From the IMG/VR virus record IMGVR_UViG_3300031519_000002: DNA of 64,000 bases; one strand, given 5' to 3'. A program made the translations under genes and the position numbers. Positions 1 to 64,000 of this stretch are shown here, piece by piece. This DNA is from a virus. Positions within the stretch are counted from its first letter, which is position 1; each line of letters starts with the position of its first letter. The notes beneath the pieces were generated by a model. It was not told the DNA's origin. It was given only the letters and a program-made list of their open reading frames with translations, and did not search any database.

Positions 1-418
1 CCATACCTGGACCACATGTATGTACCTTTGAACACGGCCATGTTCCGCCGGCACACACACTATATTGGCATCCCGGGCACGTACTAATTGATTTAACAGC
101 ATAGTTTCCGCCTGCGCCGCCTGCTGTGTGCATACAGTTGTTACAACATGTCGCACCTGATCCTGAACCGCCACCGCTCCAAATTTCAAAAATTACTTTT
201 GATGCTCCTGCCGGAACGCACCAATAACAACATTTGCCGTTTGCTTGTTCACAACAATCACCTGCGTCAGCACACGCATGACATGCCATGCCACGTGCAT
301 TATATACCCACTGTGTGCTGTACTTATTTCCGGCACTAGCACCTAGTTTTTCGGCAGTAATACTGTTACTGTCGAAATTATCTGCTGTTAGTGTCTTATA
401 ACTTGCGTATGTTGCCAT
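1..418 (-). CDS. Cys-rich, Gly-rich putative virion/fibre-associated protein, truncated by window edge; paralog of 434..1273
   Basis: Missing from ORF track because it has no stop in the window. Hand translation from ATG at 418: MATYASYKTLTADNFDSNSITAEKLGASAGNKYSTQWVYNARGMACHACADAGDCCEQANGKCCYWCVPAGASKVIFEIWSGGGSG..., colinear with 434..1273. Confidence 0.85.
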   Translation of the reverse strand, partial: MATYASYKTLTADNFDSNSITAEKLGASAGNKYSTQWVYNARGMACHACADAGDCCEQANGKCCYWCVPAGASKVIFEIWSGGGSGSGATCCNNCMHTAGGAGGNYAVKSISTCPGCQYSVCAGGTWPCSKVHTCGPGM

Positions 419-433
419 TATTATTTCCTTACC

Positions 434-1273
434 TTATACAAATGTAATCTTCACTAAACCTGATCCGCCTTGACCTGATCCACCAGCACAACATTTTGCC
501 CAGTTTCCACAATAACTAGATGTTCCTGGTTGACCACCGCCTGATGGCCAATTAATGTGGCACCCACATGCGCACCAAGCTTCGTTAGTAGCTGTTCCAC
601 CCATTGTTCCAATACCTGCCGCAACTCCTGAGAAACTAGTTTGTCCGTGACATCTACATGTTGTTGTACCAGCTTTCATGCCCATGCCGCCCATCATTCC
701 AAAGTCAGCTCCAAATATGCCGCATATATTACAGTTTGCACAATCGCTTGTGGCATGTCTTTGTCCCCAAGCATCGCCATTACACATCCAACCACCACAT
801 GCACCAGTAGCGCAGAAGTTACTTAGATTGTGTCCATTAATATATGATTTACATCCCATACCTGCACTACAAGTATGTGACTTACCACACGGCCATGAAC
901 CACCAGCGCATACACTATATTGACACCCTGGGTTAGTATTAATTGTTTTAGTAGCGAAATTGCCGCCTGCGCCGCCAATGGCGAACGAACAACAGTTACA
1001 GCATGTATGACCTGGGCCACCACCACCACCACTCCAAATTTCAAATGTTACTTTATAAACATTGTCAGGAACACACCAATAGCAACATTTACCATTCGCT
1101 TGTTCACAACAGCCACTGGTTCTTGCACACATATGACATTGCATGCCACGTGCATTATATACCCATTGAGTTTTACGACACGCTCCTGCACCAGGTGCAA
1201 GTTTGTCTCTAGTAATGGACCCATCTGGTATACCTGCTGATGTAATTTTTTTATAACTGCTATATGTAGCCAT
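434..1273 (-). CDS. Cys-rich (about 31 Cys), Gly-rich-domain putative virion protein
   Basis: 279 aa. The VPxxVxxVTFEIWSGGGGG...GGAGG...GGSGLVKIT frame resembles Gly-rich domains of phage fibre proteins; many CC/CxxC/CxC motifs. Confidence 0.75.
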   Translation of the reverse strand: MATYSSYKKITSAGIPDGSITRDKLAPGAGACRKTQWVYNARGMQCHMCARTSGCCEQANGKCCYWCVPDNVYKVTFEIWSGGGGGPGHTCCNCCSFAIGGAGGNFATKTINTNPGCQYSVCAGGSWPCGKSHTCSAGMGCKSYINGHNLSNFCATGACGGWMCNGDAWGQRHATSDCANCNICGIFGADFGMMGGMGMKAGTTTCRCHGQTSFSGVAAGIGTMGGTATNEAWCACGCHINWPSGGGQPGTSSYCGNWAKCCAGGSGQGGSGLVKITFV

Positions 1274-1306
1274 TAATAGTTCCTTTAAATATTTCTTGCA
1301 CAGTTC

Positions 1307-1756
1307 TTATACAGTGAAGATTCGCCATCCATAACTATTACCCGAATACACGATATCAAATGCCGCGCCTTCTGTATTAATTGTAAGATTTGCGGCATCG
1401 CCTTGAATAAGTCTGCCGTTGCGTCCTAATGTTAAGTTATTAGAATCAAACGTTTTTCTTAGATCAAAGAATCTAATAATGTCCCCCACTGCCGGTGACC
1501 CTGGTAACGTGACAGTAAAGCCGCCGCCGTTAGTGTCACAGAACAGTTGTTGTCCTGACTGCGCCGTAAATGTTGTTGTAACTGTTACACCATTTAATAC
1601 CCCTACTGGAAGCCAAGCAGTACCGTTATATAATTCTAAGTTATTTAACTCAGTATTAAAGCGGATTGCGCCATTGCCAGCATCTGTAACTCTTTGTGCT
1701 GTAGTTCCAAAAGGGACAGTTAAACCTGGTGAACCTACTGAAATTCTTCTACCCAT
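1307..1756 (-). CDS. small fibre/baseplate connector-like structural protein
   Basis: PxGTTAQR...GAIRFNT...ELYNG..W module plus DTNGGGFTVTLPGSPAVGD motif reminiscent of T4 gp9/gp10-like domains. Confidence 0.6.
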   Translation of the reverse strand: MGRRISVGSPGLTVPFGTTAQRVTDAGNGAIRFNTELNNLELYNGTAWLPVGVLNGVTVTTTFTAQSGQQLFCDTNGGGFTVTLPGSPAVGDIIRFFDLRKTFDSNNLTLGRNGRLIQGDAANLTINTEGAAFDIVYSGNSYGWRIFTV

Positions 1757-1775
1757 TGTTTTTTCCTATCCTAAA

Positions 1776-2102
1776 TTACGCCGTTGGCACGGCTGTTTCT
1801 ATACCCATAACCATCGCTGTTACAGATGCCACGCTTGCTCTTACTACAACTTTCTTAGATGTATCAAGTACAATGCCTGTACGTTCTAGTACACCGTTTG
1901 GTCCTACTGATATATCATACTCTAGATAATCAGATGCTCCTGGAGTGTCTCCAGTTCCAATTGATAACCTACAGTTTGCCGTACTCGAACTTCTATTACA
2001 GAAGTTCACTGAGATAACACTATACGTATCAGCTGGTACCGTGTAAACGGTAGTGTTTGTGTTTGCTGTTAGATCGCCTGATCCTAATATTCCTGATGCC
2101 AT
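1776..2102 (-). CDS. small virion protein, paralog family with 12983..13312 and 21769..22113
   Basis: 108 aa, shared VYTxPA...xxN pattern; AGGAG Shine-Dalgarno and late promoter upstream. Confidence 0.65.
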   Translation of the reverse strand: MASGILGSGDLTANTNTTVYTVPADTYSVISVNFCNRSSSTANCRLSIGTGDTPGASDYLEYDISVGPNGVLERTGIVLDTSKKVVVRASVASVTAMVMGIETAVPTA

Positions 2103-2133
2103 TTTTCTATGCTCCTATGTTAGTATTTAGCCA

Positions 2134-5100
2134 TTATGATTTACTTGTTAAAAAGTAAGCAAATGCAACTGGACTTCCACTTACACCGCCATTAAAGTTC
2201 ATTCCCGTAGTTACAGTAATTGGACTATTATCGGTTGTACTAATTGTATTACCCGTAATGTTTATTTTACCTGCTGTAACTGCGTTAACGTTTAGAGAAC
2301 TACTGCCTCCACCAATTTGTGAGTTGATGTAAGTAATAATTGCTCTCTGTGTTGGAACTACATTATCTGAGTTAGCACTAAATGTTCCATCAGTACTAAA
2401 TTCATTAATAACAGCGCCGCCTTGTCCTAAGCCTACTGCACCCAGTGACAACTCTTGTAGACCTGCCAAACTAAATGCACTTGTATTTAAGCTCGCAGAG
2501 CCTGTTGACTGCTCAACGTTGAACAAGCCACCAACTCTAAAGTTACCATCTTGGTCAGTACTTGTGTAGAACACTCGTCCTCCACCTGATTCTGTAACTT
2601 CGTCTTTCGGGTCATTAGCAACTGTTGGTGTACCAGGATAATTAGTATTTGCTAAGTTACCTGTACCAATGTCTAAGAAATCGTGTCCAGTTAAACGACA
2701 TTGACTAAATCTTCTTCTAATAGTAATGTTTGTTCCATGCTCAGGTGCTGTTTCAATCCCTGTATCTGGAGATATTTGTAAGTTAGCACTGTAGTTTCCA
2801 GCACTACCTACTACTTCTCTAACAAACACAATTTTAAAGAATCTGTCATCATTATCAAATTGTATGTTGGATCCTTCAACTGGCTGATCTGTTAATCCAT
2901 AAGCATTAACATACTGTGCTGATTGATAAATGTCTGCATAACCGTCACCGTCGACTGTTGCACTAGCTGTTTCAAAGTCAGTACCTCTTGCAGTCCACGT
3001 TGGCTGATCTAGTACACCGTTACCAACTCTAACCTGCCACGGAACTTCAGTAGTTTCGCTTGGGTCAGTAATTGTTAGTGTTGGAGGACTAGTTAAGTTA
3101 TAGCCTGATCCTGGCTTAACGATATAAAACTGTGTAATTCTGCCTGTTGATACTTCTGCTCTTACAAATGCACCACTACCACTACCACCAGCAATCTCAA
3201 CAACTTGAACTCTTGGCTCAATGCTATATGCTGTTGTAGCATCTAGTGTTGAAGCAACTGCGTTATCCGGATGCCATGTCTGCCACCCTGCACTGTTATC
3301 TGATTCTTTAGCAATACTAGCAACTTTAGTACCCGAATTGTATGCACTAATAAATCCATACTGTCCTGCACCTGTACCTGCTGTAATAACAATTCTCATA
3401 CCAACGTATTTTGTATTGTTTGCTGTCTCAGTGTTTGATATTGTAATACTAGTTGCATTACCTGCCTGTGCTGTGTTAGCACTTGAACTATATCCACGTC
3501 CACCAACTGAGTCAATGTCATTAAACAATCCATCGTTGTTAGTATCTGAGGCGTTATATGATGATCCGTCTTCTGGATTGCGTAGTCTAACTTCAAATAC
3601 ACCACCGTTTCTTACAACAGCCGCGTTTACTACTGCGCCATAACCGTCACCACTAATTGTGTATGTACCTGATGAATAGTTATTACCTGCATTAGTGTAT
3701 TCTAAGTTAATAACTTTACTACCGTCAGTAAGACCACGTCCAATTTGTGCTTCAAGTTTTCTGTTTTGTACACCACCTGTAATAGGAACTTCAGTAACGT
3801 CAATAAATTCTGATACTGCGCCTCTGTCACCGTACGAACAGTTACCGTTAGTAGCACGTACTTTGCCACCATTTTCTGCTAGGTAACCAATGTGTGCGTA
3901 GTAAGAGAATACCGAAACAAGTTCTGCTCTTCCTAAGTTAGTAACCCATGCACCAATACCGTCACTTAGTACTTGTGTAAAGTCGTTAGCAACAATACTA
4001 TCGTTACCACCGTTGTGGATAGATCCATCAACTTTAATTCCTACACAACCTGTACCAAAGTTAGTAACACCTTGTACGTATGGAGAACGTGCAGTAATCC
4101 AAACTCTATCATCATCTGGACCCCAACCTGGATCAAGTGATGCATATGCGCCTGCTGTTGGACGCTTAGTTCCATATGCATTTGCACTACCTAGTGTACC
4201 ATTTAGTCCGCCCAATGTTTGGTTTCTAATACCAGTACCGTCTCTTAGTAAGTACATATTTTCTAATGTAGAACCATTTACACTATTACCATAGTACAGT
4301 CCTGCCATTAATGTAAAGTAGTTAGAACCTTCTTGGACACTGTGTACTAGATCAAGAATAAATGCATCAATATAATGCTTGACATCTGCTTCACATGCTG
4401 TTACACTAAATGAGTATGAAGGGTATTCTACTGTAATATATTTTGTTACGTCACGTGCAATAAAGTCTTTGTTAAGCAATAGTTTTCTTACAGTTGCATA
4501 CTTGTCTTGATCGTCTACTATGCCATTATTGCCTCTAAATGCCGGAGCACTAGAATCACCTGATGCACCATTAATTTGGTAATCAATTTGGTCATACAAT
4601 TCTTGAGCTAAGTCTGTAAGTATGGTGCTTGTTGCACTTGTACCATGCGGCTTAGTAACGTTCTGTGTTAGTGTATTACCAGTTTGTCTTGTAATAGCAG
4701 TACCTTCACTGATATCATCAAGTATTGATTTCATGTGCAATACACCAGCTAAACTGTATGTTGCATCACCTGCCGCCGTAACTGATCCTGCTGGCTCAAC
4801 TCGTGTTGAACGCAATTCGTCACCAACAATAGCAACTCTTTCTGGAACTCTAATCGGTAGTACTTCTGTATACGTTCCTGTTTTTACAAATACAACTTTG
4901 TGAGGTATATGTTCTTTAGGAAGTGTATATCCTGCACCTAATGAGATTGCAGATTTAGCAATAGCTATAGCCGCTGTTAGTTCTGTTAAAGAGTCTGTTT
5001 CTGGAGCTCTAGTAGCATCTTTAATTTGGAAAGTCCTATCACCTGACGCAACACTGTCTAAGTCTTGGTAGTCTGCTGGAGGAGTAGCACTGTTAATAAC

Positions 5101-6993
5101 ATCTTCTGCTAAATCTAGTACAAAAACAAGTGCCGCAACGTTTTGTGTTTCTGCGCCTGTTGCAAACCAGTCTGGAGTTTGGTTATCTTTGAATGTTTGC
5201 GCAACTCTACGTATGTTAACGTTTCCGCCTTTTTTCATATCTAAGATTATTGCGTCAATTACAAAGCCAGCTAGTCTTTGAAACTTTGCTTCAGAAAAAG
5301 CAAATCCAATAAAGAATGGACTTACTTGTGTAACAATTTGTCTCTTTGCCCACTTAGCAGTTTCAAGTGCAATAAACATTCTATTTTCTTCTAGTAATGA
5401 TACTGAACTAGGCTTCTTTGGACCTTTTTCAATTTCTTCACATGCGTAACGAATTGATTTCCAAGGACGGTCTAATGTTCCACCGTTTATTGGATAAGCA
5501 TTATTTGCTCCGTTATTAGCAACATAGTATACATCCGGAGTTGATCCAAAATCTTTCCATTCTGGTAATCCGCCTGCACTAACACTTAATACTTGTCCTT
5601 CAGTTCCAATTGGAAGTCTTGAAGGTCCTGATCCTGATTGGTAAAGTATATCACCTTCTGTAGTTAATGCACTTTCTTCTGCACCACTTGCTAGTGTATT
5701 CCAATAAGTACCATCTGTATCTGCTGATGGCTTGTTGCCACTTGCTGATGTGTGTGCTAGTATACAAACATAACTAATTAATCCTTCACGTACTGCATCA
5801 CCTGCATCGTATAGTGTAGAAGTTCCCCAAGCATTTTTCCATTCAATACCTTGGTTTAGTCTTGCCCAATATGTAGAGTTTGGGGGACGCTGTGCCGCGT
5901 TATCTGCAATAGCAACATATGTATAACCACCTAGTCTTACAACATCGCCAATTCTATAGTCTTGGTTAGATGAGTCATCTCCCCATTCACCTCTTATATT
6001 AAATCCTGATGTAACTAAGTCGTACTTAGCACTACTTGCAGGATTTTCACCATAAACGTTATCATTAGCAACATACTGGTTACCACCATAAGTTACAAAG
6101 TCACCTGGTTGATATCTTTCATAAGGGTTCCAAGAGTTTTCAAATTCCATACCCGGAACAAAGATTTCCCAATTTGCAATATCTGCTTGTAGTGTACCTA
6201 ATTGTGAATTATCATTAGTAACAACTGATGTGTGATGGGCCGTAGCAATATAAAGTGTAGCGCCGAACATTACAACATCGTTTACTTTATAACGTGTTTG
6301 GTTTGTCCATTCACCTTTATAATCAAACCCTTTGTTTAAGTAGTCCCACTTACTTTGATCAGCTTCAAGTCCACTTGCTAAAGCCGCATTAGACGTGTGC
6401 CCAGTATTACAAACATAAAGTGTGCCACCATATTTAATAATATCGTTAATTTTATAACGTGTGCTAATTGCCCAGTTTTGTTTCCAGTCTTGACCTTCGG
6501 AGAATAGGTCCCATTTTAAAATGTCAGCTTCAAGACCAAGAGCATTACTTGCCGCCGCTGTATGACCAGTATTACAAAGGTAAATATTACCGCCGTATTT
6601 GACCAAGTCATTTGCTTTGTAAACAGTAGTAGCTACCCAATTATCTTTCCAGTCAATCGATGTAGCAAACTGATCCCATTTTGATTGATCAGCTTCTAGT
6701 GTTGCTTGCGCTGTGTGGCCGCTATTACAAATATATATAATACCACCATATCTTACAATATCATTGATTTTGTAAAAAGTTGCACCTGACCAATCACTCT
6801 GCCATTTTGTACCGTCACTAAATAAGTTCCAGTGTGCCGCATCTGTGTAGAAATTAGCATCTGCTGTGTGTCCTTTAATACACACATAAGTACGTCCACC
6901 ATATCTGATGACGTCATCTTTTAGATATGCGGCTGTAGTAGTCCACGTATCTTTCCATATAAATCTAATTCTACCTAGCTTAAATTCTGCCAT
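2134..6993 (-). CDS. large tail fibre/appendage protein with N-terminal carbohydrate-binding-like repeats
   Basis: 1619 aa; repeated W..xTxYxxNDxVxYGGxxYxCxxGHT units (CBM5/12-like) followed by beta-rich domains; paralog of 7030..12603. Confidence 0.75.
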   Translation of the reverse strand: MAEFKLGRIRFIWKDTWTTTAAYLKDDVIRYGGRTYVCIKGHTADANFYTDAAHWNLFSDGTKWQSDWSGATFYKINDIVRYGGIIYICNSGHTAQATLEADQSKWDQFATSIDWKDNWVATTVYKANDLVKYGGNIYLCNTGHTAAASNALGLEADILKWDLFSEGQDWKQNWAISTRYKINDIIKYGGTLYVCNTGHTSNAALASGLEADQSKWDYLNKGFDYKGEWTNQTRYKVNDVVMFGATLYIATAHHTSVVTNDNSQLGTLQADIANWEIFVPGMEFENSWNPYERYQPGDFVTYGGNQYVANDNVYGENPASSAKYDLVTSGFNIRGEWGDDSSNQDYRIGDVVRLGGYTYVAIADNAAQRPPNSTYWARLNQGIEWKNAWGTSTLYDAGDAVREGLISYVCILAHTSASGNKPSADTDGTYWNTLASGAEESALTTEGDILYQSGSGPSRLPIGTEGQVLSVSAGGLPEWKDFGSTPDVYYVANNGANNAYPINGGTLDRPWKSIRYACEEIEKGPKKPSSVSLLEENRMFIALETAKWAKRQIVTQVSPFFIGFAFSEAKFQRLAGFVIDAIILDMKKGGNVNIRRVAQTFKDNQTPDWFATGAETQNVAALVFVLDLAEDVINSATPPADYQDLDSVASGDRTFQIKDATRAPETDSLTELTAAIAIAKSAISLGAGYTLPKEHIPHKVVFVKTGTYTEVLPIRVPERVAIVGDELRSTRVEPAGSVTAAGDATYSLAGVLHMKSILDDISEGTAITRQTGNTLTQNVTKPHGTSATSTILTDLAQELYDQIDYQINGASGDSSAPAFRGNNGIVDDQDKYATVRKLLLNKDFIARDVTKYITVEYPSYSFSVTACEADVKHYIDAFILDLVHSVQEGSNYFTLMAGLYYGNSVNGSTLENMYLLRDGTGIRNQTLGGLNGTLGSANAYGTKRPTAGAYASLDPGWGPDDDRVWITARSPYVQGVTNFGTGCVGIKVDGSIHNGGNDSIVANDFTQVLSDGIGAWVTNLGRAELVSVFSYYAHIGYLAENGGKVRATNGNCSYGDRGAVSEFIDVTEVPITGGVQNRKLEAQIGRGLTDGSKVINLEYTNAGNNYSSGTYTISGDGYGAVVNAAVVRNGGVFEVRLRNPEDGSSYNASDTNNDGLFNDIDSVGGRGYSSSANTAQAGNATSITISNTETANNTKYVGMRIVITAGTGAGQYGFISAYNSGTKVASIAKESDNSAGWQTWHPDNAVASTLDATTAYSIEPRVQVVEIAGGSGSGAFVRAEVSTGRITQFYIVKPGSGYNLTSPPTLTITDPSETTEVPWQVRVGNGVLDQPTWTARGTDFETASATVDGDGYADIYQSAQYVNAYGLTDQPVEGSNIQFDNDDRFFKIVFVREVVGSAGNYSANLQISPDTGIETAPEHGTNITIRRRFSQCRLTGHDFLDIGTGNLANTNYPGTPTVANDPKDEVTESGGGRVFYTSTDQDGNFRVGGLFNVEQSTGSASLNTSAFSLAGLQELSLGAVGLGQGGAVINEFSTDGTFSANSDNVVPTQRAIITYINSQIGGGSSSLNVNAVTAGKINITGNTISTTDNSPITVTTGMNFNGGVSGSPVAFAYFLTSKS

Positions 6994-7029
6994 TGTTTGC
7001 TCCGTTCTTGATATTATACATATTTATCA

Positions 7030-10000
7030 TTATCCGTTAAAGTCATCGCGTTCTGTTCTTGCCGCCATAAACATACCTAGTGCTTGTAAACCGCCACCTA
7101 GTGGTCCGTTAATAGTCATTCCTACATTAATATCAGTCATTGCAAGAGCATTATTTGAACCTGCTGTGTTTGACATTACGTTATCTTCTAAGACAACTTG
7201 TCCTGCTGTAAGTTTGTTTGTAAACAGGTTGGATCCACCACCTGTAAATCTATTTTCGATGTAGCTTGTTAAAGCCTTTTGTGTTGGAATAATATTATCT
7301 GAATTAGCAACAAATGTATTATCTGTAGTAAATTCTCTAATAACAGCTTGCGTACCACCAACTCTAATACCACCAAGTCTTAGTTCGTCTAATCCTTCTA
7401 AGTTAAAGAAGTCTGCATTTAGTGTAACACCACCTTGTGCTTGTGAAACTCTAAACAATTCACCAACTCTGTAGTTACCATCTTGGTCACTACTTGTGTA
7501 AAATACTCGTCCGCCATTTGATTCTTGTACTTCGTTAGCTTGTACAGTGTCATTTGCCGATGTCTGTCCGTCAACATATAGATTAGGATAGTTAGTGTCT
7601 GCAAAGTTACCTGTACCAATGTCTAAGAAATCATGACCTGTTAAACGACATTGACTGTAGCGTTCACGTATTGTAACACCTGTGCTGTGTACTGGTGCTG
7701 TTGTTCTACCAAGTACTGGACTAATTTGGAATGTTAATTCAATGTTAGGTGTTACACCTGATTGTGAATTCACTTTAACTAATCTGTAAATTGTAGCGTT
7801 GCCTGCAAATCTTACGTTTGCTCCTGGTCCTGGAACTGTAGTAATACCACTAATTCTCATTGTGTTACCAATTTGTAATTCTTCACCAAAACCGTTACCA
7901 GTAATTAATACAATCGCACTTTGATAACCTGTACCTCTATTATAAAATGTAGGTTGAGGTAATACGCCGTTGTTAATATCAACAGTAAAGTACGGCTCGC
8001 CATATTCTTCTGGATCTTCAACTGATATTGTCGGAGCAGTAATGTATCCACTTCCTGGATTATAAATCTTAAACAAGTTAAGTTTTCCGTTTACTACCTC
8101 AACACGAGCGTATGCTGTAGCTCCACCTGTAATAATATTACCTACTGAACCAGCTGATGACATTCCAACAAATGCTGGTAAATTATTTCTAATTCCGCCT
8201 GCGATTGTTGTTAAGTTTCCAGTAACTTCTCTAATTGTCCAACCATAACCGTTGTCTGAACTTAGTGTAGTTCCTGTATTACTTACTACCATAAACAACC
8301 CTTGAGTGTAACCAATTTTCCAATTTTCTCTACCCGAGTCACCTACTAGTCCTGAGTCTGACCATGCTGTTCCTGTATCACTATATATAATTCTATCTGA
8401 CTGATTCATTGTTGCAACCCAACAGTTACTACCAAACGCTAAGTCACTGTATACTTCTGGTGCTACTGGTGAATTTGCCGCTCCAGTTGTCCAAGTTGCT
8501 CCATTGTCAACGGAAATTACTGTAGTTCCGTTTTGTGCTAATGCAATCCATTTGCCTGCACCGTATGCTAATCCTACCCAAGTAGTATTACTGCCGCCGG
8601 TTGCTCGTGTATTCCAAGTTGAAGGTACAACAGTTGAATCGCCGTCTGTGGTAAGTGTTGCAACATATGCATTTGCATTACCTGTTGCTAGAGCAATAAT
8701 TGTATCACCGTTTGGCCCACCAATTTCAACATGCTTCCAAGTTGTACTAGCTGGCAATGTTGAGTAATCAAAGTTAATACCGTCATTGGTGTAAACTAAT
8801 TTGTCAGTACCGTCAGCAACGCCTACCATAATTGGACCAGTTTTAGCAAAGCCTGTATAGCTTAAACTATATGGAGATTCTAAGTCAGCCCAAACAGCAC
8901 CATCTGATGATGTATACCAGTCATTTGTTCCTGTTGGTGCATAATACCACTTTGCTAGTCCGTCACTGTAACCGAGGTCCTGTGCACCAGTTTGTACACT
9001 ATTGTTAGTCTTTGCAAATGTAGGTGAACTAATAGTTATTCTTGGTTCATATGTATATGTAGTTGTGCCGTCAAGCGCAGTTTCATTTAATTTACCATTA
9101 ACAATATTGTCCCATCCAGGAGTATTTGTAGATTCTTTATAAACTGTTGCAGTAAACGTAGATGGATTATAATTCTGTATCCATCCATATTGTCCTGCTC
9201 CAAGTCCTTCTGTAATGTTAATTCTCATGCCGAGCAACTGTGCTCTTGTTCTAACTTCAGAAGCCGCAAATACAAGAGTTGATAAACCACCACCTTGTCC
9301 AGTGTTACCAAAGGATTTAAATCCTCTACCACCAACGTTAGTACTATCATCAGGTAGTGCTAAATCAATTCTAGATACTGCTCCGTATCTAAATTCATCA
9401 TATCTTGCATCAAAGTCAACACCTGATGCTTGTGTAGTTGATAACGTTGCTTGTGTATATGTTTGTCCTGTGTTTTTATATGCTACTGCAAGAATTTGTG
9501 ATCCAGTAGTAAACACTTCATCTATAGTAGCTTCGCCGCTTTGGTTGTTTACTGTAGCTGTTTGTGCAGTTTCAGTTGAATCAAATCCTTCAGCAACACT
9601 ACCAAACGTGCCGTATGAGTTGTTACCGTTAGTAGCACGTAAAATACCACCGTTTTCTGCTAGGTAACCAATGTGTGCATAATATGTAAACACAGATACT
9701 AGCTCTGAACGTCCTAAGTTTGTTGCCCAATATCCAATACCGTCACTTAGTACTTGTGTAAAGTCGTTAGCAACGATTGATCTATTACCGCCGTTATGTA
9801 GTGCTCCGTCAATTTTCATACCAACACAGTTATCACCAATTGTAGTAACACCTTGTACGTATGTTGATTTACCACCCTGGATTCTCTCCATATTTACGGC
9901 GCCTGCTGTTGCACTTACAAATGTGTGTGCAGATAATTCTGAACTAATACCGACATTCATTGTAATAGTTGTACTAGAAGTACCAGTAATTACAATTTTC

Positions 10001-12603
10001 TTATTGTAATATGGATCTGTTGATCTTGGGTGTAACAGTTGTGTTGCATTACCATCACTAGCACAGGTCCATGCTAAACTATTTGCATCTATACTTACTG
10101 ATTGTCCTGGTGTAATATTGTGAGACCAATTTATTGAGTCGTTAGTAGCACTAACAAACCTGTGTTCGTAAACTCCGTCTGGATTAACTCCAACATTTAC
10201 TACAATGCTTGTAGGCGTAACTGCAATAATTTTACGTTTTTCACCGTATGCAGGATCTGTTATTCTCGGATATGTATGAGTTGTTAAAAAATCATCTTTT
10301 GCACATGTAAATGTTAAACTGTTAGGATCAAAGCTAATTTCTTCTTTTGGCTGTAATCCGTGTACTGTTCCAAATTCTATTGTCATTAACCCGTTTGCTG
10401 GATCATAAGTTGTTCCTGTTGTAGGTGTATATTCTGCAGAAGGAATAGTTAATGTCATTACACCAGATGCCGGAGCGTATGTACCTGCTGTTGGTGTATA
10501 TTGCATTTTATTAGCATCTGCAATCCAAACACTTGTGTCGTCCGGTCCTGTACCAGGATCAAGTGACACAAATGCGCCGCCTGTTGGTCGCTTAGTTCCG
10601 TATGAGTTTGGTCCTACTAGTGCTCCAGTAAGTCCTTTAAGTGTACAATTTCTAAGTCCACTTCCGTTTCTAACATAGAACATATTTGATCTAACGTTAT
10701 CATCCCCAACACTTAGTACTAATTGAGGTTGTACAACACCGTTGATGTAAGTTCTCTCACCTAATACAACATCAGTAGAAACTGCTGGACGAATCGTTGT
10801 TGTTCTTAATTCAGCACCAACAAGTGCAACTTTACTTGGAATACTAATTGGAAGAATTTCAGCAAACTCACCTGACATACATTTTACAGTAGCACCAGCG
10901 CCAACTCTGTGAGCCTGGTCTGCTAACAAGTACGCCATTGTAAATCTAATTGTTCTAAACGGAGCGTTTAATGTACCGCCTTGTGTTGCATCATCAATGC
11001 CATTAGTTGATACATAATAAAGTTTTGCTTGTAGATCAAGTGAGTCCCATGCCGGAACAGTTCCGGTAACTCTTAATGCTTGACCAGTTGAGCCAATTGC
11101 AAGACGTTGTGTGTCTATTGCAGTTGAGTCTTGATCTTCAAATGTTTTTAAGTCACCGCGTCTTGCTAACTTGTTAGTTAGTGTACCAAGGATCATTACT
11201 TTCCAGTAATTTTGATCTGGTTGGTTAATGTCCATATCGGGTCTAGAAGCCGATTCTGTTGATCTATGATATGTTAGTGCAAGATATGAAGTCCCTTGCC
11301 AAGTAACAATATCTCCTGGAAAATATTCAACATTGTCTTCCCAGAAGTTTCTGTATTGACGACCATCTATAATTTGTTCCCAATATGCAGGCCATGCATC
11401 AGGTTGTAAGTTTGTACTATCTTGAATAGCAATATATAAACTTCCTGAATGACGAACCATATCACCTGTTTTGTAATTTATAAATGAACTGTCGCCATCT
11501 TCGGCGTTCCAATCTTGCCTAAATTTATAACCTTCAAAAGTTAAATTCCAATCAGTTGTATATGTACTTGGTGCTAATGCAAAGTTAAATGTAACTGCTT
11601 TATAAATGTATCCGCCGTATAGTACAGTATCGCCTGGTTGATAGTAAACGTTATCAGCCCATACTCCTTCGTATTCACTACCTGGAAGATATGTTGTCCA
11701 GTTATTGGCCGCATAATCAGTATTAAATCCGTTTGCCCCTGTTGATGACGTATGACCTAGTATACACTGCATCAAGTTTCCGCCACGCTTTACGATATCA
11801 TTTTTCTTATATCTGTAAGATGAAACCCACTCTGATGAAATTGTTACAACACCATCTTCGTCTGTTGTTGATATAGCAACATACTCAATGCCGTCAAGTT
11901 GTATAGTCCACTTGGATTGATCTTCTTCTAAACCTAGCGTTGCGTTATCAGCTGAAGTGTGTCCTTGAACACATTGGTAAACAATGCCGCCGTATTTTAC
12001 AATATCGTTTATACGATAACGTACACCAATTGACCAGTTTGCTCTCCAAGTATCACTATCTGATAGTGTTGCCCAATCTCCTTGGTTAGCTTCTAAGCCT
12101 GAAAGTGTTGTTGCGGCAGATACGTGCTGATTAACAGCTTTGTAAACTTTACCATTGTAACGTACTAAATCGTTTGTTCTGTATAGTGTGCTAACTGTCC
12201 AGTTGTACTTCCAGTCCGCTGACGAAACAGCAACTAGTGTCCATTTTCCGATGTCAGCAACTAGTCCGTCTGTGCCTGAAGCAAATGTTGCGGCAGAAGT
12301 ATGAGACTCAGTACATTCGTAAATACTAGCACCGTATTTTACAATATTACCTACTGCGTATATCGTGCTTGTAGCCCAACCATTTTTCCAAACTTTACCT
12401 TCTGACTGTTTTTTCCATTTTGGTAATGCTGGTGTAACATCAGTACCTGCAAGATCATTATAAAATGTAGCGCCAGTGTGTGTTCGTAAAGCAACATATG
12501 TAAAACCTTCGTACTCGATCATATCATCAACAATATAGTCTGAGCCGCCTGTCCATGCGCCTTTCCAATTAAATCTTATTCTGCTTAGTTTAAATTCTGC
12601 CAT
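7030..12603 (-). CDS. large tail fibre/appendage protein with CBM-like repeats and Asp-box beta-propeller
   Basis: 1857 aa; same N-terminus (MAEFKLxRIRFxWK) and C-terminal blocks as 2134..6993; Asp-box-like SSDGAVW, SVDNGATW, SSDNGYGW. Confidence 0.75.
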   Translation of the reverse strand: MAEFKLSRIRFNWKGAWTGGSDYIVDDMIEYEGFTYVALRTHTGATFYNDLAGTDVTPALPKWKKQSEGKVWKNGWATSTIYAVGNIVKYGASIYECTESHTSAATFASGTDGLVADIGKWTLVAVSSADWKYNWTVSTLYRTNDLVRYNGKVYKAVNQHVSAATTLSGLEANQGDWATLSDSDTWRANWSIGVRYRINDIVKYGGIVYQCVQGHTSADNATLGLEEDQSKWTIQLDGIEYVAISTTDEDGVVTISSEWVSSYRYKKNDIVKRGGNLMQCILGHTSSTGANGFNTDYAANNWTTYLPGSEYEGVWADNVYYQPGDTVLYGGYIYKAVTFNFALAPSTYTTDWNLTFEGYKFRQDWNAEDGDSSFINYKTGDMVRHSGSLYIAIQDSTNLQPDAWPAYWEQIIDGRQYRNFWEDNVEYFPGDIVTWQGTSYLALTYHRSTESASRPDMDINQPDQNYWKVMILGTLTNKLARRGDLKTFEDQDSTAIDTQRLAIGSTGQALRVTGTVPAWDSLDLQAKLYYVSTNGIDDATQGGTLNAPFRTIRFTMAYLLADQAHRVGAGATVKCMSGEFAEILPISIPSKVALVGAELRTTTIRPAVSTDVVLGERTYINGVVQPQLVLSVGDDNVRSNMFYVRNGSGLRNCTLKGLTGALVGPNSYGTKRPTGGAFVSLDPGTGPDDTSVWIADANKMQYTPTAGTYAPASGVMTLTIPSAEYTPTTGTTYDPANGLMTIEFGTVHGLQPKEEISFDPNSLTFTCAKDDFLTTHTYPRITDPAYGEKRKIIAVTPTSIVVNVGVNPDGVYEHRFVSATNDSINWSHNITPGQSVSIDANSLAWTCASDGNATQLLHPRSTDPYYNKKIVITGTSSTTITMNVGISSELSAHTFVSATAGAVNMERIQGGKSTYVQGVTTIGDNCVGMKIDGALHNGGNRSIVANDFTQVLSDGIGYWATNLGRSELVSVFTYYAHIGYLAENGGILRATNGNNSYGTFGSVAEGFDSTETAQTATVNNQSGEATIDEVFTTGSQILAVAYKNTGQTYTQATLSTTQASGVDFDARYDEFRYGAVSRIDLALPDDSTNVGGRGFKSFGNTGQGGGLSTLVFAASEVRTRAQLLGMRINITEGLGAGQYGWIQNYNPSTFTATVYKESTNTPGWDNIVNGKLNETALDGTTTYTYEPRITISSPTFAKTNNSVQTGAQDLGYSDGLAKWYYAPTGTNDWYTSSDGAVWADLESPYSLSYTGFAKTGPIMVGVADGTDKLVYTNDGINFDYSTLPASTTWKHVEIGGPNGDTIIALATGNANAYVATLTTDGDSTVVPSTWNTRATGGSNTTWVGLAYGAGKWIALAQNGTTVISVDNGATWTTGAANSPVAPEVYSDLAFGSNCWVATMNQSDRIIYSDTGTAWSDSGLVGDSGRENWKIGYTQGLFMVVSNTGTTLSSDNGYGWTIREVTGNLTTIAGGIRNNLPAFVGMSSAGSVGNIITGGATAYARVEVVNGKLNLFKIYNPGSGYITAPTISVEDPEEYGEPYFTVDINNGVLPQPTFYNRGTGYQSAIVLITGNGFGEELQIGNTMRISGITTVPGPGANVRFAGNATIYRLVKVNSQSGVTPNIELTFQISPVLGRTTAPVHSTGVTIRERYSQCRLTGHDFLDIGTGNFADTNYPNLYVDGQTSANDTVQANEVQESNGGRVFYTSSDQDGNYRVGELFRVSQAQGGVTLNADFFNLEGLDELRLGGIRVGGTQAVIREFTTDNTFVANSDNIIPTQKALTSYIENRFTGGGSNLFTNKLTAGQVVLEDNVMSNTAGSNNALAMTDINVGMTINGPLGGGLQALGMFMAARTERDDFNG

Positions 12604-12620
12604 TTTCTCAACCTTCTAAG

Positions 12621-12628
12621 TATTTATA
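12621..12628 (-). promoter_or_regulatory. T4-type late promoter
   Basis: Perfect TATAAATA upstream of 7030..12603. Confidence 0.8.
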
Positions 12629-12983
12629 CACCCGTTGGGTATGTGTAATCTTCGTTAATTCGTGCTACTAAATTTCCGCTATCGTCAATATAGTAACTAA
12701 TATTTCTGTTATCCCATCTAAATTGTTCATAATTTAAATTCTTATAAAGCCTCTCGTGGTTTACATTTCTTCCTTCAAAGAAATTTTCACCTTGATCAAA
12801 GTCTTCATAGTTATCTGTTGGATCACCTTCTGCGTTAATTGCAATACTATCATGACTTGTAAGTTGATCAACTTTACCTACATACAATTCACCATCGTCT
12901 GTTCTACGCAATCCATAAAAATATCTTGCATCTGTTTGGTCAATCATGTTTTGTATGCTTTGACCTAGAAAGTTATCTGACAT
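12624..12983 (-). CDS. hypothetical (probably virion) protein
   Basis: 119 aa, start overlaps upstream stop codon, within structural operon. Confidence 0.6.
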   Translation of the reverse strand: MSDNFLGQSIQNMIDQTDARYFYGLRRTDDGELYVGKVDQLTSHDSIAINAEGDPTDNYEDFDQGENFFEGRNVNHERLYKNLNYEQFRWDNRNISYYIDDSGNLVARINEDYTYPTGV

Positions 12984-13312
12984 TATACAATCTCCACTAA
13001 GCTAAGAATCACATCAAGTGATTCAGTTGTATCCGACGTAACGTATAATACGTTACCTGCATCAAGAACAATTTTCTCACCCTTGCCAATCGGCTTCATT
13101 GCAGTATTAGGAGGAATAGGCATCCCTTTAATTAGTACACCAATCGAACTTGCTTCGTCACCAACTTCAAGGGTAGCACTTACCATGCCACTTGTTAAAT
13201 TAGCGATATTCATTCCGATAACAGTTGCACTAGTAGCGGCAGGAGTTGTATAAACTGCTACCCGGCTTGTGCCTACTTCTTTTCCTATGATATTTTTAAA
13301 ATTCGTTGCCAT
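12983..13312 (-). CDS. small virion protein, paralog family with 1776..2102
   Basis: 109 aa, VYTTPA motif. Confidence 0.65.
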   Translation of the reverse strand: MATNFKNIIGKEVGTSRVAVYTTPAATSATVIGMNIANLTSGMVSATLEVGDEASSIGVLIKGMPIPPNTAMKPIGKGEKIVLDAGNVLYVTSDTTESLDVILSLVEIV

Positions 13313-13321
13313 CTTTTTTCC

Positions 13322-16300
13322 CTATAATAGTAATGCAAGTTTTATTGCAATTTCCTCTGCATCATTAAATGTAACAGCACCTGTAGCACCTGCAACCGAA
13401 ACCCAGTTATTGCCGACATCGTATATTTCTACTCTGTCTTCAACTGTGTTATACCGCATCATTCCAAGTTCTGGACTAGGATGCCTGTTAGCGTTGTTAC
13501 CAACAGGAATAACAAATCCGCCTGTTCCTTCAACTTTAAAGTATCCTGATCCTGCTTGTTTTAAAGTAGTAACAGCACCGTCTATAGTATTAGTTATCAC
13601 ATTTCCGTTAAAACTAAAGTTTTCAATTGTTACAAAACCACTGCCGTTTGCACGTAAAACTAAATCTTCGTTAGTAGTAATTGTTTCTAAAACATTATCG
13701 TGTATAGCAATGTCATCTACTTCAAGTCTTGCTACGTTAAATCGTTCTGTAGTTACATCAGCTACAAGCGAACCACCTGCATAAAATCTTAGTGTATTAT
13801 CGTTGGCGCCCGGTGTTAACTCGGGTGTAATGTATGTATCTCTATCAACATCGTATACTCCGCCTAGCTGGATCCAGCTTCCGTCATATGCTTCAAAAAC
13901 ACTAGTATCAGTGTTATATCTAATCATACCAGTAATTGGTGATCCAGGACGCTGTGCTGTTGTACCCTTAGGAAGTATTAATGCTCCTGTAGCATCGATT
14001 GTTACAGACTCACTACTTGGATCTAATATGATGTCGCCACTTAGGTTAGCAATAATGTTATCACTAAGTTGTAGTTGATCAATAATAACTTGACCAACTC
14101 CGTTTGGTGTAACATTAATATCGCCATTGCTTGCATTTGTAGTAATAGTATCGTTGTCAATAATAATATCATCGACAAATACCTTGCCAACATTTATTTC
14201 TGACCAATTAAGTAATGTTGTTCCTAACTTATATGTATCGTCAACATTTGGAACAATGTCACTGTCAATTCTTGCGTTGATATTAATTGTGTCAGTATCT
14301 TCGTCGCCGAGTGTAATATTTCCGCCAACTGTTACATTGCCAGTTACATCTAAGTTACCAGTAATATTAACGTTGTCTTGTAAATTAATGTTGCCTGTTG
14401 AACTGTTAATATTAATGTCGCCGCTAGTACTACTAATAGTATTTCCGCTAACTCTAATATTTCCAGCTTCAACCTTTGTGCCATCAATAATCGTTGTGTT
14501 TGTACCGTCAGTAAACGTAATACCTTGGTTGTTATTAAATAAGAATTCTGCGTTAGTAAATGTTACTTCGCCTGTTTCTTGATTAACTCTAAATAAATCG
14601 CCTACTCTAAAGTCACCTTTGTGGTCAACTGTACTAAAGTATATATTTGCATCGCTGTTAGCAACAACTTCGTTTGCTTGGATAACTTCAGTTACATCAT
14701 TAGTAACGTCTTTACCTGTGCCAATATAAGCTAAGTTCATCCCAATAGCATACACAATCGAACCACTGCCTGTTCCGTGAATACCGTAATTACCGTAAAC
14801 ACTTGCACTTGCAATACTTCTAATTTCGCCACCAAAGTCTGAGTGATCAATAAATGTTAATGCAGTAGCAGTGCCGCCTCCGCTAAACTCAACGTCTTGA
14901 ATAAATGTATCATTATCAACAAGTACTTGTGATCCACTGTCTTCGTCAAAATCTAATTTTAATACAGTGTATTGATCAACTATTGAAGCACTAGTTGGAT
15001 TAGTAAATGCAGATGCTTGACCTGCTCCTTTTCTAACACGGAAGTCGTCAATACGTCCTGCAAAACCATTTACGCCTGCGTAGTCCGAACCAATAATTAA
15101 TGGCTTAGTTGTTCCTAAATTAGTATTATTTGATGCAGTAGCTTGCTGTACTCCGTCAACAAAGAACTTAATTGTTGTACCAACTCTCGAAATCATAATA
15201 TGATAAAAAGTAGTATTAATAAGTGTAATAGCCGGAGCCATAATTGAAGTAGTACCAATGTTAATTTTTGGAACTCTATCAACTGTGTAAAAATTTAATG
15301 CATTGTCAGTAGCCGAGCCTGCTCTAAAGTCAAACATCATTTCTGTACCAGTGTCATCTGAGATATAAATTACCCCTTCTACACTAAAGTCACCTGTGCC
15401 AAAGCCAAAATCACTTGCAGAAGTTAGTGAAAATCTATCGCCTGTGCCGTCAAATAATCCAATTCCTGTTCCAAACTTTATAGGAGTTCCTGTAGAAACT
15501 TGAGCGTTACCAACTGCTGTAACAGTTTTCTTAGCTCTACTTAATGGCTTAATAAATCCAGTTGCTTTACCATCAATAATTACAGTATTAGTATCAATTG
15601 ATTCAATTGCGGCTGTTGCTAATGTTGCGCCGCCTGCGTCTTTAAGAACAATATTCTGCCCTGCGGCTACTGCTGTTCCAGCAAATCCGCTATATTTAAT
15701 TTTTGTTTTTCCATCGCCTTTAAGTCCACTAGCACCCTCAAGTATTTCAATACCCTTGTCTGCAAAGTATGTAAAGCAATTTAACCATTCTACCCTTGCG
15801 CCATTAGTAACTTTAAGTCCACTAACTCCTGGAGTAATAAATGTTACGCTGTGGAAAAGCATTGCGGCTTCTCTTGAATCTGAATGTGCAACTGCACCAT
15901 CAATGAAACAACCTTTACCTGCGTCACCACTTGCAAATCCTCTTGGATCATCAGTACTAGTTGTTGTACCTTTTGTGATTACACTAACGTTTCTTATGTA
16001 TGGTGATCTTTCATAAATTCTAACGTTGTTAGCAAAACGGAAACCGTGTCCTGTGTTTGCTCCGCTATTATAATAAAAATCTTTAAGTGTAACATCTTCA
16101 ACTGCTGAGTCGCCTTGCATTAAAAATGCATCGTTGCTTTGTGTTCCACTTGTTGGAGAAATCTCAACTGCACGTAAACTGTGCCCTCTTACTGTAACAC
16201 CTTGTGGAACGGTTAATGGAAATGCTTCTTGATATTGTCCTGGATAAATGTAAACTGTATCGTGTAAGCCAGCAAGTTCTAAACCCTTTGCAATAGTCGC

Positions 16301-17038
16301 AACCGGATCTTGCGGGTGCGTTCCTGTTCTAGAATCACTACCGTTTGTAGCAACGTATATCAAATTGCCCGGAGTACTAATTAAATCAATAGCACCAAAG
16401 TCTAGGTCATTTGTTGTTAGTGTATTTGTTGTTACGTTAGCAAAGTTACCAGTTGCCCAACGCTTAGATGATGTACCAATATTGTACGTGTTGTCAATGT
16501 CTGGCATAATATCACTAGCAATATCTGCATTAATAAAAATGTTATCAGTGTCATCACTACCAATAGTAATATTGCCGTCTGCACTAATATTTCCAGTAGC
16601 ATGTAGATTACCATTAACAGTAGTGTTACCAATAATGTTAATTTCACCAGTTCCGTTTGCACGAATAAACAAATCACTGTTAGTATTTGTGTTTTCAATA
16701 AAGTTGTTATTAAGTTCTAAGTCGCCTACAATAACTCTGTTACCAACAATAGTATTGTCAGCAGTAGCTATTGAAAATTCTTGTGCAGTAGTTGAAATAG
16801 TGCTAGTAGCACCGTTGATTGTTACATTACCTACTTGGAATGTAGTATTTGTAATTTCTAAGTCGGTAACTCTTGCAGTGCCTGCAATGTCTAATGCGTA
16901 TTGAGGACTAGTGGTTTTTACACCGATTCGACGATTTGTTACATCTAAATATAAAAGGTCTGTCTCAAAGGCCAAATCCGTCCCATTACGTAGGAGGTTT
17001 TCCTTTAAGAGAGGACCCGATATGCGACCAATTGCCAT
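13322..17038 (-). CDS. fibre-like structural protein with ConA/LamG-like lectin domain
   Basis: 1238 aa; KFGTG..FDGTGD...FGFGTGDFSVE...GRIDDFRV LamG-like block; two C-terminal PxG..xRP...G.RYNT modules; paralog of 17178..21227. Confidence 0.75.
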   Translation of the reverse strand: MAIGRISGPLLKENLLRNGTDLAFETDLLYLDVTNRRIGVKTTSPQYALDIAGTARVTDLEITNTTFQVGNVTINGATSTISTTAQEFSIATADNTIVGNRVIVGDLELNNNFIENTNTNSDLFIRANGTGEINIIGNTTVNGNLHATGNISADGNITIGSDDTDNIFINADIASDIMPDIDNTYNIGTSSKRWATGNFANVTTNTLTTNDLDFGAIDLISTPGNLIYVATNGSDSRTGTHPQDPVATIAKGLELAGLHDTVYIYPGQYQEAFPLTVPQGVTVRGHSLRAVEISPTSGTQSNDAFLMQGDSAVEDVTLKDFYYNSGANTGHGFRFANNVRIYERSPYIRNVSVITKGTTTSTDDPRGFASGDAGKGCFIDGAVAHSDSREAAMLFHSVTFITPGVSGLKVTNGARVEWLNCFTYFADKGIEILEGASGLKGDGKTKIKYSGFAGTAVAAGQNIVLKDAGGATLATAAIESIDTNTVIIDGKATGFIKPLSRAKKTVTAVGNAQVSTGTPIKFGTGIGLFDGTGDRFSLTSASDFGFGTGDFSVEGVIYISDDTGTEMMFDFRAGSATDNALNFYTVDRVPKINIGTTSIMAPAITLINTTFYHIMISRVGTTIKFFVDGVQQATASNNTNLGTTKPLIIGSDYAGVNGFAGRIDDFRVRKGAGQASAFTNPTSASIVDQYTVLKLDFDEDSGSQVLVDNDTFIQDVEFSGGGTATALTFIDHSDFGGEIRSIASASVYGNYGIHGTGSGSIVYAIGMNLAYIGTGKDVTNDVTEVIQANEVVANSDANIYFSTVDHKGDFRVGDLFRVNQETGEVTFTNAEFLFNNNQGITFTDGTNTTIIDGTKVEAGNIRVSGNTISSTSGDININSSTGNINLQDNVNITGNLDVTGNVTVGGNITLGDEDTDTININARIDSDIVPNVDDTYKLGTTLLNWSEINVGKVFVDDIIIDNDTITTNASNGDINVTPNGVGQVIIDQLQLSDNIIANLSGDIILDPSSESVTIDATGALILPKGTTAQRPGSPITGMIRYNTDTSVFEAYDGSWIQLGGVYDVDRDTYITPELTPGANDNTLRFYAGGSLVADVTTERFNVARLEVDDIAIHDNVLETITTNEDLVLRANGSGFVTIENFSFNGNVITNTIDGAVTTLKQAGSGYFKVEGTGGFVIPVGNNANRHPSPELGMMRYNTVEDRVEIYDVGNNWVSVAGATGAVTFNDAEEIAIKLALLL

Positions 17039-17039
17039 C

Positions 17040-17157
17040 TTCTCTCCTTAATACGGGGATCCTGTCCCTCTAGCCTAAATTTACAGCTTTCACTCTTTGC
17101 TGGCTAACCACAGTTTGTCTCTGCAAAGAGTATAGTTGGTCTTCTTTGCATTACTAT
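17040..17157 (-). ncRNA. candidate structured 5' leader RNA (cis-regulatory)
   Basis: About 118 nt between a TATAAATA promoter and the start codon; stems TGCAAAGA/TCTTTGCA, TTAGCC/GGCTAG, CTGT/ACAG, and an alternative ACTCTTTGC/GCAAAGAGT. Confidence 0.5.
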
Positions 17158-17165
17158 TATTTATA
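17158..17165 (-). promoter_or_regulatory. T4-type late promoter
   Basis: Perfect TATAAATA upstream of structured leader and 13322..17038. Confidence 0.8.
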
Positions 17166-17177
17166 CGATTTTGAAAT

Positions 17178-20100
17178 TTAATCTAGTATAAGGTTGAATA
17201 CGTATGCTAAATCTTCAACGTCTGAAGATTCAATACTTTCAACTTCGCCAGCCGCATTAATCCACGCAGTTCCGTTCCATGTTTCAACATACTGTACTTG
17301 TGTATTGTAACGTGTGTGTCCAACTTCGGGCGATCCAGGTCTTGCGGCCGTGTTACCTTGTGGTACAACCATACCGCTCGTATTCTCAATTTTTAAGAAA
17401 GATGTACCGCTAGGATTAGTTAAATTAATTATAAAATTACTACTAGTATTATTAAGTAACTCACCATCTCTAAATTTAAGAGTGTTAATAACAGTATGTC
17501 CTGTGCCATTAGATCGTAATATACTATTACCATTAGCATCATCTGCTGATACAATAGCACCGTCAATACTAAATTTACCCCCACTGCTAAATCCATTTGA
17601 TTCCAGCAATGTTCCGTTTAGTGTATGATTTGTTACGTTATTTGTAGTAAAGTTAAATTGGTTATTTGAAAGATCAAGGTATGTATTACGATCTGTATCG
17701 TATATTCCTGCTAAACTAATTGCGCCGGCAACTTCGAGTCCTTCAAATGTGTCAAAAGTATTATTGTATCTCAGTCCTGCTTGTATTGCCGGACGTTGTG
17801 CTGTAGTACCTTTTGGAATTCTTAAATCTTTATTTGCACTTATACTTAAATTTTCAGTTGGTGCAAAATTAACATCGCGCTTTGTTCCGCCTAGATTATT
17901 TGTTACACTTGTCCAATAATCAATTGAAGGACTGTTTGCAATAGGCAAGTAGTATGATGCAGTGTTTGCTATTGATAATCCTGTTGGGTCAGCGTCATCT
18001 AATAATACACTAGTGTAGGGGTCCCATAAAGATCCAATAGTTGCCGATCTCCAAGTTAAACTTCCTGCCATAGTCGCTGTTAGCAAATACAAATATTCGT
18101 ATACTAAGTCGTTATAACTTAGTCCAGTTGGGTCAGTATACCAAGCAAATGCTGGATAGTTATAACCAGCTTGTCCGCCACCTTGATATCCGCCGCGAGC
18201 CGTGTCTAACGCCGTCGTAAGCGTACTTGATCTAGTTGTGCTTAGTGCTGAGTACAATCCGCTTATTCTTGGAATAAGCATGGTCTTTAATATTTTTTCA
18301 CTAGCTAGGTCTCTATTAGAGCTTGCTCCGTCTCCTAAGAAATTATTCATTTCGCTTTCGTACACAGCAAACGTTCTGTTTATAGCAAACGATCCAAATG
18401 TACTTGCTAATGATGTTTTTTCTGTTGAGTTAGCATACACAACAATACCGTACAATCCATCTGCAAACGTATTAAGTAGTGCTGTGTTTTCGACAACACC
18501 GTCAAAGTTATTATCAAGATAACTTGCTAACATATTTGCGGCATGCTTAATTGCGTTGTCAGATACTGTAGCAGTTCCTAATACCGGAATTCCAAATACT
18601 GTAGTATACCTAGGTAATTGAGTTTTAAAGGATGAATAGCCATTAAAAATTGTAGGTGTTGATAGTTCATAATCGTTAACAACAAACACACCGCTTGGAC
18701 TAAACTTACCAATAATTTTATTATCTTCAAGTTCAATATTACTTACTCTAACTTTACCAGTTCCTAAAGCAGTAATATATAAGTCTGCATTTGATTCGTT
18801 TGTTGAAATTAATTGTGATGATATAGAAATGCTATTAATAACTGCTGTCGTTGCATTAAGTTCTTTCCAGCGATGTGTTGCTGTACCTAATACCAATCCT
18901 TCAGTTGACCCTGGTTCAAAGTTTTGACTAATGTTAGTATTGAAGTCAACAGTATCATTGCTATTATCGCCAATGGCACTAACTGCGCCACTTACACTTA
19001 AATTGCCTGATAATTCTACACTAGGTGCAAATACATTACCTTGGAATACAATGTTTCCTGCGCTGTTAAAGTTTATTTCGGATCTAGTTGTTTGTAAAAT
19101 GTTTCCGTTAATTACAATATTATCTAAGTTTACTGTGCCAGGATTAATTGTAACAACATCATTTCCGTTTCTAATTTGTACTTGTGAGTTATTTGCAAAA
19201 ATACTTTCAATGTCAAAGCTAGTTCTTTCGTTTTCTAAATCAACATGGAAGTTGTCACCGATTCTAAAGTTACCTTTATGATCTTGTCCTGTAAAGTAAA
19301 CCTTTGCACTATTTAATTCTACTACTTCGTTTGCTTGTATTGCCAATGTATTATCATTAGTAACACTTTTCCCTGCACCAATATATGCAAAGTTATGATT
19401 AACCATGTATGCTAAACAACTAGCACCATCTGCTTCAATGCCTTTATTACCGTATACGTTAGCACTTGCAATAGTTCGTAGTTCAGCACCATAGACTGTA
19501 GTTCCGTCTTTTGCTGTTCTACCCGAACCCTGTGATATATAAATGCCCCTGTTAGCAAAGTAAGTAAAACTGTTGAGCCATTCAACTCGTACACCGTTTG
19601 TAATTGTTAATGCATCTACACCAGGAGTAATAAATGTGCAACTATGGAATAACATACTTGCTGATATACTATTTTGATTAACAACTGCTCCGTCAACTAA
19701 TGCTCCTTTACCAGCATCGCCGCTTGCAAATCCTCTTGGGTCGCTTGCACTTGTTGTTGTGCCTTTAGTAAGAACTGTTACGTTTCTAATATAAGGGCTT
19801 CTTCCCGGCTCTTGTTCAAAAATAGTTGTTGTAAAATTAGTAACAAGTCTAAAACCGTAACCTGTATTGGCGCCACTGTTATAATAAAAATCTTTAATTG
19901 TTAAATTTTCAATCGTAACATCACTGTTAACTAAAAATGCATCATTACTTTGCGTTGCAGAAGTTGGAGAAATTTCAACTCCTCTAATGCTGTCACCTTG
20001 TATAGTAACGCCTTTTGCAACTGTTAACGGAAATGCTTCTTGATACTGTCCCGGATAAATGTAAATTAAATCACCATCGCCTGCTAGTGTTAATGCTTTA

Positions 20101-21227
20101 GCAATCGATGCAAATGGTCCACCTGGGTTTGTGCCTGTGTTAGTGTCAGCACCGTTATTACTACTAACATATATAATACCAACGTTTTTTGTTAATTCAA
20201 TACCTTGATAAACTAGCCCATTTGCTTTTATGCTGTCTGCAATTAACTCCGTGACAGCAATTTTAAATCGCTTGTTAGGCCCAGTACTATCATCGTCTTT
20301 ACCAATGTGAAATCTATCACTATCATCTGGTATTAAATCATTTTTAAATTCTGCTAAGAAACTTGCAGTGTCAGTACTATCGTCACCAATAGTAATCGAT
20401 CCGCCGCTGTATGTAATATTTCCAGTAGCATGTACATTACCTGTTACTGTTAGTGTATCGCCAGTTTCTAATTGAAGTCGTCTAGGAGCTGATGTAGGAT
20501 AATATTTTTCGATATATGCTTTAAATGCTGTTGTGTTTGCATGGTCTGCTAATGTTGAAGATGCAGGGTATGCAACTCCACCAACAAATGCTGTATTCAT
20601 TGTTCCTAGTTTAAGAACGTCATCTGCTTGTATATCACCGTCACCGTCAAAGTCTAATGCCGCAAGCTCTTCTGCGTTCCAGTTGCCTGATTGTGATAAT
20701 GATAATGCGTAATCATACAACCTATTCATGTCATTAGGAGTACTACTTGCGCTAGTTATTGGTCCTGGGCTCCAGTAATTACCGTAGTTGCTGTTTAATT
20801 CCCAGGCTACAGTTTGTCCGTCGAGCACTTCTGATCGCAGGCCAATGCCGCCGTTAGTTTGCAATGCTATAATGCCGTCGCCTTTAATTGCAAAATTATT
20901 ACTGCCAATTCCGGTAGTAGTAATATACCCTTCAGCATGTGTAGATTTTATAGTTACATCGCCACTTGCTTGACTTATACCAGTAGTTGCTAGTGTAATA
21001 TCACCAACTTTAAAACTATTGCCAAAGACAATATCAGGATCACTATTACCTGATGCTGTACGTAACGTACCTGCGATTGTTAAATTTCTAGGAGTAGTAG
21101 TTGTGTTAATACCAAGAGTGTTATCTCTTTTTACAACTAAGAGGTCTGTGTCAAACGCAAGGTCTGCAAGTTCTCTTTGTAAATTGTCTTGTAATAACTG
21201 TCCACCAATGCGGGCGACTTGTGCCAT
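17178..21227 (-). CDS. fibre-like structural protein, paralog of 13322..17038 with different inserted domains
   Basis: 1349 aa; shared N-terminus (RIxGxLLxxNLxR...DLAFxTDLL), shared YIYPGQYQEAFPLTV and DPRGFASGDAGKG blocks. Confidence 0.75.
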   Translation of the reverse strand: MAQVARIGGQLLQDNLQRELADLAFDTDLLVVKRDNTLGINTTTTPRNLTIAGTLRTASGNSDPDIVFGNSFKVGDITLATTGISQASGDVTIKSTHAEGYITTTGIGSNNFAIKGDGIIALQTNGGIGLRSEVLDGQTVAWELNSNYGNYWSPGPITSASSTPNDMNRLYDYALSLSQSGNWNAEELAALDFDGDGDIQADDVLKLGTMNTAFVGGVAYPASSTLADHANTTAFKAYIEKYYPTSAPRRLQLETGDTLTVTGNVHATGNITYSGGSITIGDDSTDTASFLAEFKNDLIPDDSDRFHIGKDDDSTGPNKRFKIAVTELIADSIKANGLVYQGIELTKNVGIIYVSSNNGADTNTGTNPGGPFASIAKALTLAGDGDLIYIYPGQYQEAFPLTVAKGVTIQGDSIRGVEISPTSATQSNDAFLVNSDVTIENLTIKDFYYNSGANTGYGFRLVTNFTTTIFEQEPGRSPYIRNVTVLTKGTTTSASDPRGFASGDAGKGALVDGAVVNQNSISASMLFHSCTFITPGVDALTITNGVRVEWLNSFTYFANRGIYISQGSGRTAKDGTTVYGAELRTIASANVYGNKGIEADGASCLAYMVNHNFAYIGAGKSVTNDNTLAIQANEVVELNSAKVYFTGQDHKGNFRIGDNFHVDLENERTSFDIESIFANNSQVQIRNGNDVVTINPGTVNLDNIVINGNILQTTRSEINFNSAGNIVFQGNVFAPSVELSGNLSVSGAVSAIGDNSNDTVDFNTNISQNFEPGSTEGLVLGTATHRWKELNATTAVINSISISSQLISTNESNADLYITALGTGKVRVSNIELEDNKIIGKFSPSGVFVVNDYELSTPTIFNGYSSFKTQLPRYTTVFGIPVLGTATVSDNAIKHAANMLASYLDNNFDGVVENTALLNTFADGLYGIVVYANSTEKTSLASTFGSFAINRTFAVYESEMNNFLGDGASSNRDLASEKILKTMLIPRISGLYSALSTTRSSTLTTALDTARGGYQGGGQAGYNYPAFAWYTDPTGLSYNDLVYEYLYLLTATMAGSLTWRSATIGSLWDPYTSVLLDDADPTGLSIANTASYYLPIANSPSIDYWTSVTNNLGGTKRDVNFAPTENLSISANKDLRIPKGTTAQRPAIQAGLRYNNTFDTFEGLEVAGAISLAGIYDTDRNTYLDLSNNQFNFTTNNVTNHTLNGTLLESNGFSSGGKFSIDGAIVSADDANGNSILRSNGTGHTVINTLKFRDGELLNNTSSNFIINLTNPSGTSFLKIENTSGMVVPQGNTAARPGSPEVGHTRYNTQVQYVETWNGTAWINAAGEVESIESSDVEDLAYVFNLILD

Positions 21228-21252
21228 GTGAATCCCTCTCTAATATTAATAC

Positions 21253-21260
21253 TATTTATA
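21253..21260 (-). promoter_or_regulatory. T4-type late promoter
   Basis: Perfect TATAAATA upstream of 17178..21227. NNTAAATA variants also occur at 2124, 7021, 23838, 27809, 28729, 34851 (minus) and 43970, 47663, 48139 (plus), each just upstream of a structural gene. Confidence 0.8.
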
Positions 21261-21264
21261 GGAA

Positions 21265-21768
21265 TTACTTGTCGAAGTTATGTAGTACTTGTACTGGTTT
21301 TCCTGTAGGAACTGCTGAACCAAACACAATGTACCAACCAGTAGCATAACCTGTAGGATTTTGTTCTAACACATAGTTAGTAGTTGCTAGTTGAAATACG
21401 TTTTCGATTGTAACTAATATATTGTTTTGTGAAACAGGTACAGGATAATACGAATCACCAGAGTTAAGTGGACCAAACTTAGTTTCAGATCCGTCGCCGT
21501 TACCTAAATTCTGTTGTACAATAACAGTTGGTTCTCTAAATCTAATTGGTTTCCATGCACTATTCTGATAAACTTCAAAGTCACTAGTATCGGAATTATA
21601 ACGTAGCATGCCCTCAACACCTGTAGCAGGTCTTTGATTCTGTGTTCCTTTAGGAACAATAACAGCCTTGTTTGTATTAACACTAACTAATCCAAGTGTA
21701 TCAACGTTAATACCCTTAGTGTCGGAGTTAATTCCCCTCGATGTAGTTTGTGCTTTAATAAATCTCAT
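21265..21768 (-). CDS. small structural protein
   Basis: 167 aa with VPKGTQNQRP...GMLRYNS module. Confidence 0.6.
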   Translation of the reverse strand: MRFIKAQTTSRGINSDTKGINVDTLGLVSVNTNKAVIVPKGTQNQRPATGVEGMLRYNSDTSDFEVYQNSAWKPIRFREPTVIVQQNLGNGDGSETKFGPLNSGDSYYPVPVSQNNILVTIENVFQLATTNYVLEQNPTGYATGWYIVFGSAVPTGKPVQVLHNFDK

Positions 21769-22113
21769 TTATACTTCCAAATAACTAATTGTTGCAACTA
21801 AGTTTGCAGGTGATTGGCTTGCTGTTATAATTTTGTCGCCTGCTTCTAGTACAAGTTTTTCTGTGTCAAAGGTAAAAGTGTCACCGCCTGCAATTTTAAG
21901 ATTGTTTAAAATTTGGTTTGCGTTTGGATCTGAATTACCTTTTGTTTGTCCAGATGGTACTACGTGCAAATCTAATTGCGTATCGTTAGTTCCGCCTGTG
22001 TCTTCTGGTTGCGTATTACATACTAAAATAGTTGTAATTGCATATCGCTTGGATGCAGGCACCGTTAGTAGTGTTTTGTCTGCAATCGATATTTGTCCGT
22101 TTATAATAGCCAT
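21769..22113 (-). CDS. small virion protein, paralog family with 1776..2102
   Basis: 114 aa, LLTVPA...ILVCN, EKLVLEAGD pattern. Confidence 0.65.
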   Translation of the reverse strand: MAIINGQISIADKTLLTVPASKRYAITTILVCNTQPEDTGGTNDTQLDLHVVPSGQTKGNSDPNANQILNNLKIAGGDTFTFDTEKLVLEAGDKIITASQSPANLVATISYLEV

Positions 22114-22125
22114 ATTTCTCTTTCC

Positions 22126-23076
22126 TTAAAATAACATACTAAACATTAGTGATCTGTTAGTACTTATTAACTCGTCTTCGTAGTTGTTCTTATTTGTATA
22201 ATATACTCCGGAGTTACCAAAGCCTGGATCTTTTCCGTATACTACTATATTATCTCCTGGAGTAAACGATGTAGCGTCACTCTGGATTGGCATTTTTAAA
22301 ACACCATCGATAACAACAAATGAAGTTCCCGAACTACTCAGTGTTAAGTCTGTTGCACTAGTTACTGTGGATATTGTGTTATTTTCAAATACAATGTCTT
22401 CTATTTCAGTGCTTCCGCGTTTAAATAACGCAACTTCAGTTCCGTCAATTGACACTCTAAACGCACTAACGCCCGCATCTAATCCCGAATCATACAAGTT
22501 AAGTGCAGAATCTCCACGTTGAATACTTTGAATAGTAATTGTTTGAATACCAGTTGTAACTGTGTCGTCTACATACTTTTTATTTGGAATGTCATCGTCG
22601 TCTGTTACTTGATTTTCATAGTCAGCTGTACCACTTACGCTAATTACACCCGTTCCTGAGTTAATTAAAAATAAGTCGCCGCCTGCTGTTGTAATGGCGT
22701 TTGTACGTAATCCAATAATAGCATTGTCTGCTGTTTTTAAAACAAACGTACCTGGTTTAACAGTCTGCGTAATAGGATCGTTAAAAGAAATATCTTCATC
22801 AAATACAAGTAATGCATCTGTAAGACTTCCTCTATCAATTTGAATTCCTGCTTGATTTAAGGTAACGCCTGCGCCGGATTCATTTTTATTTAATGTAATA
22901 ATATTATCAACTAGATCTAACTGTTGGGAGCTAACTGTAGTAGTTTCTCCGTTTATCTGTAGATCGCCGGTTATAACAACCGTGCCAGCTTGTGCTCCAG
23001 TGTCAAGTGTAATTGTATTACCGCTTGCTACTCTAGCTACATAGTTTCCTGTATTAACATTTAAAATCTTTGACAT
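22126..23076 (-). CDS. putative structural protein (fibre/collar-like)
   Basis: 316 aa beta-rich ORF in late operon. Confidence 0.55.
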   Translation of the reverse strand: MSKILNVNTGNYVARVASGNTITLDTGAQAGTVVITGDLQINGETTTVSSQQLDLVDNIITLNKNESGAGVTLNQAGIQIDRGSLTDALLVFDEDISFNDPITQTVKPGTFVLKTADNAIIGLRTNAITTAGGDLFLINSGTGVISVSGTADYENQVTDDDDIPNKKYVDDTVTTGIQTITIQSIQRGDSALNLYDSGLDAGVSAFRVSIDGTEVALFKRGSTEIEDIVFENNTISTVTSATDLTLSSSGTSFVVIDGVLKMPIQSDATSFTPGDNIVVYGKDPGFGNSGVYYTNKNNYEDELISTNRSLMFSMLF

Positions 23077-23093
23077 TTATAATTTCCTTAAAC

Positions 23094-23120
23094 TGTTGTG
23101 GGGAACTTGCCCCCACAACA
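23094..23120 (-). terminator. strong intergenic hairpin (weak terminator or mRNA-stabilising stem)
   Basis: 10-bp stem TGTTGTGGGG/CCCCACAACA; only GTTT follows on the minus strand. Confidence 0.5.
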
Positions 23121-23133
23121 TTCTTATCTTAAA

Positions 23134-23751
23134 TTAAGATGCTTGTGCGTCAACTACAACACCACCAGTTTCAGTAGCCGCTTTAGTTGCGACACCAACA
23201 CTACCGTATGTAGTAAATCCACTACCGTCTACGCCTGATAATTCAAATGTGTTAGTTGCTTTGTTTGCTACTGTGTATGCAGTTTCAATGTTAAGCTCTA
23301 CCATTCCAACTACACCGCGGATAGATACTTTATCTCCGTTGCTGAAGCCGTGTCCTGTTGCTGTAATAACAACTGGATCTGCCGCCGTAGCACCTGAAAT
23401 AACTTTTTCAACTGCGGCCGAAGTACCTGTAGCTGTTCTTGCCCACTTGTGATTAGATGCACCTTCAAGTTGCATTTTTCTGTTCATTAGTTTAGTAACT
23501 TGCTTAGTAACACCGTCACTGTCAGTTACGTTAATGCAGAATTCACCAGCGCCTAATCCGCCAATTGATTTGTTAACTAGTGTAACAGTTTCTGTTTTAG
23601 ATCCATCAGTTACAATAAATTTGTTTGTTGATCTTTGTGACACAATATGTGACTCAGTAGTAATTTCCCCGCCAGCCGCAAATTTAACTGCTGTTACTTG
23701 AATTTTACCTGCTCCATCACCGATGTGCTTTTTATTAATTGGTCTTCCCAT
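23134..23751 (-). CDS. putative head decoration/structural protein with FCCH-like beta domain
   Basis: Likely start is MGRPINK at 23751 (AAGGAG upstream), not 23802; ISGATAADPVVITATGHGFSNGDKVSI motif; directly downstream of capsid gene. Confidence 0.6.
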   Translation of the reverse strand: MGRPINKKHIGDGAGKIQVTAVKFAAGGEITTESHIVSQRSTNKFIVTDGSKTETVTLVNKSIGGLGAGEFCINVTDSDGVTKQVTKLMNRKMQLEGASNHKWARTATGTSAAVEKVISGATAADPVVITATGHGFSNGDKVSIRGVVGMVELNIETAYTVANKATNTFELSGVDGSGFTTYGSVGVATKAATETGGVVVDAQAS

Positions 23752-23837
23752 TTGTTTTCTCCTTATGTAAGACGTTCTAGGTCTACGCTGTGGGTACAGC
23801 ATAAGTCCTCATCATTGAGGTTCTCTCTATGACAATG
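23752..23837 (-). ncRNA. candidate structured 5' leader RNA
   Basis: Hairpins CCTCA-ATGA-TGAGG and TTATGCTGT-ACCC-ACAGCGTAG between late promoter and Shine-Dalgarno. Confidence 0.45.
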
Positions 23838-23862
23838 TATTTATCAAAGTGGAACTCAAGTC

Positions 23863-23893
23863 AAAAAAATAGGCCCCCTAAAGGGCCTATTTT
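23863..23893 (-). terminator. rho-independent terminator after major capsid gene
   Basis: AAAATAGGCCC-TTTAGG-GGGCCTATTTTTTT on minus strand. Confidence 0.9.
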
Positions 23894-23917
23894 AATTTCT
23901 ATCTACTAAGAAACAAC

Positions 23918-25081
23918 TTAGCTGAATGTTACGTTGGAAATACTTACTCTTCCAAGGTAGTCAGCCGCGTTACCAAGTGAACTAGCAACGTTTGATAATT
24001 CAACGTAGCCGTAACGTGTCATGAACGATACAACAGGCTCAAATGTGCCTGGATCCAATACAACACCACTTGACATTAGTGGAATATAAGGAGCGTAGAA
24101 CGCTGGTGCGTCTGATTCGCTTGATCCTTTAAATCCAACTAGTACGTCAGTTGCGTCTGAAGCATATGCGTCAACGTATACTTTCATTGCACCGTTTAAA
24201 GTACCAACCATTTTAGTGTTAGTTGGAGCTTCAAAAGTACCTTCAGTTGTACGTGCAAATGCACTTGTTGTTGCAGACTGTAGGATAGTTAATGCAAATG
24301 GTGAAACCACTGCATAGTTACCTGCACCGCGACGTGTACGTGCCGCAATCTTGTTAGCAACTCTGTTGATCATAACAGCTAATGCCGCATGCTCATCACC
24401 AACAAAAGTAGCAGTGCCACTTACGCCAGCTTGGTCGAATTGCACGTCTGATTCTGCAGAGCCAGCTAAACTACGTAAAGAAGCTAAGATTTCTTGGTCG
24501 ATTTCAGCAGTAATTTCTTGTGCTAATGCCGCCATGATTTCAGCTTCGATGTCGATGCCTTGCTGTGCTTGTGCATCTTGAGCCGCTTCAAATGTCCAAC
24601 GAGCACTTAACTTACGTGTCTTCGCTTCCACTGTCTGCTTCAAGATTTGAATTGACAAACGCTTGCCTGCCGCACCTTCAAGTGTTGCTGTTGCATCTGC
24701 TTTGTCGGTAGAACCGCCGCCACTGTAGCCAACACCAATTTTGAACGGTGATAGTGCTTCTTCGCCTGCAACTACATCATCTAATGTATCCGCATAACGA
24801 ACTCTTAATGTGTGGATCTGACCCACGGGACCTGTCATAGGCTGTACACCAACTAATTCGTTGGCAATAACAGTCGGCATAACACGTCTGATTACTGGTA
24901 GGATAACTCTGTTAAGAGTTGCAACATTACCTGCTGAAGATGCACCCGCTGTAGCTGTCTCTGCTAAATACCTTTTGGTATTCTCAAGAGTCACGCCCAT
25001 TACGGCTTTCTTATTGCCTGTTAGGCCTTCAAGAAGTGCAGTCTTTGTATCCTGCCAGCGACTTTCTAATAGTTCTGACAT
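23918..25081 (-). CDS. gp23: major capsid protein, T4 gp23 family
   Basis: RRVMPTVIANELVGVQPMTGPVGQI, TRKLSARWTFEAAQD, EIMAALAQEITAEIDQE, FYAPYIPL, MTRYG motifs. Confidence 0.97.
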   Translation of the reverse strand: MSELLESRWQDTKTALLEGLTGNKKAVMGVTLENTKRYLAETATAGASSAGNVATLNRVILPVIRRVMPTVIANELVGVQPMTGPVGQIHTLRVRYADTLDDVVAGEEALSPFKIGVGYSGGGSTDKADATATLEGAAGKRLSIQILKQTVEAKTRKLSARWTFEAAQDAQAQQGIDIEAEIMAALAQEITAEIDQEILASLRSLAGSAESDVQFDQAGVSGTATFVGDEHAALAVMINRVANKIAARTRRGAGNYAVVSPFALTILQSATTSAFARTTEGTFEAPTNTKMVGTLNGAMKVYVDAYASDATDVLVGFKGSSESDAPAFYAPYIPLMSSGVVLDPGTFEPVVSFMTRYGYVELSNVASSLGNAADYLGRVSISNVTFS

Positions 25082-25091
25082 TTCATTCTCC

Positions 25092-26195
25092 TTATTTCAA
25101 TCCTGCAAGGCGTCTAATATCAACTACGTTATCCGTAGCTAATGGGCTTGCATCTATGTCATTTGTTTGTTTATTGCCTGTGATTTGTGTGCCTTCAGTA
25201 AGTGTTGTTGCCTTGGTCTTCTTCGCTGGAGTGCTTCCTGCAATTACGCTAGGCATGTACTTATCGAACGACTTTTGTAGTCTATCGGTTTGTACAGATT
25301 CCAGCAAGTCCGCCATGATATCTCTTTGACCTTCGTTTAAAGGTGAAAGTAATTCATTCATAGTTTCCTTACGTACCGCGCTGTTAGTAGCTTGTTTAAT
25401 TTCAGCATTTTTGCTTTCAACTAGACTTACTGCCTGTCCTGCGATCTTTTTAGCTTCAGCTAATTGTTTATCTTTCAACCCAACTACTTTAAGTAGTTTT
25501 GCAGATTCAGATTTTTCATTAAGATAGCTGTTAGTATATTCTGATGCAAAAGATTCAAAAATCTTACGTCCAAAATCATTCTTACGTGCTGTATCAATGT
25601 CCTCTTTAAGTTGAGTCATTTCTTTGTTAAGACCTTTCTCAACTGTCTCTGCAACAATCTTTGTTGCGTCTGTGATAAACTTAGTTTTAACTTTAGCTAG
25701 ATGTGTTTTAGCTTCACGTACAAGTTTTACCTTGGTTTCAGCTAAATCTTTCTTATCTTCGTAAAACTCTGCAATTTCTTTTGATAATCCATCAATAACA
25801 AAATTCTCAAGTTTGGAAAATTTACTTGCCATAGCTTTCTGATCTTCGTGTAGCTCGCCAATTTCTTTGCCCAACTGTTGCGTCACAAATTTTTGCATTA
25901 GTCCTGCGTTTTCACGCATTGCTACTGCATATTTTGCTCTTGCTTCAGCTAGTTTTTGACGGTCATCTGCGAATTCAGTAATCTCTTCGCCGAGTTTTTC
26001 TTCTAACATTGTATCAATAGCTTCCACCATTGATGCTTTGTCATGCTCATATTTCTGAGCGAACTCTTCGCGAAGTTCAGCAGTAGCTTGCATACGATTC
26101 TCTTGAATCTTCTGCTCCCAAGCTCCTTCGATTTCTGCTCTGATTTCTTCTGAAACAACATTGTTTTCAAAGAGTGTCTTCAGTGCATCTAACAT
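25092..26195 (-). CDS. gp22: prohead core/scaffold protein (gp22-like)
   Basis: 367 aa coiled-coil, E/K-rich, between protease and capsid genes as in T4. Confidence 0.8.
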   Translation of the reverse strand: MLDALKTLFENNVVSEEIRAEIEGAWEQKIQENRMQATAELREEFAQKYEHDKASMVEAIDTMLEEKLGEEITEFADDRQKLAEARAKYAVAMRENAGLMQKFVTQQLGKEIGELHEDQKAMASKFSKLENFVIDGLSKEIAEFYEDKKDLAETKVKLVREAKTHLAKVKTKFITDATKIVAETVEKGLNKEMTQLKEDIDTARKNDFGRKIFESFASEYTNSYLNEKSESAKLLKVVGLKDKQLAEAKKIAGQAVSLVESKNAEIKQATNSAVRKETMNELLSPLNEGQRDIMADLLESVQTDRLQKSFDKYMPSVIAGSTPAKKTKATTLTEGTQITGNKQTNDIDASPLATDNVVDIRRLAGLK

Positions 26196-26208
26196 TCTTT
26201 TCTCCTTG

Positions 26209-26850
26209 TTAGCGGAGACCGCTGATAATATTCACCAACGATTCCTTTAGGTATTTCTGTGCCTTTGCATCGCCCTGTAATTCTTGAGCCATATTGATTG
26301 CCTTATACCCACCACGAGTATTCATTAAGTGTTCGTAAATTGGAGTTGGGTACGCTCCAGGAGCACTTGGTTGGGCAACGGCGTCAACTGTAATAATTTC
26401 AAATTCGCTGACCTCGCCACTTCCATCGTCTTTCACATTTCCTGAACCCCTAGATGAAACACCTAGTTTAACGTTGCTCTCAAGCATTGTTTTAACTAGC
26501 TGTCCCATCGGAGTTGGAATTACTTTCAACTTACCATAACCATTTGGGCCATCCATCCACATTTCTGTAATCATATGACTTACACGGTCAAGGTTAATAT
26601 TAAGGCCTTCAGGATGATCAACTTCACCTAGTACACTATATCCACCTTTGATTTGATCGTTGAGCGTGTTGACAGCTCTACTAATCTCACTTACAGGATA
26701 AACACGTTGGTTGGCGTTACGAACACCTCCCTGAATGCAAATACCCTTGAGATACAAGTCTTTTCCACCTGCATCATTTTCAGTAGTCTCGACGACCATC
26801 TTTGCCTGGTCGAATGATAGTGTTTCAGTTAAATTAAACATCTTATTCAT
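26209..26850 (-). CDS. gp21: prohead maturation protease
   Basis: NANQRVYP, LGEVDHP, RVSHMIT, LGVSSRGSG, DAVAQPSAPGAY motifs. Confidence 0.95.
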   Translation of the reverse strand: MNKMFNLTETLSFDQAKMVVETTENDAGGKDLYLKGICIQGGVRNANQRVYPVSEISRAVNTLNDQIKGGYSVLGEVDHPEGLNINLDRVSHMITEMWMDGPNGYGKLKVIPTPMGQLVKTMLESNVKLGVSSRGSGNVKDDGSGEVSEFEIITVDAVAQPSAPGAYPTPIYEHLMNTRGGYKAINMAQELQGDAKAQKYLKESLVNIISGLR

Positions 26851-26862
26851 CTGAGTTCCTTA

Positions 26863-27765
26863 TTACTTGCCAACAACACTTTTAGTGTTAGCGGCCTTTT
26901 CACCTGTAGCAGGTGCTTTAGCGTTTGACATTGACTTAGAAGCTTTTCCGCCTGGTACGTTTACGTTCCCTGCATTATCTTCTTTAGCTGACATTGCTGA
27001 GCCTGCTTCACTACCTGTACCGCCTTTTGCGATATTAGCAGTTGTGCCACCCATGTCATTTTTGCTTGCAACTGGTGATGTAGCTTTGTTATCTTCACCT
27101 GTTGGTGCTGATACTTTTTCTACGTACTCACGCATTTGTTCGCCTTCAGTCTTTGTACCTTCATAAGCCGGTACTTCATCGCTAAGTTCGGAAGTTTCAT
27201 AAGACTCTTCCTGCTCATCTTCATCACCTTCTTCATCATCCATATCCATGTCAGCTTCGTCGTCGCCAGCTTCTTCGCTGTCGTCTTCACCGCTCATCAT
27301 TTTTTCAAATTCTGCTTTAAGGTCATCAAGTGCATCTTCTAGGTCAACTACACGATCTTCAACATCTGCATCGTCCATTTCGTCGCCCATATCCATTTCA
27401 TCGCCATTAGCTTCAATGTCATCGATAAAGTCATCTGCTTTGTCGCCGCCCATTGGGTCTGCTTCTGGTGTGAATTCTCCGAAGTTTTCTTCAACTTCTT
27501 CGTCGGTAGTTTCGTCAAGATCTTCGTCATCTGAAGCTTCATCAACTTCTTCGTCAGTTGCTTCATCTACTTCTTCATCTGTAGTTTCATCAACTTCTTC
27601 GTCAGTTGCTTCGTCTACTTCAAGATCTTCTAAATCTGTTTCTAGCATCTTTTCGTAGATACCACGTGATTTTTCAATCACAAATTCGTGGAAAAGCTCA
27701 TCGGCTCCCGCACGATCGTTATTAACTAATTTTTCAAGCATTTGCTCGAGTTTGTTATCCGCCAT
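26863..27765 (-). CDS. highly acidic prohead core protein (gp67/gp68-like position)
   Basis: 300 aa, D/E-rich with tandem DEEVDE(A/T)T repeats; upstream of gp21. Confidence 0.7.
   Translation of the reverse strand: MADNKLEQMLEKLVNNDRAGADELFHEFVIEKSRGIYEKMLETDLEDLEVDEATDEEVDETTDEEVDEATDEEVDEASDDEDLDETTDEEVEENFGEFTPEADPMGGDKADDFIDDIEANGDEMDMGDEMDDADVEDRVVDLEDALDDLKAEFEKMMSGEDDSEEAGDDEADMDMDDEEGDEDEQEESYETSELSDEVPAYEGTKTEGEQMREYVEKVSAPTGEDNKATSPVASKNDMGGTTANIAKGGTGSEAGSAMSAKEDNAGNVNVPGGKASKSMSNAKAPATGEKAANTKSVVGK
27485..27625 (-). repeat. 24-bp coding tandem repeat (about 5 degenerate copies)
   Basis: Encodes EVDEATDEEVDETTDEEVDEATDEEVDEASDDEDLDETTDEEVEE. Confidence 0.8.
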
Positions 27766-27875
27766 TTGTTCTCTCCTATAATTTAAGTTTCGTAAGGCTG
27801 TCTAATATTATTTACATAATGATTAGAAAATACACGGTAAACGGCCTCATTACGAGTCGTTTTGAAATAAACCGT

Positions 27876-28475
27876 CTAAAAATCATAATATCTTTTAAAT
27901 TCGCTAACTGTTATGTGTGACAAATTCGTACATTTTTTTAATTGCTTAGGTACAAAGTCGTCGTTATCTGATACTATTCTAATAAATTTCTTGCCTTGAT
28001 GTGCATCACAAGTTGATGCTGTTTGCCTTTCCCAGTTACCAAAATAAGTTGCAGGCTCACCTTGTTTTTTATAATTGTGTGTTCCTGCGTATAAGTTATT
28101 TACCTTTGTGCGGTTCCCCACATCGTCCTTTGTGCCATGAAAGTCAAAACCTAAGATGTATATAGTATCATGTGCGTGTGTACTTGCTAACCATAATGCT
28201 GTAGGACCACTGCTCCATCCTTTTGCTGGTTGAAAAAAATTAAATCCTTGCATGCCACTGTATTGCTTATTTGGATTTGTCCATACTGGATGATTCATCT
28301 GATACTTAGCATGGTTAATTTCTAAAATCATCTTTACATCTACAGCAACCAAGTAGTCAGGCTCAAATGTACGAAATACTGCATTACATGCATATACTTT
28401 TCCGTATTTTTTTAAAGAGTGCAGTTCAAGGTCTTTACGGCTAGTGCCATTACCTATTACGAAAGCAACGGTCAT
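27876..28475 (-). CDS. DUF115/MptE/Maf-like nucleotide-sugar transferase-fold protein
   Basis: AFVIGNGTSR, YACNA, PDYLVAVD, SSGPTA, IYILGFD motifs, typical of the Maf/CstII-like Rossmann fold. Confidence 0.7.
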   Translation of the reverse strand: MTVAFVIGNGTSRKDLELHSLKKYGKVYACNAVFRTFEPDYLVAVDVKMILEINHAKYQMNHPVWTNPNKQYSGMQGFNFFQPAKGWSSGPTALWLASTHAHDTIYILGFDFHGTKDDVGNRTKVNNLYAGTHNYKKQGEPATYFGNWERQTASTCDAHQGKKFIRIVSDNDDFVPKQLKKCTNLSHITVSEFKRYYDF

Positions 28476-28483
28476 TTAAAATC

Positions 28484-28723
28484 CTATATTTCAGGCTGTG
28501 CTTGGATACCATACATTTGGCGTACAAATGATAATTCTTTTTGTTTCTCTTCGGCGTGCATTTCTGAACCCCTACGTGCTTTATTGATCTGTTTTAATGT
28601 AAGCCGTGTTTTACGTGTGTCGTCACGATTAACAATGCTCTTGTCATCAGTAGCATCGTAGGACTTGTCCTCAGTAGGCTCAAGTGTTTCTTTATCAAAA
28701 TAAAATAGTTCACGTAGTATCAT
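28484..28723 (-). CDS. small head-operon protein
   Basis: 79 aa, DTRKTRLTLKQINKAR; directly downstream of portal. Confidence 0.7.
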   Translation of the reverse strand: MILRELFYFDKETLEPTEDKSYDATDDKSIVNRDDTRKTRLTLKQINKARRGSEMHAEEKQKELSFVRQMYGIQAQPEI

Positions 28724-28731
28724 AATGTTAT

Positions 28732-30459
28732 TTATGCCTCTGCCGGGGCTTCTGGTGCCGGGGTGGTTACTGAGTCAGGACCTTCGCCTGCTCCAACAAT
28801 TTCGCCGCCTTCGCCGCCTTCAAGTTCATCAACGCTTGCATCTAGGTCTGCATCCATACCAGCACCTGTAATACCTGCGCCACGCATTTCGCCTGCCGCA
28901 TCAGTAGGTGATGTTGTGATTAACTCATCGTTCTCTTCTTTCCAGTAACGTTCATTTTCTGCAACTTCTGAATCGCTCATTCCTAAGAAACGTTTCATTG
29001 CATATCTATTACTAATAAACGGAATAGTTTGTATTTGTGCAAATGTACCAATACGCTGATTATCTAATTCACTTTGTCTGTAACTTGCAAAGTTTTGTGG
29101 TGGTTGGAATAAAAGATCAAACATTGCAATATCAACGTTAATACCCTTTTCTATTAGATAGCGTTTAAACTCTTGGTTAAACACTTCTGCAATTAGATTT
29201 TGTAAACGTTCGCAATACTTGTTAAAGCGTAGTTCTTGAATATATGCTGTACCTACTCTACCATCACTAATTTGTGCGCCAACGTCATCTTGCGCCGCGG
29301 CTGGTAAGTAACTACTTGGAATACGCAATCCTCTAACAAGTTTGTTAGTAAAGTATTTTAGATCGTCAATCTCACCTAAGTTAGTTCCGCCTGGCAGTGT
29401 TTCAACTTTAGAACCTCTACCTTCAGCAGTTTGTGGGAAGAAGTAATCTTCGTTAGTTGACAAAGGGTTATAAGCTGAGTCTATGACTGATGTTCCGCCG
29501 CCTGTCTTCGATGGGATTCGCCTTTGATGAATTTCCGTTTTAACACGCTCAACAAATTGCATAGCAAGGTGTGATGGCATGTTGCCCACATCAACGTAGA
29601 ATACTCTTCTTTCCGGAGCTCGTTGTGTACGATAGATAATAATCGCATCTTCAAGCAATTCTTTTTGTTTGTATACTTTAAAGATACCTTCAAGTAAACT
29701 GTTACCAAAGGGTGCATTGTTGTCTAACCCTTCTGATAAACTTAGGTGTACCATATGTGCGGCATCAACTGCAATTTCTTTTGTTTTGTCATGCCCAAAT
29801 CTACCAGCACTTGAACCAGAGGTTTGTGTGTTGCCAACCATACCTCTAACGCCACCTGTTAAATATCCGTCTCCACCACCAGTTGCATTACCGTTTGTTT
29901 GGAAAGGAGTTGTAGCTACGTTGTCAATAAAATTTAAGTTAATATCTCTTACAATATATTGCTCAGGAGTTTTACCTTCTGATTCATTAACAATAATACT
30001 TGAAACTTTTGCAGGATCAACGTGATGCCATTTTGCAGTTTCTGGATCTCTAATAAAAAATGCATCGCCGTATTTAAAAACATTACGAACAATTCTAAAC
30101 ATACGTGTACCAAAGTTATTCATTTTAGTCCACTGTTGTAAGTATTGCTCAAGTACTTTAACTTCTGAGTTAGTTGCTATTTTCTTAAAATCAATACTAA
30201 AACTTGTTTTATTGATTGGATTCTGTTGTGAGCAAAATTCAGCAAGAATATCTAGTGCCGCATTTACTTCACTATCTTGATCCATAGTATTGTATTGACC
30301 GTAACGCTCAACTCTGTTAGGAGCGCCTGTGTAAACATCTGGAAGGAAACTGGAGTAATTAGACCTTGCTGGTCCGGGTTGCTGGCCTTGTCCCATACTT
30401 AGCGGGCTACGTGTACCTGCGTCACCTTCAACTGGTGTAAAATATCTTTTCCAACTCAT
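28732..30459 (-). CDS. gp20: portal vertex protein
   Basis: LLEDAIIIYRTQRAPERRVFYVDVGNMP, EDYFFP..EGRGSKVETLPGGTNLGEIDD motifs. Confidence 0.97.
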   Translation of the reverse strand: MSWKRYFTPVEGDAGTRSPLSMGQGQQPGPARSNYSSFLPDVYTGAPNRVERYGQYNTMDQDSEVNAALDILAEFCSQQNPINKTSFSIDFKKIATNSEVKVLEQYLQQWTKMNNFGTRMFRIVRNVFKYGDAFFIRDPETAKWHHVDPAKVSSIIVNESEGKTPEQYIVRDINLNFIDNVATTPFQTNGNATGGGDGYLTGGVRGMVGNTQTSGSSAGRFGHDKTKEIAVDAAHMVHLSLSEGLDNNAPFGNSLLEGIFKVYKQKELLEDAIIIYRTQRAPERRVFYVDVGNMPSHLAMQFVERVKTEIHQRRIPSKTGGGTSVIDSAYNPLSTNEDYFFPQTAEGRGSKVETLPGGTNLGEIDDLKYFTNKLVRGLRIPSSYLPAAAQDDVGAQISDGRVGTAYIQELRFNKYCERLQNLIAEVFNQEFKRYLIEKGINVDIAMFDLLFQPPQNFASYRQSELDNQRIGTFAQIQTIPFISNRYAMKRFLGMSDSEVAENERYWKEENDELITTSPTDAAGEMRGAGITGAGMDADLDASVDELEGGEGGEIVGAGEGPDSVTTPAPEAPAEA

Positions 30460-30483
30460 GTTTCGTTTTCCTAAATTAGTATA

Positions 30484-32763
30484 CTATTGCAAATTGCCTT
30501 TAAGCTCTCTAGTTGCTGTAGTGTTCTTTTTAAATTCGTCTTTTAACTCGTCTATCTTAGTACTTAGCTTATCCCACCAACTATCACCCTCTGCTTCTGG
30601 AGTAGTTGTTGATCCGCTAGTATCTGATGATGTTGTTGATCCGCTTGTATCTGGTACTGTTACTGGTACTGTTACTTCTGGATTAGCTGTAGTTGTACTT
30701 GGTTCTGAAGCTGTTGGGCCTGCCGCTAACTTATTTTTAACCCAGTCTGGGGTCCAGCTAGGTAATGACTTTAATAGCCAGGCTTTAATATTTTCCCAAT
30801 TAAATATACTCGAAATGCCTGCTACTATAGTGTTAAACTTCTTACTAATACTTTTACCTAGTTCAGATGCGCTAAATTTGTCTTTGATTCCTTCCCAATC
30901 AAACACTGAAGCAATACCTGCAAATAGCAAAGTAGCTATTTTAACCCAAGGATTTAACGTGGCTAACATTTTAACTATTAACGTAGTAATTCCTAATCCA
31001 ATAGCTACCCATCCTAAGTTTTCAAATATTGAGCTAAACGCACTACTCAGTAATGGCTTTATTGTATCTATGAATAACTTTTTAGGATCAGTGAATAACT
31101 TTTCAAAGAACTCTACAATAGCAGGTTTGTATTTTGTCCACAGATCACTAAGTGTTGAAAACATACTTGACATTGTTGATATTATGCCGCCTTCACGTTG
31201 ACCGCCTCGAGAGCCGCCTGGTTCGTTTGGTATTTTTTCGCCCATAAACAAATCAGTTATAGATGCTATGAATTTAGTAACTCCATTTTTCATCATAGTT
31301 AAGCCATCACCCTTTAGCCATTCCCATGTTTTTGTAATAGATGGTAATACGTTGTCTGTAAATTCTGTAGATAATTTATCAAACATAGTTTTAGCTTCTT
31401 CACCTGACGGAATTAGATTAGCAATCATATCGCTTGCATCTTTAAAGATTCCACTGTCAACAAACGCGGCTTGTATTTTGCCTTGAATAGTTGCAACTGT
31501 TTCAGCAAAGGTCATTAGTTTTGCGGTAAGTGCATCACGTGCGCCTTGTTCTTTATCTGTGGCACCTTCTTGTGTTGTTTGTGCTCTTTGAAGTTGACCA
31601 GTCACCTGAAGGTATTCTGCCGCACTTCCGCCTGCCGCCATTGCGGCTTGTACACCAGCATCGCCCAGTGTTTTGGCAAATTTCATACCGTCCTTGCCAA
31701 CATTTACAGCAAACTCCGCGGCTTGTTCAGCCGTCATATTCTGTATGTTTTGTGCTTGTGTTCTAAACGTTTCGTTGTTGGCCATTAACTGTTGTGTAAG
31801 TGGATCGTTAGCAACTCCGTCAGCCATATCTAATAGTGCGGCTTCAAGTTGTGGAGATGTTGCAGACAGTGACTGTAAATTGAGGGCAAACTGTTCACCG
31901 TGTTTATTAATAGCCATTTGTCTACGAATGTCTAAATTCTTTGACTTCATTTCTGCTTCTAAATCTTTACGACTCTTACCAGTAAGTCTAGATATTTTAT
32001 CTAGTTCGCTTGAATATTTTAATGAACCATCAATTAATTGTTTATTGGTCATGTTCGATCTGCGACCTGACACTTGCATCATTTCGCTGTAGCTAAGAAA
32101 GTTTTCGTTTAGGTCTTGGCTTGTGAAACCTAATTCCATCATTCGTTGCCCAATTGGACTTTGTCTTAATTCTTTTGACAACCCTGCAAATCGTTTGGCA
32201 CCATCTTGTACAGTGCCGCCGAAGATACGCATTCCTACAGTGTTTTCTGCTATCAGCGCCGCAAAGTCTCTTTGTGGTATTGCCGCCTCACCTGCAATTT
32301 TAGTTAACTCAAACATATTATTACCAAAGCCGGCACCAATAGTTGATAACTCTCTAAATGTTCCTGCTTGTTGATCAAGTACATTAGTTAACGAAGCAAG
32401 TCCAGGAATTGGAAGGTGTTGAGCAAAATCTGTTAGTTGTTGTCCGCCAAATGCTAGTTCTTTTGCTAAACCTGGCAGTGTACCAACTACTGCACCAATG
32501 CCTGCTAATAGTCCGTTAAGTGCTCCGCCTATTACGCCTGTTAATGCGCCGCCAAAGGCTTTAACAGCACCTGTTGATTCTTTAGTTGCGGCAGTGTTTT
32601 TCTTTTTAGATTCAGTGTTTTTCTTATCACCATTGTCAGTTGGTGATTGAGGGACGCCTTTCCCTGCAAGAAGTTTAGCAATTTCTTTAAGCGTAGATTC
32701 AGAAGCCGCATTATTAGCAGTAATTTCTCCTAATCCAGGAATATCTATTTTTACGTCGGCCAT
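30484..32763 (-). CDS. tape-measure-like protein (gp29 analogue)
   Basis: 759 aa, Ala/Gly-rich helical protein with hydrophobic segment LGWVAIGLGITTLIV...IATLLFAGIASVF; divergent from gp26-like gene. Confidence 0.7.
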   Translation of the reverse strand: MADVKIDIPGLGEITANNAASESTLKEIAKLLAGKGVPQSPTDNGDKKNTESKKKNTAATKESTGAVKAFGGALTGVIGGALNGLLAGIGAVVGTLPGLAKELAFGGQQLTDFAQHLPIPGLASLTNVLDQQAGTFRELSTIGAGFGNNMFELTKIAGEAAIPQRDFAALIAENTVGMRIFGGTVQDGAKRFAGLSKELRQSPIGQRMMELGFTSQDLNENFLSYSEMMQVSGRRSNMTNKQLIDGSLKYSSELDKISRLTGKSRKDLEAEMKSKNLDIRRQMAINKHGEQFALNLQSLSATSPQLEAALLDMADGVANDPLTQQLMANNETFRTQAQNIQNMTAEQAAEFAVNVGKDGMKFAKTLGDAGVQAAMAAGGSAAEYLQVTGQLQRAQTTQEGATDKEQGARDALTAKLMTFAETVATIQGKIQAAFVDSGIFKDASDMIANLIPSGEEAKTMFDKLSTEFTDNVLPSITKTWEWLKGDGLTMMKNGVTKFIASITDLFMGEKIPNEPGGSRGGQREGGIISTMSSMFSTLSDLWTKYKPAIVEFFEKLFTDPKKLFIDTIKPLLSSAFSSIFENLGWVAIGLGITTLIVKMLATLNPWVKIATLLFAGIASVFDWEGIKDKFSASELGKSISKKFNTIVAGISSIFNWENIKAWLLKSLPSWTPDWVKNKLAAGPTASEPSTTTANPEVTVPVTVPDTSGSTTSSDTSGSTTTPEAEGDSWWDKLSTKIDELKDEFKKNTTATRELKGNLQ

Positions 32764-32790
32764 ATATTAAGTACTCACATTATCGGTAGC

Positions 32791-32828
32791 CATAAATATA
32801 TACGAGCTACACTACAATAGTATTTAGC
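32791..32828. promoter_or_regulatory. face-to-face late promoters
   Basis: CATAAATA on plus (32791-32798) and GCTAAATA on minus (32828-32821). Confidence 0.65.
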
Positions 32829-32841
32829 AGGAGATATAAAC

Positions 32842-33768
32842 ATGGTAGATAATAACTTCCCACAAAACATGGGACAACCGGGTATTCCGATGGGACAACC
32901 CGTACAACCAGCTGGAAATCCGCTGGCAAAACACTTACGACAACCTAAGATTTACATCAAATTGCCAAGTAACGGTGAGTACTGGCCACAAGCGGCATTG
33001 AAAAAAGTAGAAAATGGTGAGTATCCAGTATATGCGATGACAGCCAAAGATGAAATTACAATGAAGACTCCAGATGCGTTATTAAATGGGCAAGCAACTG
33101 TTGATGTGATTCAAAGTTGTTTTCCTAATGTCATTGATGCTTGGCAGTGTCCATCGATTGACCTTGATGCAATTTTAGTTGCAATTAGAATGGCAAGTTA
33201 CGGCGAAGCAATTGATATGTCAGCAATGGTTCCACAAACAGAAATTACTAAGGACTTTCAACTCGATCTACAGACAATCCTTGACAATTTAACTAACACA
33301 GTATACGAAGATACATTTTCAATTCCTGGATTCAGAGTTCAAATTGTACCTATTACATATAGACATGCAACTCAACAAGCTATCAAGGCTTTTGAAGAAC
33401 AGCGTATCTTTGCTACAGTTAACGATGATGGGCTTACTGAAGAGGTAAAATTAGAACGTTTTTCAAAGAGTTTCAGTAAACTAACTGATATTAATATCAA
33501 TGTAGTTGTTAATAGCGTAGTTGCCATTCAGCCAGAAGGTGATGAGGTTGCAGTAACTAACAAAAATCATCTAAGAGAATTTATTGAAGGTGCAGAAGCT
33601 GGTGTGTTTAATGCTATACAAGCACATATTGCAAAGCAAAAAGATAATTTCCAGCAAAAGCCTATTAAGATGGAAGCTACTGCTGAGGAGATGGAAGCAG
33701 GTGCTCCGGCAACTTATGATCTTCCGATTACATTTGATCAATCAAATTTTTTCGGCTCCGGATCTTAA
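32842..33768 (+). CDS. gp26: baseplate hub/tail assembly chaperone, T4 gp26-like
   Basis: RQPKIYIKLPS, VYAMTAKDE, DLDAILVAIRMASYGE, terminal FDQSNFF motifs. Confidence 0.8.
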   Translation: MVDNNFPQNMGQPGIPMGQPVQPAGNPLAKHLRQPKIYIKLPSNGEYWPQAALKKVENGEYPVYAMTAKDEITMKTPDALLNGQATVDVIQSCFPNVIDAWQCPSIDLDAILVAIRMASYGEAIDMSAMVPQTEITKDFQLDLQTILDNLTNTVYEDTFSIPGFRVQIVPITYRHATQQAIKAFEEQRIFATVNDDGLTEEVKLERFSKSFSKLTDININVVVNSVVAIQPEGDEVAVTNKNHLREFIEGAEAGVFNAIQAHIAKQKDNFQQKPIKMEATAEEMEAGAPATYDLPITFDQSNFFGSGS

Positions 33769-33807
33769 CATGGCCCCTCGATAAAATCCTATCCGAGGTT
33801 AAGGTCC
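33744..33807 (+). promoter_or_regulatory. programmed -1 ribosomal frameshift signal (candidate)
   Basis: Overlapping in-frame heptamers A_AAT_TTT (33744-33750) and T_TTT_TTC (33747-33753); 6-nt spacer; stem GGATCTTAAC (33760-33769)/GTTAAGGTCC (33798-33807). Confidence 0.75.
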
Positions 33808-33983
33808 TAGAAGGTGATGTTAAAGAAATAAAATCAGGCTTATTGAAAATAACCTGGTGGATGCGTGGAGGTATTACTCTAGCAGAAGCATATTATCTGA
33901 CAGTCGAAGACAGAGAATTAATCAACGATATCATTACAGAGAATTTAGAAACTGCTAAAAAGATTAATCAACCTTTTTGGTAA
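33753..33983 (+). CDS. gp51-like segment in -1 frame, probably expressed as a fusion with the gp26-like protein
   Basis: Hand translation RLRILTWPLDKILSEVKVLEGDVKEIKSGLLKITWWMRGGITLAEAYYLTVEDRELINDIITENLETAKKINQPFW*; frame closed upstream by TGA at 33735; no ATG until mid-segment. Confidence 0.7.
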   Translation, partial: RLRILTWPLDKILSEVKVLEGDVKEIKSGLLKITWWMRGGITLAEAYYLTVEDRELINDIITENLETAKKINQPFW

Positions 33984-34829
33984 TTAGAGTTCTTCGCCGC
34001 CTTTGTAAACTGTATACCCGGCTTTCTTAACTGCCGCAATTTCTTTGTTTACATTTGGTGCTTTTTTACCCTTAGGCGCTTTTGCTTTTGCTTGTGTAGC
34101 ATTATCTGCACTACTTGAGTCTGGTGCATCAGCATAAGCACTTTTTTCAGCACCCTTACCAGCGTTTGCGGCCATACCTTGTTGTACAAACTTCTTAATA
34201 GCTTTCATTACCATAGTTTTATCAAGTACTGCATCAGCTTCCATAATTGAGGCTTCACTATACATACTTGCGCCTAACTTTGTAAACTTTCCAGCTTTAC
34301 TACGTCCTACAGTAACTTTACTTGGATCAACGATTGGTTCACCGGCTCCAGTTTTACCGATACCAGTGTCTTGAGGAGTAACTCGTTGCTTTAATGCCTT
34401 AGCCGCACTAGCTACTTTACTAGCACCACTCTTTGCTACGCCTGCAACAGCTTTTGAACCTGCCGCAACTGCACCGCCTGCTACTGCCGCGCCTTTAGCT
34501 ACTTTTTTACCAGCTTTAGCGGCTTTCCTGCTAAAACTTGGATCTGAATTAATATAAGCCATTACAGCTTTTGGTGAACTAACAAAGCCTTTGTTAACTA
34601 AAAATTTACCTAGTGCTTGTGCTGTCATTTTTCCAGTTGGAGAGTTCTTTGAAATAGCATAAAAGTCTTTAAAAATGTTTTTTGCTTCACGTTCAACCTC
34701 TACATCTAACTGTGCGGCTTTACCACTAGCTGTGTTCTTGCCCAATGTACGTTTTGCAAATCGCAATGGTCCTTCGTCAACTGATGTGTCAATTTTTTTA
34801 GATTCAGTTAATATGTCAAATACTTTCAT
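33984..34829 (-). CDS. basic Lys/Ala-rich protein, candidate internal head protein
   Basis: 281 aa; N-terminus MKVFDILTE; own late promoter CATAAATA at 34858-34851. Confidence 0.6.
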   Translation of the reverse strand: MKVFDILTESKKIDTSVDEGPLRFAKRTLGKNTASGKAAQLDVEVEREAKNIFKDFYAISKNSPTGKMTAQALGKFLVNKGFVSSPKAVMAYINSDPSFSRKAAKAGKKVAKGAAVAGGAVAAGSKAVAGVAKSGASKVASAAKALKQRVTPQDTGIGKTGAGEPIVDPSKVTVGRSKAGKFTKLGASMYSEASIMEADAVLDKTMVMKAIKKFVQQGMAANAGKGAEKSAYADAPDSSSADNATQAKAKAPKGKKAPNVNKEIAAVKKAGYTVYKGGEEL

Positions 34830-34940
34830 GTGTTCGCTCCTGATTATTAATATTTATGCTTTCCAAACAATTATCATCGTTAAACGAGTATCATCAATAA
34901 GAATAATTAAAGTTTGCTTTAATAATATATTTATTGTTTA

Positions 34941-35051
34941 TGCGTTAACTTCGTTAACACAAGTTATCGCTAACGCTCAAACTACATATACTTCGTATAA
35001 GTTAAATGATTAATATGATATTATAATAGCATTATTACGAATGTAATAATG
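34941..35051 (-). other. cluster of small hairpins in AT-rich DNA (possible origin/ssDNA signal)
   Basis: GTTAAC-GAA-GTTAAC (34944-34958), TATAC-GAA-GTATA (34987-34999), CATTATTAC-4-GTAATAATG (35030-35051). Confidence 0.45.
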
Positions 35052-35055
35052 TTTT

Positions 35056-35467
35056 AACTTCATGTAGATTGTTTTAGTCAGACGGAACCTGTTACGGCCC
35101 CGTCGTCTTTGAAGAAAAACTTCATGTGAGTTCGTCACAGCCAAGACATTGGAAATAGGTATTTGTTTATACACAAGTTTGATGGGCTCTGATCTTTCCC
35201 AACCTACATCGACATTATGTAACATAAAGGATACATTAAGCTAGTTAATGCAATCTCTATAGTACAATATTCCCTCGCTTCGTTCCTGGTGCTAAAGGGT
35301 TTTTACAAACTATGTTGTGTTTTTCAACTGCCAACAAGCAATCTATATCAACCAGTGAGCCCAATTTGTTTGGTGGCTTCCTACCTCTGGGTAGTCGATC
35401 AATATGTACGTGTGCTTCTATACGAGAGCTTTTTCCACAGCGGTATTACTAAACTGGCCCGCCAACC
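35056..35467 (-). ncRNA. candidate large structured non-coding RNA
   Basis: About 410 nt without a credible ORF; several long-range helices whose G-U pairs only work on the minus strand; see findings. Confidence 0.6.
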
Positions 35468-35902
35468 TTATGTGTTGGAATGTTTTGCCTGTAAGTGTTC
35501 TTTAAGAATTTTTGATCCGCCAACTCTAACATTAATAATACCATTGTAGTATTGATCTGTTTCGAGTACTCTGCGTTCAAACTGCTCTCGTGCCTCTAAG
35601 TAACTTGCTATGCCTCTGCTAGGACAAATATGAATAATTTCTCTTATAAAATTATCTTCGCCTAACTCTAAAACGTCTGCATTAAGTCTGTCACTGGAAC
35701 CGTAATAGGTTTGCCAATCACTTTCTTTAGTGCTACGTCTTTTGTTTTTTTTGCCTTTGAGTGGTTGTTTTGTTACTTTAAATTTTGCTAGTTTTTTGCC
35801 TACGTACATCATGCCATTGGATTTATTTGTTATCAAGTATACAAAAGCTTCACAACCTTCTGGTAGTTCGTCTATTGTGTTACCCTGATAAGTCCATTGC
35901 AT
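35468..35902 (-). CDS. GIY-YIG-like endonuclease (single domain)
   Basis: Likely start MQWTYQG at 35902; AFVYLITN...MYVGKK, YYGSS, YLEAREQ, YYNG motifs. Confidence 0.75.
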   Translation of the reverse strand: MQWTYQGNTIDELPEGCEAFVYLITNKSNGMMYVGKKLAKFKVTKQPLKGKKNKRRSTKESDWQTYYGSSDRLNADVLELGEDNFIREIIHICPSRGIASYLEAREQFERRVLETDQYYNGIINVRVGGSKILKEHLQAKHSNT

Positions 35903-35933
35903 CAAGTACTTACCGTTGCCTGTGTTATTATGC

Positions 35934-36122
35934 CTAAGTCTTGGAATTATGCTTGTCGTGTATCTCATCCATACGAAGTTTGGCAAGAGAGCGTATCTCT
36001 CTTAACCATCTTCTTGACTCTCTATGAGTCCGTACAGAGTTTCTTGCCTCAAACTTTTCGTTTGCCTTAAAATAAGCCATATAAGCCTTAGTTAATTTGT
36101 CGTGTGTATCGTCGTCATTCAT
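35934..36122 (-). CDS. small basic helical protein (possibly Hc1/histone-H1-like family)
   Basis: 62 aa, start overlaps gp46 end; R/K-rich C-terminal helix. Confidence 0.5.
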   Translation of the reverse strand: MNDDDTHDKLTKAYMAYFKANEKFEARNSVRTHRESRRWLREIRSLAKLRMDEIHDKHNSKT

Positions 36123-37890
36123 TGTGTACTTCTACATCGTTCTCATAATTTGTAAATCCGTTTTCTTTGATTACTTTAAGAACATGTGTAACTCTTCCTA
36201 CTAATTCATCTTTGTGTGAGATAAGATAAACGTTTTTGTCACGTTCTCTCCCCATTTTCTTAAGAACACTGAGTGCATTTTCAACGCCTGCTGTGTCCAT
36301 ACCGCTATCAATCAGCTCGTCGATAAACAACAAGTTAATGTTTTGATATAGACTTTCCCAAACATCACGGAATGCAAAGCTCATACCAAGTATAAGTCTG
36401 TTACGTTCGCCTCTTGACAAGTTATCAAAGTCTAAATCTTGTCCTAGCTGTGTGATCTCAACGTTCAAATCGTTTTGGAATACAACTTGATGTGGTAATC
36501 CTAGCTTATCAAGATAGTTAGTAAGTCTGTTGTTTAAGTATGCTAAATTCTGATCAATAATCTTCTTACGAATAAAGCTATCTTTGTTAGTTAACAGTTT
36601 TAACAAGAAGTCTTGATGATCTTTAAGACTTGTTAAGTCATTAACAACTGACCAATTAATTTCCTGCATAGCACTATTGTTTAGTTCGTCAATTTGTGCT
36701 TGATACGGATCAGCATCGTTTTCTTTACTAGATAATGCTTGCTTCAATCCATCAACATTTTGACGATGCTCGTATGCTTCCTTAGCAGTTTCGTAAAACG
36801 TAGTAGGTTTGCCGTTAATGTCACCAATTTCTCCAAGTGCTACTGTTACGCTAGTAACCTTAGTTGCAATCTCTGCTTGATATGCAATAGCATCAGCAAG
36901 TTCTTTAGATTTACGCTCTGCAATCTCTGCTTTTTTATCTGCATGTAGTTCTTGACCACAGGTATAACACGTTGCATCATCTAAATTTACAATGTCTTGT
37001 TTTGCTTTTTCAACAGACTTATCAGCACGTACTAGTGCAGGTTCTAGTGTACTAAGTTCTTTTTTAAGACCCATTATAGCATTGTTATGTTCTGACCAAT
37101 TTGATAATTTTTCATGCAGATCTAGTTCAGTATCGATGTCTAAATGTTCTAGTTGATCAATTCCTGTTTGCAACTTAATGACGTCTTGATCTTTTTTAGC
37201 AATCCATGCACGTTGGGTACGTTGTAAACTTTCAACAGTTCCGCCAATCTTTTCATTAGCACTTTGAATAGCATTAATCTTTATAGTTTCTTCTTGAATA
37301 GAATCTTTTGTTTGTCTTACTCGCTCTTTAAGACTATCTGCCTTTTCACTCAATATAGTAATACCGAGTAACTGTTCAATAATGTCTTTTTGATCGTTAA
37401 CTCGCATACTCAAGAAAGGTTCGGTGTATGTATTAAGTGCAACAATGTGTTTAAACATGTTGTGAGTCATTCCCAGCAAGTAACTAATTTCTTCTTGTGT
37501 TTTACGACTGTCGCCCTGTGACTCGTCTGACATTTCTTGCTCTTGACCATTAACAAAGAACCGTAACACATTAGGTGAACGACCTCGTTCAATTTTATAC
37601 TGTTTGTTATCTTTCTCAAAAGATAGTGTAACAAGCATACCTTTGTTGTTAGTTTTATTAATTAGGTTGTTGCGCTTGATGTTTGTTAAAGCAAGGCCGT
37701 ATAATGCATACGAAAGTGCGTTAATGATGGTAGTTTTACCAGTGCCATTACGACTTCCGCTGTCATCACCGCCTTGGTCTAAGTTTTCACCTAATACAAG
37801 TGTTAGCTGTTGCTTATCAAAAGAAACTGCCTGGGTTTGATTGCCCACACTCATAAAATTCTTAACTGTAAGATCTTTAAACTTTATCAT
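36115..37890 (-). CDS. gp46: recombination endonuclease ATPase subunit (Rad50/SbcC-like)
   Basis: Walker A NGTGKT, zinc hook CYTC, signature LSRGE, Walker B LLFIDE, ISH. Confidence 0.95.
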   Translation of the reverse strand: MIKFKDLTVKNFMSVGNQTQAVSFDKQQLTLVLGENLDQGGDDSGSRNGTGKTTIINALSYALYGLALTNIKRNNLINKTNNKGMLVTLSFEKDNKQYKIERGRSPNVLRFFVNGQEQEMSDESQGDSRKTQEEISYLLGMTHNMFKHIVALNTYTEPFLSMRVNDQKDIIEQLLGITILSEKADSLKERVRQTKDSIQEETIKINAIQSANEKIGGTVESLQRTQRAWIAKKDQDVIKLQTGIDQLEHLDIDTELDLHEKLSNWSEHNNAIMGLKKELSTLEPALVRADKSVEKAKQDIVNLDDATCYTCGQELHADKKAEIAERKSKELADAIAYQAEIATKVTSVTVALGEIGDINGKPTTFYETAKEAYEHRQNVDGLKQALSSKENDADPYQAQIDELNNSAMQEINWSVVNDLTSLKDHQDFLLKLLTNKDSFIRKKIIDQNLAYLNNRLTNYLDKLGLPHQVVFQNDLNVEITQLGQDLDFDNLSRGERNRLILGMSFAFRDVWESLYQNINLLFIDELIDSGMDTAGVENALSVLKKMGRERDKNVYLISHKDELVGRVTHVLKVIKENGFTNYENDVEVHNE

Positions 37891-38897
37891 AGTTCTTCAT
37901 ATATTCCTAATAATAGTTTCTTGTCGTAGCTTTCTGTGTCGATTGCAGATATTTCCTTTGTAACAATCTGATCCACACTTTCAAATGTAGTAATATCAAT
38001 GTCGGTATGTATTTCATCATCCTTTTGACTAGGAATAAGTGTAATCTCTCGACAGTCGTAATCGTTGATAAACGTTTCTTTAATAAAACTTGCTTCTTCG
38101 TAACTAATCGGTAAGTCAAGTGTTACTCTCAAGTACATTTTAGATTTTAACAACGTGTCTTTTTGATCTAACAGTTGGCTAAGTTTAACAGTACGATACT
38201 TAGGACAGTCGATCCAATTAAGATATTCAGGCTCTTTGTTGTTTTCTTTGTCAAGTATCATCATGCCACGTTCGTCATCCCACGCATCTGCATAGTTGTG
38301 CGGAAAAGCATTACCAATATAATGAACTTGACCTTGTACTTGCCGTTTATGAAAGTGTCCACTAAACACATAGTCTTGATGTTTAAAATGTGATGCTTGC
38401 AGTTCTCCGTGATCGGGCATTTGCACCATTGCGTTCATATAGAAGCTAGGAAGTTCAAAATGACCAAACATATACTTTGTTTTGATATTAGACATATTCT
38501 TCCACTCATCGCCTACTAACCACGGAACAAGTGCAACGTCATCTTCAACGAGTATCTCGTCAATATATGTAATGCCCGGAATATGTTTTCCAAACTCTAT
38601 ACTGTAAACATCTCGCTTGTCTTTATAATATAAATCGTGATTACCTGCAAAGAAGTAAAACTTCTCAAAAGCCGCTCCTAGCTTTTCAAGACACCTAGTA
38701 GTTGAATCTAGTGTTTGCACGTTAATAGTGTTTCTATTATGATGCCAGTCACCACAAAAAATACCAGTTTCGCAACCGTTAGCTTTTGCTTGTGCAATAA
38801 ACCAATCTACAAATTCTTCACAGTCTTGCAGATGAAGTCGACTATTTGACTTTAACCCAAGGTGTATGTCAGTAAATACTGCCGCTTTTTTAAACAT
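37887..38897 (-). CDS. gp47: recombination endonuclease nuclease subunit (Mre11/SbcD-like)
   Basis: DIH, GDWHH, GNHD, GHFE, SGHFH metallophosphoesterase motifs. Confidence 0.95.
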   Translation of the reverse strand: MFKKAAVFTDIHLGLKSNSRLHLQDCEEFVDWFIAQAKANGCETGIFCGDWHHNRNTINVQTLDSTTRCLEKLGAAFEKFYFFAGNHDLYYKDKRDVYSIEFGKHIPGITYIDEILVEDDVALVPWLVGDEWKNMSNIKTKYMFGHFELPSFYMNAMVQMPDHGELQASHFKHQDYVFSGHFHKRQVQGQVHYIGNAFPHNYADAWDDERGMMILDKENNKEPEYLNWIDCPKYRTVKLSQLLDQKDTLLKSKMYLRVTLDLPISYEEASFIKETFINDYDCREITLIPSQKDDEIHTDIDITTFESVDQIVTKEISAIDTESYDKKLLLGIYEEL

Positions 38898-38916
38898 AGA
38901 TAATCCTCTTTAATAT

Positions 38917-38945
38917 ATTATAACTTAAACTAGCCTAGAAGTCAA
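38917..38945 (-). promoter_or_regulatory. sigma70-type promoter for gp47-gp46
   Basis: TTGACT-17 nt-TATAAT on minus strand. Confidence 0.85.
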
Positions 38946-39841
38946 GACTTTTTGGTAATTTCACCATGTGTTGTAGTGGTTGCTTTACCGGCATCGTCGT
39001 AGGTTGTAATTACTGCATCAGATTGTTTAGGCATGTACTTGACTCGTTCTCTTTCCCAGTCACCTTGATTCTGTCTTGTAAAGCTAGGGTTCATGTCGTT
39101 CATCTCTAAGATATCATCGCGTATATTTTGCGCACGTTTTTCGATATTAATAACTCTTACAAAACTGTTAGTAACTGCGGCAGTGTAATATGCAAAAGGA
39201 TTATTAGACTTAGATTCGTCAAATTGTAAGCCAATTTGTGCAAGTTGTAGTATTGCTTGCCCGCGCATTTCGTCATTGTAAGTGTATCCGCGTACATTGC
39301 CTCTTGTAGCATAACGATCACATAACTTCATCCACATCATAGCAAGTTTATTAGTTGCTTTGCCGTGGTCTTTATTAAAGAAGCCGTTCTCCATTCCGCC
39401 TTGCCAATGACTTTTGCCTATACATATTAGTTCGTCATTTTCGTTAAACTTCCAATGTTGAAAGGGAGGAAAGTTTAGCTTTACTCTGTAATCTGCAGGC
39501 GTTTTGGGATTCTTTTTGCGACCTGGCTCTTCCGGAATATGTTCAAACGACATAATACGAAAAACAACATCAGTTTTTAAAACTGTCCTATAATCCACCT
39601 CAAACTCAGCTAGTTTCTTTTTACCGCCTGCTAATTTAGAGGCTTCAAACGCTTCTTGTTGCATACGCTTTGCTTGCACTCGCTTTGCCTCAGCAATAGT
39701 TCTAACGTGAATCTTGTCAGTACTAGGTAAGATTAAATCATATTGAGAGTATTCAGGTGCAACGTAACTACAAAATGTAGCTTTGGACTTGTGTATTTCT
39801 TTCAAAATGTCTTTATTATTTAAATAATTAACTCTTTTCAT
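38942..39841 (-). CDS. gp55: late transcription sigma factor
   Basis: YLNNKD, YTYNDEM, FDESKSNNPFAYYT...NSFVRVINIEKR motifs. Confidence 0.88.
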   Translation of the reverse strand: MKRVNYLNNKDILKEIHKSKATFCSYVAPEYSQYDLILPSTDKIHVRTIAEAKRVQAKRMQQEAFEASKLAGGKKKLAEFEVDYRTVLKTDVVFRIMSFEHIPEEPGRKKNPKTPADYRVKLNFPPFQHWKFNENDELICIGKSHWQGGMENGFFNKDHGKATNKLAMMWMKLCDRYATRGNVRGYTYNDEMRGQAILQLAQIGLQFDESKSNNPFAYYTAAVTNSFVRVINIEKRAQNIRDDILEMNDMNPSFTRQNQGDWERERVKYMPKQSDAVITTYDDAGKATTTTHGEITKKS

Positions 39842-39864
39842 GTTTTCTCCAATGGTTATATACT

Positions 39865-39893
39865 ATTATAAACTACTCTGTTAATAAAGTCAA
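39865..39893 (-). promoter_or_regulatory. sigma70-type promoter for gp55
   Basis: TTGACT (39893-39888)-17 nt-TATAAT (39870-39865). Confidence 0.85.
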
Positions 39894-39900
39894 CTAAATA
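39893..39900 (+). promoter_or_regulatory. late promoter of baseplate operon
   Basis: ACTAAATA followed by AGGAG and ATG at 39924. Confidence 0.7.
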
Positions 39901-39923
39901 ATGTATATAGGAGACAATTAGAT

Positions 39924-40883
39924 ATGAGCAATATAAGTAATGGCGGTAAAGTTATGTATCGCAACGGCAAACCAGTTAATAACCCAACACCAACAGGTAC
40001 TGGAGCCGCCGGACAAAATATAAATTCAAATAATTCTCCAGGCTCTGGTGCAAACTATGGTGCAATGCTTAACAACGCTATAAATGGTGCAAAAGATACG
40101 GGCAACGCTATGGTTGAAAAATTAACGGGCAATTTTGATGCAAGTTCGTTAAGAGCAGGAAAAGGTCTCAGAGACGCATTAAACAGCGCAGGAATGAATG
40201 GCCCAGCAGGTCGACATGGCAGTTCGGCTCCTACTGCTAGTTTTAGTGATAGTCCAGAAAATAAAGATTGGCGTGTCAAAATATCAATTCCAAATGCAAT
40301 TAAGGATAAAAACTCTCCGCTGTTGGCTCCAATTGCCGAAAAGGGTTTTATATTTCCATATACCCCGACAATTATAATCAGCCATAATGCTAATTATAAT
40401 TCAGTAGCTCCTATACATAATAATTATCCATTTTTTGCTTATCAAAACTCACAAGTGGATCAATTAACAATAGTAGGACAGTTTTATGTACAAAATGCAG
40501 TTGAAGCAAAATACTGGACAGCATGTTTGCATTTCTTAAGAGCTATGACAAAAATGGATTATGGTTCCGGTAGTACAGGTTCACCTCCTCCTATCGCAAA
40601 GTTAAGCGGATACGGAGATTATGTGTTTAATAATGTTCCAGTTGTAATAACAAACTTTACAGTTGATATGCCAAATGAAGTAGATTATATATCTACTGGT
40701 ACTGGCACCGCTGGAGGAGATGATCCAACAGGTAATACCTCCGGAAAATCAGAATTTGGTTGGGCACCAGCAGAATCTCAATTTTCTTTAACAGTGCAAC
40801 CAATATACAGCAGAGACAAACAGACTAAATTTAGTTATGGTGATTTTGTTAAAGGTTCAAATCTAGGCGCGGGGTACATTTAA
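39924..40883 (+). CDS. baseplate tail-tube initiator/cap (gp48/gp54-like)
   Basis: FIFPYTPTI and PPPIAKLSGYGDYVFNNVPVVITNFTVDMP tube-fold motifs. Confidence 0.7.
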   Translation: MSNISNGGKVMYRNGKPVNNPTPTGTGAAGQNINSNNSPGSGANYGAMLNNAINGAKDTGNAMVEKLTGNFDASSLRAGKGLRDALNSAGMNGPAGRHGSSAPTASFSDSPENKDWRVKISIPNAIKDKNSPLLAPIAEKGFIFPYTPTIIISHNANYNSVAPIHNNYPFFAYQNSQVDQLTIVGQFYVQNAVEAKYWTACLHFLRAMTKMDYGSGSTGSPPPIAKLSGYGDYVFNNVPVVITNFTVDMPNEVDYISTGTGTAGGDDPTGNTSGKSEFGWAPAESQFSLTVQPIYSRDKQTKFSYGDFVKGSNLGAGYI

Positions 40884-41173
40884 TGAGTAGCAGTCCATAT
40901 TCAAAAACAAAAATGACAAACAGTGGAACACTGGATATTTTAACAATCAGGCCTGTTCCGGCATACGCTGATGATCCGATATATACTATAGAGCCGCAAT
41001 ACAATCATAGGCCTGATTTATTAGCATTTGATTTGTATGGCGACCACAAGCTATGGTGGATATTTGCTCAAAGAAATTTAGATGCAATTGAAGACCCAAT
41101 ATATGATATTGTAGCTGGAACAAAAATTTATCTTCCAGCCGCAGAACGGGTAAAACAAGTCCTAGGAACATAA
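40883..41173 (+). CDS. gp53: baseplate wedge LysM-like protein
   Basis: HRPDLLAFDLYGDHKLWWIFAQRN motif. Confidence 0.8.
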   Translation: MSSSPYSKTKMTNSGTLDILTIRPVPAYADDPIYTIEPQYNHRPDLLAFDLYGDHKLWWIFAQRNLDAIEDPIYDIVAGTKIYLPAAERVKQVLGT

Positions 41174-41178
41174 ACATC

Positions 41179-43974
41179 ATGTCAGATCACCACCCATCGC
41201 AATACGGTGCAATTAATAAAGCAGGCGACGCTGTTGTTAGAGTTGTAGATAGTGTAACTGATGCCGCCAAAGCTACAGTAGGTGATATAAGTGCCGCTGG
41301 CATCCCTATATATTCAGGACCAGGATCAGCCGCCGCACAAGCACTCAATATGACCAGCCAACTTCGAGGCGCTGGTGCCGGTATTGATGGACCTGCTGGG
41401 GGATATACTCAAAATAATCCTCATCAAGGCGAACAAGCACCTGCAGAAAAGACTTTGCCGTTGCCCAACGATCTTGAAAGGTTTGCATCATATAATAATA
41501 TCTTTACATTTGGATGCATAAGTCCTGAAGAAATAAACTTTCCAGACAAGACTTATAGGCAAAGTGGACTACAACCAGGAAAAATCCTTTTAAGGTCTAA
41601 TGGTCTTTCGACAGGCGACAAGCCTAGAACATATGCTGAACAAGCATATAACATTGACACTCAGTATTTTATTGATGATGTAGAAATTGAAACTGTAGTT
41701 GCTCCTAATACAAAAAGTAGAGCAACAAACTTTCATACTATGCGTTTTAAAATTAGAGAACCGTATAGTATGGGACAGCTTTTACAAAGTATGCAACTTT
41801 GTGCAACTAATGCCGGGTATGCTAATTATTTGGAAGCACCGTGGTTACTAATAGTTGAATTTTTAGGTTACACCAATGATAGCGACACTGCATCTAGTTT
41901 ACCATATAAAAAAATGCTTCCTTTAAAAATTGTAAATGTTGCATTTAATGTAGACACAGAAGGATCAAATTACGATTTTGTATGTAGTGCATTTAATGAC
42001 GATGCATATAGTGATTCTAATCAAGGTATTCCTGTTGATATAACAGTTTCGGGTAACAATCTTGAGCAAATTTGTCAATCTGGTTTAAGTAGTTTAGCAA
42101 CACACATTAATACACATCATCTAAACGCTCGAAAAAATGAAGATGATCCCGAATACGAAATTGACGAATATATGTTTGCGTTTCCAAATGATAACGCTAG
42201 TAAACGTATTGGCGATCTTCTAGCAACAGAGTCTTCTAATAATACTGCAACAGTTGGAACAGCAACAAAACCTAACAGTAGCCCAGAAGAAGTACAAGCG
42301 GCACTAGCAACTGTGGCTGGAGATAGAAATGAGTATGGACAACATTCGGGTATAGCTTACAACTTTGAACCCTACAGTAGGGACACAAATGTAGCCTTAG
42401 AAAAAAGACTTGTAGACGGCAGGCTCGGATACAGTTTAAAACGTAGTAATATGAGCCAAGCACTTAAAAAGATATTAACAGGTTCTGAAGGTGATGTAAG
42501 TGAAATTGGCACAAGAAAAATATTACCAGAAAATCCGTTGAGCGGTGGTGAATCACCGTATGGCTTTTCTAATTTTGCACTGAATCCAGAAACTCAATTA
42601 CTGGAAAGAGGCGGAACAAAGATTAACCCAACACAGCGCACAATTACATTTACTCGTGGTACAAAAATACAACGAATTTTAGAAGAACTAGTGTTATTAA
42701 GTGATTTTGGAAAAAGGTTAGCAGATACTGCGGCCTTCAAAACAGACGGGTTTATAGATTGGTTTAGAATTGAAGCAAGTGTGTATATAATAGAAGATAA
42801 AAAGTTTGAAGCAAAGCACAGTAGGCACCCTAGAATTTATCTTTATAAAGTACTACCGTACAGAGTACACTCGAGTGTATTTAAAATGCCAAATTCACCA
42901 CCGTCTGGATACGACAAAGTAGTTCAGCAAGCAGTAAAGTCTTACAACTACATGTACACTGGATTAAACAAAGACATTCTTGAATTTGACATTCAGTTTG
43001 ACAATCAATTTTATGCGGCAATAGCATCTGATTCAAATAGACTAGACGGTGCGAATGATCAAAAATCAGGAGGCCCGCCACCAGGACATCCTGAGTACAA
43101 TATGGGAGCAACCTTCACTGGTACAAATCTTTCAGACAATAAAAAACTTAAACGAATTGTTGGATCCGGGACACAAGGCGGCGGAACAGGAGCGATGATT
43201 GAAACATCATCAATTAAACTAGCAAGACAGTTTAACGAAGCAGTGATGAATAGTGAATCTGATCTAATTTCAATGAAGATTAAAGTGTTAGGAGATCCGT
43301 ATTATATTGCAGACAGTGGTATAGGAAATTATAATTCTGAAAATACAGCGTATTACAATATTAATGCTGACGGAACAATGAATCATCAAAGCGGAGAAGT
43401 TGACATATTAATGAATTTCCAAACACCGATTGATATAAATGACAATACTGGCGGTTATAGCATGGACGGCTCGGCGTTAGGTGTTGCTAACTTTAGTGGA
43501 TTGTATAGGGTAATAACAGTAAGAAATATGTTTAATGGAAATTTGTTCACACAAGAAATTGATCTAGTAAAACGTCCAAACTTTAAAGCAAAAGACGTAG
43601 CACCTGATAATAAAGAATTACTACAAACACCAGCACAAGAGCAAGAAAAGAAAGTAGCTGAAATTTTAGAAAAATACGGTGACGATAATGCGTACTACAA
43701 CTTTGCTAATGCTGACACAGACGGCAGTGGTGATCTAAACGATATTGAACTGAAAAAAGCTGGCCTTGATGAATTATCTGGATCAAAACTAGCAAAGGCT
43801 TCTGGCAAATTGCCACCAACACTAGCTGAAACAGCTAAAAAAGCCGCAGACCTAAAATCGGAACAGACGGCAGTACAGAATACACTCCAATCAGAATACG
43901 AAAAGGCAAGCGGCACTGGCATTGCACAGACAGCGGCCCAAACGATCCGTCAAGAAGGTGAGTTCGGAACCTAA
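41179..43974 (+). CDS. baseplate hub protein (gp27-like position)
   Basis: 931 aa between gp53 and gp5; IKVLGDPYY and FSGLYRVITVRNMFNG..FTQ motifs typical of hub C-termini. Confidence 0.65.
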   Translation: MSDHHPSQYGAINKAGDAVVRVVDSVTDAAKATVGDISAAGIPIYSGPGSAAAQALNMTSQLRGAGAGIDGPAGGYTQNNPHQGEQAPAEKTLPLPNDLERFASYNNIFTFGCISPEEINFPDKTYRQSGLQPGKILLRSNGLSTGDKPRTYAEQAYNIDTQYFIDDVEIETVVAPNTKSRATNFHTMRFKIREPYSMGQLLQSMQLCATNAGYANYLEAPWLLIVEFLGYTNDSDTASSLPYKKMLPLKIVNVAFNVDTEGSNYDFVCSAFNDDAYSDSNQGIPVDITVSGNNLEQICQSGLSSLATHINTHHLNARKNEDDPEYEIDEYMFAFPNDNASKRIGDLLATESSNNTATVGTATKPNSSPEEVQAALATVAGDRNEYGQHSGIAYNFEPYSRDTNVALEKRLVDGRLGYSLKRSNMSQALKKILTGSEGDVSEIGTRKILPENPLSGGESPYGFSNFALNPETQLLERGGTKINPTQRTITFTRGTKIQRILEELVLLSDFGKRLADTAAFKTDGFIDWFRIEASVYIIEDKKFEAKHSRHPRIYLYKVLPYRVHSSVFKMPNSPPSGYDKVVQQAVKSYNYMYTGLNKDILEFDIQFDNQFYAAIASDSNRLDGANDQKSGGPPPGHPEYNMGATFTGTNLSDNKKLKRIVGSGTQGGGTGAMIETSSIKLARQFNEAVMNSESDLISMKIKVLGDPYYIADSGIGNYNSENTAYYNINADGTMNHQSGEVDILMNFQTPIDINDNTGGYSMDGSALGVANFSGLYRVITVRNMFNGNLFTQEIDLVKRPNFKAKDVAPDNKELLQTPAQEQEKKVAEILEKYGDDNAYYNFANADTDGSGDLNDIELKKAGLDELSGSKLAKASGKLPPTLAETAKKAADLKSEQTAVQNTLQSEYEKASGTGIAQTAAQTIRQEGEFGT

Positions 43975-43993
43975 ATATGAGGAATAATAATTA

Positions 43994-46720
43994 ATGACAC
44001 AACCACGTGAATTACCAGCCAACTCAAGAGATAAAAGGTCTGCTGGTGCTCCTAATGGGCAGATGCCTCCGGGGCCGTTCTTAGCAAGAGTAGTTAGTCA
44101 TTTAGATGCTAAACGACAGGGTTCCTTAAAAGTAGAACTTCTTACAAATACAATAAGTTCAAATGATGCAGGATACGAACCTGGACAATTAGTTACAGTA
44201 AGATACTGTATGCCGTTTTACGGAGTAACAGATTTAGATGCTAGTTCAAAAAATGATGATTATGCGGCAACACAACAAAGCTATGGGTTTTGGGCAGTTC
44301 CGCCTGATCCAGGATCTAAGGTATTGGTCATTTTTGCTGAAGGACAAATAAACCAAGGATATTGGATTGGTTGTGTGCAAGATGATTATATGAACTTTCA
44401 AGTTCCGGCAGGAAGTCCAGCAGACAAGGCTTCAAATGTAATACAGGATACACTTACAACTCAATTTAAAAATAAAGATTTGCCAGTTGGTGAGTATAAC
44501 AAACTTGATCCTAAAGATAGAAACAAAGGAAATGATCCAGATAAGTTTCCAAGACCACATAATCCTTTTATGGTTAATGTGCTTTCTAAGCAAGGATTAA
44601 TTGATGATATTATTAGAGGATTAACAACTACAAGTTCTAGAAGAGATATTCCAAATACAGTATATGGATGGAATACTCCGGGCCCATTAGACAAGCGTGA
44701 CGGTGCACCTAAAGGAAAATACGGTGAAAAAGGCCAACATGTTGAATATTATAAAAGTAGACTCGGCGGATCAGCGTTTACTATGGACGATGGAGATCCT
44801 ACACTTATTCGTGCAGGACTTGCAAAAGACAGTCCTGCAAAGTATTTTGATCTTGAAAAAACTCCAAAAAATGTTTCTAAAGGAAATGTCGGATTACCAT
44901 TTAATGAACACATTAGATTAAAAACTAGAACTGGACACCAAATACTTTTACATAATACTGAAGACTTAATTTACATAGGTAATGCAAATGGCAGTGCTTG
45001 GATTGAATTAACTTCGCAAGGTAAAATTGATATATTTGCAGATGATAGTATTAGTTTACGTTCAGGCAACGATGTAAATATTCACGCAGACAGAGACATT
45101 AACTATTCTGCTAAACGAGATTTTAATATTAATGCTGGTAGAGATCATTTTGTTACTGCTCAGGATAACATGGATACAAAAGTAGGCATTGATAAAAAGG
45201 TATTTGTTGGTAATAAAAATGATACTTGGATCGGTGAAAACAATACACTAGCAGTCGGTGCTAATCAAAACATACAAATTAAAGGCAGTGATACTAAGAC
45301 TGTTACAGGCAACTATAGTTTACAAGTAGCGGCAAACGGCTCGGTTGCTATTAACGGAGAATTTAGTAGTAAGGTTGCAGGCAACTATAGACAAACTGTT
45401 TCTGGAGCATACAACTTAAACACAGTAGGTGATAATAAATTAACAAGTGGTGCAACAACACAAATTAAAAGTGCTACAAATAATAAATTAGATGCAGGAG
45501 CTAACACTGAAATTAAGTCTGGAGGGAATCATGCTGAAACAGCATCTGGTCAAATCCATATGAATAGTGCAATAGTTGCTTCAGCATCAGACTCGGCAGA
45601 TAGCATTAGCGATACATTTACTACACCGGTAACAGAAGACGCATCTAGTCAAGTAGTTGATAAAGACGGCACGGCAATAGCAAATGTGCCAGTTACTGCA
45701 AGTGCAACAAGAGCCGCAGAATCAGCATACGCTAAATGGCCAAAGCGTGTTCCAACTAGAGAGCCTTGGAACGGTCACGAAAATTTAAATCCATTAGCCC
45801 ATGTTCCTAACTTAACACAAAGTATTACATCACCCCCTCCCGCTATTAGACAAGTTAATACACTTGTTAATGACGAAGCTGATGCATCACCAAATATTAA
45901 TGAACTGTCAGGTCCAACTGTAGCAAACATTGGAACTGTTCAAGTTACAGATCCCGAAACAGGACAAACTAGAACAGTACCGGCACCGCAACAAGTCGTG
46001 CTAGGTAAAGATGAGCCAGTAGGGCAACAACCAGCCGCTCCTGTACCGGTTAATGATATGCAGAGATACTTCTTGTATACATTAATGCAGAAACAAGGAC
46101 TAACGCTAACAAGTGCAACTGATCCCGTTAATCCAGGAAATGCACAAGCTATTGCAATGGCGATGGCGCAAGTACAACGTGAATGCGGATTCAAACCACA
46201 AAGCGAAAACTTGAATTACAGTGCAAAACGTTTACGTGAAGTATTTCCGAGCCGTGTTAAATCAGATCAGTTTGCACAGGAACTTGCGGCCGCAGGACCA
46301 CCGGCCATTGGTAATACAATTTATGGTGGACGTTTTGAAAACGGTCCTGACGAGGGTTACAAATATAGAGGTCGCGGACTTATTCAGTTAACATTTAAGG
46401 AAAACTATCGAAAAATCGGCGGCAAAGCTGGTGTTAATGTAGTAGACAATCCAGACCTAGCAAATGATCCAGAAGTGGCAAACAAATTAGCAGTGGCATA
46501 TCTTACAAGTAAGTCAATTAATTGGGCTGATTCTAGTATGAGTAGCCTAGGTGGACAATTTGCATCAGCAGTTGGATATGCTAGACAAGGTGGAGAAACT
46601 GCAAAGCGTGTTGGCATTGGTCAAGGCTTCTTACAGAAACTAATTAACGGCGAATTAACACCATTGTCTAGCTTAACAACAACACCCCCTCCGGGAAGTG
46701 GTACGTTGGAGATTAGTTAA
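43994..46720 (+). CDS. gp5: baseplate central spike (gp5/VgrG-like) with C-terminal GH19-like lysozyme
   Basis: N-terminal OB fold (YGFWAVPPDPGSKVLVIF...YWIGC), RLKTRTGHQI, beta-helix repeats ending IHMN, then AQVQRECG..ENLNYS...YKYRGRGLIQLT. Confidence 0.85.
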   Translation: MTQPRELPANSRDKRSAGAPNGQMPPGPFLARVVSHLDAKRQGSLKVELLTNTISSNDAGYEPGQLVTVRYCMPFYGVTDLDASSKNDDYAATQQSYGFWAVPPDPGSKVLVIFAEGQINQGYWIGCVQDDYMNFQVPAGSPADKASNVIQDTLTTQFKNKDLPVGEYNKLDPKDRNKGNDPDKFPRPHNPFMVNVLSKQGLIDDIIRGLTTTSSRRDIPNTVYGWNTPGPLDKRDGAPKGKYGEKGQHVEYYKSRLGGSAFTMDDGDPTLIRAGLAKDSPAKYFDLEKTPKNVSKGNVGLPFNEHIRLKTRTGHQILLHNTEDLIYIGNANGSAWIELTSQGKIDIFADDSISLRSGNDVNIHADRDINYSAKRDFNINAGRDHFVTAQDNMDTKVGIDKKVFVGNKNDTWIGENNTLAVGANQNIQIKGSDTKTVTGNYSLQVAANGSVAINGEFSSKVAGNYRQTVSGAYNLNTVGDNKLTSGATTQIKSATNNKLDAGANTEIKSGGNHAETASGQIHMNSAIVASASDSADSISDTFTTPVTEDASSQVVDKDGTAIANVPVTASATRAAESAYAKWPKRVPTREPWNGHENLNPLAHVPNLTQSITSPPPAIRQVNTLVNDEADASPNINELSGPTVANIGTVQVTDPETGQTRTVPAPQQVVLGKDEPVGQQPAAPVPVNDMQRYFLYTLMQKQGLTLTSATDPVNPGNAQAIAMAMAQVQRECGFKPQSENLNYSAKRLREVFPSRVKSDQFAQELAAAGPPAIGNTIYGGRFENGPDEGYKYRGRGLIQLTFKENYRKIGGKAGVNVVDNPDLANDPEVANKLAVAYLTSKSINWADSSMSSLGGQFASAVGYARQGGETAKRVGIGQGFLQKLINGELTPLSSLTTTPPPGSGTLEIS

Positions 46721-47661
46721 TGCCAGGAATAAGCAGAAATAACGATACATCAGGAGGAGACTTACAGCCAAGCCGGGCAACTGTTTTTGCTAATGGAGAA
46801 TTAGTAATTGTAGATAATGATGGTGTAGCAGGACACGGAGTACTACCTCATATTCCTCAAAATATTATTGCTGGGTCTAATAATGTTTTTATTGGCGGCA
46901 TAGCAGTATGCAACGCAGGCGATGGAAATACGGTTTGTGGACACACGGCTACGGGTAGCAGTGATGTTATTGTAGGTGATGCCGCAGACGCAGTTGCTAT
47001 AGTACTCGGAGTAACTAATTTTAGTAGGCCAGAAGTAGAAGCACTTGACATATTAGCAGGCAGAGTTGTTGAAGAAGCTAACGGCGTTGACCCTGACCAA
47101 AATGAAGGAACAGAATATGGTGACGGTGGCATTGCAACAGTTGTCGGAGGTTCCGCTAACAGATATGCCAATGTAAGTCCTGTTAATAATGTTTCAGGAC
47201 CAATTGATGCAAACATTGCTGTAACTGAAACACCTAGTGATCAGCCTAGTAATGCTAACGGAGAGTATATACGATGGTTATCACACGTTGATTCAAGAGT
47301 AAAACCAGAAGTTGTTACTAATCTAGAAGGTGTATCGCAACAGGTAGGTTATCAGCTACAAGTGACTAGCGGATATCGTTCGCCTGAATATAATGCAAAT
47401 GTAGGCGGAGCAAAACGAAGTCAACACATGCTAGGAAACGCAACAGATATTGTGCAAACTGGGTTGACAACACAACAGAGAAAAGATTTTATACAAGCGG
47501 CGATTGACAATGGGTTTACTGCTATTGGCGTTTATAATACTTTTACTCATATAGATATTCGCGGAGCAAAAGTTGCATGGGGAAGCAATGGTAGTAGGAC
47601 CACACTTCCAAATTATCCTTGGGCGTTAGAAATACTTCGTGCAAACGGGTATCCTTATTAA
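46720..47661 (+). CDS. PAAR-like spike tip (gp5.4) fused to peptidase M15A domain
   Basis: N-terminal VFANG...GH...GSNNVFIGG...CGH..TGSSDV; C-terminal TSGYRS, SQH..G.ATD, THID. Confidence 0.85.
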   Translation: MPGISRNNDTSGGDLQPSRATVFANGELVIVDNDGVAGHGVLPHIPQNIIAGSNNVFIGGIAVCNAGDGNTVCGHTATGSSDVIVGDAADAVAIVLGVTNFSRPEVEALDILAGRVVEEANGVDPDQNEGTEYGDGGIATVVGGSANRYANVSPVNNVSGPIDANIAVTETPSDQPSNANGEYIRWLSHVDSRVKPEVVTNLEGVSQQVGYQLQVTSGYRSPEYNANVGGAKRSQHMLGNATDIVQTGLTTQQRKDFIQAAIDNGFTAIGVYNTFTHIDIRGAKVAWGSNGSRTTLPNYPWALEILRANGYPY

Positions 47662-47674
47662 AGGTAAATACAGT

Positions 47675-48109
47675 ATGGCCACAGATTTATATAAACAAAT
47701 TAAAGTAACAACAGCTAAACAAGCACAGCCTGCTATCGGCCAAAAAGCCTATAGAGGATTTAGCACAGTCAATCCGGGAAACAATTCCTTCCAGCAATAT
47801 GACATAGCAGTAATTAAACAAAATTTGCTTAATCATTTTAACATTAGGCAAGGTGAAAAATTATCTGATCCTAACTTTGGTTGTATTATTTGGGAGGCGT
47901 TATACGAGCCGTTGACAACCCAGCTTAAAGAAGCAATTACTGCAAACGTTACAAACATTATAAACTATGATCCAAGAACGATTGCTGACAATGTACTAGT
48001 ATCAGAGTATGAATCGGGTCTTCAGATCGAGTGTACAGTTACATATTTAACATATAATATTAGCGAATCCTTGCAAATGCAGTTTGATAAAGATGCTGGA
48101 TTAATATAG
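47675..48109 (+). CDS. gp25: baseplate wedge/sheath initiator
   Basis: IKQNLLNHFNIRQGEK..DPNFG motif; likely start MATDLY at 47675. Confidence 0.88.
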   Translation: MATDLYKQIKVTTAKQAQPAIGQKAYRGFSTVNPGNNSFQQYDIAVIKQNLLNHFNIRQGEKLSDPNFGCIIWEALYEPLTTQLKEAITANVTNIINYDPRTIADNVLVSEYESGLQIECTVTYLTYNISESLQMQFDKDAGLI

Positions 48110-48173
48110 CCGAATTAACTACTAGCTTTATTGTTTTCAATAAATACTTGTAGAGATTAGATAAGGATAACCG

Positions 48174-51100
48174 ATGTCATCAACCGACAGACAGAATAGA
48201 CTGCTACTTGCAGAAGACTGGACAAAAGTCTACCAAAGTTTCCGAAATGCAGAGTTTCGTAGCTATGACTTTGACACATTAAGAAGATCAATGATCACAT
48301 ATCTAAGGAATAACTATCCTGAAGATTTTAACGATTATATTGACACATCAGAGTATCTTGCACTAATTGATATGATTGCCTTCCTTGGGCAAAATATTAG
48401 TTATAGAGTTGACTTGAATGCAAGAGAAAACTTCTTAGAACTTGCAGAGCGTAGAGAATCAGTTCTCCGCATGGCACGTATGTTGTCTTATAATGCAAAG
48501 CGTAATCAAGCCGCTAACGGTCTTATTAAGTTTGAGACAGTAGCAACTACAGAAGAAATAATTGATAGTAACGGCATTAACTTATCTGATCAAACTATTA
48601 TTTGGAACGACCCTAGCAACATAAATTGGACAGAACAGTTTAGACGGGTGCTTAATGGGGCCCTGCCTAGAAACAACACAGTTGGAAAACCAGCAAAGTC
48701 TCTACAAGTTGACGGAGTACTAACACAACAATATAGATTTAGATCTACTAATTCAGATGTTCCAGTCTTTGGTTTCGCAAAGGGCGTAAACGGACTTCAA
48801 ACACAATTTGAAATAGTATCAACTGACGTTAATTCTAATACCTCCCAAATTAAGGAAGAAAATCCAGTACCTGGAAATAGTTTAGCATTTCTTTATAGAG
48901 AAGATGGCAGAGGAACTAGCAGTGCAAACACAGGATACTTTTTACACTTTAGACAGGGTACAATGCAGTCTGCTAATTTTAATGTTAGCAACCCAACATC
49001 AAATCAAGTAATTGCAATCGACGCACAAGACATTAATAATTCTGATGTATGGTTATATCAACTTGACGAAAACGGTAACCCGGAAACTTTATGGACTCAA
49101 GTAGATGCAATCGAAGGTAATAATGCAATATACAACAGTGTAAATAAAAAAATTAGAAACTTTTATGTTGTGCAAACTAGAGCCAACGATCAGATTAGTT
49201 TAGTATTTGCTGATGGTACTTTTGGAAATATTCCAAATGGTAATTTTAGAGTATACTACAGACAAAGTGCTAACAGATCTATGAAGGTTGTTCCTAGTGA
49301 ATTAACTAGTATTACATTTAGCTTTCCATATTTGGCTACTAGTGGAAAAACAGAAACTTTAACAGTTGGCGTAGAATTAAAACAAGCAGTTACTAACGCT
49401 ACTAATAGTGAATCATCTTCTAGCATTAAGCAAAATGCACCACAAACATACTATACACAAAATAGAATGGTAACCGGTGAAGATTATAATATTGTTCCGT
49501 TAACAGCAAACCAAGAAATTATAAAAGTTAAATCGACAAATAGGGTTAGTAGCGGAATTAGTAGATATTTTGATCTCAAAGATGCTACAGGAAAATATTC
49601 AAGTACAAACTTGTTTGGCTCTGACGGTGTACTTTATAGAGAAAAATATGAAAGTAAAGCGTCATTTACTTTTTCAACTCAAACGGATATTGAAGGAACT
49701 ATTGAAAATACAATTCTTCCTACTATACAAAATAGAGCAATTAGCAATTATTACTTTGCAAACTATGCAAAGATTATTGTTAGTGATCTTAGTGCCACTT
49801 GGCAACAATCAACTAAGACAACTAATAGTTCATCAGGCCTATTAAATAATATCAGTAGTGTTCCGTATCAAATTGGAACATTTACTGGTGGCTCGTTAAA
49901 ATATGTAGAAGCTGGCGCATTATTAAAGTTTGTTCCTCCTGTAGGATTTTACTTTGTTGATAATGGCAAGTTAACTAGTAATGCCGGTGCCAAAGGCGCA
50001 AGTACATACAAGTGGGTTAAAGTTATTAGTACTGCCGGATCGGGTGTATCTGTTAATAGCACAACCGGTGAAGGGCCTATTGTCCTTAATGAAATACTTC
50101 CAGCTAACAGTGTACTTGAAGAAATTAAACCAAAACTAGTAAAAGATATTACCACTGATGTAAGATCACAAATTATTGACCAAGTATTTGCTTATAAAAC
50201 TTTTGGGTTACGCTACGACCAAGTTAATAGAATTTGGCGTGTTATCATTAACGAAAACTTAAATGTAAATGATGTGTTTAGTAATGGTAAAACTGGTGAC
50301 GTAACTAATAACCAATTAGACTCAAGTTGGTTGGTATTATTCCAAACTAACGGAGAGACTTACACTGTTACTAACAGGGGATTGCGATATGTATTTGAAA
50401 GTGATAAAGAGCTATCATTTTACTTTGATGGGCAAAACAAAATCTATGACTCTTCAACAGGCCAACTAGTTAAAGATAAAATTGGTATTATGAATTTTAA
50501 TACTAAGCCCGATGTATTGACAGCATTTAATAATGATGTTAATTGGGAAATTGTAAAAGAATTTAGAAACACAGACGGATACGTTAATAGTAAAAAAGTA
50601 GAAGTTAGTTTTTACGATTTAAATGATGACGGTAGTATTGACGACCCAGATGTATTTGACGTAGTAGTTGCTCCATTAACTAATACATCAACAAAATATA
50701 TTTTCTTAAAGAAGGTAGAGTCAGATCAAGGATTTAGTAAGTATAATTTCTATAGCGACAGTAACTTAATTAATGTTGTATCTACTGAAACTGAGATTGG
50801 TGCATATAGTCAATATACATCAGGACAAGTATTTTATATTATAGATAGCAATAATTTCAAAGTGTTAAATAATAGTGTGCTAATAGTTACAGCAGACTAT
50901 AAAGCACACATTGGAAGAAGTAATTTAAAGTTCCAGTACGTACACAGTGCCGATGAAGGAAATAGAATTGATCCTAGTGCAAGTAATATTATAGATGTAT
51001 ATATGTTGACTAAAACATATGATACTAATTTTAGAAAATATATTACAGGATCTATTACTAATCCCCCGTTGCCTCCTAGTACAGATGAATTATATCAAAA

Positions 51101-51710
51101 CTATGGCAGAACAATTAACCAATATAAATCAATAAGTGATGAAGTAATTTATCACTCGGTTGAATATAAACCGTTATTTGGAGCACACGCACAAGATAAT
51201 TTGCAAGCAACATTTAAAATTGTAAAAAATAATGGTCAAGTAATTAATGATAATGAAATAAGAACACTTGTTATTACTGCAATTAATCAATTTTTTGCAT
51301 TAGAAAATTGGGACTTTGGAGATACATTCCATTTTACAGAACTTGCAACGTATGTAATGAACCAAGTAGCACCGGATGTAGTTAATATTCTTCTTGTACC
51401 AAAACAAGCAACACAGGGGTTTGGTAGCTTGTATGAAGTTAAAGCAGAAAATAACGAAATCTTTATTAATGATGCAACTGTTGCTGATGTTGAAATTATT
51501 GACTCTGTAACAGCTTCTAGAATACAAGCATCAGGTAATATAATTACAGCTACTAACACAACAAACACAGGTATTAAGAGTCAAGCGTTGACAACAAGTA
51601 CTACAACTACAACAACTACAGCAACTACAACAAGCTCAAGTAGTTCAAATAGTTCAGGATCAAGCGGCGGAAGCGGAAGCTCCGGCGGCGGCGGAGGTTA
51701 TGGATACTAA
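48174..51710 (+). CDS. gp6: baseplate wedge subunit
   Basis: DFDTLR...DMIAF...DLNARENFLELAERRESV and QNRMVTGEDY motifs; low-complexity T/S/G C-terminal tail. Confidence 0.85.
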   Translation: MSSTDRQNRLLLAEDWTKVYQSFRNAEFRSYDFDTLRRSMITYLRNNYPEDFNDYIDTSEYLALIDMIAFLGQNISYRVDLNARENFLELAERRESVLRMARMLSYNAKRNQAANGLIKFETVATTEEIIDSNGINLSDQTIIWNDPSNINWTEQFRRVLNGALPRNNTVGKPAKSLQVDGVLTQQYRFRSTNSDVPVFGFAKGVNGLQTQFEIVSTDVNSNTSQIKEENPVPGNSLAFLYREDGRGTSSANTGYFLHFRQGTMQSANFNVSNPTSNQVIAIDAQDINNSDVWLYQLDENGNPETLWTQVDAIEGNNAIYNSVNKKIRNFYVVQTRANDQISLVFADGTFGNIPNGNFRVYYRQSANRSMKVVPSELTSITFSFPYLATSGKTETLTVGVELKQAVTNATNSESSSSIKQNAPQTYYTQNRMVTGEDYNIVPLTANQEIIKVKSTNRVSSGISRYFDLKDATGKYSSTNLFGSDGVLYREKYESKASFTFSTQTDIEGTIENTILPTIQNRAISNYYFANYAKIIVSDLSATWQQSTKTTNSSSGLLNNISSVPYQIGTFTGGSLKYVEAGALLKFVPPVGFYFVDNGKLTSNAGAKGASTYKWVKVISTAGSGVSVNSTTGEGPIVLNEILPANSVLEEIKPKLVKDITTDVRSQIIDQVFAYKTFGLRYDQVNRIWRVIINENLNVNDVFSNGKTGDVTNNQLDSSWLVLFQTNGETYTVTNRGLRYVFESDKELSFYFDGQNKIYDSSTGQLVKDKIGIMNFNTKPDVLTAFNNDVNWEIVKEFRNTDGYVNSKKVEVSFYDLNDDGSIDDPDVFDVVVAPLTNTSTKYIFLKKVESDQGFSKYNFYSDSNLINVVSTETEIGAYSQYTSGQVFYIIDSNNFKVLNNSVLIVTADYKAHIGRSNLKFQYVHSADEGNRIDPSASNIIDVYMLTKTYDTNFRKYITGSITNPPLPPSTDELYQNYGRTINQYKSISDEVIYHSVEYKPLFGAHAQDNLQATFKIVKNNGQVINDNEIRTLVITAINQFFALENWDFGDTFHFTELATYVMNQVAPDVVNILLVPKQATQGFGSLYEVKAENNEIFINDATVADVEIIDSVTASRIQASGNIITATNTTNTGIKSQALTTSTTTTTTTATTTSSSSSNSSGSSGGSGSSGGGGGYGY

Positions 51711-54700
51711 TGGCACAAGATGAATCACCAATTCCGGTAAACGGAGAAAGCACAAACAGAAACACTGCTGACTTATTACCTAGGTACTTTAGAACAGTGG
51801 CTAATAAAAAGTTTCTAAGTAGCACCCTTGATCAAATGATGCAACCAGGTGTTGTTGAAAAGGTTGACGGGTTTATTGGTCGAAAAGATGCCAAAGCATT
51901 TAAAGCCGGTGACAATTACTTACAAGAAGTTAGTGATAACAGACAAAATTATCAATTAGAACCTGTTGCTACAATTACTAATAATTTGGGCAATACTACG
52001 TTTTATAGAGATTATAGAGATTTTACAAACAGTGCTAAAATTAGAAACACAGATAATAGCAATCACAGTTTGTTTAACTCTCAGGAATATTATTCTTGGG
52101 ATCCACATGTTAACTTTGATAAGTTTGTAAACTTTAGAGAATACTATTGGTTACCAGCAGGACCTAATGAAGTTCCTGTTTACGGCGCCGCCAGGAATAT
52201 TACTAGTACATATAATGTTAAGCGTCAAGACAATGTTGATAATAACAGTTATATTTTTAGTGATGAAAATATTGTAAGCAATCCTACACTAACGTTGTAT
52301 AGAGGACAGACTTATAAGTTTGACGTTAACACAGTAGATATGCCATTTAGCATTAGAACTACTAGAGATAACGAAGATACTACTAATTTGTATACTACTG
52401 GAATTAACAAAAATAATATTGAAAAAGGTGTTATTACTTGGACAGTTGATTTAGAGTCTCCTGAATACTTATACTATGTTAATGGCAATGACATTGAAGC
52501 TTCGGGACTCATTGTTATTAAAGATATTAGAGACAATACTGAATTAGACGTTGCCTCAGCAATAATTGGCAAAAAAACTTATACTATGCAAAATGGTTAT
52601 GCATTAACTAATGGCATGAAAGTTAAGTTTTACGGAAAAATTACTCCTGAACAGTACGGTAAAGGTTCTTGGTATATTGAAGGCGTTGGCGATTCAATAC
52701 AACTTATTTCAGAAGAAGATCTTGTTATTACCGCAGACTACTTAACTGATGTATCAACTGAGTTTGATAATCAAGGATTTGCGGCATTACCGTTCGACGA
52801 TGCAACATCATATGCTACACTAAAAGATTATATTGTTATTAACAGAGCATCTAAGGATAGGAACCAATGGTCAAGATATAACAAGTGGACACATAGAAGT
52901 GTCATTGAAAATATTGCAACTATTAATAATGTGCCGGTTGTATTAGATCAAAATTATAGAGCTACACGGCCTATTGTTGAATTTGACGCAGGACTAAAGC
53001 TATTCAACTTTGGTACTGAAGCAAAAACCGCAGTAGACTTAATTGATACTGTTACTAAAGATGTATTTTCAGATATTGAAGGCCAAACAGGATACTTTGT
53101 AGACGGAATTGAATTAGTTACTGGCATGCGTGTATTGTTTACTGCTGATCCAGATTCCTTTGTGTCAGGCAAGATCTATCAAGTATCGTTTATTAGTCAG
53201 AATGGCAACACGCAAATTTCTCTTAAAGAAACTACTGACACTGCTCCATTGCAAGACGAAACAGTATTATCTAAGTCTGGAGTAAAATACAAAGGTAAGA
53301 TTTTTTATTACACCGGAACAACTTGGCAACAAGCACAAGACAAGACAAAAGTTAACCAACAACCATTGTTTGATTTGTATAACGATGAAGGAACACAGTT
53401 ATCTGCATTAGAATCTAGTAGTTTTGTAGGTAATAAAATCTTTAGTTATAAAGTTGGCATGGGCGCCAATGATACTGAGCTAGGATTTCCACTATCGTAT
53501 AGAACTATCCAAAACAGCGGAGATATTGTTTTTGATTTTAATCTATTATCAGATACATATCGATATGATGAATTAGCAGAAGTTTATACAGTTAGTACTG
53601 ATACTGCACTATTAAAGAAATATTCTAATAGAACTACATTTGTAAATCAATCAGCATGGACAACGGCCCCTGCTAAATCTCAGCAATTAGTTGTTACCCA
53701 ACAAGTTGTAACTAATGAAAGAACTAATAACTTTATTGTTGATGTTTATAATAGAAGCGGCGACTTAAATGATTTAGTAGTTAAAGTTTACGTAGATAAT
53801 GTTAGAAAAAGAGACGGTGTTGATTATACTATTAATAGAGTTAACGGTTATGCATATGTTACTTTTAATACTAATTTAGTTTTAAATAATAGTTTAGTTA
53901 TTAAAACAAGTTCAAGTGCGGCAAAAACTAGTAATGGATATTACGAGTTTCCGATAAACTTTGAAAAAAATCCGCAAAACGAAAATGTAACTACTTTTAC
54001 GTTAGGCGAAGTATTAGATCACGTAGACAGTATTGTTGATAATGTTGACGGATTTGTAGGAACGTATCCGGGAGTGAGCAACTTACGGGACTTGGGCAAA
54101 GTAGCACCGTTTGGCTTAAAGTTTGTTCAGCATAGTGGACCAATTAACCTTGCATTATATAACTTGACAGACAAGGACTACGATGCAATTGAAGCTATGA
54201 AGTATTCCGGTATTGAATACATTAAATTTAAAAGAGAATTTTTAAGAGTAGCTAATGATCTTGGTGTTGATAGTACTGATAAATTGCATGTAGATAGTGT
54301 GTTTGCCACACTTAATGAAACTAAAACAAATGATGATCCTTTTTACTTTAGTGATATGATACCACACGGTGGTGATTCTAAGGTTTCGCATATTATTGAA
54401 GATCAGTCACAAACAATATTTTCATTAGCCCGTGGTGTTGACTTTACAAAATTATCACAATTAGCAGTACTTGCATATCTAAACGAAACACAACTTGTGT
54501 TAAACAAAGATTACACAGTTAGTAGTAGTGGATTTTTAACATTAGTTAATGCACCAACAGCAGGCGACATTTTAGATGTATACGAATTCCCCTCAACTGA
54601 TGGTTGTTGGGTTCCGCCTACTCCAACTAAACTAGGTCTTTATCCTAAGTTTACTCCAGAAATATATTTAGACGACACGTACATTAGTGAATCGACTGAT

Positions 54701-57700
54701 GTAGCTGGCCCTTACAAAATCTATGCTAGAGACGAAACAACAACATTGTCATACAAAGGTAAGGTTGGTTGGTTCTATCCATTATTTACTGATGAAGTAT
54801 CGGCTCAACAAGAAGACCTTAGGAATAACGGAACAGGATTGGCGCACACCCATGTGTTTGCTGGGACTAACACAGTATTTTATATGCCTAGTAGTAATAT
54901 GAATCATGCTACTAACGATTCGCAATCTTATATTGAATATCCAAATGCTCAGGCAGTGTTACAAGGACACGACGGATCAATATGGAAATGCTTTGGCGAC
55001 TTCAGAGACAGATTATTATTAGACTTAGAAAAACGAATCTACAATAACTTAAAACTTCCATACAATGAAAGTATTGTTGACATTGCAGATTTTGTTGAAA
55101 GTCAAAATAGAAAAACTGGCTTTACTAGAAAGAAGATTTCAAAAACAATGATTTCTGATTTTAACAGATGGTTAGAAACAGTTGGCACTCCTGATTATGT
55201 TACTAACACATATTATAAAGCTGGCAACGGATTTACATACTATTACGGTAGAGCAGGTAACTTTGCTAACGAACCACTAAGCGGATTTTGGAGGTCTATA
55301 TATAAAGATCTTTATAATACAGATAGACCACACAGTCATCCTTGGGAAGTATTAGGCCTAAAAGAAAAGCCAACTTGGTTTGAATCAGTATACGGATCAG
55401 CACCGTATTCTAGTAATAACCTTATCCTTTGGGAAGACTTAGCAAATGGTATTGTTCGTGAACCTAATAAAAAAGTAACATACCGAAATAAATTTAAAAA
55501 TGCACAAATATATAACTATATTCCTGTAGATGAAAGCGGAAATTTATTACCGCCTAGTCAAACAGGTTATGCACAAGGCGGCATAGATAGCACATATGAT
55601 TCTGAGTTTACGTTTGGTGACGAAGCACCGGTTGAATCAGCTTGGCGTAAAAGTTCACATTATCCGTTCTCGTTAATGACAGCTTGGGCATTGAATCAAC
55701 CTGCACAATTTTTTGGTCTAGCATTTGACAGAAGTAGAATTGTTCGTAACGGTGCAGAGCAATTAGTATATCAAGACACTAGCAAGCGTATTGAATTAAT
55801 TAACTTGCAATTCCCAAATGGCGTAACAGATAGTAACAGAGTACTTACAGCAGGTATTGTAAACTATGTACAAGGATATCTTGCTTCTAATCAAACACTT
55901 AGATTTACAGAGTACAAAACAAACCTTACTAATATTGAAAATAAGTTAGCATCTAAAATTGGTGGATTTACACAAAAGTCTAAATTTAGATTAATACTTG
56001 ATGCAAGAACTCCTACTAATGAAGGGAACGTTTTTGTTCCAGAAGAAAACTATCGTATACATTTAACAAAAAGTATTCCATTAGATGTTTACTCGTACAG
56101 TGGAATGATTGTTGAAATTACACCATCAGGATACATTGTCAAAGGTTATGATAAAGATAGTCCAATTTTTAAGTACTATCCGCCTAGAGCAAAAAGCAAT
56201 GATCCAGTAATTACAATCGGTGGCATAAGTGAAAACTTCTTAATATATACTGCTGGCAAACGGTATGAAACTGGACAAATTGTTGAATCTAGTGATAGCT
56301 ATTTCCGTGTAAAAGTATCACACACCGCAGGCGATGCATTTGATGCGGGCAATTTCCAACAGCTTGCCGAACTACCAATTGAAGGTGGAGCATCTGCTAG
56401 AATTTCAGATACATTTGTAGATACACTTAGCGAAGTACAATACGGAACTTTGTATCGTGACAGGCAAGATGTTGTAGATCTTATGATGGGGTATCAAAAA
56501 TACCTTACTAGCGTAGGCTTTAAATTTGACAACTACAACCAAACTATTCAAGAAATTGAAAACTGGAGACTAAGTGCTAAAGAATTCTTATTCTGGACAA
56601 CACAGAATTGGGAAACTGGTACAATTTTAACAGTTAGTCCAAGTGCAAATACAATAGCGTTTGGAAAACCTTATACAGTAGTAGACGACATTTATGATAA
56701 TTTTTATGATTATAGTTTGTTAAAAGCAGACGGCAAGCGATTGCTTTCTGACTTTGCAACTACTGAAAGAGATAATACTAATGAATTTGGGCTTCGTGTA
56801 AAGAATACGCAAGATGGAGTTTACCATCTTAAAATTCCAGTAATACAAAATGAACACGTAGTTATTATTGATAACAGCACAGTGTTTGGTGACGTAATAT
56901 ATAACAGAGCACAAGGTTATAGACAAGAAAGAATTAAAGTTAAAGGATACCGATCTGATGAATGGAACGGTTCTTATAACATTCCAGGATTTATATTTGA
57001 TGATGCAGTAGTTACTGAATGGCTTGCTTGGAAAGATTATTCAATTGGCTCACTAGTAAAACATAAACAGTACTACTATGTTGCATCAGTTAATATTGTA
57101 GGTTCAAAGACGTTTAATGACAGTGAGTTTTTAATATTACCTAAAAAGCCAGAACAAGGATTATTGCCAAACCTCGACTACAAGGCTAAGCAATTTGCAG
57201 ACTTCTTTGATCTAGATAGTGATAATTTTGACATTGAACAACAGCGTTTAGCACAACACACAATTGGATATCAAAAACGTAAGTACCTTGAAAATATTAT
57301 TACAGATGATGTAAGTCAGTTTAAATTTTATCAAGGAGCAATTCAAGATAAGGGTACTAAAAATGTTCTTACTAAATTGTTTGATAAACTTGGAAGCGCA
57401 AGTAAAGACAGCTTAGAGTTTTATGAAGAATGGGCAATCCGTGCAGGACGTTACGGTGCAACTGACGGTGACGATCAATTTGATGTATTACTTAACGAAG
57501 CAACGTATAGACAAGAACCTCAATTAGTTGAATTAGTTGATGTAGTTGATCCACAAGACACAAGTTTAATTTATAGATTAGACCGTAATAACATTTACGT
57601 TAAATCTAAAGATTATACGCACACACCGTTCCCAACTAAGTTCTTTAATGATGATAATAGTTACACACAAACAGCAGGATACGTTAATCCTTCTGATGTT

Positions 57701-60700
57701 GCGTTATCTCTACTTAACTACGACGATATACTAACACAAGATCCTGTGTCTGTAGGCACATATATTTGGACAGCTAAAGACAAAAGCGGTCTAAGTTGGT
57801 CAGTATATAAGTCAGAAAAAACTGATTACAAAATTACTGAAGTAACAGAGAGTCAGGAAGATGTATTTACAATCACAGTAAACGGAGTAGCTAACTTTGA
57901 AGCTGGGGAAATTATTAGCATTAGTAGTGTTGATGCCGACACAGACGGGTTTTATAAAGTTATAAGTGCTTCTCTTAATGTAGTTAGGCTTGCTTCTACA
58001 ACAGATGTAGTAGCGTCAAGCAGTACTAGCGGATACGTAATAAAATTTGTTCCAGCTAGATTACCTACACTTGCAACAGCAAACGAAAGTATTAAGGCAG
58101 ACAGAAATACACAGTTTTCTTTAACAGGCAACACTAGTGCAACAAGTAATCTTTGGGTAGACGATGATGATACTGGCAAATGGACTGTTTTACAAAACAA
58201 ACAAGTATATGAATTAAAGTCGGATATTATTAATACTTCTTTAGGTTTAAACTTTGATTCTAGTGAGAAAGACTTTGGTAGCGCAGTTAGTGTAACTAAA
58301 AATAATAATCGCATTGCTATTACATCTCCTAAGGATTTAAACGGTAGTGTTTATATCTTCCAAAGGCCTAGTGACAATACTGACTTTGGCTTTTTACAAC
58401 AAATTGACGAACAGACATTATTGTTTGATTCAAACGGTGGCTTTGGACAAAGTGTTGCACTAAGCCCAGATGGCAAATACTTAGCTATTGGTTCACCGCA
58501 TGCTTCAAACACCAAGAGTAAACTAAAAGGCGACTATGCTAATACACTATCTTATGTTACAGGCGACATTGTACTTTACTCCTCGCAACTTTGGAAAGCT
58601 GATAGAAATATTGATGCTGATGCACTACAGGTGTTTAGTAATACTGCATCAGGACAGCAAAGTATAGTAAATGATTATGTCGCATTCAGTCAAAGTTATC
58701 CTACTGTTGAGTTTATGGTCCGGGGTGATTATGCTCTTGGTACTACTGAAGCAACTGACCACATTTTAATCAGGGCTGAAAAAGAACAATTTGAAGGCAC
58801 CAAAGCTGGCGACATTTTAACGCTAAAATGGAATAATTATATAACATCTGCACAAGCAGGTACGGCTCCGTTTAATAGCGATACTACACTCACACAAGCA
58901 TTTATTGAAGGCCAACACACTATTGTTAGTAAAGTACAAAATATTGCATATATTCAAAGTGCGTTATCAATACCAGATGTTGGATCTGAAATAACAACTG
59001 CTACTTGTAGAGCAACAATAGCATACAGAAAGTTTAATGACGAAAATCAAATGACTGTTTATGTTAATAACGTAAATGGAGTATTTGAAGCTACTGGATC
59101 AATTTACTCTAATGGTATTTTAGTTGGAGCATATGAAACTGTATTACCGATCACAGACGATTATTATACAGGATGGTGGCAAGTAGATGTAGGAAGTTCA
59201 TTCACAACTAGTAATTTAACAGATACAAATCCTAATCTTGTAGTATCAAATATTACACTACAAAATAACGCAGTTAATAATCCGTACTTTAGTAACATAC
59301 TTGATACTAAACAATTACAAAGTTCTGCAACTCCAACAGCCGCTTCTTATATTGGCATACTATCACATACCCAAGGACAGAGTAATGTACAAGTTGTTGA
59401 TTCAAAATGGTTTGTTAGAACTCCGTTAGCACATGGCAACAGTCTCAATGTTAATGATAAAGTTAGCATGTGGTTAAATGAAATTAGGGTTAATGGATTA
59501 GTGCAAGATCCGTCAGCCATTGGATTAACTTTTACAGGAACTAATAAAGAGCAAACTATTGTAGATATATGGAACGGTTGGACTGAAGTTAGATTAACTA
59601 ACTTTGATCTAAATGGTGATCCGTTTATCCCAACAGTCGGAGCAATAGTTACAGACTCTGCATCAGGCAATACGGCAACTATTGCATATGTTGAAAGAGC
59701 ATTTAGTACAGTTAGGCTTTTCTTAAAAGATAAAAGCGGCCCTTGGGCACTAGGATCAGACTTTAGTGCAAATTCAAATGTATCGTTTATTGAAAATGAT
59801 TCAACAGTAAGAATTATTGGCCCAGTCAGTAATACGCATTTAGAAAATACCATCTCAGGCCCGTTAATAATATTTGACACAGGTGTTAATATTCCTATTG
59901 TAGCGTCTGGCACTAACTATCTTAGAGATTTGGAATATTGGTTATATTCAGATACTGTAATTCAGGGTATTAATGCAACAGCTCCTCCACCATCTAGTAT
60001 TAACTTAGATTGGGAAAGAGTCTACAACTTACCTCTTGCAACAAACGGATATGAAACTAACTTAACTGAGCAAGGTACATTTGCTGTTTATGAACTTAAA
60101 GGTAGTGATTATAAACTTATAAATTATTACACAGTACCAAATAGTGCTGACTTTAGAAAGCTAGGAACAAAGTTAAAATTTGTACAGCCTACTAATAGTA
60201 GTTATAAATTGTTTATTCATGCTGAAGGCAACGGAACCGAAGGTAATCAAGGTAGGATTTACTTTGTAAATAAAAATGCTACAGAAAATTGGGCATTGTC
60301 AGTACAAGCAAATTATCGAGGTGATTTTTCACAAGCGTCACCTTATTATGAAAACGAATATGTAAGAGTTGGCGACACTGTGTATAAAGCAACTACTAAC
60401 TTAATCCCAGGAATGTTTAATGTAAGTCAATGGACTGCACAAACTTCCGGTGTTGATTTATTAGGGTATGTACCAAACGACACAAACTTTTCATTAGTTG
60501 AAAGTACACTAGAGCAAGCAAACTTAGAAGCATTTGGTACTGATTTTGATGTTAGTTTAGACGGAAGTGTAATGATTTCAAATTCAATGTATACAAGTGT
60601 ATATGAAATTGAATCAGGAGATGCAGTACTAGGACTAGATAGTAGTATTGCAAATAGAAAAGTTGTAGTTTACAGACTAAACAATGCGAGCTTTGAGTAT

Positions 60701-63700
60701 TCACAAATATTAGAACCGTTTAACATAACTGAAGACTTTGGATCAACGATTGCAGTGTCAAATGACGGCACTAAGATTGCAGTTGGTGCTCCATTAAACA
60801 GTGACTTAGTAGACGGCGGCGGCTGTGTGTATTTGTATGTACAATCAGGCAACACTTATGTTTACTCACAAACACTTCGTCCGGTGGATACTAGTAATAA
60901 TACACAGTTTGGATCTAAACTTGATTTTGACGGTAGTACACTAGCAGTTACATCACGTGGCGGCGACAACATTACAGCAACTACATTCGATGCTAATACT
61001 ACTTCGTTGGATAATGGATCAACTGAATTTACTATTGTAGACGCAGGTAGTGGTGTAATAAGTATATATGAAATTATAAACAATACATTATTGTACAGTC
61101 AGGACTTTGCATACAATCTTGACACACAAGATTTTGGTAACAGACTAACAGTAAATAATAATCACATTTACGTTGGATTGCCAAAGCAACAAGTACCTAA
61201 CAGTAGTATTTTAGATAAAGGATTAGTTGCAGAATATCGCAAGCCGATAGCTTCAACATCTTGGAAAACTTTAAGGTCTCCTGTAATTCCAGCTGATACT
61301 TCTAAGTTTAAAGGCGTATACTTATACAATAAAACAACTAATCAGCTAGTAACATACCTTGATTATATTGATCCAATACAAGGAAAAATTGCAGGCCCTG
61401 CAGAACAAGAAATTAGCTTCAAAACTAGTTATGATCCAGCATCGTATAACACAGCGTTAACAGCATCTGGATTAACTGCAAGAGAATTAGATTACACATC
61501 AGACAAATGGGTTGGAAAACTTTGGTGGGATATTGATAGTGCTAAATTTATCAATCATCATCAAGGAGATATTACAGAATCCTCTGCTAATTTTAATAAG
61601 TTATTTCCAAATACACAAATTGACGTTTATGAATGGATTGAAAGCACACTGTTACCGAGTGAATGGGATGGACAAGCTGATACCGAAGCAGGTATTGCAA
61701 AGAACATAAGCGGAACTACAAAGTATAGTGATAATGCATATAGTACTCGTAGAAGATACGACAGTGCAACACAGATCTTTACTACTTACTATTATTATTG
61801 GGTTAGAGCTAAAGCTACGCTACCTGAAATTGAAAATAGAGTAGTTACTTGTGCTGATGTAATTAGATATATTACTGACCCTGCATCAATGAATTACAAA
61901 TTTGTTGCTATATTAGGTAATAATAAGTTTGCAATTCATAATTGCGAATCGTTTATTGAAAATACAAGTACTGCAATTAGCTTTAACTGGTGGACTATTG
62001 AAAACCAACAGCAACCTACACATATTCAATATCAGCTAGTTAGTGATGGTCATGTAACAAGTGTGCCTAATATTGGAATTGAAGAAAAATGGTTTGATAG
62101 TTTAGTAGGTCTTGATAAAAATGACAGACCAGTTCCGGATATTAATCTTTCAGTTAAAGAAAAATATGGAGCACTAAACGAACCTAGGCAGAGTTGGTTT
62201 ATTAATAAAACTGAAGCAAGAAAACAATTTATAGAACGTGCTAACAATGTATTAAGTAAGAACTTAGTAGTTGATGACTTTGATTTATCTAAACTAACAC
62301 AGTTTGATCCACAGCCTACAATAGTTACAGGCAAATTTGATACAACGGCTGACAGTTATGCAGAAATTGGATTTGTTAGTATTGCTAAAGTAAAACCAGC
62401 GGTATTAACACTTGAAGTTGAAAACGGTTCCGTTGTTAATGTACAAATAGTTGATGGCGGACAAGGATATATTACTTCTCCTACATATAAAATTATTAAT
62501 AAAGAAGGTACAGGAGCAGAATTAGAATTTACGTTAGATGTTAACGGAACAATTTCAGCAGTTAATATTATTAACGCTGGTGCAAATTATACTTCTACTT
62601 TATCAATAACAGTTAGGCGCTTCTCAGTACTAGTTAAAAATGACGAAAGTGTTGGGGGTAAATGGAGTGTTTATCAGTGGAACGGTAATGAGTACATTAG
62701 GACATTGACTCAGAGTTATGATGTTAACTTATATTGGAACTACAAAGATTGGTATGCTACAACTTACAATCAATTTACATTTATAAATCATACAGTTGAC
62801 TCAAGTTACCAAATATATGGGCTAGATGATGCTATTGGTGATGTTGTAAAAATTAACAGTGTTGGTACAGGCGGTTGGTTACTACTAAAGAAAGTAGACG
62901 ACCAAGACACTGCTGACTATTCAGTTAACTACAATACTGTTGGTAGAGAAAATGGAACTATAGAATTTAAAAATTCATTGTATGATGTTACTAGTGCTAG
63001 TATTGCATACGACGGCGCAAGTTTTGATAAGTTATTTTATGATACGGAGCCAAATACTGAGTTTAGAAAAATATTAAGTATTCTAAAAAATAATATATTT
63101 GTTGATAACTTAGCAATTCACTGGAACGAATTATTTTTTGCAAGTTTAAGATACGTGTTTAGTGAACAGCCAAATGTTGACTGGGCGTTTAAAACTAGTT
63201 TTGTAACAGCCAAACACAACGTTGGAGAATTAGCACAGAAAATTACATTCCAAAACGATAGTTTGCCAAGTTACCAAAACTATGTAGAAGAAATGAAACC
63301 TTATAAGACTAAGATAAGAGAATATTTAAGTTCTTATGAAAAAACAGATCCAGCAAATAATACTATTACTGATTTTGACCTTACGCCGTATTATGACGAA
63401 CAAGCAGGAAAGATTATTCCACAAAGCGTTCAAATTATTGACGGGAAAGTAGTGTCAGGATTGTCTGACATTGCTAATTATCCTAGCAAACATTGGTTAG
63501 ACAATGCTGGCTTCCAGTTAACGTCAATAAGTATTGCAGATTCAGGCAGTGGCTACACTGATCCACCAAAAATTGTTATTAGCGGCGGCGGAGGCTCAGG
63601 AGCAACAGCACAAGCATATATTGGTAATCAAAAAGTTACTAGTGTAACAGTTACAAATTTAGGAAGCGGGTATCTGACAGCTCCGACTATCGAAGTAATA

Positions 63701-64000
63701 GGATCATTAATTGACGGAGGCACTGTAGCTAGGTTAAGTCCAATACTTGGCGAAGGTAAAGCAAGGTCTGCACATATTAGATGTAAGTTTGACAGAGTAT
63801 CTGGAACATATCTATTCCAGACATTACTAGAAACACAAACATTTACATCAGTACTTGATCAACAGAACTTTAATTTAAAATGGCCGATGCAGTTAAAGTC
63901 TACACAAATTACAGTTACAGTTGATGGACTAGAATCTCTAAGAAGTGAGTATAAATTTAGTAATATTAAAGACGTTACTAAAGGGTATACAAGAAGTGCC
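51710..64000 (+). CDS. giant baseplate wedge/fibre-platform protein (gp7-like position), truncated by window edge, >4097 aa
   Basis: ATG overlaps gp6 stop (TAATG); starts MAQDESPIPVNGESTNRNTADLLPRYFRTVANKKFL; same frame confirmed at 54842, 58271, 60734 and the window end; absence from the ORF track is consistent with no stop codon; contains FG-GAP-like repeats. Confidence 0.85.
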   Translation, partial: MAQDESPIPVNGESTNRNTADLLPRYFRTVANKKFLSSTLDQMMQPGVVEKVDGFIGRKDAKAFKAGDNYLQEVSDNRQNYQLEPVATITNNLGNTTFYRDYRDFTNSAKIRNTDNSNHSLFNSQEYYSWDPHVNFDKFVNFREYYWLPAGPNEVPVYGAARNITSTYNVKRQDNVDNNSYIFSDENIVSNPTLTLYRGQTYKFDVNTVDMPFSIRTTRDNEDTTNLYTTGINKNNIEKGVITWTVDLESPEYLYYVNGNDIEASGLIVIKDIRDNTELDVASAIIGKKTYTMQNGYALTNGMKVKFYGKITPEQYGKGSWYIEGVGDSIQLISEEDLVITADYLTDVSTEFDNQGFAALPFDDATSYATLKDYIVINRASKDRNQWSRYNKWTHRSVIENIATINNVPVVLDQNYRATRPIVEFDAGLKLFNFGTEAKTAVDLIDTVTKDVFSDIEGQTGYFVDGIELVTGMRVLFTADPDSFVSGKIYQVSFISQNGNTQISLKETTDTAPLQDETVLSKSGVKYKGKIFYYTGTTWQQAQDKTKVNQQPLFDLYNDEGTQLSALESSSFVGNKIFSYKVGMGANDTELGFPLSYRTIQNSGDIVFDFNLLSDTYRYDELAEVYTVSTDTALLKKYSNRTTFVNQSAWTTAPAKSQQLVVTQQVVTNERTNNFIVDVYNRSGDLNDLVVKVYVDNVRKRDGVDYTINRVNGYAYVTFNTNLVLNNSLVIKTSSSAAKTSNGYYEFPINFEKNPQNENVTTFTLGEVLDHVDSIVDNVDGFVGTYPGVSNLRDLGKVAPFGLKFVQHSGPINLALYNLTDKDYDAIEAMKYSGIEYIKFKREFLRVANDLGVDSTDKLHVDSVFATLNETKTNDDPFYFSDMIPHGGDSKVSHIIEDQSQTIFSLARGVDFTKLSQLAVLAYLNETQLVLNKDYTVSSSGFLTLVNAPTAGDILDVYEFPSTDGCWVPPTPTKLGLYPKFTPEIYLDDTYISESTDVAGPYKIYARDETTTLSYKGKVGWFYPLFTDEVSAQQEDLRNNGTGLAHTHVFAGTNTVFYMPSSNMNHATNDSQSYIEYPNAQAVLQGHDGSIWKCFGDFRDRLLLDLEKRIYNNLKLPYNESIVDIADFVESQNRKTGFTRKKISKTMISDFNRWLETVGTPDYVTNTYYKAGNGFTYYYGRAGNFANEPLSGFWRSIYKDLYNTDRPHSHPWEVLGLKEKPTWFESVYGSAPYSSNNLILWEDLANGIVREPNKKVTYRNKFKNAQIYNYIPVDESGNLLPPSQTGYAQGGIDSTYDSEFTFGDEAPVESAWRKSSHYPFSLMTAWALNQPAQFFGLAFDRSRIVRNGAEQLVYQDTSKRIELINLQFPNGVTDSNRVLTAGIVNYVQGYLASNQTLRFTEYKTNLTNIENKLASKIGGFTQKSKFRLILDARTPTNEGNVFVPEENYRIHLTKSIPLDVYSYSGMIVEITPSGYIVKGYDKDSPIFKYYPPRAKSNDPVITIGGISENFLIYTAGKRYETGQIVESSDSYFRVKVSHTAGDAFDAGNFQQLAELPIEGGASARISDTFVDTLSEVQYGTLYRDRQDVVDLMMGYQKYLTSVGFKFDNYNQTIQEIENWRLSAKEFLFWTTQNWETGTILTVSPSANTIAFGKPYTVVDDIYDNFYDYSLLKADGKRLLSDFATTERDNTNEFGLRVKNTQDGVYHLKIPVIQNEHVVIIDNSTVFGDVIYNRAQGYRQERIKVKGYRSDEWNGSYNIPGFIFDDAVVTEWLAWKDYSIGSLVKHKQYYYVASVNIVGSKTFNDSEFLILPKKPEQGLLPNLDYKAKQFADFFDLDSDNFDIEQQRLAQHTIGYQKRKYLENIITDDVSQFKFYQGAIQDKGTKNVLTKLFDKLGSASKDSLEFYEEWAIRAGRYGATDGDDQFDVLLNEATYRQEPQLVELVDVVDPQDTSLIYRLDRNNIYVKSKDYTHTPFPTKFFNDDNSYTQTAGYVNPSDVALSLLNYDDILTQDPVSVGTYIWTAKDKSGLSWSVYKSEKTDYKITEVTESQEDVFTITVNGVANFEAGEIISISSVDADTDGFYKVISASLNVVRLASTTDVVASSSTSGYVIKFVPARLPTLATANESIKADRNTQFSLTGNTSATSNLWVDDDDTGKWTVLQNKQVYELKSDIINTSLGLNFDSSEKDFGSAVSVTKNNNRIAITSPKDLNGSVYIFQRPSDNTDFGFLQQIDEQTLLFDSNGGFGQSVALSPDGKYLAIGSPHASNTKSKLKGDYANTLSYVTGDIVLYSSQLWKADRNIDADALQVFSNTASGQQSIVNDYVAFSQSYPTVEFMVRGDYALGTTEATDHILIRAEKEQFEGTKAGDILTLKWNNYITSAQAGTAPFNSDTTLTQAFIEGQHTIVSKVQNIAYIQSALSIPDVGSEITTATCRATIAYRKFNDENQMTVYVNNVNGVFEATGSIYSNGILVGAYETVLPITDDYYTGWWQVDVGSSFTTSNLTDTNPNLVVSNITLQNNAVNNPYFSNILDTKQLQSSATPTAASYIGILSHTQGQSNVQVVDSKWFVRTPLAHGNSLNVNDKVSMWLNEIRVNGLVQDPSAIGLTFTGTNKEQTIVDIWNGWTEVRLTNFDLNGDPFIPTVGAIVTDSASGNTATIAYVERAFSTVRLFLKDKSGPWALGSDFSANSNVSFIENDSTVRIIGPVSNTHLENTISGPLIIFDTGVNIPIVASGTNYLRDLEYWLYSDTVIQGINATAPPPSSINLDWERVYNLPLATNGYETNLTEQGTFAVYELKGSDYKLINYYTVPNSADFRKLGTKLKFVQPTNSSYKLFIHAEGNGTEGNQGRIYFVNKNATENWALSVQANYRGDFSQASPYYENEYVRVGDTVYKATTNLIPGMFNVSQWTAQTSGVDLLGYVPNDTNFSLVESTLEQANLEAFGTDFDVSLDGSVMISNSMYTSVYEIESGDAVLGLDSSIANRKVVVYRLNNASFEYSQILEPFNITEDFGSTIAVSNDGTKIAVGAPLNSDLVDGGGCVYLYVQSGNTYVYSQTLRPVDTSNNTQFGSKLDFDGSTLAVTSRGGDNITATTFDANTTSLDNGSTEFTIVDAGSGVISIYEIINNTLLYSQDFAYNLDTQDFGNRLTVNNNHIYVGLPKQQVPNSSILDKGLVAEYRKPIASTSWKTLRSPVIPADTSKFKGVYLYNKTTNQLVTYLDYIDPIQGKIAGPAEQEISFKTSYDPASYNTALTASGLTARELDYTSDKWVGKLWWDIDSAKFINHHQGDITESSANFNKLFPNTQIDVYEWIESTLLPSEWDGQADTEAGIAKNISGTTKYSDNAYSTRRRYDSATQIFTTYYYYWVRAKATLPEIENRVVTCADVIRYITDPASMNYKFVAILGNNKFAIHNCESFIENTSTAISFNWWTIENQQQPTHIQYQLVSDGHVTSVPNIGIEEKWFDSLVGLDKNDRPVPDINLSVKEKYGALNEPRQSWFINKTEARKQFIERANNVLSKNLVVDDFDLSKLTQFDPQPTIVTGKFDTTADSYAEIGFVSIAKVKPAVLTLEVENGSVVNVQIVDGGQGYITSPTYKIINKEGTGAELEFTLDVNGTISAVNIINAGANYTSTLSITVRRFSVLVKNDESVGGKWSVYQWNGNEYIRTLTQSYDVNLYWNYKDWYATTYNQFTFINHTVDSSYQIYGLDDAIGDVVKINSVGTGGWLLLKKVDDQDTADYSVNYNTVGRENGTIEFKNSLYDVTSASIAYDGASFDKLFYDTEPNTEFRKILSILKNNIFVDNLAIHWNELFFASLRYVFSEQPNVDWAFKTSFVTAKHNVGELAQKITFQNDSLPSYQNYVEEMKPYKTKIREYLSSYEKTDPANNTITDFDLTPYYDEQAGKIIPQSVQIIDGKVVSGLSDIANYPSKHWLDNAGFQLTSISIADSGSGYTDPPKIVISGGGGSGATAQAYIGNQKVTSVTVTNLGSGYLTAPTIEVIGSLIDGGTVARLSPILGEGKARSAHIRCKFDRVSGTYLFQTLLETQTFTSVLDQQNFNLKWPMQLKSTQITVTVDGLESLRSEYKFSNIKDVTKGYTRSA

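Follow-up and report, generated by a model that had tools for sequence, protein, structure and literature searches.

Can a single gene of a T4-like bacteriophage supply, by a programmed change of reading frame, two forms of a baseplate hub assembly protein that phage T4 encodes in two separate genes? Long-tailed phages generally produce their tail assembly chaperones as a pair by frameshifting; phages of the T4 type have been treated as the exception, and what T4 gp26 and gp51 do has remained obscure for decades. The question is raised by a locus of an uncultured marine T4-like phage (IMGVR_UViG_3300031519_000002), from which a stretch of 64,000 nt, here called the window, was analyzed. At this locus, a gene of the gp26/gp51 family ends shortly after a putative slippery heptamer, and a second open reading frame (ORF) that has no start codon at its opening continues in the −1 frame toward the next gene. 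A preliminary description of the locus had proposed that the two frames are joined by a programmed −1 ribosomal frameshift and that the resulting pair of proteins corresponds to the G and GT tail chaperones of phage lambda. Here, we describe a comparative analysis of this proposal. The features discussed, together with the portal and nuclease genes of T4 type found in the same window, are collected in Table 1. Elsewhere, the window contains several giant ORFs.

The 0-frame gene begins with an ATG at 32842, upstream of which lies an AGGAG ribosome-binding site, and runs for 308 codons to a TAA at 33766-33768. Its product matches the Pfam family T4_baseplate (PF12322; E = 4.2e-10, 40.1 bits against a curated cut-off of 24.5) and PHROG 150, 'baseplate hub' (E = 4.2e-12). 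The 3' end of the gene reads ...TCA AAT TTT TTC GGC TCC GGA TCT TAA. A TGA immediately precedes the opening of the −1 frame at 33738, from which the frame continues for 81 codons to a TAA at 33981-33983; its first ATG is internal and encodes a conserved methionine within a WWMRGG motif. A shift of frame within TTT TTC would join 304 residues of the 0-frame product to 76 residues encoded in the −1 frame, giving predicted products of 308 and 380 residues. These recomputed sizes agree with the 308 and about 380 residues of the preliminary description, and every sequence feature that it listed, including the opening of the −1 frame without a start codon, its end at 33983 and the two stems of a downstream hairpin, was found in place, base for base. 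A tiny frame at 33770, ATG-GCC-CCT-CGA-TAA, was considered and dismissed as irrelevant; it is in the +1 frame and four codons long. A DNA-level search of the region against a phage collection gave no match.

Table 1. Features of the gp26/gp51-family locus and its surroundings, with coordinates in the 64,000-nt window
Feature	Coordinates	Strand	Basis
gp20-type portal	28732-30459		
Divergent 759-aa neighbor, candidate tape measure protein	30484-32763	−	ESM Atlas look-alikes, RaK2 counterpart
0-frame gene, short product of 308 aa, T4 gp26/gp51-family baseplate hub assembly protein	32842-33768	+	PF12322, PHROG 150, AGGAG
Second heptamer A_AAT_TTT, not conserved, probably irrelevant	33744-33750	+	Preceding codons vary among homologs
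Slippery heptamer T_TTT_TTC (U_UUU_UUC), predicted −1 shift site	33747-33753	+	In frame in 135/135 loci
−1-frame coding part, 76 codons plus TAA, predicted to be joined to residues 1-304 to give 380 aa; helical C-terminal domain	33753-33983	+	Conserved peptide family
Spacer of 6 nt, heptamer to stem	33754-33759	+	Read from sequence
Stimulatory stem-loop (predicted)	33760-33807	+	Minimum-free-energy fold, covariation
Outer stem, 10 bp, one G-U	33760-33769 with 33798-33807		
Inner stem CUCG/CGAG	33777-33780 with 33794-33797		
gp46/gp47-type nuclease subunits	36115-38897		

The product of the −1 frame belongs to a conserved peptide family that accompanies the hub gene. In a tblastn search, the 81-residue product was located immediately after the hub gene in Agrobacterium phage Atu_ph07 and in Sinorhizobium phage Phosso, and a profile of the small product matched 385 proteins among 1.8 billion cluster representatives; PHROGs, Pfam and NCBIfam gave no match for this product or for that of the neighboring gene at 33984-34829. 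From three scans of IMG/VR, whose queries were the hub protein, the aligned small product and a set of aligned natural long forms (see below), and from the cultured phages 121Q, PA5oct and Vibrio 2.275.O, 135 distinct split loci were assembled. Phages RaK2, GAP32, SCTP-2 and Munch, which were inspected apart from this set, are split in the same way and have T_TTT_TTC. In all 135 loci the small ORF occupies the −1 frame relative to the hub gene. In 32 of them the −1 frame opens exactly at the heptamer, and the 0-frame stop follows the heptamer after one codon (98 loci), three codons (25), four codons (10, including this window) or six codons (2), so that any change of frame is confined to a few codons. 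The interval available for a shift is bounded by stops in both frames.

Within this interval the sequence TTTTTTC stands in the X_XXY_YYZ register in every one of the 135 loci. The two phenylalanine codons are invariably TTT TTC and always follow a codon ending in T, and the base directly after the heptamer is G in all but one locus (134/135); the pair formed by XacN1 and Xoo-sp13 has T_TTT_TTT, seven Ts, instead of T_TTT_TTC. Elsewhere in the same 135 hub genes phenylalanine is encoded by TTT in 81% of cases, and the 43 background Phe-Phe pairs are divided among TTTTTT (19), TTCTTT (16), TTTTTC (6) and TTCTTC (2). The heptamer is therefore conserved beyond the needs of the hub protein (135/135, against 6/43 for TTTTTC in the background), as is expected of a frameshift cassette. 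We attribute the fixed nucleotides to the reading of the −1 frame as Phe-Phe-Arg from inside the heptamer; such a reading, combined with the lack of an upstream start, requires that the frame be changed there. In E. coli, U_UU.U_UU.C counts as one of the efficient −1 heptamers, and IS elements make use of it (Sharma et al. 2014, PMC4066793). The preliminary description had pointed to two overlapping heptamers in register. Both are present, but only the second, T_TTT_TTC, is conserved: the codons ahead of TTT TTC vary among homologs (AGT AAT, GCA CAT, TCG CGT, ACA GAT and others), and a contribution of A_AAT_TTT to the shift was rejected because this heptamer is not conserved.

The downstream ORF might also be translated by itself, through termination-reinitiation or from a non-canonical start, into a protein of about 70-80 residues that is never fused to the hub protein. 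Several lineages seem suited to this, since an ATG overlaps or abuts the hub stop in Atu_ph07 and Phosso (ATGA) and in 121Q (TAATG). Moreover, GenBank records of GAP32, XacN1, Munch, SCTP-2 and the Vibrio phage contain a separate small gene with a downstream start (the second ORF is unannotated in RaK2 and PA5oct and truncated in Atu_ph07), and gene callers list many versions of 40-98 residues in a large protein collection. However, the ATG of Atu_ph07 and Phosso is present only because the hub stop of these phages is TGA (..A TGA); where Atu_ph07 has ATG, other loci have CTA, ATA, GTA or CTC. In 97 of the 135 loci there is no ATG, GTG or TTG in the −1 frame from its opening to 12 codons past the heptamer, the conserved N-terminal part of the product. 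The peptide is conserved from FFR on, that is, from inside the heptamer, and separate translation would leave the synonymous choice of TTT TTC free, whereas it is fixed in all of the loci. Additionally, as the in-frame long forms described below show, the domain functions in attachment to the body. Translation of the second ORF purely on its own is thus a very improbable account of these loci. In the lineages with an overlapping ATG, separate translation by coupling may occur and might coexist with the shift.

The heptamer is followed by a predicted stem-loop. Its outer and inner stems, drawn in the preliminary description, form the predicted minimum-free-energy fold of the window sequence. 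The hairpin of the window alone folds no better than shuffled sequence (z = −0.53); a single sequence therefore proves little, and it is the comparison of homologs that carries weight. Across the 135 loci, the mean folding energy of 50-nt segments is −13.0 kcal/mol at +5 nt past the heptamer and about −5 elsewhere, with a mean z of −2.4 at this minimum and z < −1 in 81% of loci. The 5' arm of the stem begins 5-6 nt past the heptamer in clade after clade, although its sequence differs (GGAUCUUAAC, AGCCUAAUUAG, GGCUUCUGUAC, GGCUUUCGUCG and others). In 35 diverse sequences, which were chosen for folding with the distal 3' partner and in which the region is also protein-coding, the 11-bp outer helix is 94% paired, and eight of its 11 pairs have compensatory changes on both sides; in a control in which the 3' partner was slid by 1-3 columns, pairing was 24-51%. 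In some clades the 3' partner of the same 5' arm is a nearer one. Of the cells that make up the inner helix only 54% are paired, and this helix is for that reason taken to be specific to the clade of the window. An upstream Shine-Dalgarno-like stimulator is not evident at this locus. The arrangement of an X_XXY_YYZ heptamer and a downstream stem-loop resembles that of E. coli dnaX (tau/gamma) and of IS3-family orfAB, but the shift in dnaX truncates the protein, whereas the shift predicted here would extend it.

The location of this structure also bears on the possibility that RNA polymerase, rather than the ribosome, slips on the T6 run and adds one U to some transcripts, which ribosomes would then read normally. 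The site is a homopolymer, with seven Ts in the XacN1 group, and in bacteria and viruses slippage of this kind is known to lead to the same result (PMC5009743). Against it, the run is held at exactly six Ts followed by C and always stands in the X_XXY_YYZ register, and a covarying stem-loop lies 5-6 nt downstream, placed to pause a ribosome. The hairpin would still be untranscribed while the polymerase is on the T run, and the position of the structure hence favors a ribosomal over a transcriptional event. Productive slippage by bacterial RNA polymerases, furthermore, usually needs runs of about eight or nine. We regard a transcriptional origin of the long product as very unlikely.

The fused architecture also exists in nature as a single ORF. 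Among the best 150 matches of the small-product profile, 17 carry the C-terminal domain in frame on proteins of 319-351 residues, and the WYMRG motif led to 80 IMG/VR loci, eight of which are single-ORF long forms; natural in-frame relatives range overall from 319 to 357 residues. These fused forms were found through the search of cluster representatives, and a search of a 5.8-billion-protein collection for longer forms with the small-product alignment found none. Their junction (..FRxKLI..) contains one Phe codon (TTT CGC, TTC CGA, etc.) and they occur in divergent clades; the idea that the long forms are themselves 1-nt assembly errors was rejected on these grounds. Within the window, a profile of 36 long forms matched the two ORFs alone and in their order (E = 5.7e-50 and 7.9e-25, respectively). 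A PDB sequence search with the long-form profile gave no match. In the AlphaFold2 model of one long form, P0029 (pLDDT 90.9, pTM 0.88), the added domain (residues 259-334) consists of a group of helices and is part of one compact model. Judged by these natural in-frame fusions, the fused architecture is a real protein. That the split loci are instead broken genes or assembly errors, in which a 1-nt homopolymer miscall divides a single 380-residue ORF, is extremely unlikely: homopolymer runs are error-prone and relatives do have single-ORF long forms, but the same split and frame relation recur in 135 distinct loci of independent metagenomes and also in 11 or more sequenced isolates, and a single Phe codon, not a T7 run, stands at the junction of the true in-frame forms.

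The number of PF12322 genes, counted in relatives of the window phage, follows the same division. T4 has two such genes (26 and 51), and the complete genomes of the frameshift-type phages Atu_ph07, 121Q and PA5oct have one each. Each of three large IMG/VR contigs that contain in-frame long forms has two PF12322 genes side by side, a long one with the domain (337, 350 and 325 residues) and a short one ending at the junction (335, 283 and 305 residues, respectively), and two large IMG/VR contigs of the frameshift type carry one gene each. In this small sample, in which four of the five IMG/VR contigs are an estimated 53-74% complete and the fifth 90%, all nine genomes are consistent with one pattern: a phage supplies both forms, short and long, whether it carries two genes or a single gene that contains a slip site.

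A programmed −1 ribosomal frameshift that fuses both ORFs is very probably the correct reading of these comparative data. Three elements of a bacterial −1 cassette, a conserved heptamer, a structure 5-9 nt downstream with covariation and a −1 ORF without a start, were found at these loci, and natural fusions accompany them. The preliminary description had suggested looking across homologs for conservation of the slippery site, of the stem and of the start-less −1 frame, and each of the three bore out its central claim, the second through the energy dip at +5 nt and the compensatory changes in the selected set of 35. On the programmed frameshift reading, the 32842-33768 gene would encode a hub or tape-measure assembly chaperone of the T4 gp26/gp51 family. 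The majority of ribosomes would read past U_UUU_UUC and terminate four codons later, producing the 308-residue form. A fixed minority would pause on the stem-loop that starts 6 nt downstream, both tRNA-Phe would slip back by one base (UUU UUC to UUU UUU), and decoding would proceed in the −1 frame for 76 codons to yield the 380-residue form with its helical C-terminal domain. The two forms would possess a common chaperone body and differ only in the C-terminal domain, as do lambda gpG and gpGT, and by analogy to T4 gp26 and gp51 both may cooperate in the assembly of the central hub and tape measure. The comparison establishes the signal and its conservation, the covarying stem, the existence of the fused architecture and the division between one gene and two; that ribosomes do shift at this site, the ratio of the products and the role of each form are inferred.

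What relationship do these two products have to the T4 proteins? T4 gp26 and gp51 are hub assembly chaperones (Leiman et al. 2010, PMC3004832), of which gp51 is required for assembly and is absent from particles (PMC3004832). One GenBank record names gp51 'tape measure protein assembly chaperone'. PF12322 matches gp26 over residues 1-206 (E = 8.8e-64) and gp51 over residues 1-201 (E = 3.9e-52); since both match the whole profile, the two proteins are, by this comparison, paralogs. As at the window locus, a short PF12322 protein (gp26, 208 residues) stands beside a C-terminally extended one (gp51, 249 residues), and gp26 ends, like the short product of the window, at the equivalent junction (..KEFFELL, then stop). 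T4, however, has two divergently transcribed paralogs without a frameshift, whereas the relatives of the window phage have one gene, and the Phe-Phe pair of gp26 is encoded by TTC TTT, followed by gene 25 and without such a downstream ORF, in contrast to the TTT TTC found here. The 0-frame product would thus be the counterpart of gp26 and the frameshift product the counterpart of gp51 if the locus is read in this way. In the preliminary description gp26 and gp51 had been presented as the equivalents of G and T. The analogy of a short and an extended pair holds, but the equation of gp26 with G and gp51 with T is wrong, as the two are paralogs by PF12322. The preliminary wording, that this lineage keeps gp26 and gp51 linked by the frameshift, presupposes a direction of evolution.

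The downstream ORF had also been called gp51-like, and this is true in a restricted sense: there is a weak similarity to the C-terminal domain of gp51, and only to that domain. The approximately 48 extra C-terminal residues of gp51 constitute Gp51_C (PF28602, Pfam 38.1), which is annotated on gp51 homologs, whereas 76 residues are added here. With profiles of our own, hhalign placed positions 41-66 of the C-terminal domain on the last 26 residues of gp51 (P = 0.002, a weak probability of 14%), aligning ..ER..I..IIE.. blocks. In many homologs, an HMM of the window-type domain aligned its positions 41-68 to gp51 residues 222-249 (best E = 0.013), and an HMM of the gp51 tail matched several window-type domains (best E = 0.003); these E-values of 0.003-0.013 come from very small databases, and reversed controls gave E-values of 0.16 or worse. 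Among the nearest neighbors of the domain, the ESM Atlas has clusters with Gp51_C on 35% of their members (score 0.92). No meaningful match to T4 gp26 or gp51 came from BLASTP with the two window products, hhalign of the small-product or long-form alignment against the single T4 gp51 sequence gave probabilities of 2-7%, and a whole-length comparison of profiles with gp51 aligned only 78 columns, within the shared domain. The similarity, weak as it is, is consistent in position, and the added 76-residue domain is probably homologous to the C-terminal domain of gp51.

The comparison to lambda rests on both fold and gene organization. When the N-terminal domain of the window protein (residues 33-172) was folded alone with AlphaFold (pLDDT 86.9) and aligned to 48,161 representative chains, the joint top matches were the HK97 tail assembly chaperone (2ob9_B; Z = 5.9 over 76 residues, rmsd 3.2) and the B. 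subtilis prophage protein YqbN (3klu_A; Z = 5.9 over 79 residues). Only these two chains reached Z >= 5 and only 31 reached Z >= 2, with the next unrelated chains at Z <= 3.0. Thus, in the structural comparison with tail assembly chaperones that the preliminary description had recommended, two such proteins lead the ranking; the first 90 or so residues of the shared body are closest in fold to them, with a modest Z but a specific ranking. The chaperone-like match emerged only with this domain folded alone. Foldseek against the PDB gave no match for the model of the whole long form or for that of the N-terminal domain, VIA-align of the whole long-form model returned only generic helical hairpins (residues 110-240), and the only matches of the whole long-form model in a viral model library were 'baseplate hub' proteins. 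No similarity in sequence to lambda-type chaperones was detectable.

A −1 frameshift is conserved in the tail assembly chaperone genes of long-tailed phages (Levin et al. 1993; Xu, Hendrix and Duda 2004, both as summarized in PMC5009743). As in lambda gpG/gpGT, the heptamer lies close to the chaperone gene's 3' end, the predicted short and C-terminally extended products have a common N-terminal body, and a tape-measure-like gene is adjacent. The locus differs in that the body comprises about 300 residues with extra domains (PF12322), as opposed to about 100-140 in the lambda type, and in that U_UUU_UUC with a covarying stem-loop is a feature here, unlike in lambda G/GT. Furthermore, the gene is divergent to the tape-measure candidate, whereas the lambda pair is located between the tube and tape-measure genes; in the window no tube gene adjoins it. 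The adjacency to a tape-measure-like gene, noted in the preliminary description, is in line with two observations: 26 of the 30 named look-alike clusters of the 759-residue neighbor in the ESM Atlas are tape-measure families (score 0.93), and its positional counterpart in RaK2 is annotated as similar to tape measure protein. This neighbor had no match in Pfam, PHROG or NCBIfam, and BLASTP against T4 gp29 found nothing; we treat its likeness to a tape measure protein as a lead only. The hub protein of PA5oct bears no virion mass-spectrometry annotation, and its neighbor has one. Taken with the modeled fold, these likenesses suggest that the system works like G/GT by analogy and probably shares fold and ancestry with it.

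In full-text literature searches, no publication that describes frameshifting in gp26/gp51-type genes was found, and a major recoding review (PMC5009743) makes no mention of it. Tail-chaperone frameshifting is known in kind; its occurrence in this protein family and this group of phages, which we propose from sequence comparison, appears to be undescribed in the literature searched. One gene in the window phage very probably does the job of T4 genes 26 and 51. If the slip is real, a large and environmentally abundant group of T4 relatives uses the logic of G/GT, and gp26 and gp51 would form a single chaperone pair, as its short and its long member, so that their mechanism would be open to direct experiments. 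Many phage annotations would also need correction, such as those of RaK2, PA5oct and Atu_ph07, in which the second ORF is missing, truncated or arbitrarily started. Frameshifting and gene duplication would then be interchangeable answers to a single problem of stoichiometry, of which these phages would provide a clean natural example.

A broader reading, for which we judge the case to be evenly balanced, is that the gp26/gp51 family is the T4-type homolog of lambda G/GT, that the −1 frameshift is ancestral across most T4-related phages (the giant RaK2-like and Atu_ph07-like phages and the marine and freshwater T4-likes), and that T4 and a few other lineages have replaced it by duplication into a short and a long gene. 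If this ancestral reading is true, all long-tailed phages would have the chaperone frameshift, and tests of the unexplained 'catalytic' role of gp51 would become possible.

The conserved -1 ORF, the start-less frame behind the slippery heptamer of the PF12322 (T4 gp26/gp51 family) gene, is missing or shortened in the records of several cultured giant phages (Table). In GAP32, XacN1, Munch, SCTP-2 and Vibrio 2.275.O, downstream starts have been assigned to this ORF, and its conserved N-terminus is thereby lost. The heptamer itself varies in the Xanthomonas giant phages XacN1 and Xoo-sp13, where T_TTT_TTT followed by A replaces T_TTT_TTC G; the -1 product of these two phages begins FFYSAIK.. and matches ..QFYSQLIS.. 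of L123, a relative in which the two parts are in frame.

The gp51 homolog of Acinetobacter phage vB_AbaM_Berthold is annotated as 'tape measure protein assembly chaperone', and this product name shows that the reading of gp51 as a chaperone, without a frameshift, is already present in at least one annotation (MN709128.1).

Features of the window and of related loci
Feature	Locus	Coordinates	Strand	Remark
Conserved -1 ORF, RaK2	L183	2013-2243		unannotated
Conserved -1 ORF, PA5oct	L020	2343-2579		unannotated
Conserved -1 ORF, Atu_ph07	L001	3001-3246		annotated (gp687) only from internal Met
T_TTT_TTT heptamer, XacN1	L185	about 1986-1992
T_TTT_TTT heptamer, Xoo-sp13	L188	about 2364-2370
gp51 homolog, Berthold	MN709128.1	119798-120547
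Long + short PF12322 pair	L189	913-2835
Long + short PF12322 pair	L190	841-2735
Long + short PF12322 pair	L191	1091-3113
T4 gp26	L022	3803-4429	-	compared with long-form alignment
SegE-type GIY-YIG homing endonuclease gene	window	35468-35986	-	PF19835, E 3.5e-32
Very large ORFs	window	2134-21227	-
Very large ORFs	window	41179-64000	+

Upstream of the window's PF12322 gene, about 45 nt from its ATG, CATAAATA (32791-32798) was recognised by eye as agreeing at all but one position with TATAAATA, the box of T4 late promoters; this candidate promoter box would fit late expression of the gene. Elsewhere in the window, the homing endonuclease gene is flanked by the structural genes on one side and the gp46/47 genes on the other, and next after it lie about 400 nt without a long ORF (35053-35467). 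The giant ORFs measure 1619, 1857, 1238, 1349, 931, 908 and 1178 aa, and one further ORF of >4097 aa runs past the window end; so many very large ORFs are uncommon even among T4-like phages.

In the phages of L189, L190 and L191, large IMG/VR contigs whose long forms carry body and C-terminal domain in a single ORF, a short PF12322 paralog directly adjoins the long form. CxxC pairs are absent from the short paralog and kept in the long one in two of the three (L190 and L191), and the window's gene resembles these two short paralogs in having none. When the long-form alignment was compared with T4 gp26 by hhalign, residues 36-107 of the long forms, which make up their N-terminal third, aligned to the C-terminal half of gp26 (residues 112-198), the matched segment ending in the first CxxC of the long forms and in the last CxxC of gp26. 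This offset alignment of sequences hints that PF12322 may have arisen by internal duplication of a unit ending in a zinc-knuckle-like CxxC.

What the first reader, a model, noticed from the sequence alone, without database searches (positions are those of the whole stretch)
35056..35902. Large pseudoknotted ncRNA candidate directly behind a stand-alone GIY-YIG nuclease gene
Seen: about 410 nt after the nuclease stop codon lack a credible ORF yet are rich in pairing on the minus strand. Long-range helix ATGTAGGTTG (35209-35200)/CAATCTACAT (35071-35062). Crossing helix TGGGCTC..TGGTT (from 35363)/GATCAGAGCCCA (35194-35183), which makes a pseudoknot. Hairpins GACGGGGCC-GTAACA-GGTTCCGTC (35104-35081), CTACC-CAGA-GGTAG (35394-35381), GTGA/TCAC and TGAAG/CTTCA enclosed by GTCTT/AAGAC, plus a long irregular stem at about 35270-35214. 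A 10-nt direct repeat ACATGAAGTT occurs at 35127-35118 and 35065-35056. The G-U pairs fix the orientation as co-directional with the nuclease, which is a bare catalytic domain with a basic loop (KQPLKGKKNKRR) and no evident DNA-recognition domain. Inference, two options: a nuclease-RNA ribonucleoprotein (scaffold or guide, by analogy with HEARO/OMEGA RNAs), or a structured primer RNA for an R-loop origin at the adjacent hairpin cluster, next to gp46/47. I cannot assign it to a known family.
Basis: partly seen in the sequence, partly recalled or inferred. Interest (0 to 1): 0.85.

Follow-up and report, generated by a model that had tools for sequence, protein, structure and literature searches.

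The report
Twin-box phage RNA behind small nuclease
The gene-free 440 bases after a small DNA-cutting-enzyme gene of this uncultured T4-like phage encode a real, knotted non-coding RNA. It is a divergent, full-length relative of the orphan Polynucleobacter-1 motif, it always travels with a small nuclease gene, and it shows the same 6-letter word twice to a reader that is still unknown.

Summary
Window 35470-35030 (minus strand) is a structured RNA, co-directional with a 144-aa SegE-type GIY-YIG nuclease (35902-35468) and ending in a UUCG-capped terminator hairpin. Single-sequence folding energy is not above chance (z -1.44). Across 92 relatives, however, at least 10 helices carry compensatory changes (covariation 0.219 against 0.115 shuffled, 0/500).

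The 10-nt direct repeat is family-wide. Its 6-nt core is identical in both copies in 181/181 non-redundant loci, with 9 different words and at least 20 joint changes. I found no complementary partner in cis.

Every locus sampled for this RNA type and its closest relative (135/135, 111/111, 3 MAG contigs) has the nuclease just upstream. In a more distant type, 10 loci carry an unrelated PD-(D/E)XK nuclease in its place. Nuclease homologues without the RNA are common in cultured phages.

Rfam 15 gives no hit. Weinberg 2010's own alignment nevertheless shows that Polynucleobacter-1 (RF01718) is the 5' part of this superfamily and lies behind PSSM2_218, a homologue of this nuclease.

A guide-RNA or RNP role is neither shown nor excluded, and an origin role has no support here. 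This scan has noted the same family before in at least 33 other genomes. Function is unknown, so I class it as a new variant of a known orphan RNA.

The parts
37887..38897 (-). gp47-like (Mre11/SbcD-type) nuclease subunit gene, first gene of the neighbourhood
Evidence: ORF list.
36115..37890 (-). gp46-like Rad50/SbcC-type ATPase gene
   Evidence: Pfam AAA_23, SMC_N and a weak Rad50 zinc hook. It lies upstream of the module in most related loci.
35934..36122 (-). 62-aa basic small ORF between gp46 and the nuclease
   Evidence: Conserved in related loci. No Pfam or PHROG hit. The protein at the same position in distant loci is Hc1-like (PF07432), but no similarity to the window's ORF is detectable.
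35468..35902 (-). SegE-type GIY-YIG nuclease, 144 aa, catalytic domain only
   Evidence: PF19835 E 3.5e-32. phrog_447 matched almost end to end, E 4e-37. GIY/YIG, Arg, Glu and Asn motifs are invariant in 149 relatives. 41% identical to P-SSM2 PSSM2_218.
35030..35470 (-). Twin-box structured RNA (type A), from the nuclease stop codon to the terminator hairpin
   Evidence: Conserved at 68-90% identity directly behind the nuclease. Covariation test on 92 sequences. No Rfam hit.
35345..35464 (-). 5' domain: helices 35462-35459/35443-35440, 35439-35436/35412-35409, 35429-35425/35418-35414, 35405-35397/35353-35345, and hairpin 35394-35381
   Evidence: All five carry pairs changed on both sides. The architecture resembles the published Polynucleobacter-1 alignment by eye. 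Some relatives replace it with shorter alternative 5' domains.
35171..35320 (-). Long-range closing helix (35310-35306/35181-35177, plus 35320-35315/35176-35171) enclosing helix 35299-35295/35276-35272 and the variable hairpin 35270-35214
   Evidence: In 35310-35306/35181-35177 all 5 pairs covary and 99.5% are paired. Helix 35299/35272: 6 of 7 pairs covary. Base of the variable hairpin: 5 of 5 pairs covary.
35183..35207 (-). Near-invariant core GTAGGTTGGGAAAG(G/A)TCAGAGCCCA. Its GTAGGTTG 'hub' can pair either with ACCTAY (35160-35155) or with CAATCTAC (35071-35064). G(G/A)TCA (35194-35190) pairs with TGACY (35080-35076).
   Evidence: The exact 25-mer is present in more than 120 IMG/VR contigs. 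Hub with ACCTAY: 99.6% paired, one compensatory change. Hub with CAATCTAC: 8 pairs at least 97% paired. GGTCA/TGACY: 99.8% paired, GU 79 / GC 13.
35120..35127 (-). Box 1 (ACATGAAG), preceded by the conserved ACTC
35081..35104 (-). 9-bp hairpin between the boxes
   Evidence: 99.3% paired in 92 sequences.
35058..35065 (-). Box 2 (ACATGAAG), preceded by the conserved ATCT
   Evidence: The 6-nt core is identical to box 1 in 181/181 non-redundant loci, with 9 words and at least 20 joint changes.
35030..35052 (-). AT-rich hairpin with an AUUC/UUCG-type loop, the likely 3' end (terminator) of the RNA
   Evidence: A hairpin is present at this place in relatives, with many different stems (GTGC-TTCG-GCAC, ACAATATTAC-TTCG-GTAATATTGT and others). 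MI pairs 35049/35032 and 35045/35036.

Best explanation
What is shown: window 35470-35030 (minus strand) is a gene for a roughly 440-nt, multiply pseudoknotted non-coding RNA. It is a divergent full-length member ('type A') of a phage RNA superfamily, of which only the 5' third has been catalogued, in freshwater and Polynucleobacter relatives, as Polynucleobacter-1 (RF01718). In this window it starts at the stop codon of a minimal GIY-YIG nuclease gene. No promoter-like site was found at or near its start, so it is most likely made as the 3' end of the gp47-gp46-small ORF-nuclease transcript. It ends at its own hairpin terminator.

What is inferred, at about 35-40%: the RNA is a working partner of the small nuclease encoded in front of it, not a passive UTR. 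It folds into a compact core and exposes two single-stranded arms. Each arm has a conserved flank (ACTC or ATCT) followed by the same lineage-specific 6-nt word. The two arms would be read by base pairing with a nucleic acid in trans, or by two copies of one factor. That would position or restrain a nuclease that has one active site and no DNA-binding domain, next to the gp46/47 end-processing machinery.

For: Structure: 77.9% of cells paired against 35-42% with slid partners; 702 doubly changed cells against 257 shuffled; covariation 0.219 against 0.115 (0/500). The RNA core is more conserved than the protein: the 25-mer is exact in contigs whose nuclease is only 49-89% identical to the window's.

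Linkage: the nuclease lies directly upstream on the same strand in 135/135 type A loci, 111/111 type B loci, 3/3 MAG contigs and 99 type C loci. In a gp46-anchored sample, 41 loci have nuclease plus type A RNA, 4 have nuclease plus type B RNA, 7 end too soon after the nuclease to tell, and 1 lacks both. None has the RNA alone.

Where the GIY-YIG gene is missing in type C, a different small nuclease (PF24608, PD-(D/E)XK) occupies the slot.

The nuclease has no DNA-binding domain and its catalytic motifs are invariant.

Twin boxes: 181/181 identical cores with at least 20 joint changes.

Published support for the gene link: Polynucleobacter-1 RNAs lie downstream of PSSM2_218-like genes, and PSSM2_218 is a homologue of this nuclease.
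Against: Nuclease homologues without the RNA are common in cultured phages. Some of them sit beside tRNA genes or nrdB.

Two unrelated nuclease folds in front of the same RNA argue against a conserved, specific protein-RNA interface.

No column of the nuclease gene explains more than 44% of the box entropy. Columns of the small-ORF alignment reach about 60%, but they are highly variable, so that figure is inflated.

No complement of the box exists in cis from -1500 to +900, in the 64-kb window, or in a 149-kb relative.

Some type C relatives have their own sigma-70-like promoter between nuclease and RNA, so the RNA can be an independent gene.

Confidence: 0.4

Rival explanations
1. The RNA is an autonomous ncRNA gene with a job unrelated to the nuclease. 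The small nucleases in front of it are Seg-like selfish or free-standing endonucleases that settle beside highly conserved RNA genes because those offer invariant target sites, as T4 SegB does in the tRNA cluster.
For: The Pfam family is SegE-type. Two unrelated nuclease families occupy the same slot. Homologues in S-RIM8 and S-SCSM1 lie next to tRNA genes. The nuclease occurs in many other contexts. Some type C RNAs have their own promoter.
Against: Occupancy is close to total rather than sporadic: no RNA-only locus among about 290 type A and B loci, and 1 of 46 gp46-anchored loci lacks both parts together. The nuclease sits at a fixed syntenic position and is under clear purifying selection (56-88% identity to the window's in 149 relatives, catalytic motifs invariant).
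Confidence: 0.25
2. The RNA is a cis-acting 3' element of the nuclease mRNA that controls stability, timing or translation of a potentially self-damaging nuclease. The boxes would be processing or binding sites.
For: The RNA begins at, or a few bases before, the nuclease stop codon. No promoter-like site was found at or near its start in this window. It ends in a terminator hairpin. Any nuclease type in that slot would need such control.
Against: 440 nt with at least 10 covarying helices and pseudoknots is far more than known 3' stabilisers need. Relatives carry an independent promoter. Homologous nucleases do without it. No pairing to the nuclease start region was found.
Confidence: 0.12
3. 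The RNA is a structured primer or R-loop-forming RNA of a replication origin next to gp46/47.
For: An AT-rich tract and small hairpins follow the RNA (34941-35029). ColE1 RNA II shows that a large folded RNA can prime replication (established knowledge).
Against: The cumulative GC-skew minimum lies near 40 kb, where transcription direction switches, not at 35 kb. The RNA ends in a terminator-like hairpin. Nothing in an R-loop model explains strict nuclease linkage or two identical boxes.
Confidence: 0.08
4. It is a self-processing ribozyme or intron-like remnant. The GTAGGTTG hub acts as an internal guide that docks either of two similar sites (AACTCAC|box 1 and AATCTAC|box 2), so the two boxes would be equivalent reaction sites.
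For: The hub can pair with three similar segments: ACCTAC, AACTCAC and AATCTAC. GIY-YIG genes classically accompany group I introns. The repeated flank-plus-box layout also appears in types B and C.
Against: No Rfam match to group I, GIR1 or any ribozyme at E up to 10. No exons and no conserved terminal G (boxes with ATA). The hub complements only the flank and 2 nt of the box, so it does not explain box identity. No experimental data.
Confidence: 0.08

Closest known systems
Polynucleobacter-1 RNA motif (Rfam RF01718; Weinberg et al. 2010, Genome Biol 11:R31, PMC2864571)
   Same: Same gene context: the paper says most examples lie downstream of genes related to P-SSM2 PSSM2_218, which is a 41%-identical homologue of this nuclease. 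The published alignment's 3' flanks carry the same tail: ACUC-AGCGAAAG, a hairpin, then AUCU-AGCGAAAG. The 5' domain has a similar helix order: an AGC...GCAC hairpin, a helix, then a CUACCC hairpin (by eye).
   Different: The Rfam model (141 positions) does not match this window or 5 related records (E above 10 for the window, above 1 for the records). It covers only the 5' part. The pseudoknotted core, the twin boxes and the nuclease identity of the neighbouring gene were not described. The paper classed it as a possible cis-regulator and found no example in an isolated phage.
HEARO / OMEGA RNAs (IscB and TnpB omega RNAs)
   Same: A large structured RNA encoded next to a small nuclease gene in a mobile or viral context.
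   Different: No Rfam HEARO match. The nuclease is GIY-YIG (or PD-(D/E)XK), not RuvC/HNH. There are no transposon ends. There is no 15-20-nt guide, only two identical 6-8-nt words. The RNA lies 3' of the gene and has its own terminator.
GOLLD and ROOL large ornate phage or prophage RNAs
   Same: Several-hundred-nt, heavily pseudoknotted RNAs carried by phages, with unknown biochemical function.
   Different: No sequence or structure match (Rfam). Smaller. Strict linkage to a nuclease gene and twin boxes are not features of those families.
T4 Seg-type free-standing GIY-YIG homing endonucleases (SegB in the tRNA cluster, SegE)
   Same: Pfam SegE_GIY-YIG catalytic domain; a location beside structured RNA genes.
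   Different: No C-terminal DNA-binding domain (144 aa against about 200-220). Nearly universal and syntenic rather than sporadic. Homing was not tested.

Membership tests
Polynucleobacter-1 RNA (RF01718) | Match to the Rfam covariance model at or above 37 bits | tested here: not met
   No hit at E up to 10 on 35020-35520 and 34700-36200. No hit at E up to 1 in 5 related records. No gathering-level hit in 18 loci.
Polynucleobacter-1 RNA (RF01718) | Location downstream of a PSSM2_218 / GOS11034-family gene | tested here: met
   Stated in Additional file 1 of PMC2864571. PSSM2_218 against the window nuclease: 41% identity, E 4e-23.
Polynucleobacter-1 RNA (RF01718) | Shared full-length architecture (5' motif followed by a tail with two identical boxes after ACUC and AUCU) | tested here: inconclusive
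   The twin-box tail is visible in the published flanks and in type C loci. Homology of the window's 5' domain rests on similarity by eye only.
Group I intron with GIY-YIG homing endonuclease | Group I core (P3-P9), flanking exons, terminal G | tested here: not met
   No Intron_gpI or GIR1 match at E up to 10. No interrupted gene. Box variants with ATA lack the G.
HEARO / OMEGA guide RNA | Rfam HEARO match; IscB or TnpB neighbour; a variable guide of 15 nt or more at one end | tested here: not met
   No Rfam match. The neighbour is GIY-YIG. The only variable words are 6-8 nt.
GOLLD / ROOL | Match to the Rfam models | tested here: not met
Type III toxin-antitoxin RNA (ToxI-like) | Tandem repeats of the whole antitoxin unit upstream of an endoribonuclease toxin | tested here: not met
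   Only a 10-nt word is repeated, 62 nt apart. The RNA lies downstream of a DNase-family gene.
Seg-type free-standing homing endonuclease | GIY-YIG catalytic domain of the SegE type | tested here: met
   PF19835 E 3.5e-32.
Seg-type free-standing homing endonuclease | Sporadic presence among close relatives; separate DNA-binding domain | tested here: not met
   Present in 45 of 46 informative gp46-anchored loci. The Pfam domain matches nearly the whole protein.
T4-type R-loop replication origin | Promoter plus unwinding element giving a persistent RNA-DNA hybrid; a strand-bias switch | tested here: inconclusive
   No skew switch at the locus. R-loop formation cannot be tested with these tools.

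The most novel reading that the evidence does not exclude
The RNA and the small nuclease form a new kind of RNA-programmed nuclease module in T4-like phages. A compact RNA scaffold shows two copies of a lineage-specific 6-8-nt word, and these position two copies of a domain-less nuclease (GIY-YIG, or interchangeably PD-(D/E)XK) on matching DNA. The purpose would be, for example, to tell foreign or host DNA from the phage's own, ahead of gp46/47 resection.
Probability: 0.12. Interest if true: 0.9.

Novelty: new variant of a known kind. Interest (0 to 1): 0.62.

Why it matters
Large, intricately folded RNAs of unknown function are rare, and past examples led to new biochemistry.

It sits beside the recombination nuclease genes and is more conserved than the protein gene next to it. 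It also has an unusual evolutionary signature: two short words that always change together. That means something reads the same code twice.

Showing that the 2010 orphan motif Polynucleobacter-1 is only the front third of this RNA, and that its unnamed neighbour gene is a minimal nuclease, turns an old catalogue entry into a testable two-part system.

Tried and rejected
- **Rfam.** Whole window at gathering thresholds, and the region at E up to 10 in two sizes: nothing on the RNA. 18 related loci: nothing. RF01718 on 5 records: nothing.
- **tRNA or tmRNA likeness.** None.
- **Folding energy alone.** Not significant.
- **Third strand complementary to the boxes.** A strict 6-mer complement from -1500 to +900 shows no consistent site. 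MI of the box columns against all RNA columns finds only the other box. G-U-tolerant pairing between the boxes is no better than shuffles, mean p 0.81. A whole-RNA G-U-tolerant scan against control words gives only a promiscuous TTGTGT site, 46 against 33. Extra same-sense copies downstream occur at chance level, 10 against 9.3. Upstream copies are more frequent than chance (31 against 16.5) and cluster in the gp46 coding sequence; I took them as conserved coding sequence.
- **'Anti-box' hairpin.** Seen in L024-type relatives, but it did not generalise in 84 type C tails.
- **Box word elsewhere.** The 64-kb window holds only the two boxes and no complement. A 149-kb relative has no complement.
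- **Protein reader.** No nuclease column predicts the box. The small-ORF columns are too variable to interpret.
- **Coding reading.** The ORFs are not conserved and the box spacing varies from 55 to 68 nt, not in multiples of three.
- **Degraded C-terminal domain of the nuclease.** Rejected. The 144-148-aa length is the family norm (PHROG 447, P-SSM2, Melnitz) and the region evolves by compensatory pair changes.
- **PDB.** A sequence search with the nuclease found nothing meaningful.
- **Cultured phages.** None carries the type A RNA at 65% identity or more.
- **Earlier scan claim.** The claim that the RNA also occurs in bacterial islands and tiny phages without any nuclease was not reproduced in the collections I sampled. 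I did not search it exhaustively.
Full report
**Setting.** The window is part of a T4-like phage genome. On the minus strand lie, in order:
- a gp47-like gene (38897-37887);
- a gp46-like gene (37890-36115; AAA_23 / SMC_N / Rad50 hook);
- a 62-aa basic ORF (36122-35934);
- a 144-aa GIY-YIG nuclease (ATG 35902, stop 35470-35468; Pfam SegE_GIY-YIG E 3.5e-32; phrog_447 matched almost end to end);
- about 440 nt without a conserved ORF;
- an AT-rich tract;
- a 281-aa ORF starting at 34829.

The 10-nt direct repeat is exactly at 35127-35118 and 35065-35056.

The single-sequence fold is not better than chance. The minus strand gives -104.4 kcal/mol, z -1.44; the plus strand gives z +0.54. The proof comes from comparison.

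The nuclease has hundreds of relatives in IMG/VR. In many of them the stretch right after the stop codon is 68-90% identical to the window's, and the alignments show textbook compensatory changes. On a 92-sequence alignment (A1) my consensus structure scores as follows:
- 77.9% of cells paired, against 35-42% when partners are slid;
- 702 doubly changed cells, against 257 in shuffles;
- covariation 0.219 against 0.115 (0/500).

Helices with pairs changed on both sides are:
- 35462-35459/35443-35440;
- 35439-35436/35412-35409;
- 35429-35425/35418-35414;
- 35405-35397/35353-35345;
- hairpin 35394-35381;
- 35343-35339/35330-35326;
- the long-range 35310-35306/35181-35177 (5/5 pairs, 99.5% paired);
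- 35299-35295/35276-35272;
- the base of the variable hairpin 35270-35214;
- the terminal hairpin 35052-35030, by MI and by eye, because MAFFT mis-registers it.

The 9-bp hairpin 35104-35081 is 99.3% paired. Many pairs alternate between G-U and A-U or G-C. That fixes the strand as the nuclease strand.

- Family-supported: CTACC/GGTAG, the 9-bp hairpin, and the long irregular stem. The last is a variable-length insertion point; relatives have GC-GTAA-GC there.
- The long helix 35209-35200/35071-35062 has 8 inner pairs at least 97% paired but no compensatory change. It shares GTAGG with a local alternative, GTAGGT/ACCTAY (35207-35202/35160-35155), which is 99.6% paired and is compensated in L002 and L004 (UA 90 / GC 2). 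The two cannot form together. By eye the long helix is also kept in the more distant types. Either the RNA switches between them or one of them is spurious.
- TGGGCTC/GAGCCCA is invariant wherever it exists, so it cannot be tested.
- The TGGTT/GATCA extension is wrong, because TGGTT belongs to the covarying helix with ATATTGATC.
- TGAAG/CTTCA is specific to this window.
- GTGA/TCAC is weak.
- A further likely tertiary helix is G(G/A)TCA (35194-35190) with TGACY (35080-35076): 99.8% paired, GU 79 / GC 13.

**The twin boxes.** The direct repeat is the most unusual feature. Each copy follows a conserved flank, ACTC for box 1 and ATCT for box 2.

In type A the 6-mers agree in 126/128 loci across six variants. 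MI shows that the box columns correlate only with each other.

After adding a second RNA type and removing redundancy, the 6-nt cores are identical in 181/181 loci. There are 9 different words: ACATGA, GAATAA, GCATGA, ACATAA, GAATGA, ACGTGA, GCATAA, GTATGA and AGATGA. On the nuclease-gene tree there are at least 20 parsimony changes, and every one hits both boxes together. Shuffled identity averages 82.5 of 181, with a maximum of 97. Identity fades at positions 7-8.

I looked for what reads the word and found nothing:
- no complement inside the RNA, between the boxes, in the operon, in the 64-kb window or in a 149-kb relative;
- an 'anti-box' hairpin seen in one distant subtype does not generalise;
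- no column of the nuclease gene predicts the word.

The word always fits R-N-R-T-R-A, so it contains TGA or TAA overlapping ATG, ATA or GTG. I cannot say whether that matters.

**Linkage with the nuclease.**
- A scan for the invariant 25-mer returned at least 120 contigs. All 135 loci with enough upstream sequence have the nuclease immediately upstream on the same strand, with protein identity down to 49%.
- An unbiased sample anchored on gp46 gave 41 loci with nuclease plus type A RNA, and 4 with the nuclease plus a different-looking RNA that has the same tail ('type B', with boxes such as GAATAAT). Seven more loci end too soon after the nuclease to tell. One locus lacks the small ORF, the nuclease and the RNA together. 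None has the RNA alone.
- A type B pattern scan gave 111/111 with the nuclease upstream.
- Three hits in prokaryotic MAGs are the same phage module.
- In a third, more distant type ('type C', core GGTACMGCGTAACCGCC), 99 loci have the GIY-YIG gene. In 10 loci a PD-(D/E)XK endonuclease (PF24608) stands in its place, and in 7 of those it is preceded by an Hc1-like small protein (PF07432). Four further loci have unclear contexts.

The reverse does not hold. The nuclease family is widespread without any such RNA. tblastn finds it in 760 phage records, mostly cyanophages, plus Felixounavirus and Erwinia phages. In the records I opened (Melnitz, P-SSM2, S-RIM8, MED4-213, S-SCSM1) and in loci L029 and L049, no RNA follows it. 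It sometimes lies beside tRNA genes or nrdB. Its catalytic motifs are invariant in 149 relatives.

**Relation to known families.** Rfam 15 finds nothing here. Earlier reports of this scan pointed to Polynucleobacter-1, and I checked that lead in the primary source.
- Additional file 1 of Weinberg et al. 2010 says the motif lies mostly downstream of genes related to P-SSM2 PSSM2_218.
- PSSM2_218 is a 145-aa homologue of the window's nuclease: 41% identity, E 4e-23.
- The published Stockholm file shows, in the 3' flanks of the Polynucleobacter and metagenome examples, the type C core and a twin-box tail: ACUC-AGCGAAAG, a hairpin, then AUCU-AGCGAAAG.

So RF01718 is the 5' part of the same superfamily. 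The window's RNA is a divergent member that the model does not reach. I therefore file it as related to Polynucleobacter-1, not as a member by the model's own threshold. No other paper in the library mentions the motif or a GIY-YIG-linked RNA.

**What it most likely is and does.**

Shown: a real, terminator-ended, pseudoknotted RNA that is co-oriented and co-inherited with a small nuclease gene beside gp46/47, and that carries two co-evolving words.

Inferred: I give about 0.4 to a functional partnership with the nuclease. In that reading the RNA is a scaffold, targeting device or restraint for an enzyme that has one active site and no DNA-binding domain, and the two boxes are read in trans.
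- For: near-total linkage across three RNA types, and retention of 'a nuclease' in that slot.
- Against: the many RNA-less homologues, the exchange of nuclease fold, and the lack of protein-box covariation.

Rivals:
- An autonomous RNA gene beside which Seg-like nucleases settle (0.25). This explains the two nuclease families and the tRNA-adjacent homologues, but not the near-100% occupancy.
- A cis-acting 3' control element (0.12).
- An origin primer (0.08). The skew minimum lies near 40 kb, not here.
- A guide-docking ribozyme or intron remnant (0.08).

**Verdict.** The RNA is a new, full-length and divergent variant of a known orphan motif. Its function is unknown, and the twin-box signature is striking and unexplained. 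The same family has already been noted by this scan in at least 33 other genomes. My results agree on the reality of the RNA, the twin boxes and the Polynucleobacter-1 link. They differ from the earlier reports that called the RNA independent of the nuclease: in every collection I sampled it is preceded by a nuclease gene, apart from four type C loci whose context is unclear.

Noticed in passing
window 23749-23821 (-): Rfam gathering-level match to the freshwater-2 RNA motif (RF02980, 58.4 bits). It is the only Rfam hit in the 64-kb window.
   Followed up: no
window 34980-34963 (-), and the same place in many related loci: A conserved motif TTGAGCG-NN-AGCGA-(A/T)AAC lies roughly 50-150 nt downstream of the RNA's terminator hairpin, about 50 nt in this window. 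It is kept in type A loci and in the type B loci inspected. In the window it is followed by a GTTAAC-GAA-GTTAAC hairpin (34958-34944). It could be a promoter or regulatory site for the downstream gene.
   Followed up: partly
window 35047-35020 (-): A sigma-70-like promoter match (ATTACA-16-TATAAT, 10/12) overlaps the RNA's terminal hairpin and points towards the 281-aa ORF.
   Followed up: no
L495:10285-10797 and 9 other type C loci (L448, L451, L456, L464, L468, L481, L486, L511, L522): A PD-(D/E)XK endonuclease (PF24608) replaces the GIY-YIG nuclease directly upstream of the related RNA. This is a non-orthologous swap of the nuclease in an otherwise syntenic module.
   Followed up: partly
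L495:10037-10285; window 35934-36122: The small ORF between gp46 and the nuclease is a histone-H1-like Hc1 protein (PF07432, E 7.7e-11) in distant loci. The window's 62-aa ORF holds the same position but shows no detectable similarity.
   Followed up: partly
L024, L039, L075 (just after the nuclease stop): Near-consensus sigma-70 promoters (TTGACA-17-TATACT, TTGACA-N17-TATAAC) lie between the nuclease and the type C RNA, so in those phages the RNA looks like an independent transcription unit.
   Followed up: no
L266:3100-5596: One close gp46 relative lacks the small ORF, the nuclease and the RNA altogether. gp46 is followed directly by three other ORFs (326, 261 and 244 aa).
   Followed up: no
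window 35470-35500 and related loci: The sequence AGGCAA...ACAGCACATAAGG is conserved at the nucleotide level whether it lies inside the nuclease reading frame (as in the window) or after its stop codon (in relatives). The RNA's 5' boundary may therefore lie inside the nuclease gene.
   Followed up: no
L404 (S-RIM8) and L406 (S-SCSM1): Cyanophage homologues of the nuclease, mis-annotated 'NAD synthetase', lie next to tRNA genes. In S-SCSM1 the gene lies right after nrdA-nrdB, which is the position of denA (endonuclease II) in T4.
   Followed up: no
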